In this document: positions 1-49,294 of the stretch, one piece after another | How the letters are laid out: each line of letters opens with the position of its first letter | How positions within the stretch are numbered: the first letter of the stretch is position 1 | DNA from: a bacterium | GTDB taxonomy: Bacteria > Arandabacterota > Arandabacteria > Arandabacterales > JALGWA01 | Length of the DNA stretch: 49,294 nucleotides | Assembly: GCA_050125095.1 (NCBI GenBank) | Contig: JASFEA010000004.1 | Location: forward strand, 1-49,294 | Direction: 5' to 3' | Notes under the pieces: model-generated | The model's database searches: none | What the model saw: only the letters and a program-made list of their open reading frames with translations | What the model was told of the DNA's origin: nothing | Position numbers and translations under genes: made by a program

Positions 1-579
1 CCCGGCCGGGAAGTACTTGTCACGCGGATCGTCGGAAGTGTGCGGGAAGCCGGCCACCATGTAACCGTTGAGGCTGTCGGCCGGGGACGTCAGCGGGATG
101 TTGAGAACGCATGAGGTCCTTCCGTAGCCGGTGAGCACCTCCCAGACAGATTGGAAACCGCGCTGCCTGGACGTGTTAAAGACGATCGGCGCGTTGTCGT
201 CGGAGCTCGGCTCTTTGAGGAAACCGTATATGCCGTGTTTCCCCGGATTGACTCCAGTGACCGCCGACGTCCACGCAGGCGCCGAGGAGGGCGGAAGAAC
301 CGTCATGAGGTCGGTGAAAATGCCTTCCTGGATGACCTTGCTGAAGTTGGGGAGCCTGCCCTGCGCGGCCAGGCGCCTCACCCGCCCGGGCTCCAGCCCG
401 TCGAAGCCGATGACCATCACCCTTCCAAGCGGGGCGGTTGCGGCCGCGCTGCCCCCGCCTTCATCGCCGCCCCCGCAGCCCGCGGCAAGACCGAGACAGA
501 GGAGAACGGCAGCCAGAGAGATGACCTCAAGTGCGCCTTTTCTGAATGCCGCCGACCGGCATCTGCTGATGAATATCAT
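1..579 (-). CDS. AlkP-superfamily (NPP/type I phosphodiesterase-like) lipoprotein, partial (runs off left edge)
   Basis: Not in the ORF track; manual translation from ATG 579 gives MIFISRC...VLLCLGLAAGCGGG (lipobox LAAG-C), then RVMVIGFDGLE, GRLPNFSKVIQEG, LPPSSAPAWTSAVTGVNPGKHGIYGF, matching the other AlkP paralogs in this window. Confidence 0.85.
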   Translation of the reverse strand, partial: MIFISRCRSAAFRKGALEVISLAAVLLCLGLAAGCGGGDEGGGSAAATAPLGRVMVIGFDGLEPGRVRRLAAQGRLPNFSKVIQEGIFTDLMTVLPPSSAPAWTSAVTGVNPGKHGIYGFLKEPSSDDNAPIVFNTSRQRGFQSVWEVLTGYGRTSCVLNIPLTSPADSLNGYMVAGFPHTSDDPRDKYFPAG

Positions 580-679
580 GACTAAAGATAACACCTCCGG
601 AGGCGGCATTCAAGCGGTCGCCCCTCCCGCTACCCCCCGTCCCTAATTGGCTTGACCCCTCCCGGCCATGGTGGCATGA

Positions 680-2104
680 TTGCGATACCCGCAGCGGGGG
701 ATGCGGGCAAGGGTCAGCCATATGTTCAACATAAAGACGCCGCTTCTCATACTCGCCGTAATCGTCATCCTGCTCATCCTTCTGTCCCCGACGCCCGAAG
801 GCCTGACGAGGGAGGGCCAGAGCGCCCTTGCCATACTGGCGATGTGCTTCATCCTCTGGACCTCGGCGGCCATACCGCTTTCGGTGACGAGCCTGGTCGC
901 AATCGCGCTGCTGCCGCTTCTGGGGGTGATGGGGGAGGGCGAGGCCTTCGCGCTTTTCGGGAACCGGGCGGTCTTTTTCATCCTCGGAGCCTTCATTCTG
1001 GCGGGCGGCATGATGGCCTCGGGCCTGAGCTCGCGCATAGCGCTTGTGTTCCTCAGGCGTTTTGACAGGAGCCCCAAGTGGCTCATCTCGGGAATCGTGA
1101 CCTCCTGCGCGTTCATGGCCCTCTGGATGCCCGCCCACGCCGTCGCCGCCTTCATGTTCCCGATCGTGCTCGAGATCGCGCGCGCCCTGGAACTCAGGCC
1201 CCGCGAAAGCAACTACGGAAAGGCCCTGTTTCTCTCGATGGCCTGGGGTTGTGTGGTTGGCGGTGTGGCGACGCTGCTGGGCGGAGCGAGAAACGCGCTT
1301 GCAATAGGTATCTTGGCCGAGAAGTACGGGATGAGCATAAGCTTCGCCGAATGGGTCATGGCCGTCTTCCCGATCACTCTCGTCCTGGCCCTTGTGGTTC
1401 ACCTGGTTGTCTTCCGTTTCTTCAAGCCTGAAATAGACAACGTCAGGCCGGCGCGCGTGGTGCTGGAGAGAAAAGTCAAGGAGCTCGGCCGCATGTCGGC
1501 AACCGAAAAGAAGGTGCTTGCCGTGATGCTCATCACGGTGGCCTTCTGGGTGCTTCTCAGCGGACGGCTTGGGCTCGCTACAATCGCCATTATGGGGGCG
1601 GCGGCGCTCTTCATCATTCACGCCATCACCTGGCATGATGTGGAGAAATACGTGAACTGGGGGGTCATCCTCATGTACGGCGGCGCCATAGCTCTCGCCA
1701 AGGCCCTTGAGATAACGGGCGCCGCGAAGTGGCTGGTGACGAGCTTCCTGGAGCCCTTCCAATTGGGGCCCTTCGCCCTGCTGGCAGTGATCAGCCTGAT
1801 ATCCATCATACTTACCGAAGCGATGAGCAATGCCGCGGTGGTCGCGCTGGTTCTTCCCATAGCCTTCGAGCTCCTGGATACGGGAGTCGGGCTCTCCCCC
1901 ATAGCTGCTGTCTTTGCTGTTGCGGTTCCGGCCGGATTAGCGTTTACTCTACCTATAGGGACGCCGCCCAACGCCATCGCGTACTCGGCCCGGTACCACA
2001 GGCTTAGAGACTCGCTAAGGGTGGGGATCCTGCTGAACATAATCGCGCTGCTGACATTCCTTTTAATCGCGAGATTCTACTGGCCGCATTTGGGAATTTT
2101 CTAG
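680..2104 (+). CDS. SLC13/DASS family sodium-coupled anion (sulfate/dicarboxylate) symporter
   Basis: Many hydrophobic segments; motifs GGVATLLGGARNAL, LTEAMSNAAV, LPIGTPPNAIAY; start may be ATG 722. Confidence 0.9.
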   Translation: MRYPQRGMRARVSHMFNIKTPLLILAVIVILLILLSPTPEGLTREGQSALAILAMCFILWTSAAIPLSVTSLVAIALLPLLGVMGEGEAFALFGNRAVFFILGAFILAGGMMASGLSSRIALVFLRRFDRSPKWLISGIVTSCAFMALWMPAHAVAAFMFPIVLEIARALELRPRESNYGKALFLSMAWGCVVGGVATLLGGARNALAIGILAEKYGMSISFAEWVMAVFPITLVLALVVHLVVFRFFKPEIDNVRPARVVLERKVKELGRMSATEKKVLAVMLITVAFWVLLSGRLGLATIAIMGAAALFIIHAITWHDVEKYVNWGVILMYGGAIALAKALEITGAAKWLVTSFLEPFQLGPFALLAVISLISIILTEAMSNAAVVALVLPIAFELLDTGVGLSPIAAVFAVAVPAGLAFTLPIGTPPNAIAYSARYHRLRDSLRVGILLNIIALLTFLLIARFYWPHLGIF

Positions 2105-2113
2105 GGGGTAGAG

Positions 2114-2602
2114 ATGGGTTATCTGATGCTGGTTCTTTCGCCGACGCGCGATAACCCCAAGTCGGTCGACCTGGCCCTCTCGCTCGTCAAGAAGACCCAG
2201 CGGCCGCTGCTTGCCGTATTCATAGCCGACCTCAGGCTTACCGACGGGATTTCCGGCAAAGTCGTGGACATCGGTTTCCTCGGTGACAGCGTCAGCACCC
2301 ATATAGAGGAGGCGGTGTTGAAGGACTACGAGGCGAGGGGGAGGAAGGAACTCGAGGAGGTGAAGGCCAAGGCCGGCGCGCTGGGTCTCGAGTGCGAGAT
2401 TGTGATAAGGCGCGGATACTACGTCGACGAGATACTCAAGATATCAACCGAAAGAGAGATAGAAGACATCATTGTCTCCAGGGCCGAGCGCTCCAATCTG
2501 TCGAGAAAACTGCTCGGCTCGGCCGTAAACGACCTTCTCGAACAGGCCCCCTGCCCGGTCATGGTGGTCGACGACTCAAGCGTCGAGGGCCATGAGCAGT
2601 GA
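2114..2602 (+). CDS. Universal stress protein (USP)
   Basis: 162 aa with C-terminal USP motif LLGSAVNDLLEQAPCPVMVV. Confidence 0.88.
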   Translation: MGYLMLVLSPTRDNPKSVDLALSLVKKTQRPLLAVFIADLRLTDGISGKVVDIGFLGDSVSTHIEEAVLKDYEARGRKELEEVKAKAGALGLECEIVIRRGYYVDEILKISTEREIEDIIVSRAERSNLSRKLLGSAVNDLLEQAPCPVMVVDDSSVEGHEQ

Positions 2603-2960
2603 TCTCACTCCAGCGGATCCCAATCTGCATAGCCCGCCGTGGCCGGTGAGCTTCTTGCCTCGTACCTGATAGTATAACCCCAGTTGTAGCCCCGGCCCGC
2701 GTACTCCGAGTCACCGCCGCCGCACGCGAGCCCGATAGGGAGAAACGCGGGGCAGATGACTGGGTGCAACAGCGCGCCGGCATCATACCATGACTCCGAA
2801 TCGAGCCGAAGCCCGAATATCGGCCCGCCCGGGGGCATAAAGAGCTACCCCTACGCGACCGATTCATCTATAGTAGGATAACCTCGAGTCCGGGGATGGA
2901 CTGCGGGCCGCAGGCCCAAGAGCCTTGCGGACAAAAATAGAAAGCCAGGGGGGAACAGAC

Positions 2961-4292
2961 GTGTGGTTCAAAAAGAGCAAGCCGAGGGTGCTGGTAATAG
3001 GCCTTGACGGGACGCCGCTTTCGTTTCTGAAGAGAAAGGTCGGAGAGGGCAAGCTGCCCAATTTCAAGAACCTGTTCGCCAAGGGCTCGCTTATCGAGAC
3101 CAAGTCGGTGCACCCGACGGTGTCCTGCGTCGCATGGTCGACCTTCATGACCGGAAAAAACGCGGCCAAGCACAACATCTTCGGTTTCATAGACCGGAAG
3201 CCGGGCACTTATTCCCTTTACATACCCAACTCGTCCAATATGACAAGCAAGACCATGTGGGAAGTGCTGAGCGACCAGGGGAGGAAGGTCCTCACCATGG
3301 GCGTTCCGGTCACATACCCGCCCCGCAAGGTGAACGGCATACTCGTCTCGGGATTCCTGGCACCCAAGATCGACGGCGCGACCTACCCGCCGGCAGTGGC
3401 CTCAAGGCTCAAACAGGGCGGCTATGAACTCGACATAGATCCATGGCGGGCCAGAGAGAACCTTGACAATTGCCATCCGGACCTCAAACGAGTTTTCGAG
3501 GCCCGCGCCCGTAACTTCATGAGTCTCTATAAAGAAGATAAATACGACTTCGCCATCGTCCATTTCATGGAGACCGACAGGTTGCATCACTTCATGTGGG
3601 AGTATATGGACAAGGACGACGAGAAGTACGGAGCCCAGTTCATGGACATATACGCCGGCATCGACGAGTTCATTGGGCGGGTGGACGCGGAGGTTGGCGA
3701 CGATGTGAACCTCTTCGTCATGTCCGACCATGGATTCTGCACGCTGAAGAAGGAGATATACATCAATAGATTCCTGGAAGACAGGGGTTACCTGGTCTGC
3801 AAACCGGACGCCAAGTCGCTTGAGGACATGGATACCTCCAGGACAAGGGTATTCTGCCTCGACCCGGGGCGTATCTACATCAACCTCGAAGGCCGCGAGG
3901 CGGCGGGCATCGTCAAGAAAGGCGATTACGAAGCCCTGAGAGAAGAAGTCAGGAAAGAGCTCCTGGACCTTTGCGATGAGGAGGGCACGCGCGTCGTGCG
4001 GGGGGTACTCACCAGGGAGGAGCTCTATGACGGGCCCAACTTCGAGTACGCTCCCGACCTGGTGGTAAATCCGGTGGACGGGTACGACCCCAAGGGCGCG
4101 TTCGGGAAGGACAATCTCTCCGGCAAGGGCCCCATCGTGGGCATGCACACTTACGACGACGCCATGCTCTTTACAAGGGGACTTGAGCTCAAGCCCGAAG
4201 GCGCGGCCGTGATAGATGTGACCTCGACGATTTTCGACGTCATGCAGGCCGACCGCCCGTCCGACATGGACGGCAAGTCGCTACTGGCGTAG
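2961..4292 (+). CDS. AlkP-superfamily phosphodiesterase/nucleotide pyrophosphatase-like protein (COG3379-like)
   Basis: VLVIGLDG, PTVSCVAWSTFMTGKNAAKHNIFGF, ETDRLHH, MSDHGF, GMH; GTG 2961 follows a G-rich RBS (ORF track start 2925). Confidence 0.88.
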   Translation: MWFKKSKPRVLVIGLDGTPLSFLKRKVGEGKLPNFKNLFAKGSLIETKSVHPTVSCVAWSTFMTGKNAAKHNIFGFIDRKPGTYSLYIPNSSNMTSKTMWEVLSDQGRKVLTMGVPVTYPPRKVNGILVSGFLAPKIDGATYPPAVASRLKQGGYELDIDPWRARENLDNCHPDLKRVFEARARNFMSLYKEDKYDFAIVHFMETDRLHHFMWEYMDKDDEKYGAQFMDIYAGIDEFIGRVDAEVGDDVNLFVMSDHGFCTLKKEIYINRFLEDRGYLVCKPDAKSLEDMDTSRTRVFCLDPGRIYINLEGREAAGIVKKGDYEALREEVRKELLDLCDEEGTRVVRGVLTREELYDGPNFEYAPDLVVNPVDGYDPKGAFGKDNLSGKGPIVGMHTYDDAMLFTRGLELKPEGAAVIDVTSTIFDVMQADRPSDMDGKSLLA

Positions 4293-4339
4293 GAGAGACG
4301 CAATTGCGTGGACGTCAGAATTAAATGGATGTTAAATAA

Positions 4340-4378
4340 GGAGAGGGCCTGCTCGGGAGAGCAGGCCTTCCCATTTTC
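4340..4378. terminator. Intrinsic terminator hairpin between convergent genes
   Basis: GAGGGCCTGCTC-ggga-GAGCAGGCCTTC stem followed by ccatttt; lies between a + strand stop (4292) and a - strand stop (4412). Confidence 0.7.
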
Positions 4379-4411
4379 CTCTGACAGGGCTGTTGCCCTG
4401 ATTCGGCGCCC

Positions 4412-5026
4412 TTATTCTATGTAGCCGAGACCTCTGAGGCGTTCCTTGACTTTCTCTTCATCTTCCTCGGAGTAGGCCTTGTCCTCGCCGGTTCCGCCCT
4501 TGCTGATGTAACCGATGGTCTCCAGCGCGAGCATGACCTTGGCCACCGACTGCTCCACGCTTTCATTGTTGGTGTCAACGATGACTTCCGCCTTCTCGGG
4601 CTCTTCGAACGGCATGTGCCACCCGGCGATGTCGCTTATCTCGCCTCGCTCGGCGCGCTTATAGAGCCCTTTGGGGTCGCGCTTTTTACATTCCTCGAGT
4701 GAGGCCTGGACCCAGACTTCCACGAAGTTGTCTACATAGCTGCGGGCGCGGTCCCGGTGGGCTCTCAGGGGCGACACGGCCGCCACTATGGCCGAGACGC
4801 CGTTCCGCGTCAGCATCTTGCCCATGAAGGCGAGCCTCTTGGTATTGATATCCCTGTCTTTGGCTGTGTAGCCCAGGTCGGGACTCAAATTGGCCCTGAT
4901 CTCGTCGGCGTCGAGGTTCTCCACCAGCACGCCCCGGTCCCTGAGCGCCTTCTCAACGCCCCGTGCGACTGTTGATTTCCCGGAAGCCGGGACGCCTGTG
5001 AACCAAAGAAAAACACCTTTCTCCAT
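4412..5026 (-). CDS. cysC: Adenylyl-sulfate (APS) kinase
   Basis: LWFTGVPASGKSTVA P-loop, LDADEIR, RDPKGLY; extra C-terminal tail ERLRGLGYIE. Confidence 0.95.
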   Translation of the reverse strand: MEKGVFLWFTGVPASGKSTVARGVEKALRDRGVLVENLDADEIRANLSPDLGYTAKDRDINTKRLAFMGKMLTRNGVSAIVAAVSPLRAHRDRARSYVDNFVEVWVQASLEECKKRDPKGLYKRAERGEISDIAGWHMPFEEPEKAEVIVDTNNESVEQSVAKVMLALETIGYISKGGTGEDKAYSEEDEEKVKERLRGLGYIE

Positions 5027-5039
5027 TGAACTCCCCCTT

Positions 5040-6428
5040 CTAGTAAGTGACGGGTTTGCCTTCCATTTCCGGAGGGATCTCGAGACCCATCTCGTTGAGG
5101 ATGGTAGGCGCTATGTCATATATGCTCACTTCGTCGATCTTCTTGCCGCGCTTGACCTTGGGGTCATAGAGCATGAAAATCCCGTGCTCGGCATGCACGG
5201 CGTCGTCCGGGCCGACCTCGGTCTCGAAAGAATGAATCGAGTCATGGCCGACCGAACCTGTCGAACGCCAGTAGAGGTCGCCGAAGTAAACGATGAGGTC
5301 TGGGGCCTGGTCGATATGTGGCCCGTTATAGACTTCCTGGGGCTTGAGTACTCTCGTGCCGATGTTCTTGCCGTTCTCATCGGTGATTGCGCGGAGCTTC
5401 TCGGCTATCTCGTCCCGCACCTCTTCGTATTTCCCTGGGTCGACGATGCCGTTCTTCTCCCTGCCCTTCACATTGAGGAAGAGCCGGCAGTAGTAGCCGC
5501 CGAGCCCCCAGGCGGTGGTGTTGTCCCAGTCCACCTCGACCTTGTCGAACTTGGTCACCTCCTTGGGCACGGTCTTGAGCTTCATGTAGCCTTCCTGAAT
5601 CAGCCAGTCGTTGACGTTGATGGCGCCCTCCATCTTCTTGGCGCCGTGGTCCGATACCACTATGACCACCGTGTCGTCGTCCAGCTTGGCCATGAGCTCG
5701 CCGATGCGCTTATCGAGATACTTGTAATAATCCGGAATGGCGTTCTCGTACTTGTTGCCCGGCTCGTACTTCCGGTGGGTCTTGTCCATGTATTTCCAGA
5801 AACCGTGGTGTAGGCGGTCCAGCCCCATCTCGATGAACATGAAGAAGTGCCAGGGCTTCTCGAGGAAGGCCTCAGCCAGGTCGAAGCGCTGCTTGGCCAT
5901 GTCGCGGATCTCCTGAAGCAGCGAGTCCTTATCCTCCCGCCGGAACTTCTTGACATCTATCGTATAGTCTCCCACCGCCGCTTTGATCTCGTCCTTTATG
6001 AACCCGGGAAACGTGTAGTCGCTGTCGGTGTCGGGGGCGAGAAAGCCCGTGACCAGCAGGCCGTTCATCGGCTTGGGCGGATACGTCTGCGGCACGCCGA
6101 TTATATTCGCCAGATATCCTTCGCGGTTTATGAAGTCCCAGACGGTGGGCTCGTGAATGACCGTCGAATTGGCTATCCAGAAATCCTGGTAGGAGTATTC
6201 GCTCCGGTTCCTGAAGCCGAATATGCCCAGCTTCCCGGGGTTCTTGCTCGTGACCATGCACATCCATGCGGGGCAGGTGATGGGAGGGATGCTGCTCTTC
6301 ATTCTCGCGTAGACGCCCTCGTTCATGATCTTCTTGAAATTGGGAAGCTGGTCGGCGTATTCGTCGAAGACCAGCTGCGGCGCGGCGCAGTCCAGCCCTA
6401 TTACCATGACCTTCTTCTTGAGTGCCAT
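5040..6428 (-). CDS. AlkP-superfamily phosphodiesterase-like protein (COG3379-like)
   Basis: VMVIGLDCA, PPITCPAW, GLDRLHHGFW, VSDHG, HAEHG; ATG 6428 preceded by GAGGAG RBS (ORF track start 6482 overlaps sat). Confidence 0.9.
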   Translation of the reverse strand: MALKKKVMVIGLDCAAPQLVFDEYADQLPNFKKIMNEGVYARMKSSIPPITCPAWMCMVTSKNPGKLGIFGFRNRSEYSYQDFWIANSTVIHEPTVWDFINREGYLANIIGVPQTYPPKPMNGLLVTGFLAPDTDSDYTFPGFIKDEIKAAVGDYTIDVKKFRREDKDSLLQEIRDMAKQRFDLAEAFLEKPWHFFMFIEMGLDRLHHGFWKYMDKTHRKYEPGNKYENAIPDYYKYLDKRIGELMAKLDDDTVVIVVSDHGAKKMEGAINVNDWLIQEGYMKLKTVPKEVTKFDKVEVDWDNTTAWGLGGYYCRLFLNVKGREKNGIVDPGKYEEVRDEIAEKLRAITDENGKNIGTRVLKPQEVYNGPHIDQAPDLIVYFGDLYWRSTGSVGHDSIHSFETEVGPDDAVHAEHGIFMLYDPKVKRGKKIDEVSIYDIAPTILNEMGLEIPPEMEGKPVTY

Positions 6429-6441
6429 ACTGCTCTCCTCT

Positions 6442-7593
6442 TTAGCCCACAAACGGGTTTTCGAACTTCTTCTGGGCCTCAAATACCTCCGGCCTGATCA
6501 TCTCCGGAGGAGGAGTCCCGCCCTCGGTGAGCATCTTCCTGACGACGGTGCCGGAGAAGAAGATCTTCTGGTCGTCGCCATGCGGACAGGTCCTGTCGCT
6601 CTCCAGAGCCGCGCACTTCTTGCAATGGAAGAAGTCTCCGCGCACCGTGATCGGGCTGATGTCAAGGTCGCCGATCTCGGCGAAGATGTTGATTGCGGCC
6701 TCGGGATGATAGTAGTCGCCGACGCCGGCGTGGTCCCTGCCGACGATGAGATGCGTGCAGCCGTGGTTCTTACGGATGATTGCGTGATGCACGGCCTCTC
6801 GCGGACCGGCGTATCTCATCTCCATGGGGAGAATGCTGAGAAAGACCCTGTCTTCCGGGAAGTACTCCTTGAGAAGAGCCTCATAGCACTTGAGTATGAC
6901 TTCGTCCTTGTAGTCGCCCTTCTTTTTCTTGCCTATAACGGGGTGAATCAGAAGGCCGTCCACAAGCGAGAGCACGGTCTTCTGCATGCGCTCGTGGCCG
7001 ACATGCGGGGCGTTCCTCGTCTGGAATCCAGCCACCGTCTTCCAGCCTCTCTTCTCGAATACCTCCCTGGTCTCGGCTGGAGTCAGGTTGTACTCGGGGA
7101 AGGGATCTCTCGTGGGGTCGACGAGGTCGATGTCGCCGGCCAGGAAGACATCGTTCATCTCCATCGTGGACTTCACGCCCGGGTGTTCCAGGTCATTGGT
7201 GCCGAAGACAGCTGCCGCGATCTTATCCTTGGGATATGAGAACTTCTCGGTCATGTGGAGAATCGCAATCGGCTTGCCGTCCCCGCTCTTAAGGCAGACA
7301 TCGTCGCCTTCGCTGAGCCCGGCTGCCTCTTTCTCGGTCACGTCCAGGAGGATGGGCACCGTCCACGGCACGCCGCTCGCCAGCCGCATGTTTTCAAGCA
7401 CCGGCTCGAGATCGGCCTTGCCTATGAAGCCCTCCAGCGGGCTGTAACGCCCACATGAGATGTTGCGGATATCCTTTACCGTCTCCGCGTCAACGGTGAT
7501 GCTCTTCATTCCCTCAACGCTGGCGAGGGCTTTCTTGAGCTGGTCGCCTTCCAGCTGCCGGTTGACGAGTTTCCCCCCATGAGGCTTGATCAT
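6442..7593 (-). CDS. sat: Sulfate adenylyltransferase (ATP sulfurylase, Sat type)
   Basis: MIKPHGGKLVN, FQTRNAPHVGHE, MRYAGPREAVHHAIIRKNHGCTHLIVGRDHAGVG, zinc motif CKKC...CPH. Confidence 0.97.
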   Translation of the reverse strand: MIKPHGGKLVNRQLEGDQLKKALASVEGMKSITVDAETVKDIRNISCGRYSPLEGFIGKADLEPVLENMRLASGVPWTVPILLDVTEKEAAGLSEGDDVCLKSGDGKPIAILHMTEKFSYPKDKIAAAVFGTNDLEHPGVKSTMEMNDVFLAGDIDLVDPTRDPFPEYNLTPAETREVFEKRGWKTVAGFQTRNAPHVGHERMQKTVLSLVDGLLIHPVIGKKKKGDYKDEVILKCYEALLKEYFPEDRVFLSILPMEMRYAGPREAVHHAIIRKNHGCTHLIVGRDHAGVGDYYHPEAAINIFAEIGDLDISPITVRGDFFHCKKCAALESDRTCPHGDDQKIFFSGTVVRKMLTEGGTPPPEMIRPEVFEAQKKFENPFVG

Positions 7594-7669
7594 CGGCTCT
7601 TCTCCTCCTCAATGACATTAACGAAATCCACAAACCTGGATGATGGTGCCGGTGAGACACACTCCCCAC

Positions 7670-7698
7670 ATTATATATATCTCGGCCACCTTGCGCAA
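7670..7698 (-). promoter_or_regulatory. Putative sigma70 promoter for sat-AlkP-cysC
   Basis: Minus strand TTGCGC-17 bp-TATAAT, about 75 bp upstream of the sat start with GAGGAG RBS. Confidence 0.6.
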
Positions 7699-7770
7699 TA
7701 CGCTTAGAACCTTTATTTGCAGGGAATTGCGGCCATCGGCCGGGGCCCCGCAGCCCCCCGCCGCTGCCCC

Positions 7771-9216
7771 CTAGCCGCCCAGGCCAAGGACCTCCAGGAC
7801 GGTCGGGAACACCTCCGAAATGCGCATATCACGCTCGGGCAGGGGGCGCCCGGAGTTGTGCAGCATGAGAACGCCGAACTGGGCGTGGCCTCCCGAGACC
7901 TTCTTATGGGTGGTGGTCATGCCCAGCGTGCCGCAGAAGAGCGTCCGGTCGACGCCGTAGGTGTCCTTGAGCTCGAAGACGATATCCGGGTACTTGCCCA
8001 CGCTCCCGCCGCTGAAAGCCTCCTCGCGCCGCCGCGCGTAGAGCACGACCTGGTCTCCGTCTTTGTCTGTAAGCGACAGAAGCAGGGCAATCAGCTTATC
8101 TCTGAGGTCCTCATAGTCCCCGCCCGAGGCCTCTATCAACGGCCGGTTCATTTCTATGCCGCTGAATGATGTCCCGCCTCCAAGGTCGGACGTCCATGCC
8201 AGGCTGGCCTCCTTCTCGGTGGCGTATGAGGAGGACTTGAGGCTCTTGCGCTTCTCCTTGGGTATGATATGCGCTATCCTGTAGACCCAGTCCTCAAGGT
8301 CGAGTCTCTGCATCAGCGTGAGAAAAGCGTTCTTGGTCCTCTCCACGAGGGCCACCGGGCTCAGGGGCCCCGCGGCGCCCTGCCTCGAGGCCAGGTAGCC
8401 CTCTCCCCTGAGGACCTCGTTTATGAATACGGCGTTGGGCGGCCTCATGCCATGTCCGTGATCGCTGACTATGAGGAGGGCCTGACCGGGTGAAAGCCGC
8501 TCCATGAAGTCTCCGATGATGCCGTCGAAGAGGATGAAGAAGTCCCTGATGGCGCCTTCGAACTCGTTGCTGCCGGGATATGTCGGGTCGCCGGGGTCCA
8601 TGTAGCGCCACAGGTAGTGCATCACGCGGTCGAGCGTCAGGAACGAGAGGAAGAATAGGTCCCAATCCTCGAGGTCCATAAGCTCCAGACCGAATCTCGC
8701 GAGGTCGCGGGTAACGAAAGCGGTGCGCTCGATGAAGGCGCCGAGCTCGCTTTTCTGCGGGAAGTCGGTCATGCCTCCGAGCTCGGGAACATTGAAGCGC
8801 GTCAGGATGTCCGGGGGCTCCGCCTGGACTTCGCCCGTGATGAACACGGGACCGTTCACCATTATGCCGTTCAGCTTCCACACGGGGTAGGCAAGAAGCG
8901 GATTTATGACGCAGACCCTCTTTCCGGCCTGGCTCGCCCTGTCCCAGAAGGTTTTGCCGACCAGCGCGCTCGTGTCGAGAGTCGATTTCCCCTTGAAGTC
9001 GAGATAGTCCATCGTGTCCACGATGCCGTGCTCCCACGGGTGCTGTCCCGTGAAGATGGTCACCCAGGCCGGTATGGAGTCGGGAGGTTTGGTGGACTCG
9101 AGCCGCCGGTAGGAACCGGCCCCCATTATCTTCGAGATATTGGGAAGGTCGGCCGCCCACTTCTCCACGAGGTCGGGGTCAAGGGCGTCTATACCCAGTA
9201 TCACCAGTCTGCTCAA
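7771..9216 (-). CDS. AlkP-superfamily phosphodiesterase-like protein (COG3379-like)
   Basis: LVILGIDALD, PPDSIPAWVTIFTG, LDRVMH, VSDHGHG, GGH. Confidence 0.88.
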   Translation of the reverse strand: MSRLVILGIDALDPDLVEKWAADLPNISKIMGAGSYRRLESTKPPDSIPAWVTIFTGQHPWEHGIVDTMDYLDFKGKSTLDTSALVGKTFWDRASQAGKRVCVINPLLAYPVWKLNGIMVNGPVFITGEVQAEPPDILTRFNVPELGGMTDFPQKSELGAFIERTAFVTRDLARFGLELMDLEDWDLFFLSFLTLDRVMHYLWRYMDPGDPTYPGSNEFEGAIRDFFILFDGIIGDFMERLSPGQALLIVSDHGHGMRPPNAVFINEVLRGEGYLASRQGAAGPLSPVALVERTKNAFLTLMQRLDLEDWVYRIAHIIPKEKRKSLKSSSYATEKEASLAWTSDLGGGTSFSGIEMNRPLIEASGGDYEDLRDKLIALLLSLTDKDGDQVVLYARRREEAFSGGSVGKYPDIVFELKDTYGVDRTLFCGTLGMTTTHKKVSGGHAQFGVLMLHNSGRPLPERDMRISEVFPTVLEVLGLGG

Positions 9217-9896
9217 CCTGTTGCTCCCCCTATCTCCCTGCGGATGTCGGTCTGCACGTCCTCTTTCGATTTGGTTGCGTCCACGGTGCTGGCGCCGACA
9301 TGCTCTGCGATAATATGGTAAACCGGGCGGCGGGACTCAAGGTATTCAATTGACGGGATGTCGTCCTTGCGCTTCATGCTCTCTTCCGGGGGAAGGTCCA
9401 GAAGCAGAACCTTGTCGGGCCTGGGAAAGAGCCTGAAGAAGACCGAACCCAGCAGGCGCAGGGCCTCGCGGCCCTCGCTACCGAAAGCCGAGTCTATGTC
9501 TATCATGGAGTCATAGACGTACCTGTCGAGTATAACCGTCGTGACATCACGCTTGAGGCGCCCGACCGCTCTCCTGAAACTTATGTAATGGTCGATGAGC
9601 GTCGTGGAGCGCCAGATGCCGCGCAGAAGGGGGTTTCTGAACATCGACTGCTTGGACCGCGTGTACTTGCGGTAAGAATCGGGATCGGCTATCCCCTCTC
9701 CGCGTTTCTCTTCGCGGGGTCCTCCGAGAACTGCCTTGCCGATCCGGATCAGGGGGGCTGTTATATAGGACTCGCCACGCATCCACACCACCTCCGCTCT
9801 CTCGCCCCTGGCGGCGAGCCATTCGGCCAGCATGTTGGCCTGCAGGGTCTTGCCGCTGCCGTCAAGCCCCATAAGCACTATTATCTTACGCTTCAT
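9213..9896 (-). CDS. Thymidylate-kinase-like P-loop protein
   Basis: GLDGSGKT Walker A, ILDRYVYD motif, PRPDKVLLLDLPPE; 4-bp overlaps with both neighbours. Confidence 0.8.
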   Translation of the reverse strand: MKRKIIVLMGLDGSGKTLQANMLAEWLAARGERAEVVWMRGESYITAPLIRIGKAVLGGPREEKRGEGIADPDSYRKYTRSKQSMFRNPLLRGIWRSTTLIDHYISFRRAVGRLKRDVTTVILDRYVYDSMIDIDSAFGSEGREALRLLGSVFFRLFPRPDKVLLLDLPPEESMKRKDDIPSIEYLESRRPVYHIIAEHVGASTVDATKSKEDVQTDIRREIGGATG

Positions 9897-10939
9897 CCGA
9901 TCTCCTGCTCCATAACCTCAAGGATCTCGTCTGCAACGCTGTCCCAGGTGAGGTTCTCAACCATGCTTCTTGTCGACGCCCGCTCAAGACTCATGGCCCG
10001 GGCGAATTTCTCTTTAAACTCTCCCTCTTCTCCGCAGATGAAAAGGCCGTTTCCCTCGGTGAATAGATCCGGGATGCCGCCGAACGCCGTGGTGACGACG
10101 GGTATATCGGTCGCCATGGCCTCCAGGATCGAAAGCGGTATCTCGATGGCTCCCCTGGCGTTCAGGGTCGGAAACAGGTAGCAGTCGGCCAGCCGGTAGA
10201 TCTCTTCTATGTTCTCTATGTACTCGTCTATAACCGCAACCGACTCGCGCCTCAGCCACTCCCGCACCCCGGGGTCCGGCACCGTGCTCGTGCTTGTCAC
10301 GACGGCCAGCCTGGTACCTTTCAGTTCCAGCCTCTTGAGCAGCTTGAGGTTCCGCCGGGCGGATATGTGGCCTATATGAAGCGCGATCTTGCCCTTGCCC
10401 AGGCCGTACTTCTCCCTCAGGCGCTCCTTCTCGCCGGCCGCGGGGGGCCTGAAGACGGCCGTGTCCACGCCCAGCGGAACTCGCTTCGCGCGCACCCCCG
10501 CCTTCTCCATAATGGCCCGGCTCTCTTCGGACAGCACGAGGGCCAGTCTCGGGCGGACAAACGATATGAAGCTCCTGACTATGTCCGAAAAGGTGCGCCT
10601 CTGCAGGGAAAGCACGACCACGGGTTTCCCGCCCGATTGCATCCTGATGAGCTTGGCCCGCGTCATGCTCATGGGCGTCGCCGATGTCTGCGGGATATAG
10701 AGGATCGCGTCGCAATCGACTCGCTTCAAGCGGCTTGAGAATCCGCTCCCCAGCAGCAGCTTGTTACGCGGCAGGGTCTCAACCTCGAAAGGGAGCTTTC
10801 CGTATCTTGACGCAAAGATGGTGGCCCGGAGCCTCACGGCAATGGCTGCCGCTATCTCCGAGGTGGCCTTCTTGAACCCCTCGTCCAGCGGGGAGGATAT
10901 GTCCTCGCTCACTATGGCTATCTTCTCAAGTTTCATCAT
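9893..10939 (-). CDS. Glycosyltransferase family 4 (GT-B)
   Basis: VPLGVDTAVF, YRLADCYLFP, EIPLSILEAMATDIPVVTTAFGGIPD (E-x7-E-like donor-binding region). Confidence 0.88.
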   Translation of the reverse strand: MMKLEKIAIVSEDISSPLDEGFKKATSEIAAAIAVRLRATIFASRYGKLPFEVETLPRNKLLLGSGFSSRLKRVDCDAILYIPQTSATPMSMTRAKLIRMQSGGKPVVVLSLQRRTFSDIVRSFISFVRPRLALVLSEESRAIMEKAGVRAKRVPLGVDTAVFRPPAAGEKERLREKYGLGKGKIALHIGHISARRNLKLLKRLELKGTRLAVVTSTSTVPDPGVREWLRRESVAVIDEYIENIEEIYRLADCYLFPTLNARGAIEIPLSILEAMATDIPVVTTAFGGIPDLFTEGNGLFICGEEGEFKEKFARAMSLERASTRSMVENLTWDSVADEILEVMEQEIG

Positions 10940-10988
10940 GGCTTCGCCCCATTGTATTTGGTGCCCGAGAGCCGGTCAAGCCCCCGTT

Positions 10989-11030
10989 GGGGTCAGGTCT
11001 CTTATTTGGGGTCAGGTCTTGAAATGCACA
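10989..11030 (-). repeat. GGGGTCAGGTCT repeat pair: 12-bp partial copy 10989-11000 and 23-bp copy 11008-11030
   Basis: GGGGTCAGGTCTTGAAATGCACA is the reverse complement (1-2 mismatches) of the copies at 20701, 49010 and 49033. Confidence 0.85.
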
Positions 11031-11036
11031 ATATAC

Positions 11037-11136
11037 CTCCCGGAGTGCCGGGGCCACACATCCTCCGGGATGCCGGGGCCACATGTCCTCCGGAGTGCCG
11101 GGGCCACACATCCTCCGGAGTGCCCGGGCCACATGT
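11037..11136. repeat. Tandem repeat, 4 x 25 bp
   Basis: Units approximately CCTCCGGAGTGCCGGGGCCACA(CAT/TGT) at 11037, 11062, 11087 and 11112, with no spacers. Confidence 0.9.
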
Positions 11137-11196
11137 CCGCGGGGGCGGATAGCAGAGAGCACAATCAACACTCCGGGGCAAGAGGGCAAAGAGTAT

Positions 11197-11226
11197 TTGA
11201 AAATCCTGATAGGGCCATTGTATACT
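11197..11226 (+). promoter_or_regulatory. Putative sigma70 promoter
   Basis: TTGAAA-18 bp-TATACT upstream of ATG 11263. Confidence 0.4.
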
Positions 11227-11262
11227 GCCCCCGAATCAGCCCCTTGGAAAGGACGGCAATAT

Positions 11263-12105
11263 ATGTGGAGGTGTTATGTCGTTGCGCTAATCCTCATGCT
11301 GCTGCTCGCGTTTGCGGGCCCGGCGTCGCTGCTCGCCGGAGAGGGCCCGGACTCGCTGTGGTCGAAGGCCATCTCGCTTTACGAGTCAAATGACAACTGG
11401 GTTCCGGGCAGCGTCTACATGCACATGCAGGAAGTGGACAAGCACGGGCAGCCCAAAGACGAGAGGGGTCATGAAGTATGGACGCGGCTCTATCTCGATG
11501 AGGACGGAGAGGTCGAAGGCGAGCTGGTGAAAGTGCTCGATAACGGGGAGGACATAACAGAAGAGGAGAGGGCCAGGAGAGAAGAGGAAGAAAGAGAAAA
11601 CGAAGATGAAGGCGGTGATGATGACCGCAGCGTCACCATGGAGGGGTACATGCCATTCGATCCGGAGCACCAGGACGGTATGAACTTCCATGCTACCGGC
11701 GATGTGGAGGTTGTGAACGGCAGGCGCTGCGCCGTGTTCGAGTTCGAGGATGAACGGAAGGGTGACGATGAGGACGATGATGACGACGATACGGTCGTGA
11801 CGGGGAAGGTGTGGCTCGAACTGGAAAAGGGCGTGCCCCTGAAGATGGAATATACGACAGATCCCCTTCCCAAACGAGTGAAGAAGATGAATACCACTGT
11901 TGTCTTTGAATTTACAGACCCCGACACATGGCGCCCGGCGAGTATGAGCGTGGAGGCCACCGGCGGCTTCCTCTTTATAAAGAAGCACTTCCATATGCAT
12001 ATGACCTTCGACGACCACTGGCGCATGCCGGAAGAAGGCGAGGTCGTCGAGGGCGATGGGACCGGAACGGTGGAGGATACGGAAGCCGTCCCGGCTCAGG
12101 AGTAG
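11263..12105 (+). CDS. Secreted acidic hypothetical protein
   Basis: ATG 11263 after AAAGGA; Sec signal MWRCYVVALILMLLLAFAGPASLLA; beta-rich with poly-acidic loops. The ORF-track extension to 11083 merely reads through the tandem repeat. Confidence 0.75.
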   Translation: MWRCYVVALILMLLLAFAGPASLLAGEGPDSLWSKAISLYESNDNWVPGSVYMHMQEVDKHGQPKDERGHEVWTRLYLDEDGEVEGELVKVLDNGEDITEEERARREEEERENEDEGGDDDRSVTMEGYMPFDPEHQDGMNFHATGDVEVVNGRRCAVFEFEDERKGDDEDDDDDDTVVTGKVWLELEKGVPLKMEYTTDPLPKRVKKMNTTVVFEFTDPDTWRPASMSVEATGGFLFIKKHFHMHMTFDDHWRMPEEGEVVEGDGTGTVEDTEAVPAQE

Positions 12106-12113
12106 ACTGCGCG

Positions 12114-12839
12114 ATGCCGCGAAAACGAAAGCCGATAGCCCTTGATGCCTACGAGAAGCTGGCGGAGCGATATGCGGCTCTGATCGATGACAAGGTGGAA
12201 AACGCCTGCTTTGAGCGCCCGGCGACACTGTCACTCTTGCCTCATGTGGGCGGGATGAGGGTGCTGGACGCCGGCTGTGGGTCCGGCCGCTATGTCGAAT
12301 GGCTTGTGGAGCGCGGCGCTGAGGTCGTCGGAGTGGATGTGAGCCCGAAAATGCTCCGGCAGGCCCGGAATAGAGTGGGTAAGCGCGCGGAGCTGCATCT
12401 CGCCGACCTGGGGAGACCGCTCACCTTTCTTAAGGACCGGTCGTTCGACCTCGTTCTCGCGCCCCTCGTACTTGACTACGTCGAGGACTGGGCGCCGCTG
12501 TTGTCTGAGTTCAACCGCGTCCTGAAGGGATTCGGCATTCTGGTGTTTTCATGCGGCCACCCATTTTCGGCTCTGGAGCGGCATCCGGATGCCAATTACT
12601 TCGCCACCGGGCTCGTGGAGGATTGCTGGCGCGGCTTCGGGGAGCCCGTAGTCGTCCCCTGCTACAGGCGGCCCGTAGGTGCGATCCTGTCAAGCCTGCT
12701 TGACGCCGGCTTCGCGCTTGAGAGATTCCTCGAGCCGCAGGCCGGGGAAGAGGTAAGGAAGCGGGACCCGGATGCCTTCAAGCGGCGCAGCCGGCTGCCG
12801 TCGTTTATCGCAGTTCGCGCGCGCAAGACCACCCGTTAG
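12114..12839 (+). CDS. Class I SAM-dependent methyltransferase
   Basis: RVLDAGCGSG, GVDVSPKML, SFDLVLA, RVLKGFGILVFS; ATG 12114. Confidence 0.88.
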   Translation: MPRKRKPIALDAYEKLAERYAALIDDKVENACFERPATLSLLPHVGGMRVLDAGCGSGRYVEWLVERGAEVVGVDVSPKMLRQARNRVGKRAELHLADLGRPLTFLKDRSFDLVLAPLVLDYVEDWAPLLSEFNRVLKGFGILVFSCGHPFSALERHPDANYFATGLVEDCWRGFGEPVVVPCYRRPVGAILSSLLDAGFALERFLEPQAGEEVRKRDPDAFKRRSRLPSFIAVRARKTTR

Positions 12840-12849
12840 GGGGACCGAT

Positions 12850-13290
12850 ATGACGTCCAAGGAGAAGTACTGCCTGCTTTGCGAGGAGGTCAGGGAGGAG
12901 TACCGGAAGGAGAGCCTTTACTGGATTGTCGACCTCAGGGTCTCGACCGCATTCGTCGCCCGAAACCAGGTCTGCCGGGGATACGTAGTACTGGTCTACA
13001 ACAGGGCCCATGCGACCGAGCTCTATCACCTCGACCGCGAAGACCGAATAGCTTTCATGGACGACCTTATGGACATCGCATCGGCGATTGACAGGGCCTA
13101 TTCGCCTCACAAAATGAACTACGAGCTCCTCGGGAACCTGGTTCCCCATCTTCACTGGCATGTCATCCCCCGGCGCAAATCGGATCAGATCGACCTCACG
13201 CAGCCTGTGCTCGGCAAAGACTATGCGGAAATGAGGCTTTCCCCCGGGGAGTATGCCGAGATAATCGCCGAGATAAGGGCCTGTCTGTGA
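12850..13290 (+). CDS. HIT family hydrolase
   Basis: GNLVPHLHWHVIPR histidine triad, N-terminal CxxC; ATG 12850 after AGGGGA. Confidence 0.9.
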   Translation: MTSKEKYCLLCEEVREEYRKESLYWIVDLRVSTAFVARNQVCRGYVVLVYNRAHATELYHLDREDRIAFMDDLMDIASAIDRAYSPHKMNYELLGNLVPHLHWHVIPRRKSDQIDLTQPVLGKDYAEMRLSPGEYAEIIAEIRACL

Positions 13291-13330
13291 GTCCGCGCCG
13301 CGCCCGGCCGGGAAGAGCCTATCTTCAGAG

Positions 13331-13358
13331 TTGACAGGTGCCGGGGAGTTGGTATACT
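13331..13358 (+). promoter_or_regulatory. Strong sigma70 promoter
   Basis: TTGACA-16 bp-TATACT with extended -10 TG. Confidence 0.7.
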
Positions 13359-13406
13359 TGGCTTGTATGAGGTGATTGTAACAGTCCCGAAAGGAGGCGT
13401 GATTTA

Positions 13407-13466
13407 ATGACTGCAGGGTATGTGCGCATTCGTGCAGGGTCGCGCCCCGGGATACCTCGCTTCTAG
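13407..13466 (+). CDS. Putative leader peptide MTAGYVRIRAGSRPGIPRF (19 aa)
   Basis: AAGGAGG RBS at 13391-13397, ATG 13407, TAG 13464-13466; 3' end embedded in a hairpin; lies between a promoter and the methyltransferase gene. Confidence 0.55.
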   Translation: MTAGYVRIRAGSRPGIPRF

Positions 13467-13649
13467 TTTTCACACCGAGGTTCCAGGGCGTTCCCGGCGG
13501 GGACGTCTATCCGCTTATCTTCCGACCACGGCCGCGGCCTGAGCACAGTCTGTGCTATACGACGCGGGCTCCGTCAGGACATGCGAGTAATGACAGCCCT
13601 GCTGCCGATAATATGACAGGAGTGAGCTACTTATACGAAAGGCTGGAGA

Positions 13650-14438
13650 ATGAAAATCAGTGCTGAAGAGCTCCGCAATATGCTAGAGACGGAACGGTTC
13701 CCGAAGTCGAATGCCTATGACCCGGTCTGGGTCGCGGAGAACCAGATGGGGCCGAACGCGCTTTGGCTCAGCGAGTGGCTCTGTGAGAAGATGGTTCTTA
13801 AGCCGGGCATGAGGGTGCTCGACATGGGTTGCGGCAGGGCGTTGAGCTCGGTCTTCCTGGCCCGGGAGTATGGAGTCGAAGTGTGGGCCAATGATCTCTG
13901 GATTAAGGCCGGAGACAACTGGGAGCGCGTACGCGCAGCCGGCCTTGAAGACAGGATCTTTCCCATACATGCCGAGGCCCATGCGCTTCCCTACGCAGAG
14001 GACTTTTTCGACGCCATCGTGTCGCTGGACTCGTATCACTACTACGGGACCGACGACCTATACCTGGGCTACATTACGAAGTTCCTTGAGGCAGGCGGGC
14101 AGATAGGAATCGTCGTGCCCGCTCTCATGCGCGACTTAGACGGGGACGTACCCGAGCATCTCACGAGGAAGCGCGGGGACGGAAGCGCGTTCTGGGCCGA
14201 GGACTGCTGGACCTTCCACACACTTGACTGGTGGCGCAGCCTCTGGGGCCGGTCGAGCCTCGTGGATCTGGAGGTCGCGGACATATTGGAGGACGGCTGG
14301 CGCTTCTGGGCTCAGAGCGATAAGGCCTTTGAGGCCGCGGGCACCAACATATTCCCTTCGGAGGCGCCGGTGCTGGAGGAGGACGGGGGGCGCTTCATGG
14401 GATTCGTAAGGCTGGTGGCCCGCAGGACGAACAAATGA
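13650..14438 (+). CDS. SAM-dependent methyltransferase
   Basis: NQMGPNALWL, LKPGMRVLDMGCGRA, LPYAEDFFDAIVSLDSYHY. Confidence 0.88.
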   Translation: MKISAEELRNMLETERFPKSNAYDPVWVAENQMGPNALWLSEWLCEKMVLKPGMRVLDMGCGRALSSVFLAREYGVEVWANDLWIKAGDNWERVRAAGLEDRIFPIHAEAHALPYAEDFFDAIVSLDSYHYYGTDDLYLGYITKFLEAGGQIGIVVPALMRDLDGDVPEHLTRKRGDGSAFWAEDCWTFHTLDWWRSLWGRSSLVDLEVADILEDGWRFWAQSDKAFEAAGTNIFPSEAPVLEEDGGRFMGFVRLVARRTNK

Positions 14439-14483
14439 GACAGGCATGCGAGCGGACTTGAACGGATGAAAGGAGGACGCTAC

Positions 14484-14552
14484 ATGAATGCCGGAACACT
14501 GGCGTTATGCGGAATCGGTATTGAGGCTTACGGAGGCGGCCGCTTGAGGTGA
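14484..14552 (+). CDS. Putative leader peptide MNAGTLALCGIGIEAYGGGRLR (22 aa)
   Basis: AAAGGAGG RBS at 14469-14476, ATG 14484, TGA 14550-14552; ends 67 bp before rsgA. Confidence 0.6.
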   Translation: MNAGTLALCGIGIEAYGGGRLR

Positions 14553-14610
14553 GCGTCCGCACAAAAGGTGATGAACTCCTCCGTGGGCCGGGATTTAACT
14601 CACGAGGAGG
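14525..14610 (+). promoter_or_regulatory. Putative translational attenuator sequestering the rsgA RBS
   Basis: CTCCTCCGTGGG (14576-14587) can pair with CTCACGAGGAG (14599-14609, contains the RBS); overlapping CCTCCGTGGGCC (14578-14589) can instead pair with GGCTTACGGAGG (14525-14536) inside the leader ORF. Confidence 0.6.
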
Positions 14611-14619
14611 ATTGAGATA

Positions 14620-15693
14620 ATGCAGTTATATGCACTGGGGTGGGATTCGGGTTTCGAGGAATCCTTCCGGGAATACAGGTCACAGAATCTCCTGCCTGCC
14701 AGAATAGCGCGCGAGCATAAGAGCCTCTATCTGGTGTACGCGGAGCGTGGAGAGTTCACTGCGAAGGTGAGGGGCAAGCTCCGCTATGAAGCGGGCCTGA
14801 GCGGGGAGATGCCGGCGGTCGGCGACTGGGTTGCCGTCAGGCCGATGGACGGCGAGGCGCGCGCCATCATACACGGCGTGCTGCCCAGAAAAAGCGCCTT
14901 CTTGAGGAAGGTGGCCTGGGTGAAAACCGAAAGCCAGGTGCTCGCGGCCAATATCGACACCGCGTTTCTCGTAATGGGTCTCGCAAGCAACTTCAACCTG
15001 CGGAGGCTCGAGCGCTATCTAACTCTGGCGTGGGAGAGCGGCGCACGGCCGGTAGTGATTCTCAATAAGGCAGACCTCTGTGAAGACGTGGAGGCCAAGA
15101 TAGGCGAGGTCGGGACCATCGCCTTCGATATTCCGACGCACGCGGTCAGCGCCAGGGAGGGTACGGGGCTGGAGGCGATCGAGGAGTATCTCGGCCCGGG
15201 AAAGACAGCGGTGCTGCTGGGCTCATCCGGTGTCGGGAAGTCAACGCTGATCAACCGCCTGCTCGGTATGGAACGCCAGGCGACCGGGGAGGTGCGGGAA
15301 GCGGACGGCCGGGGCAGGCATGTGACCACGTCGCGCGAGCTCGTCATGCTTCCGGGCGGGGGCGTGTTAATCGACACTCCCGGTCTGCGCGAGCTCCAGA
15401 TGTGGGCCGATGAGGACAGTGTTAAAGGCTCCTTTGAGGATATAGAAGCCCTCGCGGGAGGATGCCGTTTCAGAGACTGCACTCATGAAAGCGAGCCCGG
15501 CTGCGCGGTCAAGCAGGCCATCGAGAGCGGAGACCTTGATGATAAGCGCTTCTCCAGCTACAAGAAAATCAAGCGCGAGCTCAATATGCTCGCTGTCCGC
15601 AAGGACCAGAGAGCCAGGCTCGACCAGAAGAACAAGCAGAAGCAGCTCGCCAAGCGCATCAGGCAGATGCAGAGATTCAGGCGAAAGCGATAG
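14620..15693 (+). CDS. rsgA: Ribosome small subunit-dependent GTPase A
   Basis: PAVGDWV OB fold; circularly permuted G4 NKAD, G1 GSSGVGKS, GRHVTT, G3 DTPG; zinc finger CRFRDCTHESEPGC. Confidence 0.95.
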   Translation: MQLYALGWDSGFEESFREYRSQNLLPARIAREHKSLYLVYAERGEFTAKVRGKLRYEAGLSGEMPAVGDWVAVRPMDGEARAIIHGVLPRKSAFLRKVAWVKTESQVLAANIDTAFLVMGLASNFNLRRLERYLTLAWESGARPVVILNKADLCEDVEAKIGEVGTIAFDIPTHAVSAREGTGLEAIEEYLGPGKTAVLLGSSGVGKSTLINRLLGMERQATGEVREADGRGRHVTTSRELVMLPGGGVLIDTPGLRELQMWADEDSVKGSFEDIEALAGGCRFRDCTHESEPGCAVKQAIESGDLDDKRFSSYKKIKRELNMLAVRKDQRARLDQKNKQKQLAKRIRQMQRFRRKR

Positions 15694-15748
15694 CCAATAT
15701 GTTGACGAGGTTGTAAAATGATGTCGCCTGCCGGCAGAAGGGTTTGCC

Positions 15749-17578
15749 ATGGACCTGAGAAAAGAACTGACACTGCTGGACGTGTTCTGCATAGCGAGCG
15801 GGGCGATGATCAGCTCGGGTCTCTTCATATTGCCCGGTATCGCCCATGCCGTTGCCGGACCTGCAGTGGTTTTTTCTTATTTCATTGCCGGGCTGCTGGC
15901 GGCGACGGGCATGTTGAGCCAGGCCGAGCTGGTCTCGGCGATGCCCAAGGCCGGAGGAACGTACTTCTATGTAACGCGGACGCTCGGTCCCGCCGTCGGG
16001 ACGGTCGACGGGCTGATCACCTGGTTCTCCATTACCTTGAAGAGCGCTTTCGCGCTCGTCGGAATGGCGGCCTTCGCCCGGGTGCTCTTCGACATCAATA
16101 TGCAGGCCGTAGCAACGGCGCTCTGCGTATTCTTTGTCCTCGTTAACTTAATCGGCGTCAAACAGGCGAGCAGGACCCAGGTGGCGCTTGTGCTGGGCCT
16201 GCTCGCCGTTCTCGTGTTCTACGCCACGCGAGGATTCCCCGAAGTGCGGGTGCAGAACCTGGAGCCGTTCGCCCCCGGCGGCACGTCAGCCATCTTCCTT
16301 ACGGCGGGAATGGTGTTCGTTTCATACGGCGGCCTTCTCAAAGTTGCGAGCATAGCCGAGGAGATCAAAGACCCGGGCCGCACTATACCTTTGGCGATGA
16401 TACTGTCGCTTGTAATCGTGGGGCTTCTCTATATGCTGGTGGTGCTGGTTACGACGGGCGTGCTTGACGCAAACCTGCTAGATCACTCGCCCACGCCTAT
16501 CTCGGACGGAGCGGAGGCGTTCATGGGCCGGTCCGGTTGGATAGTCATGGGTATCGCGGCGCTTCTCGCCTTCATATCGACCGCGAACGCGGGCATCATG
16601 GCGGCTTCGCGCTATCCCCTGGCCCTGAGCCGCGACGGTCTGCTTCCGGAATTCCTGAGGAAAATCCACCCCAGATTCAAGACGCCCTATGTCTCGATTC
16701 TAATAACGGGCGGTCTCATGATCCTTGCGCTCTTTATGAAACTCAACACGCTTGTGAAGGCGGCTTCCACGGTTCTCATTATCACGTATACTTTCTCATG
16801 CCTTGCAGTCATCATCCTCAGGGAGAGCCGAATCCAGAACTACCGGCCGCGGTTCCGGGTGCCGCTCTACCCGGCGATTCAGATCGTAGGAGTGGCGGGT
16901 TTCATGTTCCTGCTCTACCAGATGGGCCGGGCCTCGCTTTTCTCGAGCCTTGGCATAATCGGGACCGGGGTCGTTGTGTACTGGGTGTACGGTCGTGGCA
17001 GGACGATCCGCGAATTCGCGCTTCTCCATCTCATCGAGCGGATAACCGCGAAGGAAATCACGACCAGATGTCTTGAGACCGAGCTTAAGGACATTATCCG
17101 CGAGCGCGACGACATAACCAAGGACAGGTTTGACCGGGTAATTGAGGAGAGCATGGTGCTCGATATCGACGAGACGATGGATGTCGAGCCGTTCTTCAAG
17201 ATTGTCTCGGAGGCCATGTCCGGGCACCTCCGCCTGATGCCGGATGATATTCTGCATGCGATTCACGAGCGGGAGAAGCAGAGCAGTACTGTGCTCCGTC
17301 CCGGCCTGGCGATACCGCATATAGTCGTCGAGGGCGAGAAGACTTTCGACATACTGCTGGCGCGGTCGAAGGGCGGTGTCTATTTCTCCGAAGACGCCCC
17401 GCACGTTCACGCCATATTCGTGCTCGTCGGCACGCGGGACGAGCGCAACTTCCACCTGAGATCCCTCTCGGCCATAGCCCAGATAGTCCAGGACCCGGGT
17501 TTCGAGGAGAAGTGGATGGCCGCGGAGAGCACGGAGGAACTCCGGGACATCGTTCTTCTGGGCGAACGCAGACGCTAG
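15749..17578 (+). CDS. APC-family amino acid permease fused to a C-terminal PTS EIIA type-2 domain
   Basis: GAMISSGLFILPG, AELVSAMPKAGGTYFY, EEIKDPGRTIP, LSRDGLLP; C-terminal EREKQSSTVLRPGLAIPH. Confidence 0.88.
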   Translation: MDLRKELTLLDVFCIASGAMISSGLFILPGIAHAVAGPAVVFSYFIAGLLAATGMLSQAELVSAMPKAGGTYFYVTRTLGPAVGTVDGLITWFSITLKSAFALVGMAAFARVLFDINMQAVATALCVFFVLVNLIGVKQASRTQVALVLGLLAVLVFYATRGFPEVRVQNLEPFAPGGTSAIFLTAGMVFVSYGGLLKVASIAEEIKDPGRTIPLAMILSLVIVGLLYMLVVLVTTGVLDANLLDHSPTPISDGAEAFMGRSGWIVMGIAALLAFISTANAGIMAASRYPLALSRDGLLPEFLRKIHPRFKTPYVSILITGGLMILALFMKLNTLVKAASTVLIITYTFSCLAVIILRESRIQNYRPRFRVPLYPAIQIVGVAGFMFLLYQMGRASLFSSLGIIGTGVVVYWVYGRGRTIREFALLHLIERITAKEITTRCLETELKDIIRERDDITKDRFDRVIEESMVLDIDETMDVEPFFKIVSEAMSGHLRLMPDDILHAIHEREKQSSTVLRPGLAIPHIVVEGEKTFDILLARSKGGVYFSEDAPHVHAIFVLVGTRDERNFHLRSLSAIAQIVQDPGFEEKWMAAESTEELRDIVLLGERRR

Positions 17579-17803
17579 CACCGGCACTCTCCCCGACATG
17601 TCACGGGACTTGCTCGACGGTATACATCGCGGCTCCCCGGCAGTGGAATGCTTCTTGCAGTTGAGACGGGCGTCGACCACGTTTCCAGGTCGCCGCCTGG
17701 CGCGCTGATGTCATATATCTGTCTATCTCCAATAATGTCATTGAATTAGATATGTGTGTGCGGTATGCTACAATAAGTGGGCAATACCTGAAAGGAGAGA
17801 CCC

Positions 17804-18949
17804 GTGCAAAAGAGTGGTCATCACGCTGCAGTTCTCATGGTCTGCCTCGTCTGCACAACTGCGTTTACCTGCGCATCCGCATGGGCGGAGGCTATCATCA
17901 TCACGCATGCCTGCACGGACACGTCGGCCATTCCCAGGGCGTGGGTCGACGCCGCCCAGGCCGGCATCAGGATGCACTACGCCCATACTTCGCATGGGGG
18001 CCAGCTCACCACGGGGCTCAGCCGCATCGAGTCGGGCGATGCCGCCTACAGCGTGGCCATCGGCTACTCCTCGCTTCCCGTGGAGGCGGGCGCCCTCTGC
18101 ATATTCGACGGACAGGAGCATGACACTTACATTACCCCGGACGAGTACTGGGAGACGGAAACCGGCCTCAATTACACCCGGGACGTTCTGAATAGCAACC
18201 CCACCATCAATGTATCGATGTGGTCCTGGTGCACACAGCTCAACTATTACAGCCAGGCGCAGTGCCAGGACTACATAGACGCCATATCGCTGCTGGAAAG
18301 CGAGTACCCCGGCGTCAGGTTTGTATACATGACATGCAATGCGCAGGCCACCGGGAGCAGCGGCTACAACAGGTATGTAAATAATGAGATGATTCGCCAG
18401 CACTGCTCCGGTAACGACCGCGTGCTCTTCGACTTCGCCGACCTGGACGCCTGGTGGTACAATCCGTCGACGGGGTGGGAGTTCTCTTCATATGAATACG
18501 ACTCAACCGATGTTCCCGTGGAGCACCCCCAGTTTAACGGCAACGAGTCCGGCCACACGACCTATGAAAGCTGCGAGCAGAAGGGGAAGGCGGTGTGGTG
18601 GCTGGTTGCCAGGCTGGCCGGCTGGCAGGTTGACAGCGCTTCTGTCGAGCCCCGCATGCCGGATGAAATGCCCGATGTCGCACTACACGGCGCTGAGCCC
18701 AATCCTTTCAGCACAACCACGGCGATCAGGTTCTCGGCTCCCCCGGCCGGCCGGGCGGCGTTGAGGATATACAATGTCGCCGGGCAGTGCATGCGCACGG
18801 TCGCAGATGGCTGCGGCGCCGGCCCGCAGGCCGTCATATGGGACGGCCGAGACGACGCCGGACGCGCCGTGCCGACCGGGGTCTATTTCGTCGGCCTGTG
18901 CTGCGGCGATGAGATTGCGGACGTCGAGAAGCTGGTTGTCCTCAGGTAG
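17804..18949 (+). CDS. Secreted protein with uncharacterised N-terminal domain and C-terminal FlgD-Ig-like (putative sorting) domain
   Basis: Signal peptide ending ASAWA; HTSHGGQ, WSWC and DFADL motifs; C-terminal PNPF...IYNVAG...[17 protein letters not shown]. Confidence 0.8.
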
Positions 18950-19040
18950 GAGCCGGACCAGAAGGCCATTGAATTTGGGGCGAGGAGCCTGTACACTCAC
19001 CCCGGCAATCTAAATCCGCTTACCCGGGGTATGACCATCT

Positions 19041-19847
19041 GTGCAAACCGGCCGCGATTGTGCAGACTATTTCATCGATGAGGCCGAATTCGGCGCTCTT
19101 GCCGACTGGCTGGGGGAGGCCCCCGAGACGGTGATCCCGGCACATAGCCTCCGCCGCCGGTTGTGCAGGGCATTTGCCCTTGGCGAAGCACCGCATTATG
19201 AAGCTGCCGTGATCCGGCTCGACTGCGCGCCCAGAGAGCCTATGGTCTTCGGGAGCGACCCTCAGGCGCTCTTCGAGATGCTGCGATATGTTGAGGATTG
19301 GGATAGTATCAATGTAAATGAAGAGATTGCGCAGGAACTTGCGCATATCATCGAAAAGCACGGGGGGGCGAAAGTCCTTTGCACCAGCGACCTCTATTAT
19401 GCGCTCAACGGGCCGGCCACCGACTTCAGGCACCATGACGTCCGCGAGCTGGTCCCCGACGACGTCGCTCTTCTCGAAGCCGCTCCGCCCGAGCTCCGGG
19501 GCTGTGGTTTCCGCACGAGCCTGGAGATGCTTGAAGAAGGCGTGGTCGCCTGCGGGCTCATCTCAGGCAGGGTGATTGCAATCGGGCATACCAGCGCAAT
19601 GAGCGGGGGATACGCCGACATAGGCGTATACACTTTGCCTGACTGGCGGGGCCGCGGATTCGCTACGGCCTGCGCGTCCATGGTCGCCAATCGAGTGCAG
19701 AGCATGGGCCTCACGCCGGTATGGAGCACAAGCGATGACAACCCAGTGTCGATTAAGATTGCAGAGAAGATCGGTTTTGAGAGAGTATCAAGGAGGGGCT
19801 TCCTGGTCCCCGGGCCGCAGCGCGGGGATGGAGACACGGAGGTTTGA
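19041..19847 (+). CDS. GNAT family N-acetyltransferase
   Basis: IGVYTLPDWRGRGFA acetyl-CoA motif, NPVSIKIAEKIGF. Confidence 0.85.
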   Translation: MQTGRDCADYFIDEAEFGALADWLGEAPETVIPAHSLRRRLCRAFALGEAPHYEAAVIRLDCAPREPMVFGSDPQALFEMLRYVEDWDSINVNEEIAQELAHIIEKHGGAKVLCTSDLYYALNGPATDFRHHDVRELVPDDVALLEAAPPELRGCGFRTSLEMLEEGVVACGLISGRVIAIGHTSAMSGGYADIGVYTLPDWRGRGFATACASMVANRVQSMGLTPVWSTSDDNPVSIKIAEKIGFERVSRRGFLVPGPQRGDGDTEV

Positions 19848-19848
19848 G

Positions 19849-20628
19849 ATGAACAGGCAGGGCAGAGAAGGAGACGGCCGGGGTGACGCCTATGAAGGAT
19901 TCGCCGACCGCTACGATCTCTTCTTCGGGCATTTCGAAGCTCACAGCCCCCAGCTCAGCACTTTTTATAAGAAGGTCTTCGAGGACAACGGCGTGAAGCG
20001 CGTGCTGGATTGCGCATGCGGGACGGGCCGCCACCTGTTCTTGTTTCACAAGCTCGGTTTCGAGGTTGTGGGCTCGGACGTATCGCCGGCAATGCTGGCG
20101 CAGGCGCGCCGGAATCTGGGTGAACGCGACATCGACATACCGCTCAGGCACATCGATTATCGCGAGCTGCCTGAGAACTTCGGTGAGAAGTTCGACGCCG
20201 TGGTCTGCCTGACCAGCGCCATCTGCGAGATGCCGGACTCGTTGCAGATGCTCCAGGCTTTCAAGAGCATGCGCGGCGTTCTGCGCGGCCGCGGCGTGCT
20301 CATCCTGTCCCAGGGAACGAGCGACAAGCAATGGGCGGAGAAACCGAGGTTCATACTTGTTGACGACACCAGGGACTTCACGCGGCTCTTCGTTATCGAC
20401 TACTTCGACAACGGGGCGCGCTATAATGTCGTGGATATATTCCACGAGGGCGAGGAAGGCCGCGTCGAAGCCTGGGGTATTGACTATCCAAACCTCGTTT
20501 TCAGGGACGGACAGGAAGACCTGCTCAAGTCGGCCGGCTTCCGCGGCGTGGAGTTTTACGGGTCGTACGCTTTCGAGCCCTATTCCAAAAAGACCAGCAG
20601 CCACCTTATAACCGTTGCCTATGCCTAG
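19849..20628 (+). CDS. Class I SAM-dependent methyltransferase
   Basis: RVLDCACGTG, GSDVSPAML, FDAVVCL; ATG 19849 after GGAGG. Confidence 0.88.
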   Translation: MNRQGREGDGRGDAYEGFADRYDLFFGHFEAHSPQLSTFYKKVFEDNGVKRVLDCACGTGRHLFLFHKLGFEVVGSDVSPAMLAQARRNLGERDIDIPLRHIDYRELPENFGEKFDAVVCLTSAICEMPDSLQMLQAFKSMRGVLRGRGVLILSQGTSDKQWAEKPRFILVDDTRDFTRLFVIDYFDNGARYNVVDIFHEGEEGRVEAWGIDYPNLVFRDGQEDLLKSAGFRGVEFYGSYAFEPYSKKTSSHLITVAYA

Positions 20629-20655
20629 GGATTCCTGGCCGGTTTCCTCCCTGGC

Positions 20656-20723
20656 AGTGCATCCTCAGACCGGACCCCACTTGAGCTGGCCTCACCTGAA
20701 TGTGCATCTTAAGACCTGACCCC
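20656..20723 (+). repeat. Direct pair of 23-bp repeats (degenerate 20656-20678; 20701-20723)
   Basis: AGTGCATCCTCAGACCGGACCCC and TGTGCATCTTAAGACCTGACCCC (19/23 identical), 22 bp apart; same family as 11008 and 49010. Confidence 0.75.
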
Positions 20724-20810
20724 AATGCCTAGATTCTTGTGGCGGACGGCGTGCCGACCTGCTATAAACGTTGGAGTGGCAACTCGGCTATTCCAATGAA
20801 TCGAGGACAT

Positions 20811-22319
20811 ATGAATCTCACCGAGCTCATAGAGAGATTCCCTTCGGACGAGGGCCTCTGCAACCAGCCGAGGCCTTATTTCAATCATTCAATTGAGATG
20901 AAATCCGTTTTCACGGCCGCAGAGAGGGCGGAGATGCTGGAGAGCGTCGGCCTCAACGTCTTCTATTTCCCCTCCGAGATGATAACCGGCTGCGACCTTC
21001 TTTCGGACTCGGGCACCACGGCCATGACCAATGAGCAATGGGCGGCTCTTCACCTGGGCGACGAGTCCTACGGGTCCAACAAGGGCTACTTCATGCTGGC
21101 CGACCAGATCCGCGAGACATTCGGCGAGGCCTTCTTCTCGAGCCCAGGCGGCGGCGGGCCCAACGCCTTCATTTTCCACCAGGGAAGGCCCAGCGAGGAC
21201 GCGCTGTTCAACATTCTGAGCCGCGTGGGCTCCGGCATGGTGATCCCTTCCAACGGCCACTTCGATACGACGCAGGCAAACATCGAGGCCAATAACATCC
21301 AGGCCCTTAACCTCTTCGCGCCCGAGCTCAAGGACCATGATTCGGACTTCCATTTCAAGGGCAATATCAACATCGAGAGGCTCAAGGGGCTCCTTGAGAA
21401 GGAGAGCGACAGGGTGCCGGTGGTGTTCATAACCATCACCAACAACACGGGCGGAGGCCAGCCCGTATCCCTTGCGAATATCGCGGAAGCCAGTGAGATA
21501 GCGCATTCATACGATATCCCCATCTTCTTCGACGCCTGCCGGTTCGCCGAGAACGCCTGGTTCATAAAGCAGTATGAAAAAGGCTATGAGAACAAGTATG
21601 TCTGGGACATCGTAAAAGAGATGTTCTCCTACGTCGACGGCTTCACCATGAGCTTCAAGAAGGACGGCCTCTCCAACATGGGCGGTGGGCTCTTCCTGAG
21701 GGAGGACGGCTATTTCATACGCCGCTATCCGGACATACCGGACGCTCTTTTCAACTACCAGGTCATGAAGGAAGGGCATCCCACATACGGCGGTCTCGCG
21801 GGCCGCGAGATAATGGCGCTGGTCGTTGGGCTTCGCACCGTGACCCAGGAGAAGTACCTCACACACAGGGTAAACCAGGTCCAGATGTTCGGACAGGCCA
21901 TGGTGGAGCGCGGCATCCCCATCCTCACCCCCGCCGGCGGCCATGCCATATATCTTGACGTCAACGAGTTCTTCCAGGGGACTTCGCTCGAGCCCGGAGA
22001 CTTCGCGGGCATTTCGTTTACTGCTCTCCTCCTCGCCGGCTACGGGCACAGGGCATGCGAGCTCGGCAACTTCGCGCTGGGCTCTTATGACGAGGAGACC
22101 GGCAAGACAAGGCTGCCGGAGGTCAACTTCGTCCGCTTCGCCATACCGCGGCTGAGGTATGAGAGGCAGGACCTGGACTCGGTTGTAGAGGCGGTGCAGA
22201 GCCTTCATAAGAACCGCGACAAGATCCCCGCGGTGGAAGTCACGCATGGCAGGGAACTCAGCCTTCGCCACTTCAAGGCGCGCTTCAAGTTCCGCGCGGG
22301 CAAAGGTAAGCAGAAATGA
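20811..22319 (+). CDS. tnaA: Tryptophanase/tyrosine phenol-lyase family PLP-dependent beta-eliminating lyase
   Basis: DLLSDSGT, GDESY, HQGR..E, TITNNTGGGQPVS, DACRFAEN, SFKKDG (PLP Lys), EGHPTYGGLAGRE; substrate (Trp vs Tyr) not certain; ATG 20811 after GAGGA. Confidence 0.8.
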   Translation: MNLTELIERFPSDEGLCNQPRPYFNHSIEMKSVFTAAERAEMLESVGLNVFYFPSEMITGCDLLSDSGTTAMTNEQWAALHLGDESYGSNKGYFMLADQIRETFGEAFFSSPGGGGPNAFIFHQGRPSEDALFNILSRVGSGMVIPSNGHFDTTQANIEANNIQALNLFAPELKDHDSDFHFKGNINIERLKGLLEKESDRVPVVFITITNNTGGGQPVSLANIAEASEIAHSYDIPIFFDACRFAENAWFIKQYEKGYENKYVWDIVKEMFSYVDGFTMSFKKDGLSNMGGGLFLREDGYFIRRYPDIPDALFNYQVMKEGHPTYGGLAGREIMALVVGLRTVTQEKYLTHRVNQVQMFGQAMVERGIPILTPAGGHAIYLDVNEFFQGTSLEPGDFAGISFTALLLAGYGHRACELGNFALGSYDEETGKTRLPEVNFVRFAIPRLRYERQDLDSVVEAVQSLHKNRDKIPAVEVTHGRELSLRHFKARFKFRAGKGKQK

Positions 22320-22633
22320 AAGACACGGTCGACCGTATTCTCAAAGCCGAGGCCCGGGCCAAGAAGATAATCGAGGAAGCCAGGGCGGAGGGGAAGCGCA
22401 TCGTCGACGAAGCCAGGGCCGGCAGGGCGGAGACCCTGGAGAAAGCGCGGGAAGAGGCGCGGGCCCGGGCGCGTGAGGACCTGGAGAAAGCGAAGGCTGA
22501 TGCCAGGCAGGAAGGCGAGAAGATCATCGAAGGGGCCCGGAAACGGGCCCGGTTGATTATAGAGGGCGCTACACTGAAGGACCACGGCCTGATCGAAACA
22601 AGCATAAACAAGATTGGTGGGCTGGAGCCGTGA
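22316..22633 (+). CDS. V/A-type ATPase peripheral stalk subunit G/H
   Basis: 105-aa charged coiled coil (AEARAKKIIEEARAE) at the head of the ATPase operon. Confidence 0.75.
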   Translation: MKDTVDRILKAEARAKKIIEEARAEGKRIVDEARAGRAETLEKAREEARARAREDLEKAKADARQEGEKIIEGARKRARLIIEGATLKDHGLIETSINKIGGLEP

Positions 22634-23670
22634 GATCTCTGGCGCGATACGCGGTCACCAACGCAGTCACCCGGACGATGCTCTCCGAGCTCCTCAAGCC
22701 CGGGGACTTCGAGGCCATTGTGCGCGCCGGCTCCATAGAGGAGGCGCTGACTGCGCTTGCCCGCACGTCCTATGGTGACTACATCCCGGAGGACGTCAAG
22801 GCCAACGAGCTCGCCATCGAGAAGGCGCTGCGGGAAGTGACCGCTCACCGCTTCAAGCGGGCGATAAGGCATCTCACGGGGAGCCCCGCGGAGGTGGGGA
22901 AGATGCTGCTGTCGCGCTGGGAGCTCGATAATCTCGAGTTCGCGCTCAGGCTGTGGCACGGGAAAGACACGTCACTCGATGAGTACATCTCTTATCCTTC
23001 CTTTGTTCACGACATTCCCGTCTATGAGATAACGGCCGCCGAGTCAATCGATGAGATAGCCCTTGCGCTGAGACACACTCCATATATAGAGCCTGTGGTT
23101 TCGAGTTCGAGTGCCTACAAGACGCGCAGGTCCATATTCTACGTGGAGGTGGCCCTCGAGGCCGACTACTATGCGCGGCTTCTCGGCGCCATCGCGGCGC
23201 TGGGCGGCGCCGACAGGGCCGATGGGGAGCGGTTGATCGCCGCTGAAATCGACCTCCTCAATCTGTCCTGGCTCGCCAGGCTGGTCCAGTATTACGACAT
23301 GCGCGACGCCGAGGTGCATGAGTTCATGATACCGGGCCCTTCGCAGATATCGAAGCGGTTGTCGGCTCCCGGTCATGCCGGTGACGCGCTTAAAGACATC
23401 AGTTCCGAACTCCTTCAGGGAAGGACGCCGGGGGGCGGGGGCCCCGCCCTCAGCCTTGAGAGGCTCTCCCTATTAGAACATGTGGTGGGCGAGATGAGCA
23501 TTGCCACCGCCCGGGCTCTGATGGCGGGGTATCCGTTCAGGATCACCAGCACTCTGGCTTTCTATATTCTCATACGCATCGAGCTTAAGAACCTCTTCAC
23601 CATATTCGTAGGCAAGACGAGCGGTATGAACGAGACTGAGATAATGAATAGGCTCTTCGGCCTGGGATAG
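22630..23670 (+). CDS. ntpC: V/A-type ATPase subunit C (d)
   Basis: 346 aa; YAVTNAVTRTM, EIDLLNL, EL.NL motifs; operon position. Confidence 0.85.
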   Translation: MRSLARYAVTNAVTRTMLSELLKPGDFEAIVRAGSIEEALTALARTSYGDYIPEDVKANELAIEKALREVTAHRFKRAIRHLTGSPAEVGKMLLSRWELDNLEFALRLWHGKDTSLDEYISYPSFVHDIPVYEITAAESIDEIALALRHTPYIEPVVSSSSAYKTRRSIFYVEVALEADYYARLLGAIAALGGADRADGERLIAAEIDLLNLSWLARLVQYYDMRDAEVHEFMIPGPSQISKRLSAPGHAGDALKDISSELLQGRTPGGGGPALSLERLSLLEHVVGEMSIATARALMAGYPFRITSTLAFYILIRIELKNLFTIFVGKTSGMNETEIMNRLFGLG

Positions 23671-23676
23671 GAGACT

Positions 23677-25683
23677 ATGCTGGTTCCCGAGAGGATGAAG
23701 CGCATGAGCATCGCGATCCTCAAGCAGGACATGGAGCCCGTGCTTGAGGAGATCGCGAAGGCCGGGGTGCTTCATCTGACAAGGATAGAGGAGATAGACG
23801 AATGGGCCGCGGATCTTGAGTCCGTGGGAGTCGGGAAGCTGTCGACCGAGTATGTCAAGAGGCAGCGAAGGCTGAGAGACCTGCTCGAGCAGGTGGCGCC
23901 CCGCGCAATTGCGGCGACCGGGGAGGACGGCGGGGGCGGAGGAGACGTCGGCATCGTCGAGATCTCGGAGATAGACCGTGAGACAGCCGCCATCGAGAAA
24001 GACCTCGAGCCGATCCTGGAGGCCAGAAGAGAGCTCACTGAAAAACTGGCGAGTCTCAAGCATTTCAGGGTCCAGGTGGAGACAATAGCCCCTTCCGGCC
24101 TGCCACTGACCGGACTTGAGCGGTCCACGCTCCTTGCCAGCGCGGTGGGTGCGGTTGACGAGAAAGCCCTGCCGGCCCTGTCCGAGAAATTGAGCGATAT
24201 TCCGTCAGCGGTCCTGCCTTTCAACAGGTCGGACGCGAGCGTGGACGTGGTGGTCATAGTCCTCAAGAGGAACAGGGATATTATGAACCGCGCGCTGCGC
24301 GACGTGGGATTCAAGGCAATCGAGGTTCCGGACAGCCTGAAGCATGTCTCCACGGATATGGTAAATAAGGTGAACCGGGACATAGAGAGAGTGGAGGAGG
24401 AGCTTGAAGAAGTCGGCCTCAACCTGGATGCGTCTTCCGAGGAGGCGGTGCCCAGGCTTCTTGCTCTTCTCAAGAAGGTCGAGGCGGCAATACTTCTCAC
24501 CAGGATAAAGCACTACTGCAAGCTCACTGAGAAAACCGCCGTCTTCTCAGGATGGGTACCGGGCGACGGGTCGGACGCCCTCGCGGCCCGCATACGGGAG
24601 AGAACCGGGGGAAAGGTCGTCATCGAGATTGCAGACGCGGAGTCCATACGCAAGGTGCGCGAGGGCAGGGTGGACGTCCCCGTGCTTCTCAAGAACCCTT
24701 CGCTACTCAAGCCCTTCCAGTTGCTGGTCTCGGGATACGGCATGCCGTCTTACAATACGGTCGACCCCACTCTCTTCGTGGCCATCACCTTTCTTACCAT
24801 GTTCGGAATGATGTTCGGCGACGTGGGCCACGGTCTCGTTCTGCTGGTGGCGGGCATCGCGGCCTCGTTGAGGTCGGCGCGATTCAGGGACGTCGGCAGG
24901 CTGGTGGCGGCATGCGGCGGCTCATCCATCGTCTTCGGCTTCTTATACGGGAGTTTCTTCGGCCTCGAAAGCCTCATTCCGACCATATGGGTGAAGCCGC
25001 TCGAGGGCATCACGGACCTCTTCAAGTTCTCGATAGGGTTCGGAGTGGTTGTCGTGAGCCTGGGCATAGTGCTCAACATAGTAAACTCTCTGAAGGCGCA
25101 CTCCTTTGTGGAGGACTTCTTCGACAAGTCCGGGCCGCTCGTGGGGATAATCTACTGGTCGGGCATCGGCATAACTGTGACTTTCCTGATGTCCTCAGGC
25201 GGGTTTCCACATCCTGTGGTCTTATTCGGCCTGTTCGTCCTGCCCATCTGCCTCTTTTTCCTGAAAGGTCCGATTCTGAAGGCATTGGGCAAGCGCAAGG
25301 CCGCTTTTCCTGAAGGGCCCGGCACATACGTTATGGAAGGTGTTATCGAAGTACTCGAGATCCTCATGGGATATCTGGCCAATACGGTCTCGTTCATCCG
25401 TGTCGCCGCTTTCGGCCTCGCGCATGCCGGTCTCTTTGTGGCGGTCTTCAGTCTGGCCGAGCTCGTGGCCGAGAAACCCGGAGGTCTGGTGGTTTCATAT
25501 ATCGTCCTCATTCTGGGGAATATCCTCATCATATTGCTGGAGGGGCTTGTCGTGACGATTCAGGCCATGCGACTCGAGTACTATGAGTTTTTCAGCAAGT
25601 TCTTCAGGCCCGCGAAGGCCGAATACAAACCCGTTTTCATGGGCAAATTCGTAGGAACGGACAATGTGAAAGGTGGTGGATAG
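23677..25683 (+). CDS. ntpI: V/A-type ATPase subunit I (a)
   Basis: DPT...FGMMFGDVGHG, NTVSFIRVAAFGLAH (essential Arg), IQAMRLEYYEFFSKF. Confidence 0.95.
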   Translation: MLVPERMKRMSIAILKQDMEPVLEEIAKAGVLHLTRIEEIDEWAADLESVGVGKLSTEYVKRQRRLRDLLEQVAPRAIAATGEDGGGGGDVGIVEISEIDRETAAIEKDLEPILEARRELTEKLASLKHFRVQVETIAPSGLPLTGLERSTLLASAVGAVDEKALPALSEKLSDIPSAVLPFNRSDASVDVVVIVLKRNRDIMNRALRDVGFKAIEVPDSLKHVSTDMVNKVNRDIERVEEELEEVGLNLDASSEEAVPRLLALLKKVEAAILLTRIKHYCKLTEKTAVFSGWVPGDGSDALAARIRERTGGKVVIEIADAESIRKVREGRVDVPVLLKNPSLLKPFQLLVSGYGMPSYNTVDPTLFVAITFLTMFGMMFGDVGHGLVLLVAGIAASLRSARFRDVGRLVAACGGSSIVFGFLYGSFFGLESLIPTIWVKPLEGITDLFKFSIGFGVVVVSLGIVLNIVNSLKAHSFVEDFFDKSGPLVGIIYWSGIGITVTFLMSSGGFPHPVVLFGLFVLPICLFFLKGPILKALGKRKAAFPEGPGTYVMEGVIEVLEILMGYLANTVSFIRVAAFGLAHAGLFVAVFSLAELVAEKPGGLVVSYIVLILGNILIILLEGLVVTIQAMRLEYYEFFSKFFRPAKAEYKPVFMGKFVGTDNVKGGG

Positions 25684-26035
25684 TTTGAAGACGAGTTCAG
25701 GCATGAAGAAGTGGATCGCCGTTTCCTTCGTCACTCTGATTGTGGTGGCCATGGCGGTTCTGGTGACATCGGCGGCTCGCGCGCAGATAGGACGACCGCA
25801 GGGGGCGCAGGCGGACACCGGCAGTCTCAAATGGGCATTCCTCTCGGCTGCCATAAGCACGGGGTTCGGATGTCTCGGGGCCGGCATAGCAGTAGCGTAT
25901 GTGGGAGCCGCGGCCGTAGGAGCCATAGGAGAGAAGCCGGAGATCGCGGGCCGCACCCTGGTGTTTGTCGGTCTCGCGGAAGGCGTCGCGATTTATGGTC
26001 TCATTATTGCGATTATGATACTGGGGAAGGTCTAG
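25673..26035 (+). CDS. ntpK: V/A-type ATPase proteolipid subunit K (c)
   Basis: Single hairpin with GAIGEKPE loop and FVGLAEGVAIYG (ion-binding Glu); extra N-terminal hydrophobic segment; start may be ATG 25703. Confidence 0.92.
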   Translation: MVDSLKTSSGMKKWIAVSFVTLIVVAMAVLVTSAARAQIGRPQGAQADTGSLKWAFLSAAISTGFGCLGAGIAVAYVGAAAVGAIGEKPEIAGRTLVFVGLAEGVAIYGLIIAIMILGKV

Positions 26036-26054
26036 GTCCGGTACGGGGTGAGCC

Positions 26055-26360
26055 ATGAAGTTCTTCGTGATCGGCGATAACGATACCGTGCTCGGCTTCA
26101 GGCTGGTCGGAGTTCAGGGCCGGGCGGTCGAGACAAGAGAGGAAGCCCTGACCGCTCTCAGGGAGGCGGTGGAGAATAGGGAGACAGGTGTAGTTCTGAT
26201 TACCGAGAAAGCGGCCGCCGGGATCAGGGATGAAGTGGAAGCCCGCCTCTACGGACTCGGATTTCCGCTGGTCCTGGAGATCCCCGACTCGTCGGGGCCG
26301 GACCCTGAGCGGCCTGAGATAGAGGACATAGTGAAGAGAGCTATTGGTGTGAGCATATGA
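26055..26360 (+). CDS. V/A-type ATPase subunit F
   Basis: MKFFVIGDNDTVLGFRLVGV, PLVLEIP, VKRAIGV. Confidence 0.92.
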   Translation: MKFFVIGDNDTVLGFRLVGVQGRAVETREEALTALREAVENRETGVVLITEKAAAGIRDEVEARLYGLGFPLVLEIPDSSGPDPERPEIEDIVKRAIGVSI

Positions 26361-27001
26361 CCGAGACGGAAGGGACACATCAGGAGTCGGCGATAATAGA
26401 AGAGATTCTCGCTGATGCGGAGGCGCAGGCCCGCAAGCTGGTTGAGAACGCGGGCCGCAGCGCGGTCGCCGAAGAGAAAAAGACCGAGAAGGAGATCGAG
26501 AAAATCAGGGAAGACGCCCGGGCGGGCTGGGACTCCAGGGTCGAGAAGATCAGGATGCGCGAAGTGTCCACGGCGCGGATCGAGGCGCGCCGAATACTGC
26601 TTGACGCCCGGGAACAGGCGGTGGCAAAGATGTTCGCTGAGATTGAGGAGGGGCTCGACCACCTCAGGGAGGACCCGGGGCGCTACCGGGAGAGCCTGCG
26701 CAACCTCGCCGTGGAGGCGGTTGCTGCCATCGGTGGTGAAGGGGTCGTCCTCAGGTTCAGCGAAAAGGACAGGGGCCTGGCCGATGAGGCCCTGCTCGGC
26801 GAGATCCGGGCCGGAGTGGAGGCGGTTGCCGGAGGCACTGCATTTCAAGCCGAGTTCACGGCCGGCGCCGGCGGCGGCTGTGTCGCCGCGTCCGCCGACG
26901 GGAGGGTCGTCTTCGACAACACCCTGGGCCGCAGGCTTGAGAGGATGCGGTCGGGAATAAGAGCCATGATTGTGGGCAGGCTGGCCAATAATGATGAGTG
27001 A
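26357..27001 (+). CDS. ntpE: V/A-type ATPase subunit E
   Basis: N-terminal coiled coil; C-terminal GGCVAASADGRVVFDNTL. Confidence 0.9.
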   Translation: MTETEGTHQESAIIEEILADAEAQARKLVENAGRSAVAEEKKTEKEIEKIREDARAGWDSRVEKIRMREVSTARIEARRILLDAREQAVAKMFAEIEEGLDHLREDPGRYRESLRNLAVEAVAAIGGEGVVLRFSEKDRGLADEALLGEIRAGVEAVAGGTAFQAEFTAGAGGGCVAASADGRVVFDNTLGRRLERMRSGIRAMIVGRLANNDE

Positions 27002-27007
27002 GGAAAG

Positions 27008-28777
27008 ATGAGTGAGCACGTAGTCGGACAGGTGCGGAGAGTCGTAGGCCCTGTCGTGGAAGCCGGCAGAGTCAAGGGCGTCGAGATGCTCGAGCTGGTT
27101 TTCGTGGGTGACGAGAGACTCGTGGGCGAGGTCGTCCGCATTGCCGGCGATTCGGCCTGGATTCAGGTATATGAGGACACTACCGGGCTCCGCGCGGGAG
27201 CGCCCGTTTACGGCCAGGGCGAGCCCCTGTCCGCTGAGCTCGGCCCCGGGCTCGTCGGAGGCATTTATGACGGTGTGCAGAGACCACTTGATGTGCTCCG
27301 GGCCAGGACGGGCGACTTCGTGTCGAGGGGCCTCCTTGTCGAAGGGCTGGACCGGGAGAGGAAATGGGAGTTCGCGCCGGCGGCAAAGCAGGGAAGCAGA
27401 GTAAGGGGAGGAGGAGTTCTCGGGTCGGTTGAGGAGACCAGCCTTATCGAGCACCGTGTGCTTGTGCCTCCCTCCCTGGAGGGGGAGCTCACTTTCGTAG
27501 CCGCCCGGGGCGAGTACGGCGTTGAGGACGTAGTGGCCAGGGTCGCGGGCGCCGGGGGGGAAACCGAGATCAGGATGTACCAGAAGTGGCCGGTGAGAGT
27601 GGGCAGACCCTATCTCAAGAGGCTGCCGCATGAGGTTCCCCTCATCACGGGGCAGAGGGTGCTGGACACCCTGTTTCCGGTGAGCCGGGGTGGAGCCGTA
27701 GTGGTGCCCGGAGGATTCGGCACGGGCAAGACCATGGTCCAGCACGCGCTGGCCAAGTGGTGCGATGCCGACCTTGTCGTATACATCGGCTGCGGCGAAC
27801 GGGGCAATGAAATGACAGAAGTGCTCGCCGATTTTCCGAAGCTGGTCGATCCCCGCACCGGAAGGTCGCTCATGGAGCGGACGATACTGATAGCGAATAC
27901 CTCCAATATGCCCGTGGCGGCGCGCGAGGCAAGCATCTACACGGGAATAACAATAGCCGAGTACTACCGCGACATGGGCCATCACGTTGCGGTGATGGCC
28001 GACTCCACGTCGCGCTGGGCGGAGGCGTTGAGGGAGCTGTCGGGCCGCATGGAGGAGATGCCGGCCGACGAAGGTTTCCCCGCTTATCTGCCCACGCGCC
28101 TGGCCGGTTTTTACGAGAGGGCCGGCATGGTGGAAACGCTGGGGGGAGAGACCGGTTCAATCACCACCATAGGGGCCGTTTCTCCGCCGGGCGGCGATTT
28201 CTCGGAGCCCGTAACCCAGCATACGAAGCGATTCGTCAGGGCCTTCTGGGCCCTCGACAAGCAGCTCGCGAACGCGCGCCACTACCCGGCGGTGAGCTGG
28301 CTCGACTCCTACAGCGAGTATACCGAGGACGTGCTGGGCTGGTGGGGCGAGAGGACAGGCGGCGAATGGGAAGAACTGAGGTCGGCCATTATCTCGGTGA
28401 TGCAGAAGGAGGCCAAGCTCCAGAGGGTGGTCAAACTCGTGGGGGCGGACGTTCTTCCCGACAGCCAGCGGCTCATACTGGAGACGGCGGAGATTTTCAA
28501 GAACGCTTTTCTACAGCAGAGCGCATTCGACGAGGTCGATGCCTTCTGCGTTGCCGAGAAGCAGTACCTCATGCTCAAGATCATCGTCAGGTTCTACCGG
28601 CTGGCGTCTCAGGCCATAACCAAGGGAGCGACGCTGGTCAGCGTGAAGAAGCTCAAAGCGGTGGGCAGTATTATGCAGATGAAGCATGACTACCCGAACA
28701 GCGATGCGGACAAACTGAAGGACCTCTTGAAGAAAGTGGAAAGGTCGCTCGATGAACTCGCAGGCATCTACTCCTGA
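27008..28777 (+). CDS. ntpA: V/A-type ATPase catalytic subunit A
   Basis: GGFGTGKT P-loop, [35 protein letters not shown]. Confidence 0.97.
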
Positions 28778-30167
28778 TCCCGTGGACCACAGGCTCCTCG
28801 ACCGGCGTGAATACGTCGGGATAAACGAGGTATCCGGCCCGGTGCTGGCAATAAAGAACATCCACAATGTCGGTTACAACGAGCTTGTGGAGATAATCGA
28901 CAAGAGCGGCAAGGTCCGCCTGGGGATGACCCTGGAGGTTTCGGAGGGCGCGGCGGTAGTCCAGGTTTTTGAGGGCACCTCAGGCCTGCGGCTGGAAGAC
29001 ACGCGAGTGCGCTTCCGGGGAGAGCCCCTCATGATGTCGGTTTCCGAGGAAGTCCTGGGCAGGGTGTTCGACGGGCTCGGCCGTCCCGCGGACGGCGGTC
29101 CCGAACCGGTCGGCGAGCCCAGGGACGTCAACGGCCTGCCCGTGAATCCCACGGCGCGGGAGTACCCCAGGGAATTCATACAGACGGGCATATCCGCCAT
29201 AGACGGGATGAATACCCTGGTCAGAGGGCAGAAGCTGCCCATTTTCTCCGGCAGCGGCCTTCCGCATATGAGGATAGTGGCGCAGATCGCGAGGCAGGCG
29301 AAGGTGATCAGCGGGGAAGCGAAGTTTGCGGTCGTTTTCGCAGGCATGGGGATAAAGCATGATGAGGCAATGTTCTACATAAGGAACTTCGAGGAGTCGG
29401 GAGCGATGGAAAGGGCGGTGGTGTTCCTGAGCCTGGCCGACGCTCCCTCGGTGGAGCGCCTGGTGACCCCGCGCTCCGCTCTCACGGTGGCGGAGTACCT
29501 GGCCTTCGACCTCGGGATGCACGTGCTGGTGATTCTCACCGACATGTCCAACTATTGCGAGGCCTTGAGAGAAATATCCACCGAGCGGGAAGAGGTTCCC
29601 AGCCGGAAGGGCTATCCGGGGTATCTGTACAGCGATCTTGCCAGCATATACGAGCGCGCCGGCATGTTGAAGGGAAGGCCGGGCTCGATAACACAGATGC
29701 CCGTCGTCACGATGCCGAATGACGATATTTCGCATCCCATTCCCGATCTTTCCGGCTACATAACCGAGGGCCAGATTGTCCTGGAGCGGGAAATGAGCCA
29801 GAGGGGGATATACCCGCCCATCGCGGGCCTGCCGTCCCTGTCCCGGCTCATGAAAGACGGCATAGGCGAGGGCATGACAAGGGCGGACCACGCGCATCTT
29901 GCAAGCCAGCTCTTCGCCGCGTACGCGCATGTCAAGGACATAAGGGCGCTGGCTTCCGTTATCGGGGAGGAGGAGCTCACGCCGCTCGACCACAAGTACC
30001 TCGAATTCGGTGACACCTTCGAGCAGGATTTCGTAAGCCAGGGATTCGATGAGGACAGGTCTCTTATTGATACTCTGGACCTGGGCTGGAGAGTGCTTTC
30101 CATCCTCCCGCGCGAGGAGCTCCACCGCGTAAGCCCGGAGGAGCTACAGCAGTACTACAAAGGCTAG
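28752..30167 (+). CDS. ntpB: V/A-type ATPase subunit B
   Basis: [48 protein letters not shown]. Confidence 0.97.
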
Positions 30168-30207
30168 ATGTTATGTATGCGTCCTGAAGGGCGAATAGAG
30201 GAGGCAC

Positions 30208-30837
30208 ATGGCCAGGTATGAAGTCGCGCCGACGCGTACGAACCTTCTGAGGCTCAAGAGCGAACTCGCCTTCGCTGACGAAGGTTATGAACTCCTCGAA
30301 CAGAAACGCGAGATTCTCGTGGTGGAACTCAAGCGATTCACAGCCAGGGCCATTGAAGCCCAGCGGCGCGTGGACGACGAGCTCGCCAGGGCCTATGCTG
30401 CTCTGAAGGAGGCCGAACTCGCAAGCGGCATGTCGGGAGTCAATTCGTCCGCACGGGCCGTGAACGTGGAAGCCGACATCAACCTCAGGATGAGACGCGT
30501 CATGGGGGTCAGCATCCCGGCGGCGAAACTGGATCTCAAGGACAACCTCCCTTATTTCGGCCCGCAGGCGACTTCGGTGTGGACGGACGAGGCGATCGTG
30601 AGGTTCAAGAACGCGCTGGCGGCCATCTCGCAGCTCGCGGAAGCCAGGATTTCGGTCATACGTCTGGCGCGCGAGATCCAGAAGACGATCAGGCGCGTTA
30701 ACGCGCTGGAACATGTGTTCCTTCCGGACTACAACGAAACCATCAAGTACGTTGAGGACTCACTCGAGGAAGCAGACAGAGAGTCGTTCTTCATGACCAG
30801 GCTCGTCAGGGACCGGCTCGAAGCGCGCAGGAGGTGA
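30208..30837 (+). CDS. ntpD: V/A-type ATPase subunit D
   Basis: PTRTNLLRLK, GYELLEQKREIL, KTIRRVNALE. Confidence 0.95.
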   Translation: MARYEVAPTRTNLLRLKSELAFADEGYELLEQKREILVVELKRFTARAIEAQRRVDDELARAYAALKEAELASGMSGVNSSARAVNVEADINLRMRRVMGVSIPAAKLDLKDNLPYFGPQATSVWTDEAIVRFKNALAAISQLAEARISVIRLAREIQKTIRRVNALEHVFLPDYNETIKYVEDSLEEADRESFFMTRLVRDRLEARRR

Positions 30838-30841
30838 GTAT

Positions 30842-31330
30842 ATGGGCGCTGCCCCTCTGAGCAAGATTCTTTTGGCCGTTGATGCCACCGAGGCATCCCT
30901 CGCCGCCGCGAGATACGGAATAGCGGTTGCGGGGATATACGGGGCGGAACTTCACGCAGTTTACGTCGTAAACGAGAAGCTCCTTGAAGAGCTCCTCAGG
31001 GCCAAGGTTTTTGTCGAGGCCGAGGAAGTCGACCTGGAGGTCGACCTGGAGGAAGACGGCAATAGATATCTCTCCTATGTCAAGAAGCTGGCCCGCGACA
31101 AGAACGTCAATGTGAATACGGAGCTCTTGAAGGGCATAGTCCACCGTGAGATCGTAGATAAAGCTACCCAAATCGGTGCGACCCTTATTATTATTGGTGA
31201 GATTGAAGAGCCACTGAGCAGGAAAGACGCCTTCTACGACGAAGGCGAGATGATCCTGCGCAGGGCGGGCTGCCCGGTTCTCATGGTGAGGGGCGAAAGC
31301 CTGGTTGACGACATTTACGACTCGCTTTGA
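30842..31330 (+). CDS. Universal stress protein (USP)
   Basis: KILLAVDATEAS, ELHAVYVV, ILRRAGCPVLMVR. Confidence 0.88.
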   Translation: MGAAPLSKILLAVDATEASLAAARYGIAVAGIYGAELHAVYVVNEKLLEELLRAKVFVEAEEVDLEVDLEEDGNRYLSYVKKLARDKNVNVNTELLKGIVHREIVDKATQIGATLIIIGEIEEPLSRKDAFYDEGEMILRRAGCPVLMVRGESLVDDIYDSL

Positions 31331-31359
31331 TATAGAGGCGAACTGCGGAGGAAAAGGCA

Positions 31360-31824
31360 ATGGTTCTGGCTAACGTGATCACCGAAAAGACAGTGAAAAT
31401 CGATGTCTCCGGTGTGGATAAATGGACCCTTATAGAGGAACTGGTCGATATGATTGTCGATAGCGGGAAGGCCACCGACCGCGAAGCTCTGCTGACGGCT
31501 GTGATGGAGAGGGAGCAGCAGGGAAGCACCGGGCTCGAGCGGGGCATCGCGATTCCGCATGCGAGGTCGGAGGGCGTCGACTGCGTGGTCGGCGCACTGG
31601 CCGTTTCGTCGGAGGGCATCGACTTCGACTCGGCGGACGGCAAGCCGGCGCATCTCATATTCCTGATTGTGGCACCTCAGCATGAATCGACCAGGTATCT
31701 TAAGACGCTTTCCGCCATAACCTTCATCGGCAAGAGCGAGAGCAAGACGTCGCGTCTGATTTCAGCCTCTTCGCCGGGGGAAGCCATCTCCGTGCTCGAG
31801 GAAAACGGAGATCCTTCCCTCTAG
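31360..31824 (+). CDS. PTS EIIA type-2 (Fru/Ntr-like) protein
   Basis: EREQQGSTGLERGIAIPHAR (phosphorylatable His), GIDFDSADGKPAHLIFL. Confidence 0.9.
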   Translation: MVLANVITEKTVKIDVSGVDKWTLIEELVDMIVDSGKATDREALLTAVMEREQQGSTGLERGIAIPHARSEGVDCVVGALAVSSEGIDFDSADGKPAHLIFLIVAPQHESTRYLKTLSAITFIGKSESKTSRLISASSPGEAISVLEENGDPSL

Positions 31825-31842
31825 CACAAGGGACCGGGGCGA

Positions 31843-33033
31843 ATGACCTCCAGGGAGAAGTCCATACTTGTCGCCATGTCGGCATGCCATGCCCTTGTCC
31901 ATTCCTATATGCTTGTCTTCCCCACCATTTACAAGTCGCTGGGTGAGGAGCTTCACCTGGAGTTCGCCCGCGTCGGTCTGGTGGGCATGGTTTCTTACAT
32001 GGCATTCGGATTCGGTGCACTGCCGGCGGGATTTCTTGTCGACCGGTTCGGGGCAAGGAACCTGGTGGTGATCTTTCTTGCAGGGACATCGCTTGCTTCA
32101 GTGCTCACCTTCTTCGCAGGCGGCGGTCTCGGGGTGGCCGCGGCGCTCGTAATCCTGGGTTTCTTCGCGAGCCTCTACCATCCGGCCGGGCTCGCCATGA
32201 TAAGTATGAACGTGAAGGACGTGGGCAAGGCGATCGGCATTCACGGGATGGCGGGAACCCTGGGCGTGGCCGTCGCGCCGCTTGTAGCGGGGACGATGAC
32301 TTCCAGATTCGCGTGGCAGCATTCATATCTCGTTCTCGGAATGGCGGGCGCCGTGCTGCTTGTGTTTATTCTGGCTTCATTCAAAAGCGGCCGGCCGGAG
32401 GCGGCCGGCAGGAGCGAGGGCGCCGATGAGCGGGCCGGGGCTAAATCCGCCTGGCGCGAACTGGTTATCGTATACGTCGTCGTTCTCATATACGGGCTCA
32501 TTTACCGCGGTGTCATGACCTTCTTCCCGACCTATCTCGCCGAGCGGGTGCCCTTCATCGGCGACGACGTCGCCCGCCTGGGCTACGTGAGTTCGGGCAT
32601 TATGGTGATTTCCATTGTCGGCCCCCTGGCTGGGGGCTATCTCGCCTCGCACAGCAGGGATATACGTCGAAGCCTGTTCGGCGTTTTCGCCGCCCTGGCG
32701 CTTCTTTCCGTGGGATTCTATTTCCTCTACGGGCTGCCGCTGGTGATGGTGGTCGCGCCCACCGTGCTCCTCATCTTCTGCTTCCAGCCCCTGCAGAACA
32801 CGCTGATCGCGAGGCTTTCACATGACAGGCGCCGCGGCATCGCCTATGGAATAAACTTCACGCTTTCCTTCGGCGTGGGAGCCGTGGCTGCGGGGATAGG
32901 CGGCGTCATAGGGGGGAGATTCGGGCTGGGCTCCATATTCATATTCATGTTCGCGCTATGCGCGCTCGAGATGATCATAATAGCGTCAACTCATCTTGCC
33001 AGGAGAAGGAGAGCGTCAAATGGACTGTCCTAA
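31843..33033 (+). CDS. MFS transporter
   Basis: About 12 TM segments; motif [11 protein letters not shown]; SLYHPAG. Confidence 0.9.
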
Positions 33034-33208
33034 CCGCGAGAAGAACATGGCCGGGTGCAACTGCACGTATGAGCCGTGTTCCAGGAAGGGCGTGTGCTGT
33101 GAGTGCATTCTCTACCACAGGAGGGCTGGAGAGCTTCCCGCCTGCTATTTCCCCGACAAGGTCGAGCGCACCTTTGACAGGTCGGTAGAGCGGTTCAAGT
33201 CCCTGTGA
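33020..33208 (+). CDS. Small Cys-rich protein (DUF6485-like)
   Basis: [30 protein letters not shown]...ELPACYF; ATG 33020 after AAGGAG; family name recalled from memory. Confidence 0.75.
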
Positions 33209-33230
33209 CGCGGGGCAGGGGGCGCGTGAA

Positions 33231-34520
33231 GTGCAGAGGGCGATAATCGGATTCCTGACATCGGCGAGGGCCGGGATCGTCGTAATGACCGTCCTGGCGG
33301 TTCTGTCCCTTCTGGGGGCCATCATACCTCAGGGCGGAACGCATGAAGCCTACGTTCAGGTCTTCGGGTCCGCCCGCGGCGACCTTATATGGTACACGGG
33401 CCTGGGCGATGTCTATCGCTCGGCGTATTATTCCGGGCTGCTATTGCTTCTGTGTGTCATGGTCCTTGCGTGCGCCCTCAAGCGGCTCCCGGGTCAGGTC
33501 CGCCAGGCGGCGCGCCGCGAGTTCATTTCCGATGAGAACCGTCTTGGAAAAATGCAATGCCACGCCGCGCTCGAGCTCGATGTCGACGCGGAGGAGGCGG
33601 CGCTCCACGCAGCCGATATCTGCAGGAAGCGCCTGTACCGGGCCTGGACCAGGAGGCGGAACGACGTCTTCATGGTATTGGCCTCCAGGACGGCGTTTGC
33701 CAGGTACGGGAGCTTTCTCCTGCATGTGAGTTTCATATTCCTGCTGGCCGGGGGCGTTGCGTTCACGCGATTCGGTTACAGGTCGCTTGAGGATGTGCCC
33801 GTAGGAGGCGAGTTCGATTTGCCCGGCCTCTCCGGCGTCACGGTAATAGTCAATGACTTCGAGGTGGTTCAGGACGAGTTCGGGCGGGTATCCGATTATG
33901 TCTGCAGCGTCATGCTCACCGACAGCGGCAGGCCCGTTCTCGTCAGGGGAATAAGCCCCAACCACCCGCTCGAATACAGGGGACGCGAGGTCTTCCTCGT
34001 TTCCTACGAACAGGACTTCGAGTCCCTTCAGGGCCTCGTGGTGTCTGTGCATGACAGAAGCGGAAAGGCGATTGTCCCGGTTCTCTACCTTCCCTTCGGC
34101 AGCCCGCTCGATGTGCCGGGCGCCAACCTCGTGCTGGAGGCCGTTGATGCCGTGGCGCCCTTCGTGAGGATAGACTATCCCGCGGGGGAGATCGAAGATG
34201 TGCGGCTCGAACCGGAGACGGTGACCTTCAACGATGATGGAAACCTGGGGTTTTCGGTCATTCACGGCGTGCCGTCGGTGATCGTGGCCCTTGAAGTCGT
34301 TAGAGAACCCGGGGAATGGCTCGTGGTCGCTGGGCTTGCTCTCCTCACCGTCGGGAGCTTCGTCTGCCTCTACTTGTCACACCGGAGAATCTGGTTTATA
34401 GTGAAGAGCCTTCCCGGTAGGAAGGCGCGGGTCGTCTTCGGCGGCGGTACCAGCCGGAATGTCGACAGTTTCCGCGGGGAGTTCGAACACGTTAGGAGAA
34501 CCCTCGATGAGCTCAGTTGA
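33231..34520 (+). CDS. resB: Cytochrome c biogenesis protein ResB/Ccs1 (system II)
   Basis: LGAIIPQ, DVYRSAYY, conserved His in LLHVSF, periplasmic PNHPL, REPG before the last TM; adjacent to ccsA. Confidence 0.85.
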   Translation: MQRAIIGFLTSARAGIVVMTVLAVLSLLGAIIPQGGTHEAYVQVFGSARGDLIWYTGLGDVYRSAYYSGLLLLLCVMVLACALKRLPGQVRQAARREFISDENRLGKMQCHAALELDVDAEEAALHAADICRKRLYRAWTRRRNDVFMVLASRTAFARYGSFLLHVSFIFLLAGGVAFTRFGYRSLEDVPVGGEFDLPGLSGVTVIVNDFEVVQDEFGRVSDYVCSVMLTDSGRPVLVRGISPNHPLEYRGREVFLVSYEQDFESLQGLVVSVHDRSGKAIVPVLYLPFGSPLDVPGANLVLEAVDAVAPFVRIDYPAGEIEDVRLEPETVTFNDDGNLGFSVIHGVPSVIVALEVVREPGEWLVVAGLALLTVGSFVCLYLSHRRIWFIVKSLPGRKARVVFGGGTSRNVDSFRGEFEHVRRTLDELS

Positions 34521-35301
34521 GACCATCCTGTATGCGGTCCTGCCGGTCTACTTCCTGGCTATGGTATTTCTCGGCTTCGGGACGGTGGTTCCGGGGAAGA
34601 AGGCGGGAAAGGCCTGGTTTTATCTCCTGGTGACAGGCTTTCTGCTGCACACAGCGGCGCTGGTGCTGCGGACGATTCTCTCCGGCGACGTTCCCTTCAC
34701 GGACCTATTCGAGTACTGCCTGTTCATGGGCTGGGCGGTAGCACTCGTCTACCTCGTCTTCTTCAGGAGGGACCTGCCGCGCCCGGTGAGCGCAATGGTG
34801 GTGCTCGTGCTTATTCTGCTTGTGGGTCTGGCGCTCTTCTATTATTCGGACCCCATGTCTGCCAAGATGCCGGCGCTCAAGAGCAACTGGCTTTATGTGC
34901 ATGTCTCACTGGCCGCGCTGGGTGAGACCTTTTTCGCCATAGCTTTTGCCGCGAGCCTCATTCTCCTCATCAAGAGGAATACGGCAGGGAGCGAGTATCT
35001 CGGCCGGCTTGACAGCATCGCGTACAGGGCTGTCAGCATGGGCTTCCCCATATTCACGGCGGGGGCCATGGTGGCCGGGGCGATCTGGGCCAAGCGGGCC
35101 TGGGGAGCCTACTGGTCATGGGATCCAAAGGAGACCATGTCGCTCGTGGTGTGGCTCATCTACGCCATCTATCTGCACATGAGGCTGGTAAGAGGCATGA
35201 AGGGGGCGCCTGCCGCGATAGTAGTCATAGTGGGCTTCATAATGACGCTGCTCACCATATCGGGGAGTATGCTCCTGGGCGGCCTGCATTCGTACGGTTA
35301 G
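34507..35301 (+). CDS. ccsA: Cytochrome c assembly protein CcsA/ResC
   Basis: WWD motif WGAYWSWDPKE, PALKSNWLYVHV, C-terminal GLHSYG. Confidence 0.93.
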   Translation: MSSVETILYAVLPVYFLAMVFLGFGTVVPGKKAGKAWFYLLVTGFLLHTAALVLRTILSGDVPFTDLFEYCLFMGWAVALVYLVFFRRDLPRPVSAMVVLVLILLVGLALFYYSDPMSAKMPALKSNWLYVHVSLAALGETFFAIAFAASLILLIKRNTAGSEYLGRLDSIAYRAVSMGFPIFTAGAMVAGAIWAKRAWGAYWSWDPKETMSLVVWLIYAIYLHMRLVRGMKGAPAAIVVIVGFIMTLLTISGSMLLGGLHSYG

Positions 35302-35310
35302 GACTGGGGT

Positions 35311-35703
35311 TTGAAACGAATACTCCTGATCTTCGAGCGGCGCAGGTGGCTTCCCACCCTGATGTGGGCGATAACGATTTTCATCGTCTCCTCGATACCC
35401 AGGATCGGCATAACGATCGCCCGCCTTGAAGGTTGCGATAAAATCGCGCATTTCGTAGAATACTTCGTACTTGGCTGGGCACTGCGCTACTGGTCGCGGG
35501 ACGGCAGGGCCAGGTTCCTTGCCGGTGGTATTGCATATGCGGCTTTCGACGAATTCCACCAGAGATATGTGCCCGGCAGGGTTATGAACCTGGGGGACTT
35601 CGTGGCCGACGCGGCGGGAATCACGTTGGGATTCCTTATGATAGGAGCGATCTACAGGCGGAGGGCCAAAGCGAGCCATAAGGAGAGTTCGGAGGATGGG
35701 TAA
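35311..35703 (+). CDS. VanZ family membrane protein
   Basis: DKIAHFVEY, DEFHQRYVPGR, DFVADAAG. Confidence 0.88.
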   Translation: MKRILLIFERRRWLPTLMWAITIFIVSSIPRIGITIARLEGCDKIAHFVEYFVLGWALRYWSRDGRARFLAGGIAYAAFDEFHQRYVPGRVMNLGDFVADAAGITLGFLMIGAIYRRRAKASHKESSEDG

Positions 35704-36967
35704 GAAGTTCAAGGCGATGCGTGGCACCCACGATCTCCTCCCTGAGGATTCTCAGGTCTGGAGGAGGATTGAGACGGTATTCGTGGACCTGTGCGGGAGG
35801 TACGGCTACGGGGAAATACGCGTGCCCGTCTTCGAGGCCACCGAGCTTTTTGAGCGCGGGACCGGGTTCGCAACCGACGTCGTTCAGAAGGAGATGTATA
35901 CATTCCCGGATAAGAAGGGCAGGAGCCTGAGCCTGCGCCCGGAGGGCACGCCTTCGGTGATACGCGCCTATCTTGAACACGGGCTCTCCAGGAAGGCCAA
36001 GGTCGCCAAGTTATATTACATGGGTCCCATGTTCCGATACGATAAGCCCGGGGCCGGCCGGTACCGCCAGTTCCACCAGCTGGGGATAGAAGTCATCGGG
36101 ACGCCGAGTCCGCAGGCGGATGTCGAGGTTATCGTTCTCCTCTGGGAATACCTGAAAGCCATCGGACTTAAGGATATCGGTCTCAGAGTAAATACGCTCG
36201 GCTGTAAGGAGTGCCGCGAGCGCTATTCGGGGGTCGTTCGGGACTTCCTCGAGGACCGGCTCGACCGGCTATGCGAGGACTGCCATGACAGGTTCAAGCG
36301 CAACCCCCTGAGGGTGCTGGACTGCAAGGTTGCCACCTGCAAGGAGGTGATAGCGGACGCCCCGGAAATCGGCGCCGTTCTCGATGAGGAATGCGTATCT
36401 CACTTCGATGAGGTACAGCGCTACCTCGGGGCGGCGGGTGTTGATTTCCATGTCGATTCCAAGCTCGTGCGCGGTCTGGACTACTATACCAGGACGGTCT
36501 TTGAAGTCTATCACGGCGCCACCGGTGTGGATTCTTCACTCGGGGGCGGCGGGCGATACGATGAGCTCGTCCGGGAGCTGGGCGGCCCCAGCACGCCGGC
36601 CGTGGGTTTCTCAGCCGGCATCGAGAGAATAGTCCTGGCGCTGAAGGCGGAGGAGGTGGCGGCCGGACAACACCACCTCCTGGACGTCTACGTTGCCTCG
36701 ATCGCCGATGACAGCTTTGATTACGCTTTTGACCTGGCCTATGAGCTCAGGAAAGACTTCCGGGTGTGGCTGGAATACGAAAGCAGGAGGCCGCAGAAAC
36801 AACTCGCGGCGGCCTCCAAGATGGGCGCTGCGTACACGGCGATAGTGGGGGAGGATGAAGTCAGGAACAAGACCGTGGTTTTCAAGCAGATGGAGTCAGG
36901 GGAGCAGGCGGAGATTCGATGGGACGAGGCCGGCTCCTGGCTGAAGAAGAAGCTCGGGGGTAACTAA
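35696..36967 (+). CDS. hisS: Histidine--tRNA ligase
   Basis: [39 protein letters not shown]. Confidence 0.98.
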
Positions 36968-36968
36968 C

Positions 36969-38750
36969 TTGGCTGAGAGCATGCATGGGTTTAGGCGCAC
37001 ACATACCTGCGGTGAGCTTCGCGGAGAGGACGCGGGTAAGGATGTAACCCTCATGGGCTGGGTGCACAGGCGCCGCGACCACGGCGGGGTCATTTTCATA
37101 GATCTTCGCGACCGGTACGGGCTGACGCAGGTGGTGTTCAAGCCCGAACACGCCGAGCTCATGGAAAGGGCCAGGGGACTCAAGCAGGAATTCGTCATCG
37201 CGGCGAGGGGGCGTGCGATGAAGCGCCCCGACGACATGATAAACAGGGACATGCCCACCGGCGAGATCGAGGTCTTCGCCGACGAGCTCCGCATACTCAA
37301 CGAGTCCGAGACACCGCCCTTCGTGATCGACGAAGCGGCCACGGCAAACGAGGACCTCAAACTCAAGTACCGCTACCTGGACATGAGGACCTTCGGGCTG
37401 AGGGACAGCATAGTCATGCGGCACAGAGCCATTGAAGCCGCGCGCGAATACCTCAACTCAACGGGATTCCTCGACATAGAGACCCCGATGCTTGTAAAGC
37501 GGACGCCCGAGGGCGCACGCGATTTCCTTGTGCCCAGCCGCGTCAATCCGTTCAAATTTTACGCGCTTCCCCAGTCGCCGCAGCTTTACAAGCAGATCCT
37601 CATGGTAGCGGGGTTCGACAGGTACTATCAAATCGCCAAGTGCCTGCGCGATGAGGACCTTCGCGCCGACAGGCAGCCTGAACACACCCAGATTGATATC
37701 GAAATGAGCTTCGTCGACGAAGAGGACGTTTTTAACGTAGTGGAAGGCCTTATGAAGCACCTGGTCGAGAAGGCCTCAAGCGTATCGGTCGAGATTCCCT
37801 TTGAGAGAATGACGTATGATGAGGCCTTCGCGAAGTACGGCACGGACAAGCCCGACCTCAGGTTCGGGTTCGAAATACGGGAGATCACGGATGTCGTGTC
37901 GCGAAGCGAGTCGGATATGCTCAAGAAGGGAGCTCTGGCGGGCGGCGCATTCGCAATCGGCTCTTCCGGGGGCGCTGCACTTTCTCGTAAGAACATAGAG
38001 GTAATCGAGGGGGCCGCAAAGAAGATGGGGGCTCCCGGCCTGGCCTGGGGAAAGATCGCGGCCGACGGGAAGACCTCCGGCGTGTTCCGCTTCTTCGGCG
38101 ACGGCCTGGTTTCAGACCTCAAGTCGGCTTTCGGCCTTGAGGGAGAGGGGCTTGTGCTTATAGTGGCCGGAGACCGCGATGTCTGCTTAAGATCGCTGGG
38201 TGCGGCAAGACTCAAGCTCATAGAGCTCCTTGGGCTCACCACGGAAGAGCGCTTCCGGTTCGCGTGGGTAACTGAATTTCCGCTCTTCGAATGGGACGAA
38301 ACCACGGACAGGTGGGCGCCGGCGCATCACATGTTCAGCCTCCCGAGGGAAAAGGACCTCGAGATTCTCGAGTCAGACCCGGGCGGCGTGCGGGCCAGGC
38401 TGTACGACCTTGTCTGCAGCGGTGTCGAGCTCGGGTCGGGCAGCATCAGGGTCCATAACCGGGCCATTCAGGAGAGGGTCATGGCGGTCGTCGGGATCGA
38501 CAAGAAGGAGGCTGCAAGGCGATTCGGCTTCCTCCTCGACGCGCTTGAATATGGCGCCCCGCCCCACGGAGGCATAGCGCTCGGCCTGGACAGGATAGTC
38601 ATGCTTCTCATGGGGAGGGACAACATCCGGGACGTCATCCCCTTCCCGAAGACCACAACCGGGCAGTCATTGATGGACGAGTGCCCCTCAGAAGTGGACG
38701 ACACGGACCTCAAGGACCTCCATATCAAACTCGACCGCAGGCAACCTTAG
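36969..38750 (+). CDS. aspS: Aspartate--tRNA ligase
   Basis: [58 protein letters not shown]. Confidence 0.98.
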
Positions 38751-38753
38751 TCT

Positions 38754-39533
38754 ATGGCGCCAATAACGATCACACGCAGGCTCTTTCAGGGATTCATACT
38801 CGCGGCATGCGTCTATCTAATGGTGAAGCTGCTGGCCGGCGTCTCCACGCGCACCGTCGAGTACTACTGCCCGATGGGCGGCATCGTCTCCGTCTGGGGC
38901 CTCATAAGGAGGCAGCAGTTCATATGCGCCCTCAACGAGATGAACGTCACCATCGGGGTTGCGCTTCTTCTGAGCGTGCTGCTCGTAAAGAAAGCCTTCT
39001 GCTCCTGGGTCTGCCCGCTGGGTACGCTGTTCGAGGGGTTGACATGGCTCAGGAGGAAGACGCTGGGTAAGAAGAGGCTGCGCCTGCCCGATTACGTCGA
39101 CTCGCGCCTCATCTATCTGAGGTATGTAGTGCTGGCTGTCATACTCGTTTTCACCTACCGTCTATCGGAGCTGGTGTTCAGAGGCTACGATCCTTTTTAC
39201 ATACTCTTCACGGGAGCACGCGGTCATGAGACAATCCCCATCGTGAGCGCCCTCATTATTGTCGGAGTTGTGGCGGCGGCCTTTCTCTTCGAGATGTCAT
39301 GGTGTCGCTACCTGTGTCCCCTGAACGCGGTAATGAGTCCGATTTCGAAGGCGGGGGTCTTCAAGGTGAAGCGGGACTCCGGGAAGTGCACAGCCTGCGG
39401 AGCCTGCGACGATGTTTGCTTGCAGCGAATCCCGGTGTCGCAGCTTCGGAAGGTGAGCCGCGTGGATTGCACCAACTGCCTGGACTGCGTGTCGAAATGC
39501 AGAGTCCCGGGTGCGATGGATATCAGCGTATAG
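38754..39533 (+). CDS. Membrane 4Fe-4S binding protein (NapH/MauN/RdxA-like polyferredoxin)
   Basis: CPMG, FCSWVCP and WCRYLCP motifs; C-terminal CTACGACDDVC and CTNCLDCVSKC. Confidence 0.88.
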   Translation: MAPITITRRLFQGFILAACVYLMVKLLAGVSTRTVEYYCPMGGIVSVWGLIRRQQFICALNEMNVTIGVALLLSVLLVKKAFCSWVCPLGTLFEGLTWLRRKTLGKKRLRLPDYVDSRLIYLRYVVLAVILVFTYRLSELVFRGYDPFYILFTGARGHETIPIVSALIIVGVVAAAFLFEMSWCRYLCPLNAVMSPISKAGVFKVKRDSGKCTACGACDDVCLQRIPVSQLRKVSRVDCTNCLDCVSKCRVPGAMDISV

Positions 39534-39543
39534 GAGGCAATGG

Positions 39544-39918
39544 GTGACAGCGCGCGTGTGGGTGGTACCGGCGGTCGTTGCCTCACTGGCCGTTGCCGGC
39601 TTATTGGGGGCGAGTTTAATAAGCGTGCCGACGCTGACGCATTCCTTCGACCCGGGGTTCGAAGGCGAACGGGCTACGACCGTCCTGACCGTCGATGGCG
39701 TGAGATGTTGGGGAACGGCCGACTTCCTGAGGGAGCATATCGAGCATGTCCCGGGACTCGTGAGCATGGTCGCCTATGCCGGAAAACATCGGGTCGTCAT
39801 CGTTTACTCGCCGGGGGCCGTCGATGTTGAGGAAATTATCTCGGAGATCGAAAGGCCGATTGAGACAGATGATGGTAATCTGATGTTTTTTGATGTAATC
39901 TCTAGCGAAGCTAAGTGA
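39544..39918 (+). CDS. Membrane-anchored HMA-like domain protein
   Basis: GTG 39544 after AGGAGG; N-terminal TM, then TTVLTVDGVRCWGTA and VVIVYSPGAVDVEEI (HMA pattern with CxxT). Confidence 0.65.
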   Translation: MTARVWVVPAVVASLAVAGLLGASLISVPTLTHSFDPGFEGERATTVLTVDGVRCWGTADFLREHIEHVPGLVSMVAYAGKHRVVIVYSPGAVDVEEIISEIERPIETDDGNLMFFDVISSEAK

Positions 39919-40012
39919 ATATAATGCGATAATTTAAGATATTTGGGATAATCAGCCTCTATTTCGCCCCTATGGCATGAATATGCTGAATTCGCCATTC
40001 TTTTGAATTCCT

Positions 40013-40042
40013 TTGACTTCCGCCGCTTTTTCGTGGTAAACT
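40013..40042 (+). promoter_or_regulatory. Putative sigma70 promoter for the large protease
   Basis: TTGACT-18 bp-TAAACT with TG extension, in an AT-rich intergenic region. Confidence 0.4.
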
Positions 40043-40240
40043 ACAACTCCTTTAGGTCACAGATTACGCGATTTGGCGATATTCGGTATTCTATTGCGGG
40101 GAATAGATGCAACATCATCGCGGTCTTCTCACCCTTACTTCACACACTTCCAACATGACGGCGATTCCAAGGATGAGGCTGAGGTGTGCCAGGTGCGCAT
40201 GCCTCTCAGGGAGTTTACCCTAACCGGAGGGGGACGTGCT

Positions 40241-43200
40241 ATGCCCAAGCGGATGGCAATCGCTATTGCTCTTCTGCTGACCTTGGCTTTTGCGACAGTT
40301 GCCCTGGCGAGCGAACCGCCGCCTGCAGCTTTCGCGCCCGGCCGGGTCATCATCAAGTACAGCCCTGATGCGACTGCCGATGATAAGGCAGCAATCAGGG
40401 CGGATCTTGGAGGTACGCTCATCAAGACACTTGACCTCATTGACGCTGAAGTTCTGGATGTGCAGAACTACAGCGTCGGTGGTGCGGTTGAGCGGTATAT
40501 GGTCGATGATCATATAGCGTACATTGAGCCGGATTACATAGTCACGGTTTTCGAGACCCCGGACGATCCCATGTTCGATCAGCTCTGGGGACTCGACAAC
40601 ACGGGCCAGACCGGCGGAACTGCGGGCGCGGACATAGATGCGCTGCGGGCCTGGGACGTTTTCACGGGCTCGGAAGACGTGGTGGTGGTAGTCATCGATA
40701 CCGGAACCGATTATACCCATCCGGATATCGCTGCCAATGCGTGGACCAACCCCGGTGAAATCCCCGGCAACGGCATCGACGATGACGGCAATGGATTCAT
40801 CGACGACATCCACGGCTGGGACTTCTACAACGATGACAGCAATCCCATGGATGACCACGGTCACGGCACGCACTGTGCCGGTACAATCGGCGCCGTGGGC
40901 AACAACGGCATCGGTGTCGTGGGAGTCAACTGGACCGTCAAGATCATGGCCTGTAAGTTCCTGAGTTCGGGCGGCAGCGGCTCCACGAGCGACGCAATCG
41001 ACGCGATCACCTATGCGACGATGATGGGCGTCGATGTCATGAGCAACTCGTGGGGCGGAGGCGGCTACTCGGAAGCCCTGGAGGACGCGATCCAGGCGGC
41101 TTATGACGCCGGCATCATGTTTGTTGCCGCGGCCGGCAACTCATCGCAGAATACCGACACTTATCCGCATTACCCGTCGTCCTACACCACTGGAAACGTA
41201 GTCTCGGTGGCGGCGACGGACCACAACGACGGCCTCGCTAGTTTCAGTAACTATGGCCTCGTCTCGGTCGACCTAGGCGCCCCGGGCGACGACATTTACA
41301 GCACGTTTCCCGGAAACTCCTACGGGACTCTGAGCGGAACCTCCATGGCGACGCCTCATGTCTCGGGAGCCGCGGCGCTTATCATGGGCCGCTTCCCGGC
41401 CATGAATGTCGATCAGGTCAAGGCGCTCCTTTTGAACTCGGTCGACCCCATTCCCGGGCTTGCGGGCAAATGCGTAAGCGAGGGGCGGCTCAATGTGTTC
41501 AACTGCATAGCCGAGCCCGACAGCATTCCGCCCGCGGCTATCGATGACCTCGCTGCCAGCAATCCGGCTTCCAACACGATGGACCTGGATTGGACTGCCA
41601 CGGGGGACGACGGCCTCGTCGGGACTGCCAGCTATTATGATGTCCGCTATTCGACGGTGCCCATAGATGAGGGCAATTTCTTCGATGCGGCGCGTGATTA
41701 CGGGGCTCCCGATCCCGGTCCCTCCGGGACAGCGGAGCATATGATGGTAACCGGCCTTGACTTCAACACCCTGTATTACTTCGCGGTCAAGGCTATCGAC
41801 GAGTACGGTAATTACTCGGACATCTCCAATCTTGCTACTGGAACCACGCTCGGCGTTCCCGATATCGACGTTTCACCGACTTCGTTGTCTGAGGACCTGA
41901 TCTCGGGCGGCGCGTCGGTTCAGACGCTGACGATTTTCAATCTCGGTGAGGGCACACTCGACTTCGAGATCGCCCAGCCCACCCTGATTCTCGGAACGAC
42001 GGTAATGGGCGACTATATGGATGTCCCGAAGGGCGCCGTCGATCCCAGGACGGGTGATCCCGTTATTGACGGACAGGGCGGACCGGATGCAACGGGTTAT
42101 CGCTGGATTGACAGCGACGAACCCGGTGGACCTACCTTCGCCTGGGTTGACATCACCGGCGTGGGAACGCAGATTTCCATGAGCGGCGACGATCAGAATG
42201 CGGGGCCGTATCCCATAGGATTCGATTTCGAATTCTATGGGAATACTTACGACTCGTTCAATATCTGTACGAACGGTTTCATATCGTTCACGTCGACGAG
42301 TACGGCCTACTCCAACCAGCCGATTCCGAATACCGGGGCGCCCGAAAACCTGGTTGCGGGCTTCTGGGACGACCTCAACTTCAGCGGCTCAAACAAGGCC
42401 TACTACTATAATGACGGCACAAGGCTTATAGTCGAGTACTACGACGTGCCGCATTACAGCACGGGCGGGAATTACACCTTCGAGATCATTCTCTATCCCG
42501 ACGGCATGATACTCTACCAGTACCTGTCCATGGGTGATCCCACGAACAGCGCCACTGTGGGTATCCAGAATGCCGCCCGGGATGACGGTCTCGAGGTCGT
42601 GTTCAACTCCGACTACATACACGACAATCTAGCCGTGAAGATAGCGAAGATGCCCCAGTGGGTGGACGTAGCCCCCACCTCGGGAAGAGTCTACGGTGGG
42701 AGTTCTTTAGACGTGTCTGTGGCCTTCGACGCAACAGGGCTGCTCGGCGGTGACTATGACGCCAGCATCTTCATTGCGAGCAACGATCCCGATGAGGATC
42801 CGGTCACCGTTCCGGTCTCGCTGCACGTGACCGGTGCGCCGGACATCGCGGTTGCCCCAACCACCGTGGACTTCGGCGGAGTCTTCATCGGCGCGACCGT
42901 ATCGACCACTGTCGTCGTCAGCAACCCGGGAACTGATAACCTGACAATCAGCGATATCACTTCCGACAACGGCGACTTCTGGGCCAGTCCGACATCCTTC
43001 ACTCTGGCTCCCAGGCAGGCCGAGCTGGTTCAGATATACTTCCTGCCTTCGCTGGAGGGACCGATTGCCGGGACGCTCACAATCGAGAGCGATGATCCCG
43101 ATGAGCGCTTCGTCGATGTGGGCGCGCAGGGCGTGGGCCTTGTTCCGCCGCAGTTCGACGTGGACCCGGTCAGCCTCTATGCCGACCTGATGACAGGCGA

Positions 43201-46200
43201 AAGTCAGGAAGACACTCTTACCATCACCAACAACGGTGGGTCGGATCTTGACTTCACGGTGAGCGTGGAGCTCTTCATGAGTGGCCTGGTTGAGCAGGGA
43301 GTCTACGTAGAGTACGGTAAGGACGATATCGACCCCATGACCAGCGGTCCTCAGACCGAGGGCACGGGTGGGCCGGATGTGTTCGGTTACACCTGGATCG
43401 ATAGCGATGAGCCGGGCGGCCCCACCTTCGACTGGGTCGAGCTTTCGGGAGGGCTCGGGACGCCGATTCCTCTCAACTCGGACGACCAGAACCTGGGCCC
43501 GTATCCGATCGGGTTCGATTTCTCGTTCTACGGGAACACCTTCAGTGAGTTCTACGCTTGTACGAACGGCTGGGTGAGTTTCACTAGTACTGAAACCAAG
43601 TACTCCAACTATGAGCTTCCCAATGCCGGCACGGGTGTGCCCGAGAACCTGCTGGCGGTGTGGTGGGACGACCTCAAGTTCACCACCGCCGGCGAGGCTT
43701 ACTACTACTATGACGGCACCAGGCTGATCATCGAGTACAAGGACGTGCCCCGCATCTATAGCGGCGGTCCTTATACGTTCGAGATCATCCTGTACCCCAA
43801 TGGGACGATTATTTATCAGTACCTGACGATGACGCCCAATCTCGAAAGCGCCACCATCGGCATCCAGAACGAAACGAGGGACGACGGGCTCACGGTGGTA
43901 TACAATGCCGCCTACATGCACGACAACCTCGCGATCAGGTTTGCGGCAGTGCCTGAGTGGCTGTCGGTTCAGCCGGCGAGCGGCACTGTGCCTGCCGGTG
44001 AGACCATGGAGATGCTTGCGAGATTCAACGCAACCGATCTCTTCGGCGGCGACTACCTGGGAGCGATTCACATCGACAGCAACGACCCCAACGTGCCCCG
44101 ATATGACGTGCCGGCGCATCTCCATGTTACGGGAGCGCCAGACATAGCTGCTGTGCCGGATAACCTGGACTTCGGTATGGTTTATCTCGGCCTCAGCACC
44201 GTGCGGCAGTTCGAGGTCGTAAACCAGGGCACCGACCTGCTCACCGTTACGGACATAGTGACGGGGAGCACGGAGTACTCGGTTAGCACGACAAGCTTCA
44301 CGGTTGAACCTCTCGGGAGCCAGCTCATTGACGTGAGCTACCACCCGTCGGCTGTAGGCGACAGGAGCAATATCCTTACCATCTACAGCGACGATCCGGA
44401 TGAGCCTCAGCTCGTGGTACCGCTCGCGGGAACATGTCTCGAACCCCCGGTAATCGTCGTCACGCCGACTGCGGTTACGGACAGCCTGCTTACTGGAGAG
44501 GTGAGCAACCACAGCGTGAGGGTCGAGAACACCGGAGACAGTGATCTCGACTTCATGATTGCGGTTGCGCTTGCCGCCGACGTTGTCCAGGGGGACTTCC
44601 TCGATGTGCCCAAGGGCGAGGAAGACCCGAGGAGCGGCGGCCCTCAGCTGGAGAGCACCGGCGGACCTGACAACTTCGGTTACTCGTGGGTGGACAGCGA
44701 TGAGCCGGGTGGCCCTATATTCGATTGGGTCGACATCACAACCGTGGGAACGCTGATCGAACTCGACGGCGACGACAACAGCTACGGGCCGGTGCCCATT
44801 GGGTTCGACTTCCCGTTCTACGGCAACGCATTCAGCGGGTTCTACATCTGCACGAACGGCTTCATCAGCTTCACGTGCGACGATGACTACTATTCGAACC
44901 AGCCGCTGCCCAATGATTACTACAGGGTATGCGAGAACATGATTGCGCCGTGGTGGGATGATCTGCGGATCTACTCGGGCGACTACAGGACGTACTATTA
45001 CTACGACGGAACTCGCTGTATCATCGAGTTTTTCGAGGTTTCGCGCCTGAGCTCGAGTTATCCGGGTACGTTCACGTTCGAGGTGATTCTCTATCCGAAC
45101 GGCAAGATAGTCTGCCAGTACCTGACCATGACAGGCGAGATAGAAGACGCCACCATCGGTATCCAGAACGAGCTCAAGGATGACGGTTTGACGGTGGTCT
45201 TCAACGACGCCTATATGCACGACAATCTTGCCGTGCAGTTCTCCTACGCCCCGGACTGGCTGTCGGTCAATCCCACAGAGGGCACCGTGCCTCCGGGCGG
45301 ATTCCAGGATCTCAACGTGCGGTTCAACGCGGCCGAACTCTTCGGTGGCTGGTATTACGGCAGCCTGGACATACTGAGCAACGACCCTTATAATGGTCTT
45401 GTATCGGTAGACGCAAGCCTCCATGTTACCGGGGCCCCCGACATCGCCGTCGATCCGACAGCGCTCGATTTCGGCTGGCTCTACATCAGCCTTGCCGAAA
45501 CGCTGACCGTCGACGTCAGAAATGAGGGGACCGACCTTCTACAGGTGACGTCACTTGCCCTAGACCACCCGGAGTTCACCACCGACCTTACGCCGTTCGA
45601 TCTCAATCCCATGGAGTCGAGGGCGCTCGAGGTGGTTTACACGCCGGTGACCGAGGGAATGGTCAGCGGGACTCTGACGCTTTACAGCAACGATGCGGAT
45701 GAGCCCGAAGTCGCCGTTCCGCTCACCGGTGAAGGCGTTGTTCCTCCGGAGATCGATGTCGAGCCGGATACGCTGCGTGCAGCCGCGATGCAGGGGATGG
45801 TAGTTACGAGGAACCTGCGTATCATGAACGATGGCGGCAGCGACCTCAACTACACGGTCGGCCACATGCAGATAGACGCGGTGCAGGTGCATGATTATCT
45901 TGAGGTTCCGAAGTACGAGGAAGACCCGAGACCGGGCATACCGGCGGTTGACGGTATGGGCGGTCCGGACGCCTTCGGTTACACCTGGATCGACAGCGAT
46001 GAGCCGGGCGGACCGGTCTATGACTGGGTGGACGTCTCCGCAGTAGGGACACCGATATTCGGGGCCTATAGCGATGACGGCAACAGGGGGCCCTTCGATA
46101 TCGGATTCATCTTCCCGTTCTATGACGGGGTATTCGATCAGTTCCGGGTGTGCTCCAACGGCTGGCTGAGTTTCACGTCAACATCGACTCAGTACAGCAA

Positions 46201-47668
46201 CCAGCCGCTGCCGAACAGTGGAGCGCCGGAGAACCTGCTTGCCGTATGGTGGGATGACATGGTCGTGGATCCGTCCGATGACGGCGAGATCTACTATTAC
46301 AATGACGGAAGCCGGCTGATCGTGCAGTATGAGATACGGCGGATCGCGCAGTCCAGTCCGCCGTACTACAGTTTCCAGATCATTCTGTATCCGGACGGCA
46401 AGATCCTCTATCAGTACCGCCAGTTCGGAACGACCATCAACAGCGCCACGATCGGCATTCAGAACGGGGCACGGGATGACGGCCTCACGGTCGTGTTTAA
46501 TGCCGACTACGCGCATCCCGAGATGGCCATATTGTTCTCGTCAGGGCCCGATTGGCTCTCGGTGTATCCCGAGGCCGGCTCGATTCCCGCCGGCAGTTAC
46601 CAGGATCTCACAGTGACGTTCGATGCCACCGAGCTCGAGGACGGGCTGTATGAGGGGCTGGTCACCATCTTGAGCAATGACCTAGACGAGCCCGTGGTGA
46701 ACGTGCCGGCATTCCTGACCGTGGACTGGACTGAGGCGACCTTCATGGATATCGATCCCAACACGTTGAACCTCGGTTCAAACGGGAAGTGGATCGAGTG
46801 CAAGGTCGGCATACCCATGGAGTTCGATCCGGCCCTCGTAATCGGCGACAACGCCTTCCTGGTTGCGGGTGACGATACCCTCACCCCGGCGGAGCGTTTC
46901 AACGTAGAGGAGTGCGATGACACATGTGACGGGTACTTCGCGCACTTCAAGTGGAACCGCGAGGCCGTCCAGAGCATGCTGGGAGAGGGTCAGAACGTAG
47001 AGATCATGGTCGCCTGCGAGGTCCAGGACATAAACTGGATCGTGGGTTATGACTACATCACCGTGATCAACCCGAAGATGAACCATCCGAACGGTGGAGA
47101 GGAATTCGACCAGGGCGAGAACCTCATAGTCATGTGGGAGCCGCCCACGCTTGATACGCCGGATTCCTACACGGTCTTGTTCAGCGAGGACGACGGCGTT
47201 ACCTGGACGGAGATGGCCAGCGGCATCACGACTCAGAGCGTCATTGTGGATGTTCCCAACATAGAGACCGAGCAGGCTCTAATCAGGGTATTCGCTCTGA
47301 AGAACGATACGCCGATCGGCTACGACACCTCGGATGAAGTGTTCACCATCAAGCCGGCGACAGGCGCCGGTGTTGAGGATGTGCTTCCCACGGTGTTTGC
47401 GCTTCAGCAGAACTGGCCGAACCCGTTCATGGGGACCACGATGCTGCACTTCGACATCCCGAAGGACGTCGATGTCAAGCTCGAGGTCTTCGATGTTCAG
47501 GGTCGCCTGGTCAAAGCGCTCGTGGACCAGCCGCTTCCGGCCGGACGCTACGATATCGGCTGGGACGGCCGCGATCACCAGGGCCACAGGGTTGCCTCGG
47601 GTGTCTATTTCTACCGCATCCAGGCAGGCCAGTGGAATGAGACAAAGAGGATGGTGATTGTGAGGTAG
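40241..47668 (+). CDS. Large secreted S8 (subtilisin-like) serine protease with FN3, four repeated NIDO-like/Ig-like modules and a C-terminal FlgD-Ig-like domain (~2475 aa)
   Basis: ATG 40241 after GGAGGGG; signal peptide; triad VIDTG / HGTH / GTSMATP and oxyanion AAGN; four GGPDxxGYxWxDSDEPGGP modules; C-terminal QNWPNPF...WDGRD...SGVYFYR. Confidence 0.92.
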   Translation: MPKRMAIAIALLLTLAFATVALASEPPPAAFAPGRVIIKYSPDATADDKAAIRADLGGTLIKTLDLIDAEVLDVQNYSVGGAVERYMVDDHIAYIEPDYIVTVFETPDDPMFDQLWGLDNTGQTGGTAGADIDALRAWDVFTGSEDVVVVVIDTGTDYTHPDIAANAWTNPGEIPGNGIDDDGNGFIDDIHGWDFYNDDSNPMDDHGHGTHCAGTIGAVGNNGIGVVGVNWTVKIMACKFLSSGGSGSTSDAIDAITYATMMGVDVMSNSWGGGGYSEALEDAIQAAYDAGIMFVAAAGNSSQNTDTYPHYPSSYTTGNVVSVAATDHNDGLASFSNYGLVSVDLGAPGDDIYSTFPGNSYGTLSGTSMATPHVSGAAALIMGRFPAMNVDQVKALLLNSVDPIPGLAGKCVSEGRLNVFNCIAEPDSIPPAAIDDLAASNPASNTMDLDWTATGDDGLVGTASYYDVRYSTVPIDEGNFFDAARDYGAPDPGPSGTAEHMMVTGLDFNTLYYFAVKAIDEYGNYSDISNLATGTTLGVPDIDVSPTSLSEDLISGGASVQTLTIFNLGEGTLDFEIAQPTLILGTTVMGDYMDVPKGAVDPRTGDPVIDGQGGPDATGYRWIDSDEPGGPTFAWVDITGVGTQISMSGDDQNAGPYPIGFDFEFYGNTYDSFNICTNGFISFTSTSTAYSNQPIPNTGAPENLVAGFWDDLNFSGSNKAYYYNDGTRLIVEYYDVPHYSTGGNYTFEIILYPDGMILYQYLSMGDPTNSATVGIQNAARDDGLEVVFNSDYIHDNLAVKIAKMPQWVDVAPTSGRVYGGSSLDVSVAFDATGLLGGDYDASIFIASNDPDEDPVTVPVSLHVTGAPDIAVAPTTVDFGGVFIGATVSTTVVVSNPGTDNLTISDITSDNGDFWASPTSFTLAPRQAELVQIYFLPSLEGPIAGTLTIESDDPDERFVDVGAQGVGLVPPQFDVDPVSLYADLMTGESQEDTLTITNNGGSDLDFTVSVELFMSGLVEQGVYVEYGKDDIDPMTSGPQTEGTGGPDVFGYTWIDSDEPGGPTFDWVELSGGLGTPIPLNSDDQNLGPYPIGFDFSFYGNTFSEFYACTNGWVSFTSTETKYSNYELPNAGTGVPENLLAVWWDDLKFTTAGEAYYYYDGTRLIIEYKDVPRIYSGGPYTFEIILYPNGTIIYQYLTMTPNLESATIGIQNETRDDGLTVVYNAAYMHDNLAIRFAAVPEWLSVQPASGTVPAGETMEMLARFNATDLFGGDYLGAIHIDSNDPNVPRYDVPAHLHVTGAPDIAAVPDNLDFGMVYLGLSTVRQFEVVNQGTDLLTVTDIVTGSTEYSVSTTSFTVEPLGSQLIDVSYHPSAVGDRSNILTIYSDDPDEPQLVVPLAGTCLEPPVIVVTPTAVTDSLLTGEVSNHSVRVENTGDSDLDFMIAVALAADVVQGDFLDVPKGEEDPRSGGPQLESTGGPDNFGYSWVDSDEPGGPIFDWVDITTVGTLIELDGDDNSYGPVPIGFDFPFYGNAFSGFYICTNGFISFTCDDDYYSNQPLPNDYYRVCENMIAPWWDDLRIYSGDYRTYYYYDGTRCIIEFFEVSRLSSSYPGTFTFEVILYPNGKIVCQYLTMTGEIEDATIGIQNELKDDGLTVVFNDAYMHDNLAVQFSYAPDWLSVNPTEGTVPPGGFQDLNVRFNAAELFGGWYYGSLDILSNDPYNGLVSVDASLHVTGAPDIAVDPTALDFGWLYISLAETLTVDVRNEGTDLLQVTSLALDHPEFTTDLTPFDLNPMESRALEVVYTPVTEGMVSGTLTLYSNDADEPEVAVPLTGEGVVPPEIDVEPDTLRAAAMQGMVVTRNLRIMNDGGSDLNYTVGHMQIDAVQVHDYLEVPKYEEDPRPGIPAVDGMGGPDAFGYTWIDSDEPGGPVYDWVDVSAVGTPIFGAYSDDGNRGPFDIGFIFPFYDGVFDQFRVCSNGWLSFTSTSTQYSNQPLPNSGAPENLLAVWWDDMVVDPSDDGEIYYYNDGSRLIVQYEIRRIAQSSPPYYSFQIILYPDGKILYQYRQFGTTINSATIGIQNGARDDGLTVVFNADYAHPEMAILFSSGPDWLSVYPEAGSIPAGSYQDLTVTFDATELEDGLYEGLVTILSNDLDEPVVNVPAFLTVDWTEATFMDIDPNTLNLGSNGKWIECKVGIPMEFDPALVIGDNAFLVAGDDTLTPAERFNVEECDDTCDGYFAHFKWNREAVQSMLGEGQNVEIMVACEVQDINWIVGYDYITVINPKMNHPNGGEEFDQGENLIVMWEPPTLDTPDSYTVLFSEDDGVTWTEMASGITTQSVIVDVPNIETEQALIRVFALKNDTPIGYDTSDEVFTIKPATGAGVEDVLPTVFALQQNWPNPFMGTTMLHFDIPKDVDVKLEVFDVQGRLVKALVDQPLPAGRYDIGWDGRDHQGHRVASGVYFYRIQAGQWNETKRMVIVR

Positions 47669-47700
47669 TGATTAGGCTCTCCGAGAAATCGGGAGTTGGA

Positions 47701-47737
47701 ATTGAGGCCGGGGCGAATGCCCCGGCCTCGATCTTTC
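47701..47737. terminator. Intrinsic terminator between convergent genes
   Basis: ATTGAGGCCGGGGC-gaat-GCCCCGGCCTCGAT 14-bp stem followed by ctttc. Confidence 0.8.
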
Positions 47738-47753
47738 CTAGATCGCCTCGGCC

Positions 47754-48788
47754 CTATCGATACAGTGCCTTGATTGTTCCCCATGTCGAGGACTCGGCGC
47801 CGCTGGCACCCGACACATCGATCATGATGTTGTCAACATACCAGGCGCCTCCGTAAATACCTTGATACCTCCAGGCGACGTAGAAGTGGTCGGCCATGGG
47901 TATGCCGTGGACTATGCTCACCCAGTCGCAGAAGGACTCGGTCAGGCAGTCCAGTGTCCACACGACCGTGAAGCTTGAAGGGTCCGTATCCGTGGTCGAT
48001 ACCAGGACTTCCATGGGATGCGTGCAGTACGACCACACCGACGTGTAGTGCTGGAACTGGATCTCGATGCAGTCCGCGCCGTCGGTGTAGATGATGGGTG
48101 TTACAAACCACTCGTCCTGGTACTCGGCTGACGCGCCCCAGTAGCAGCGTGCAGTGCCGACGCCGTTACACACATTGTAATCGGCCCACTCCCAGGTCTC
48201 GCCCCCCGTATCATCGCCCAGGTTGAGCGTAAGCCAGCCCGCGGGAGGGAAGCACTCTTCCCGCTCGAAGTCCTCCGCAAACGGCATGTAGTTCTGCTCC
48301 GGAGGGCATGGCCCCGGGCATGTGCAGGACACGCATGTCACTTCGAGAGTGAAGTTGTCTTCCGCCCCATTATAGCCGTCGACTACGATATAGTATGTCC
48401 CCGGCGCGAGGCAGCCGGTCGCGGCATATGTATTGCCGTAAGCCAGGCAGTTGTCCTCGTCGCATCCCTGCAGTATGAATACATCGAGGTCGGCCGTCAT
48501 CCCGCTTATGGTCGCTGTGATCTCGTAGCAGTCGGGATCGGTGACCACGAATTCATAGACGGCCTCGGGGCCCGCCTCGTTCCAGGTTACGCAGCTGTAG
48601 TAGTCGACGTTATTGACTCCGCCGATGTTGGAGCCGTTCACGATGTCCCCGCAGTTGATGGGGATCGCGTTGGTGCAGTCGAGCATCTGCTTGGTCTGTA
48701 TGGGGTGGATGTCGGCCTCCTTGCCAATGGATGGGCCGGCGGTCATAAGCAGCGAAAGCGCGGTAATCACAATCAACATATTCCTCAT
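47754..48788 (-). CDS. Secreted Cys-rich protein (PPC-like and cleaved-adhesin-like domains) with C-terminal TWGTIKALYR motif
   Basis: Signal peptide; GPEAVYEF, DLDVFIL, PGTYYIVVDG; FE..FPPAGW, DEWFVTP, WYVDNI; ends SSTWGTIKALYR. Confidence 0.8.
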   Translation of the reverse strand: MRNMLIVITALSLLMTAGPSIGKEADIHPIQTKQMLDCTNAIPINCGDIVNGSNIGGVNNVDYYSCVTWNEAGPEAVYEFVVTDPDCYEITATISGMTADLDVFILQGCDEDNCLAYGNTYAATGCLAPGTYYIVVDGYNGAEDNFTLEVTCVSCTCPGPCPPEQNYMPFAEDFEREECFPPAGWLTLNLGDDTGGETWEWADYNVCNGVGTARCYWGASAEYQDEWFVTPIIYTDGADCIEIQFQHYTSVWSYCTHPMEVLVSTTDTDPSSFTVVWTLDCLTESFCDWVSIVHGIPMADHFYVAWRYQGIYGGAWYVDNIMIDVSGASGAESSTWGTIKALYR

Positions 48789-48901
48789 ATCTGACTCCTT
48801 TCAGTAAGGTAGCCCATTTCTGTGGATATCCATCAAGTGGGAGACATCACCTCCTCTCGCAGCGTTACTATATTCCGCGCTATTCCCTGGATAGCGGGTG
48901 C

Positions 48902-48930
48902 ACTATAGCAGAAAATACGCATATATGCAA
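48902..48930 (-). promoter_or_regulatory. Putative sigma70 promoter
   Basis: Minus strand TTGCAT-17 bp-TATAGT with extended TG, upstream of ATG 48788. Confidence 0.55.
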
Positions 48931-49009
48931 GCAATATTGGGGGGCTGCTGCCCGGGCGCTATGAAGGGTATGAGGGGCGTGGATGGCCCGGCGGCGCCGG
49001 CGCGGGGAC

Positions 49010-49055
49010 TGTGTATTTCAAGACCTGACCCCTGTGTATTTCAAGACCTGACCCC
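49010..49055 (+). repeat. Perfect tandem duplication of 23-bp TGTGTATTTCAAGACCTGACCCC
   Basis: Identical copies at 49010-49032 and 49033-49055, followed by a small CCCCC/GGGGG hairpin. Confidence 0.92.
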
Positions 49056-49078
49056 GAACCCCCCGGGCTCCAGGGGGT

Positions 49079-49294
49079 CTATTCGATGAAAGGCAATTCG
49101 GCCGCGATCTGAAGGTCAATGAGCAGGTTGAGCGTATGCTCGAGCTGGAAGAACTTCACCACGGTCTTCGTGGGCAAGACCCTGTTCATCTTCCTGAAGT
49201 ACTTCTCCTCGATGGCTATCTGCCTCTTGTCTATTCCGAAGCGCTTCTTGAGGAGCTTCTCTGCGTCCTTCTCGGAGTGCTCTCCATAACCGGC
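49079..49294 (-). CDS. Alpha-helical hypothetical protein, 3' part (starts beyond right edge)
   Basis: Manual translation: AGYGEHSEKDAEKLLKKRFGIDKRQIAIEEKYFRKMNRVLPTKTVVKFFQLEHTLNLLIDLQIAAELPFIE*, open frame to TAG at 49081-49079. Confidence 0.75.
   Translation of the reverse strand, partial: AGYGEHSEKDAEKLLKKRFGIDKRQIAIEEKYFRKMNRVLPTKTVVKFFQLEHTLNLLIDLQIAAELPFIE

What the first reader, a model, noticed from the sequence alone, without database searches (positions are those of the whole stretch)
1..10939. PAPS-synthesis genes interleaved with four AlkP-superfamily paralogs and a glycosyltransferase: candidate non-canonical sulfation system
Seen: an SLC13/DASS transporter, sat and cysC, four NPP/COG3379-like AlkP proteins (one directly between sat and cysC), a Tmk-like kinase and a GT4. 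There is no cysH, sulfite reductase, aprAB, CysQ or PSB-loop sulfotransferase in the window. Established: Sat plus CysC make PAPS, and AlkP-superfamily members such as LtaS, EptA and OpgB act as group transferases through a Ser/Thr covalent intermediate. Inference: PAPS here is made for sulfation of a glycan or surface polymer, and the 'phosphodiesterases' may be an unrecognised class of sulfotransferases, or PAP/APS-recycling hydrolases.
Basis: partly seen in the sequence, partly recalled or inferred. Interest (0 to 1): 0.8.

Follow-up and report, generated by a model that had tools for sequence, protein, structure and literature searches.

The report
AlkP-type enzymes wedded to PAPS synthesis
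Two uncharacterised alkaline-phosphatase-type enzymes sit inside this bacterium's sulfate-activation genes, travel with those genes across many phyla, and are the best candidates for the sulfate-transferring step for which this genome has no recognisable enzyme.

Summary
Window 1-10939 encodes a DASS transporter, Usp, Sat, CysC, four PF01663 (AlkP/NPP-like) proteins, a Tmk-like kinase and a GT4.

The four paralogs are not equivalent:
- AlkP2 (between sat and cysC) and AlkP1 belong to two conserved orthogroups. Both travel with sat/cysC or cysDN in at least seven phylum-level lineages, including archaea.
- AlkP2 is fused to Sat in at least 120 protein clusters. It is also found fused to CysC and to pyruvate kinase-Sat.
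- GT4-Tmk-AlkP3 is a separable glycan module.
- AlkP0 is an exported lipoprotein that belongs to a different neighbourhood.

This genome (91% complete) and 7 of 24 other carrier genomes show no PAPS reductase and none of the sulfotransferase Pfam families tested. Every AlkP2 carrier examined has CysC.

Main rival (about 0.3): both are helper hydrolases, with AlkP2 a pyrophosphatase pulling Sat and AlkP1 a pAp phosphatase. The Sat and pyruvate-kinase fusions and the high cross-phylum conservation favour this rival.

Sequence analysis cannot separate the two. Either way the family is large, unannotated and functionally tied to PAPS.

The parts
1..609 (-). AlkP0: N-terminal part of an exported PF01663 lipoprotein. 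Not part of the PAPS unit.
   Evidence: PF01663 2e-15. The leader ends in a lipobox-like LAAGC. The rest of the gene lies at the end of contig C32, which overlaps the window start by 127 bp.
680..2104 (+). DASS/SLC13 anion symporter, the likely sulfate importer.
   Evidence: PF00939 7e-74 and TIGR00785 over its cut-off. DASS-Usp recurs with the sat cluster in Eisenbacteria-type loci. In a Zixibacteriota locus it is part of one co-oriented run, DASS-Usp-Sat-AlkP2-CysC-AlkP1 (L086).
2114..2602 (+). Universal stress protein-family gene that travels with DASS.
   Evidence: PF00582 3e-12. Conserved next to DASS in L004, L008, L011, L065, L067, L068, L070, L072 and L086.
2925..4292 (+). AlkP1: cytoplasmic NPP-like enzyme with a Ser nucleophile; second conserved partner of sat/cysC.
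   Evidence: PF01663 4e-44. Metal ligands and Ser are aligned with those of AlkP2. Of 72 related loci, 47 hold Sat/CysC/CysD and 26 hold Sat+AlkP2+CysC+AlkP1.
4343..4370 (+). Terminator-like hairpin (12-bp stem) in the gap between the convergent AlkP1 and cysC genes.
   Evidence: Consensus scan. This is a pattern match only.
4412..5026 (-). CysC, APS kinase.
   Evidence: PF01583 1.5e-49 and TIGR00455 over its cut-off. It is the only copy in the genome.
5040..6428 (-). AlkP2: cytoplasmic NPP-like enzyme with a Thr nucleophile, between sat and cysC (the ORF is open up to 6482).
   Evidence: PF01663 2.5e-55. Residues D13, T51, D204, H208, D260, H261 and H412 are conserved in 83 relatives. AF2 model pLDDT 97.2. 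NPP fold, Z about 30. Next to Sat/CysC in 30 of 45 loci. Sat fusions.
6442..7593 (-). Sat, ATP sulfurylase.
   Evidence: PF01747 1e-85, PUA_2 8e-49, NF003166 503 bits. It is the only copy in the genome.
7771..9216 (-). AlkP3: cytoplasmic AlkP-family enzyme with a Ser nucleophile and a large cap insertion; part of the GT4-Tmk-AlkP3 module.
   Evidence: PF01663 1.6e-29. Alignment. The triad is conserved in Eisenbacteria-type loci and in an archaeal glycan cluster that lacks sat/cysC.
9213..9896 (-). Tmk-like P-loop kinase.
   Evidence: PF02223 1e-13. Walker A GLDGSGKT. Nearest Atlas clusters are thymidylate-kinase family. Its stop/start overlaps both neighbouring genes by 4 nt.
9893..10939 (-). 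GT4 glycosyltransferase, first gene of the minus-strand unit.
   Evidence: PF13692 1e-13 and PF00534 2e-10. Conserved with Tmk and AlkP3.
10951..10979 (-). Promoter-like site upstream of GT4.
   Evidence: 10 of 12 hexamer matches. This is a pattern match only.

Best explanation
The left 11 kb of the window is a sulfate import and activation locus: DASS, Usp, Sat and CysC. Its product PAPS is used for sulfation, not for assimilation.

Two cytoplasmic, catalytically intact NPP-like AlkP-superfamily enzymes, AlkP2 and AlkP1, are integral and evolutionarily conserved members of this module. I propose that at least one of them, AlkP2 first, is the PAPS-consuming enzyme.

Proposed mechanism (inferred):
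- The two-metal site and the Thr/Ser nucleophile take the sulfuryl group from PAPS.
- The sulfuryl group passes to a widely shared sugar-type acceptor, such as a nucleotide sugar or a polyprenyl-phosphate-linked sugar.
- Glycosyltransferases then build that acceptor into a surface glycan.
- The other paralog is either a second sulfotransferase or the pAp phosphatase.

GT4-Tmk-AlkP3 is a neighbouring but separable glycan-building module. AlkP0 is unrelated.

Shown: the gene content, the intact active sites, the NPP fold, the conserved linkage and fusions, and the absence of recognisable PAPS consumers.
Inferred: the chemistry, the acceptor and the glycan product.
For: 1. Linkage. AlkP2 orthologs (45-90% identity) lie beside Sat and/or CysC in 30 of 45 loci. 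By record title these come from Eisenbacteria-type MAGs, Theionarchaea, Ktedonobacteria/Chloroflexia, Anaerolineae, Thermodesulfobacteriota, Nitrospirae and Actinomycetota, in varying gene orders. In a Verrucomicrobiae locus AlkP2 lies beside CysD plus CysN-CysC instead of Sat.

2. Fusions. All 120 listed proteins, out of 261 longer relatives at E<=1e-20, are PUA_2 + ATP-sulfurylase + Phosphodiest. A CysC-AlkP2 fusion (P0136) and an AlkP2-GT2 fusion (P0160) also exist.

3. AlkP1. Of 72 AlkP1-type loci, 47 hold Sat/CysC/CysD. L094 has cysD and cysN-cysC divergent from an AlkP2-AlkP1-GT4-GT2-GT2 run.

4. Dependence on PAPS. In 201 sampled Chloroflexota genomes, all 24 AlkP2 carriers have CysC against 77 of 177 non-carriers (Fisher p=2.5e-8, not corrected for relatedness). 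All 24 other carrier genomes also have CysC.

5. No known consumer.
- The own genome has no PF01507, PF00685, PF13469, PF03567, PF17784, PF19798 or PF09037.
- Seven of 24 carrier genomes from three phyla (G001, G004, G005, G006, G008, G009, G017) have none of PF01507, PF00685, PF13469, PF03567, PF19798 or PF17784 over cut-off.
- No sulfotransferase family appeared in 39 scanned loci.

6. A PHP-domain protein follows AlkP2/CysC in 5 of 45 loci (L022, L037, L040, L041, L043) and follows AlkP1 in L092. Its best solved relative is 2yb1 at 1.6e-44. I recall 2yb1 as a pAp phosphatase. A pAp remover beside AlkP fits an enzyme that releases pAp.

7. Glycan context. GT2 is adjacent in L013, L015 and L022. 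Exopolysaccharide export or exosortase genes occur in L018, L024 and L040. A Wzx/GT4 cluster occurs in L034.

8. Precedent. [quoted passage not shown]
Against: - No AlkP-superfamily enzyme has been shown biochemically to use PAPS as a sulfuryl donor. That statement rests on my knowledge and on searches.
- The canonical NPP reaction on APS or PAPS would attack phosphorus and release free sulfate.
- AlkP2 and AlkP1 keep 40-56% identity between bacterial phyla and archaea. That is unusual for acceptor-specific sulfotransferases and typical of enzymes acting on universal small molecules.
- The dominant fusion partner is Sat, whose by-product is pyrophosphate, not CysC. AlkP2-pyruvate kinase(-Sat) fusions (P0172, P0203) and an NTP_transferase fusion (P0163) fit a pyrophosphate-removing helper better.
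- AMP-forming ligases, which also release pyrophosphate, are neighbours in L013, L018 and L024.
- 11 of 24 carrier genomes do have PF13469 sulfotransferases and 11 have PAPS_reduct over cut-off, so AlkP2 is not confined to genomes that lack known consumers.
- Completeness of G001-G024 was not reported. Four of the sulfotransferase searches on the own genome had silent controls.
- Homology of Agl7 to these families was not tested.
Confidence: 0.42

Rival explanations
1. Both enzymes are helper hydrolases of the PAPS cycle and no new chemistry is involved. AlkP2 is a pyrophosphatase that pulls the unfavourable ATP sulfurylase reaction, which is why it is fused or adjacent to Sat. AlkP1 is a 3'-phosphatase for pAp, an analog of CysQ. 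The sulfotransferase is then an unrecognised protein encoded elsewhere.
For: - Sat-AlkP2 fusions dominate (120 of 120 listed).
- AlkP2-PK-Sat and AlkP2-PK fusions reproduce a push-pull arrangement around Sat, and an NTP_transferase-AlkP2 fusion joins another pyrophosphate producer.
- AMP-binding ligase neighbours occur in L013, L018 and L024.
- ATP sulfurylase fused to inorganic pyrophosphatase is documented in stramenopiles and haptophytes (PMC2275785, passages).
- High cross-phylum identity fits universal substrates.
- In the order Sat-AlkP2-CysC-X, the last position is AlkP1 in Anaerolineae and Zixibacteriota, and a PHP protein in Actinomycetota (L041) and Nitrospirae (L037, L043).
- The own genome has no family-I pyrophosphatase and no Inositol_P/CysQ-family protein, where the control rang in 14 of 14 genomes.
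- 20 of 24 carrier genomes lack PF00719.
- Phosphatase and pyrophosphatase chemistry is native to the AlkP superfamily (established knowledge).
Against: - It leaves this genome and 7 of 24 other carriers making PAPS with no recognisable consumer.
- In 201 Chloroflexota genomes, soluble pyrophosphatase is as frequent in AlkP2 carriers (13 of 24) as in the others (81 of 177; p=0.52).
- Two of the three fusion-bearing genomes checked (G010, G039) have PF00719.
- All 24 carriers plus the own genome have a membrane H+-PPase. So do 5 of 5 non-carriers checked, so this says nothing either way.
- AlkP2 also occurs with only PHP and glycan genes, without sat nearby (L022, L040). In L094 both AlkPs are in the glycosyltransferase run rather than the cysDN run.
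- AlkP1 sits next to PHP in L092, which would be redundant if both remove pAp.
- The nearest folds are nucleotide-binding NPPs rather than monoesterases.
Confidence: 0.3
2. The enzymes act on APS or PAPS in the usual NPP manner, by attack at the 5'-phosphate. They would then be APS/PAPS sulfohydrolases that control the pool of activated sulfate, or transferases of the (3'-phospho)adenylyl group to an unknown acceptor. Some other chemistry, not yet imagined, that needs PAPS genes nearby is also possible.
For: - NPP fold with Thr/Ser and all six metal ligands.
- Strict co-occurrence with CysC.
- Known NPPs cleave nucleotide pyrophosphate and phosphosulfate bonds (established knowledge; recalled for PAPS).
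Against: - A hydrolase that destroys the product of the enzyme it is fused to is a futile cycle. It would be an odd thing to fix in more than 100 fusion clusters.
- No acceptor or pathway is suggested by the neighbours.
- It also leaves PAPS without a productive consumer.
Confidence: 0.13
3. There is no functional link. The AlkP genes are phosphate-scavenging phosphodiesterases that happen to lie near sat/cysC in a genome rich in such paralogs.
For: The genome gives 33 PF01663 matches. AlkP0 and several other paralogs have secretion signals. The left-hand neighbourhood encodes secreted proteins.
Against: AlkP1-3 have no signal peptide. Adjacency is conserved across phyla and domains, with changing gene order. 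Gene fusions exist. CysC is present in 24 of 24 carriers against 77 of 177 non-carriers.
Confidence: 0.03

Closest known systems
Canonical bacterial glycan-sulfation loci, for example the Cobetia marina capsule cluster: PAPS-synthesis genes, cysQ, sulfate permease, sulfotransferase and glycosyltransferases (PMC11766843, passages)
   Same: A sulfate transporter, sulfate-activation genes and glycosyltransferase(s) lie in one locus. PAPS is made for sulfation rather than assimilation.
   Different: No P-loop (PSB-loop) sulfotransferase and no CysQ is found in the locus or in the genome. Their expected places are taken by NPP-like AlkP-family genes.
ATP sulfurylase-inorganic pyrophosphatase fusions of stramenopiles and haptophytes (PMC2275785, passages)
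   Same: A phosphoryl-hydrolase-type domain is fused to ATP sulfurylase. The logic is to pull an unfavourable reaction.
   Different: The fused domain here is an NPP-like AlkP-superfamily domain of about 460 aa with a large conserved cap, not a family-I pyrophosphatase. It also occurs fused to CysC and GT2, and inside glycan loci without sat.
Haloferax volcanii Agl7 (HVO_2046), annotated as a sulfatase and genetically required for sulfation of a dolichol-phosphate-linked hexose (PMC3892788, passages and Table S1)
   Same: A protein annotated to the sulfatase branch of the AlkP superfamily, predicted cytosolic or membrane-associated, sits in a glycan gene cluster and is needed to add sulfate, not remove it.
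   Different: Agl7 is annotated to the sulfatase branch, while the window proteins are NPP-like (PF01663). I could not obtain its sequence, so the relationship is untested. Its biochemistry is also unresolved.
NPP/ENPP nucleotide pyrophosphatase/phosphodiesterases (Xanthomonas NPP, ENPP1/3/4/6)
   Same: Best structural matches: VIA Z 27-31 (ENPP1 at 26.9) and Foldseek TM about 0.6. The Thr nucleophile in a T-x-P motif and the six metal ligands are shared.
   Different: Only 12-18% identity. The window proteins are cytoplasmic rather than secreted. They have a conserved cap of about 130 residues with its own invariant residues (N273, W275, D300-W301, R323, P376-D377). They are genomically tied to PAPS synthesis.
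   Same: Same superfamily. They use covalent Ser/Thr intermediates to transfer a group to a glycan or lipid acceptor (recalled). LtaP appears among the fold matches at Z 18.9.
   Different: Those enzymes are membrane-anchored with extracytoplasmic catalytic domains and use lipid donors. They score well below NPPs, PafA-type phosphatases and sulfatases as fold neighbours.

Membership tests
NPP-like branch of the alkaline phosphatase superfamily (Pfam PF01663) | Profile match over the curated cut-off | tested here: met
   AlkP0 57.7, AlkP1 151.9, AlkP2 188.9 and AlkP3 104.1 bits, against a cut-off of 23.
NPP-like branch of the alkaline phosphatase superfamily (Pfam PF01663) | Two-metal site ligands (D, D/H, D/H, H) and a Thr/Ser nucleophile | tested here: met
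   In AlkP2, D13, T51, D204, H208, D260, H261 and H412 are conserved in 66-83 of 83 relatives. The D/H ligands are invariant, with Thr or Ser at the nucleophile position, in AlkP1, AlkP2, AlkP3 and four orthologs. The Thr aligns with the Xanthomonas NPP nucleophile region. The identity of the NPP residues themselves is recalled.
NPP-like branch of the alkaline phosphatase superfamily (Pfam PF01663) | AlkP/NPP core fold | tested here: met
   AF2 model pLDDT 97.2. ENPP6, ENPP4 and Xac NPP at Z 29.9-30.6 with 337-344 residues aligned. Foldseek E about 1e-17. Tested for AlkP2 only.
PAPS-dependent P-loop sulfotransferases (Pfam Sulfotransfer_1/2/3/4/5, Sulphotransf) | Profile match, P-loop-like fold with PAPS-binding loops | tested here: not met
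   No sulfotransferase family matched any window ORF scanned. The AlkP2 fold is AlkP/NPP. If these proteins are sulfotransferases, they are not members of this family.
Formylglycine sulfatases (PF00884) | C/S-x-P-x-R motif that is converted to formylglycine | tested here: not met
   AlkP2 has T-C-P-A-W at the aligned position, AlkP1 has S-C-V-A-W and AlkP3 has S-I-P-A-W, with no Arg at +4. The PF00884 match of AlkP2 is secondary: 35.2 bits against 188.9 for PF01663. The motif consensus is recalled.
Family-I inorganic pyrophosphatase (PF00719) and CysQ/IMPase (PF00459) | Profile match | tested here: not met
   Neither family matched the window ORFs or anywhere in the genome. A helper role would be a non-homologous replacement.
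Agl7-type proteins required for sulfation (Haloferax volcanii HVO_2046) | Sequence homology to HVO_2046 | not testable with these tools
Only the annotation and the deletion phenotype were read.
PAPS-based glycan sulfation locus (system level) | Sulfate transporter, ATP sulfurylase, APS kinase and a glycosyltransferase together | tested here: met
   DASS, Sat, CysC and GT4 lie within 11 kb.
PAPS-based glycan sulfation locus (system level) | A recognisable sulfotransferase and a pAp phosphatase | tested here: not met
   No sulfotransferase family was found in the window or the genome. There is no CysQ family. The only pAp-phosphatase-like gene is a PHP homolog on contig C151.
PAPS-based glycan sulfation locus (system level) | A sulfated product | not testable with these tools
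   This needs mass spectrometry or 35S labelling.

The most novel reading that the evidence does not exclude
AlkP2-type and AlkP1-type proteins are a previously unrecognised, very widespread class of PAPS-dependent sulfotransferases built on the alkaline-phosphatase/NPP fold. They would work through a covalent sulfo-Thr/Ser intermediate at a two-metal centre. If so, they would supply the missing sulfation step in many bacterial and archaeal lineages that make PAPS but have no P-loop sulfotransferase.
Probability: 0.4. Interest if true: 0.88.

Novelty: new variant of a known kind. Interest (0 to 1): 0.72.

Why it matters
PAPS has only two established fates: reduction by CysH-type enzymes, and transfer by P-loop sulfotransferases. 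This genome, and carrier genomes in Eisenbacteria-type lineages, Chloroflexota and Theionarchaea, make PAPS and show neither.

The only genes that stay with sat/cysC across these lineages are two AlkP-superfamily orthogroups. Databases call them merely 'alkaline phosphatase family protein' or 'phosphodiesterase'. The family is large: 3858 representative clusters at E<=1e-30.

- If they are sulfotransferases, this is a new enzyme class. It would also help explain how uncultured bacteria and archaea sulfate their envelopes.
- If they are a pyrophosphatase and a pAp phosphatase, they are non-homologous replacements for two housekeeping steps, and the true sulfotransferase of these organisms is still missing.

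Either outcome corrects the annotation of thousands of genes. It can be settled with a few enzyme assays.

Tried and rejected
- Tmk-like protein as a cryptic sulfotransferase: rejected. It has a canonical Tmk Walker A motif, a Tmk-family profile match and Tmk-family Atlas neighbours.
- Apparent Sat-AlkP2 fusion in L041 (ORF 785-3928): rejected. The Sat and AlkP2 matches are in different frames, and the long ORF matched only Phosphodiest. The fusion in L026 (886 aa) is real.
- H+-PPase in 24 of 24 carriers as support for the pyrophosphatase idea: rejected as uninformative after 5 of 5 non-carrier Chloroflexota also had it.
- Anticorrelation of AlkP2 with soluble pyrophosphatase: looked for in 201 Chloroflexota genomes and not found.
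- Closer solved structure: none. The best sequence match in the PDB is Xac NPP at 2e-9 with a profile. The fold searches gave NPPs, PafA-type phosphatases and sulfatases only.
- Literature: searches found no paper that links PF01663/COG3379 proteins to sat/cysC or to sulfotransfer. Only Agl7 came up, prompted by recall.
- Cultured host for experiments: the cluster look-up of five relatives returned no cultured organism name.
- RNA evidence: no RNA holder was listed for window 4400-11000.
- Not attempted: complex prediction of AlkP2 with Sat. A pass would not separate the rival functions.

Full report
**What is there.**
- Minus strand, one tightly packed unit: GT4 (10939-9893), a Tmk-like P-loop kinase (9896-9213), AlkP3 (9216-7771), then 177 nt, Sat (7593-6442), AlkP2 (probable start 6428, end 5040) and CysC (5026-4412).
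- GT4/Tmk and Tmk/AlkP3 overlap by 4 nt. Sat/AlkP2 and AlkP2/CysC are 13 nt apart.
- A promoter-like site lies just upstream of GT4. A 12-bp hairpin lies in the gap between cysC and the convergent AlkP1 (pattern matches only).
- Plus strand: DASS transporter (680-2104), Usp (2114-2602) and AlkP1 (2925-4292).
- AlkP0 (609-1, minus) is cut by the contig end.

**The four paralogs differ.**
- AlkP1, AlkP2 and AlkP3 start their conserved first strand within 3-20 residues of the N-terminus, so they have no signal peptide.
- AlkP0 has a hydrophobic leader ending in a lipobox-like LAAGC.
- All keep the AlkP/NPP metal ligands and a Thr (AlkP2) or Ser (AlkP1, AlkP3) at the nucleophile position.
- AlkP1 is 32-34% identical to AlkP2 and AlkP3 about 25%.

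**Left of the window.** The window is the start of contig C4. The end of contig C32 overlaps it by exactly 127 bp and carries the rest of AlkP0. The 19.7 kb upstream encode secreted proteins: lamin-tail domain, metallo-beta-lactamase, DUF5689 and HHH_3, two of them with Por_Secre_tail sorting domains. There is no sulfotransferase or PAPS reductase. AlkP0 belongs to that extracellular neighbourhood. The caveat is that the contig join rests on the overlap alone.

**AlkP2 travels with sulfate activation.** A scan of one genome per species returned 45 loci with AlkP2 relatives. tblastn with the window's proteins found Sat and/or CysC beside the AlkP2 ortholog in 30 of the 45. I did not count a 31st locus, L031, whose CysC-like match is only 22% identical.
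- By record title these loci come from Eisenbacteria-type MAGs, a Theionarchaea archaeon, Ktedonobacteria/Chloroflexia, Anaerolineae, Thermodesulfobacteriota, Nitrospirae and Actinomycetota.
- Gene order varies: Sat-AlkP2-CysC, CysC-Sat-AlkP2, Sat-CysC-AlkP2 and AlkP2-CysC-Sat.
- In a Verrucomicrobiae locus the partner is the other type of sulfurylase, CysD plus CysN-CysC.
- Several of the 15 loci without a partner are short contigs that end at the match.

**Fusions.**
- In L026 one 886-aa ORF carries PUA_2, ATP-sulfurylase and Phosphodiest.
- Among proteins of 810-2310 aa, 261 match AlkP2 at E<=1e-20, and all 120 listed have that same architecture.
- From the 150 best cluster representatives I picked 15 with odd lengths or split matches and scanned them. 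They included a second Sat fusion, CysC-AlkP2 (P0136), AlkP2-pyruvate kinase barrel-Sat (P0172), AlkP2-pyruvate kinase (P0203), AlkP2-GT2 (P0160), NTP_transferase-AlkP2 (P0163) and AlkP2-methyltransferase (P0262). The other eight showed only AlkP-type domains.
- The family is large: 15642 representatives at E<=1e-3 and 3858 at E<=1e-30.
- Sources name it only 'predicted AlkP superfamily phosphohydrolase/phosphomutase', 'alkaline phosphatase family protein' or 'phosphodiesterase'.

**AlkP1 is a second conserved partner.** A scan with AlkP1 kept 80 loci, of which 72 carry an AlkP1-type match.
- 47 of the 72 also hold Sat, CysC or CysD.
- 26 of the 72 hold the full set Sat+AlkP2+CysC+AlkP1, mostly as one co-oriented run in Anaerolineae.
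- The Zixibacteriota locus L086 has DASS-Usp-Sat-AlkP2-CysC-AlkP1 in one orientation. These are the same six genes as in the window.
- Brocadiaceae loci have CysD-CysN-AlkP1.
- L094 has cysD and cysN-cysC divergent from AlkP2-AlkP1-GT4-GT2-GT2.
- Three loci have AlkP1 followed by a UDP-GlcNAc 2-epimerase.

**AlkP3 belongs to a separable module.** GT4-Tmk-AlkP3 is kept as a unit in all Eisenbacteria-type loci found.
- In some of these genomes it is not next to sat (L053).
- It recurs at 29/31/38% identity in an uncultured archaeon (L057), inside a glycan cluster with an epimerase, GT2, a radical SAM enzyme, three GT4 genes and a Wzx-type flippase, and with no sat or cysC.

**Who uses the PAPS?**
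- The own genome (91% complete, 3.5% contamination) has one sat and one cysC.
- It has no PAPS_reduct domain (control 14 of 14).
- It has no Sulfotransfer_1 or Sulfotransfer_3 (controls rang in 2 of 14).
- It has no Sulfotransfer_2, _4, _5 or Sulphotransf. Those controls were silent, although Sulfotransfer_5 did ring in G016.
- Among the 24 genomes behind the loci, PF13469 is present in 11, PF00685 in 9 and PF01507 in 12 (11 over cut-off).
- Seven genomes have none of these over cut-off, and none of PF03567, PF19798 or PF17784: G001, G004 and G005 (Eisenbacteria-type), G006 (Theionarchaea, with one sub-threshold PAPS_reduct match) and G008, G009 and G017 (Ktedonobacteria/Chloroflexia). Their completeness was not reported.
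- No sulfotransferase family appeared in the 39 loci whose ORFs I scanned. Searches covered all 280 ORFs of 21 loci at E<=1e-5 and 1e-8. One search covered 97 of 148 ORFs of 17 of the 18 selected loci (all L090 ORFs were among the 51 dropped) at E<=1e-10, after exceeded the size limit. At the stricter thresholds weak matches could have been missed.

**Dependence on PAPS.**
- CysC is present in all 24 carrier genomes.
- In an evenly drawn sample of 201 Chloroflexota genomes, 24 have an AlkP2 ortholog at E<=1e-130.
- All 24 have CysC at E<=1e-30, against 77 of the other 177. Fisher p=2.5e-8, not corrected for shared ancestry.
- The tallies include three genomes flagged as unpublished (G062, G186, G205). 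All three are non-carriers and positive for both families. Without them the non-carrier figures are 74 of 174 for CysC and 78 of 174 for PF00719, and nothing changes.

**Structure.** With an 83-sequence alignment, AlphaFold2 gives pLDDT 97.2.
- The nearest solved folds are ENPP6, ENPP4 and Xanthomonas NPP (Z 29.9-30.6, 14-18% identity).
- Next come PafA/SPAP-type phosphatases and phosphonoacetate hydrolase (Z about 26), then many sulfatases (Z 20-26).
- No close structure exists.
- Besides the catalytic set, the family conserves several arginines (R75, R205, R315, R323, R388) and a cap region (N273, W275, D300-W301, P376-D377). That suggests a specific, anionic, probably nucleotide-bearing ligand.
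- I could not inspect coordinates, so this last point is inference.

**The main rival.** Sat releases pyrophosphate, and its equilibrium is very unfavourable. ATP sulfurylase fused to a pyrophosphatase is known in stramenopiles and haptophytes (PMC2275785, passages).
- For the rival: the dominance of Sat fusions; the pyruvate kinase and NTP_transferase fusions; the AMP-ligase neighbours; the 40-56% identity kept between phyla and domains; and the absence from this genome of a family-I pyrophosphatase and of any CysQ/IMPase-family protein. All fit AlkP2 as a pyrophosphatase and AlkP1 as a pAp phosphatase.
- For the rival: a PHP-domain protein occupies the AlkP1 position in L041 and L037/L043. 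Its best solved relative is 2yb1 at 1.6e-44. I recall that entry as a 3',5'-bisphosphonucleotide phosphatase.
- Against the rival: soluble pyrophosphatase is no rarer in AlkP2 carriers (13 of 24) than in non-carriers (81 of 177; p=0.52).
- Against the rival: AlkP2 and AlkP1 each occur next to PHP without sat (L022, L040, L092). In L094 they sit in the glycosyltransferase run.
- Against the rival: it leaves eight genomes from three phyla making PAPS for no known purpose.
- Uninformative: membrane H+-PPase is in all 24 carriers and the own genome, but also in 5 of 5 non-carriers.

**Precedent and literature.** In Haloferax volcanii, deletion of agl7 (HVO_2046) leaves the dolichol-phosphate-bound low-salt glycan unsulfated. 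The gene is annotated N-acetylgalactosamine-4-sulfatase and predicted cytosolic or membrane-associated. The authors assign Agl7 a role in sulfation and leave the mechanism open (PMC3892788, passages and Table S1). So a sulfatase-annotated protein, of the sulfatase branch of the AlkP superfamily, that is needed to add sulfate already has genetic support. Whether Agl7 is related to the window's families is untested. Seven full-text searches found no paper on PF01663/COG3379 proteins in sulfate activation. A canonical comparison is the Cobetia marina capsule cluster, which holds PAPS genes, cysQ, a sulfate permease, a sulfotransferase and glycosyltransferases (PMC11766843, passages).

**Verdict.**
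- The conserved core is DASS-Usp-Sat-AlkP2-CysC-AlkP1.
- GT4-Tmk-AlkP3 is a neighbouring glycan module, and AlkP0 is unrelated.
- I rank 'at least one of AlkP1/AlkP2 is the PAPS-consuming sulfuryl transferase' first, at about 0.42, because it alone closes the pathway in genomes without any known consumer.
- 'Pyrophosphatase plus pAp phosphatase helpers' comes second, at about 0.3.
- The chemistry is inferred, not shown. A handful of assays would decide it.

Noticed in passing
G000 contig C32:4000-23718 (locus L046), joined to window position 1 by a 127-bp overlap: The region left of the window encodes large secreted proteins: lamin-tail domain, metallo-beta-lactamase, DUF5689 and HHH_3, two of them with Por_Secre_tail sorting domains. 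Together with the AlkP0 lipoprotein this looks like an extracellular nucleic-acid or phosphate-scavenging set.
   Followed up: partly
Whole genome G000: PF01663 gives 33 matches across many contigs. Some of these paralogs have signal peptides or lipoboxes and some are cytoplasmic. This is an unusually large AlkP-family expansion for a 3.35-Mb genome.
   Followed up: partly
Whole genome G000: No Inositol_P (CysQ/SuhB/IMPase) family protein was found, where the control rang in 14 of 14 genomes. No family-I pyrophosphatase was found either. A membrane H+-PPase is present at C24:12071-13987.
   Followed up: partly
Proteins P0172 and P0203 (relatives from the representative library): The AlkP2-type domain is fused to a pyruvate kinase barrel that lacks the PK C-terminal domain. 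In P0172 an ATP sulfurylase follows as well. I did not expect a glycolytic kinase barrel in a sulfate-activation protein.
   Followed up: partly
Loci L017, L020, L021, L032, L042 (Ktedonobacteria/Chloroflexia): A myo-inositol-1-phosphate synthase gene is divergently adjacent to AlkP2 in all five loci, even in L020 where CysC-Sat-GHMP kinase-SIS are missing from the neighbourhood. A GHMP kinase also follows the cluster in the Theionarchaea locus L012.
   Followed up: no
window 22630-30167: A V/A-type ATPase operon: subunits C/AC39, I, c, E, A and B.
   Followed up: no
window 40073-47668: A 2531-aa subtilase (Peptidase_S8 with a fervidolysin-like prodomain), followed by many Ig-like, ASH and Cep192-type repeats and a C-terminal FlgD_ig domain.
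   Followed up: no
window 15749-17578 and 31360-31824: An amino-acid permease fused to a PTS EIIA-2 domain, and a separate stand-alone EIIA-2 gene.
   Followed up: no
window 11083-13290: An ORF without any family match, a class-I methyltransferase and a HIT-family protein lie next to GT4. These three are kept only in the closest relative's contig (loci L002, L048 and L051, all from one contig), so I did not count them as part of the module. Some HIT enzymes act on APS (recalled).
   Followed up: partly
Loci L018, L024, L037, L013: In Acidobacteriota and Nitrospirae, AlkP2 orthologs sit among exosortase/EPS-type genes: Poly_export, EpsH, tryptophan-halogenase-like flavoproteins, an acyl-CoA dehydrogenase, an AMP-forming ligase, and SBBP or NHL repeat proteins.
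   Followed up: no
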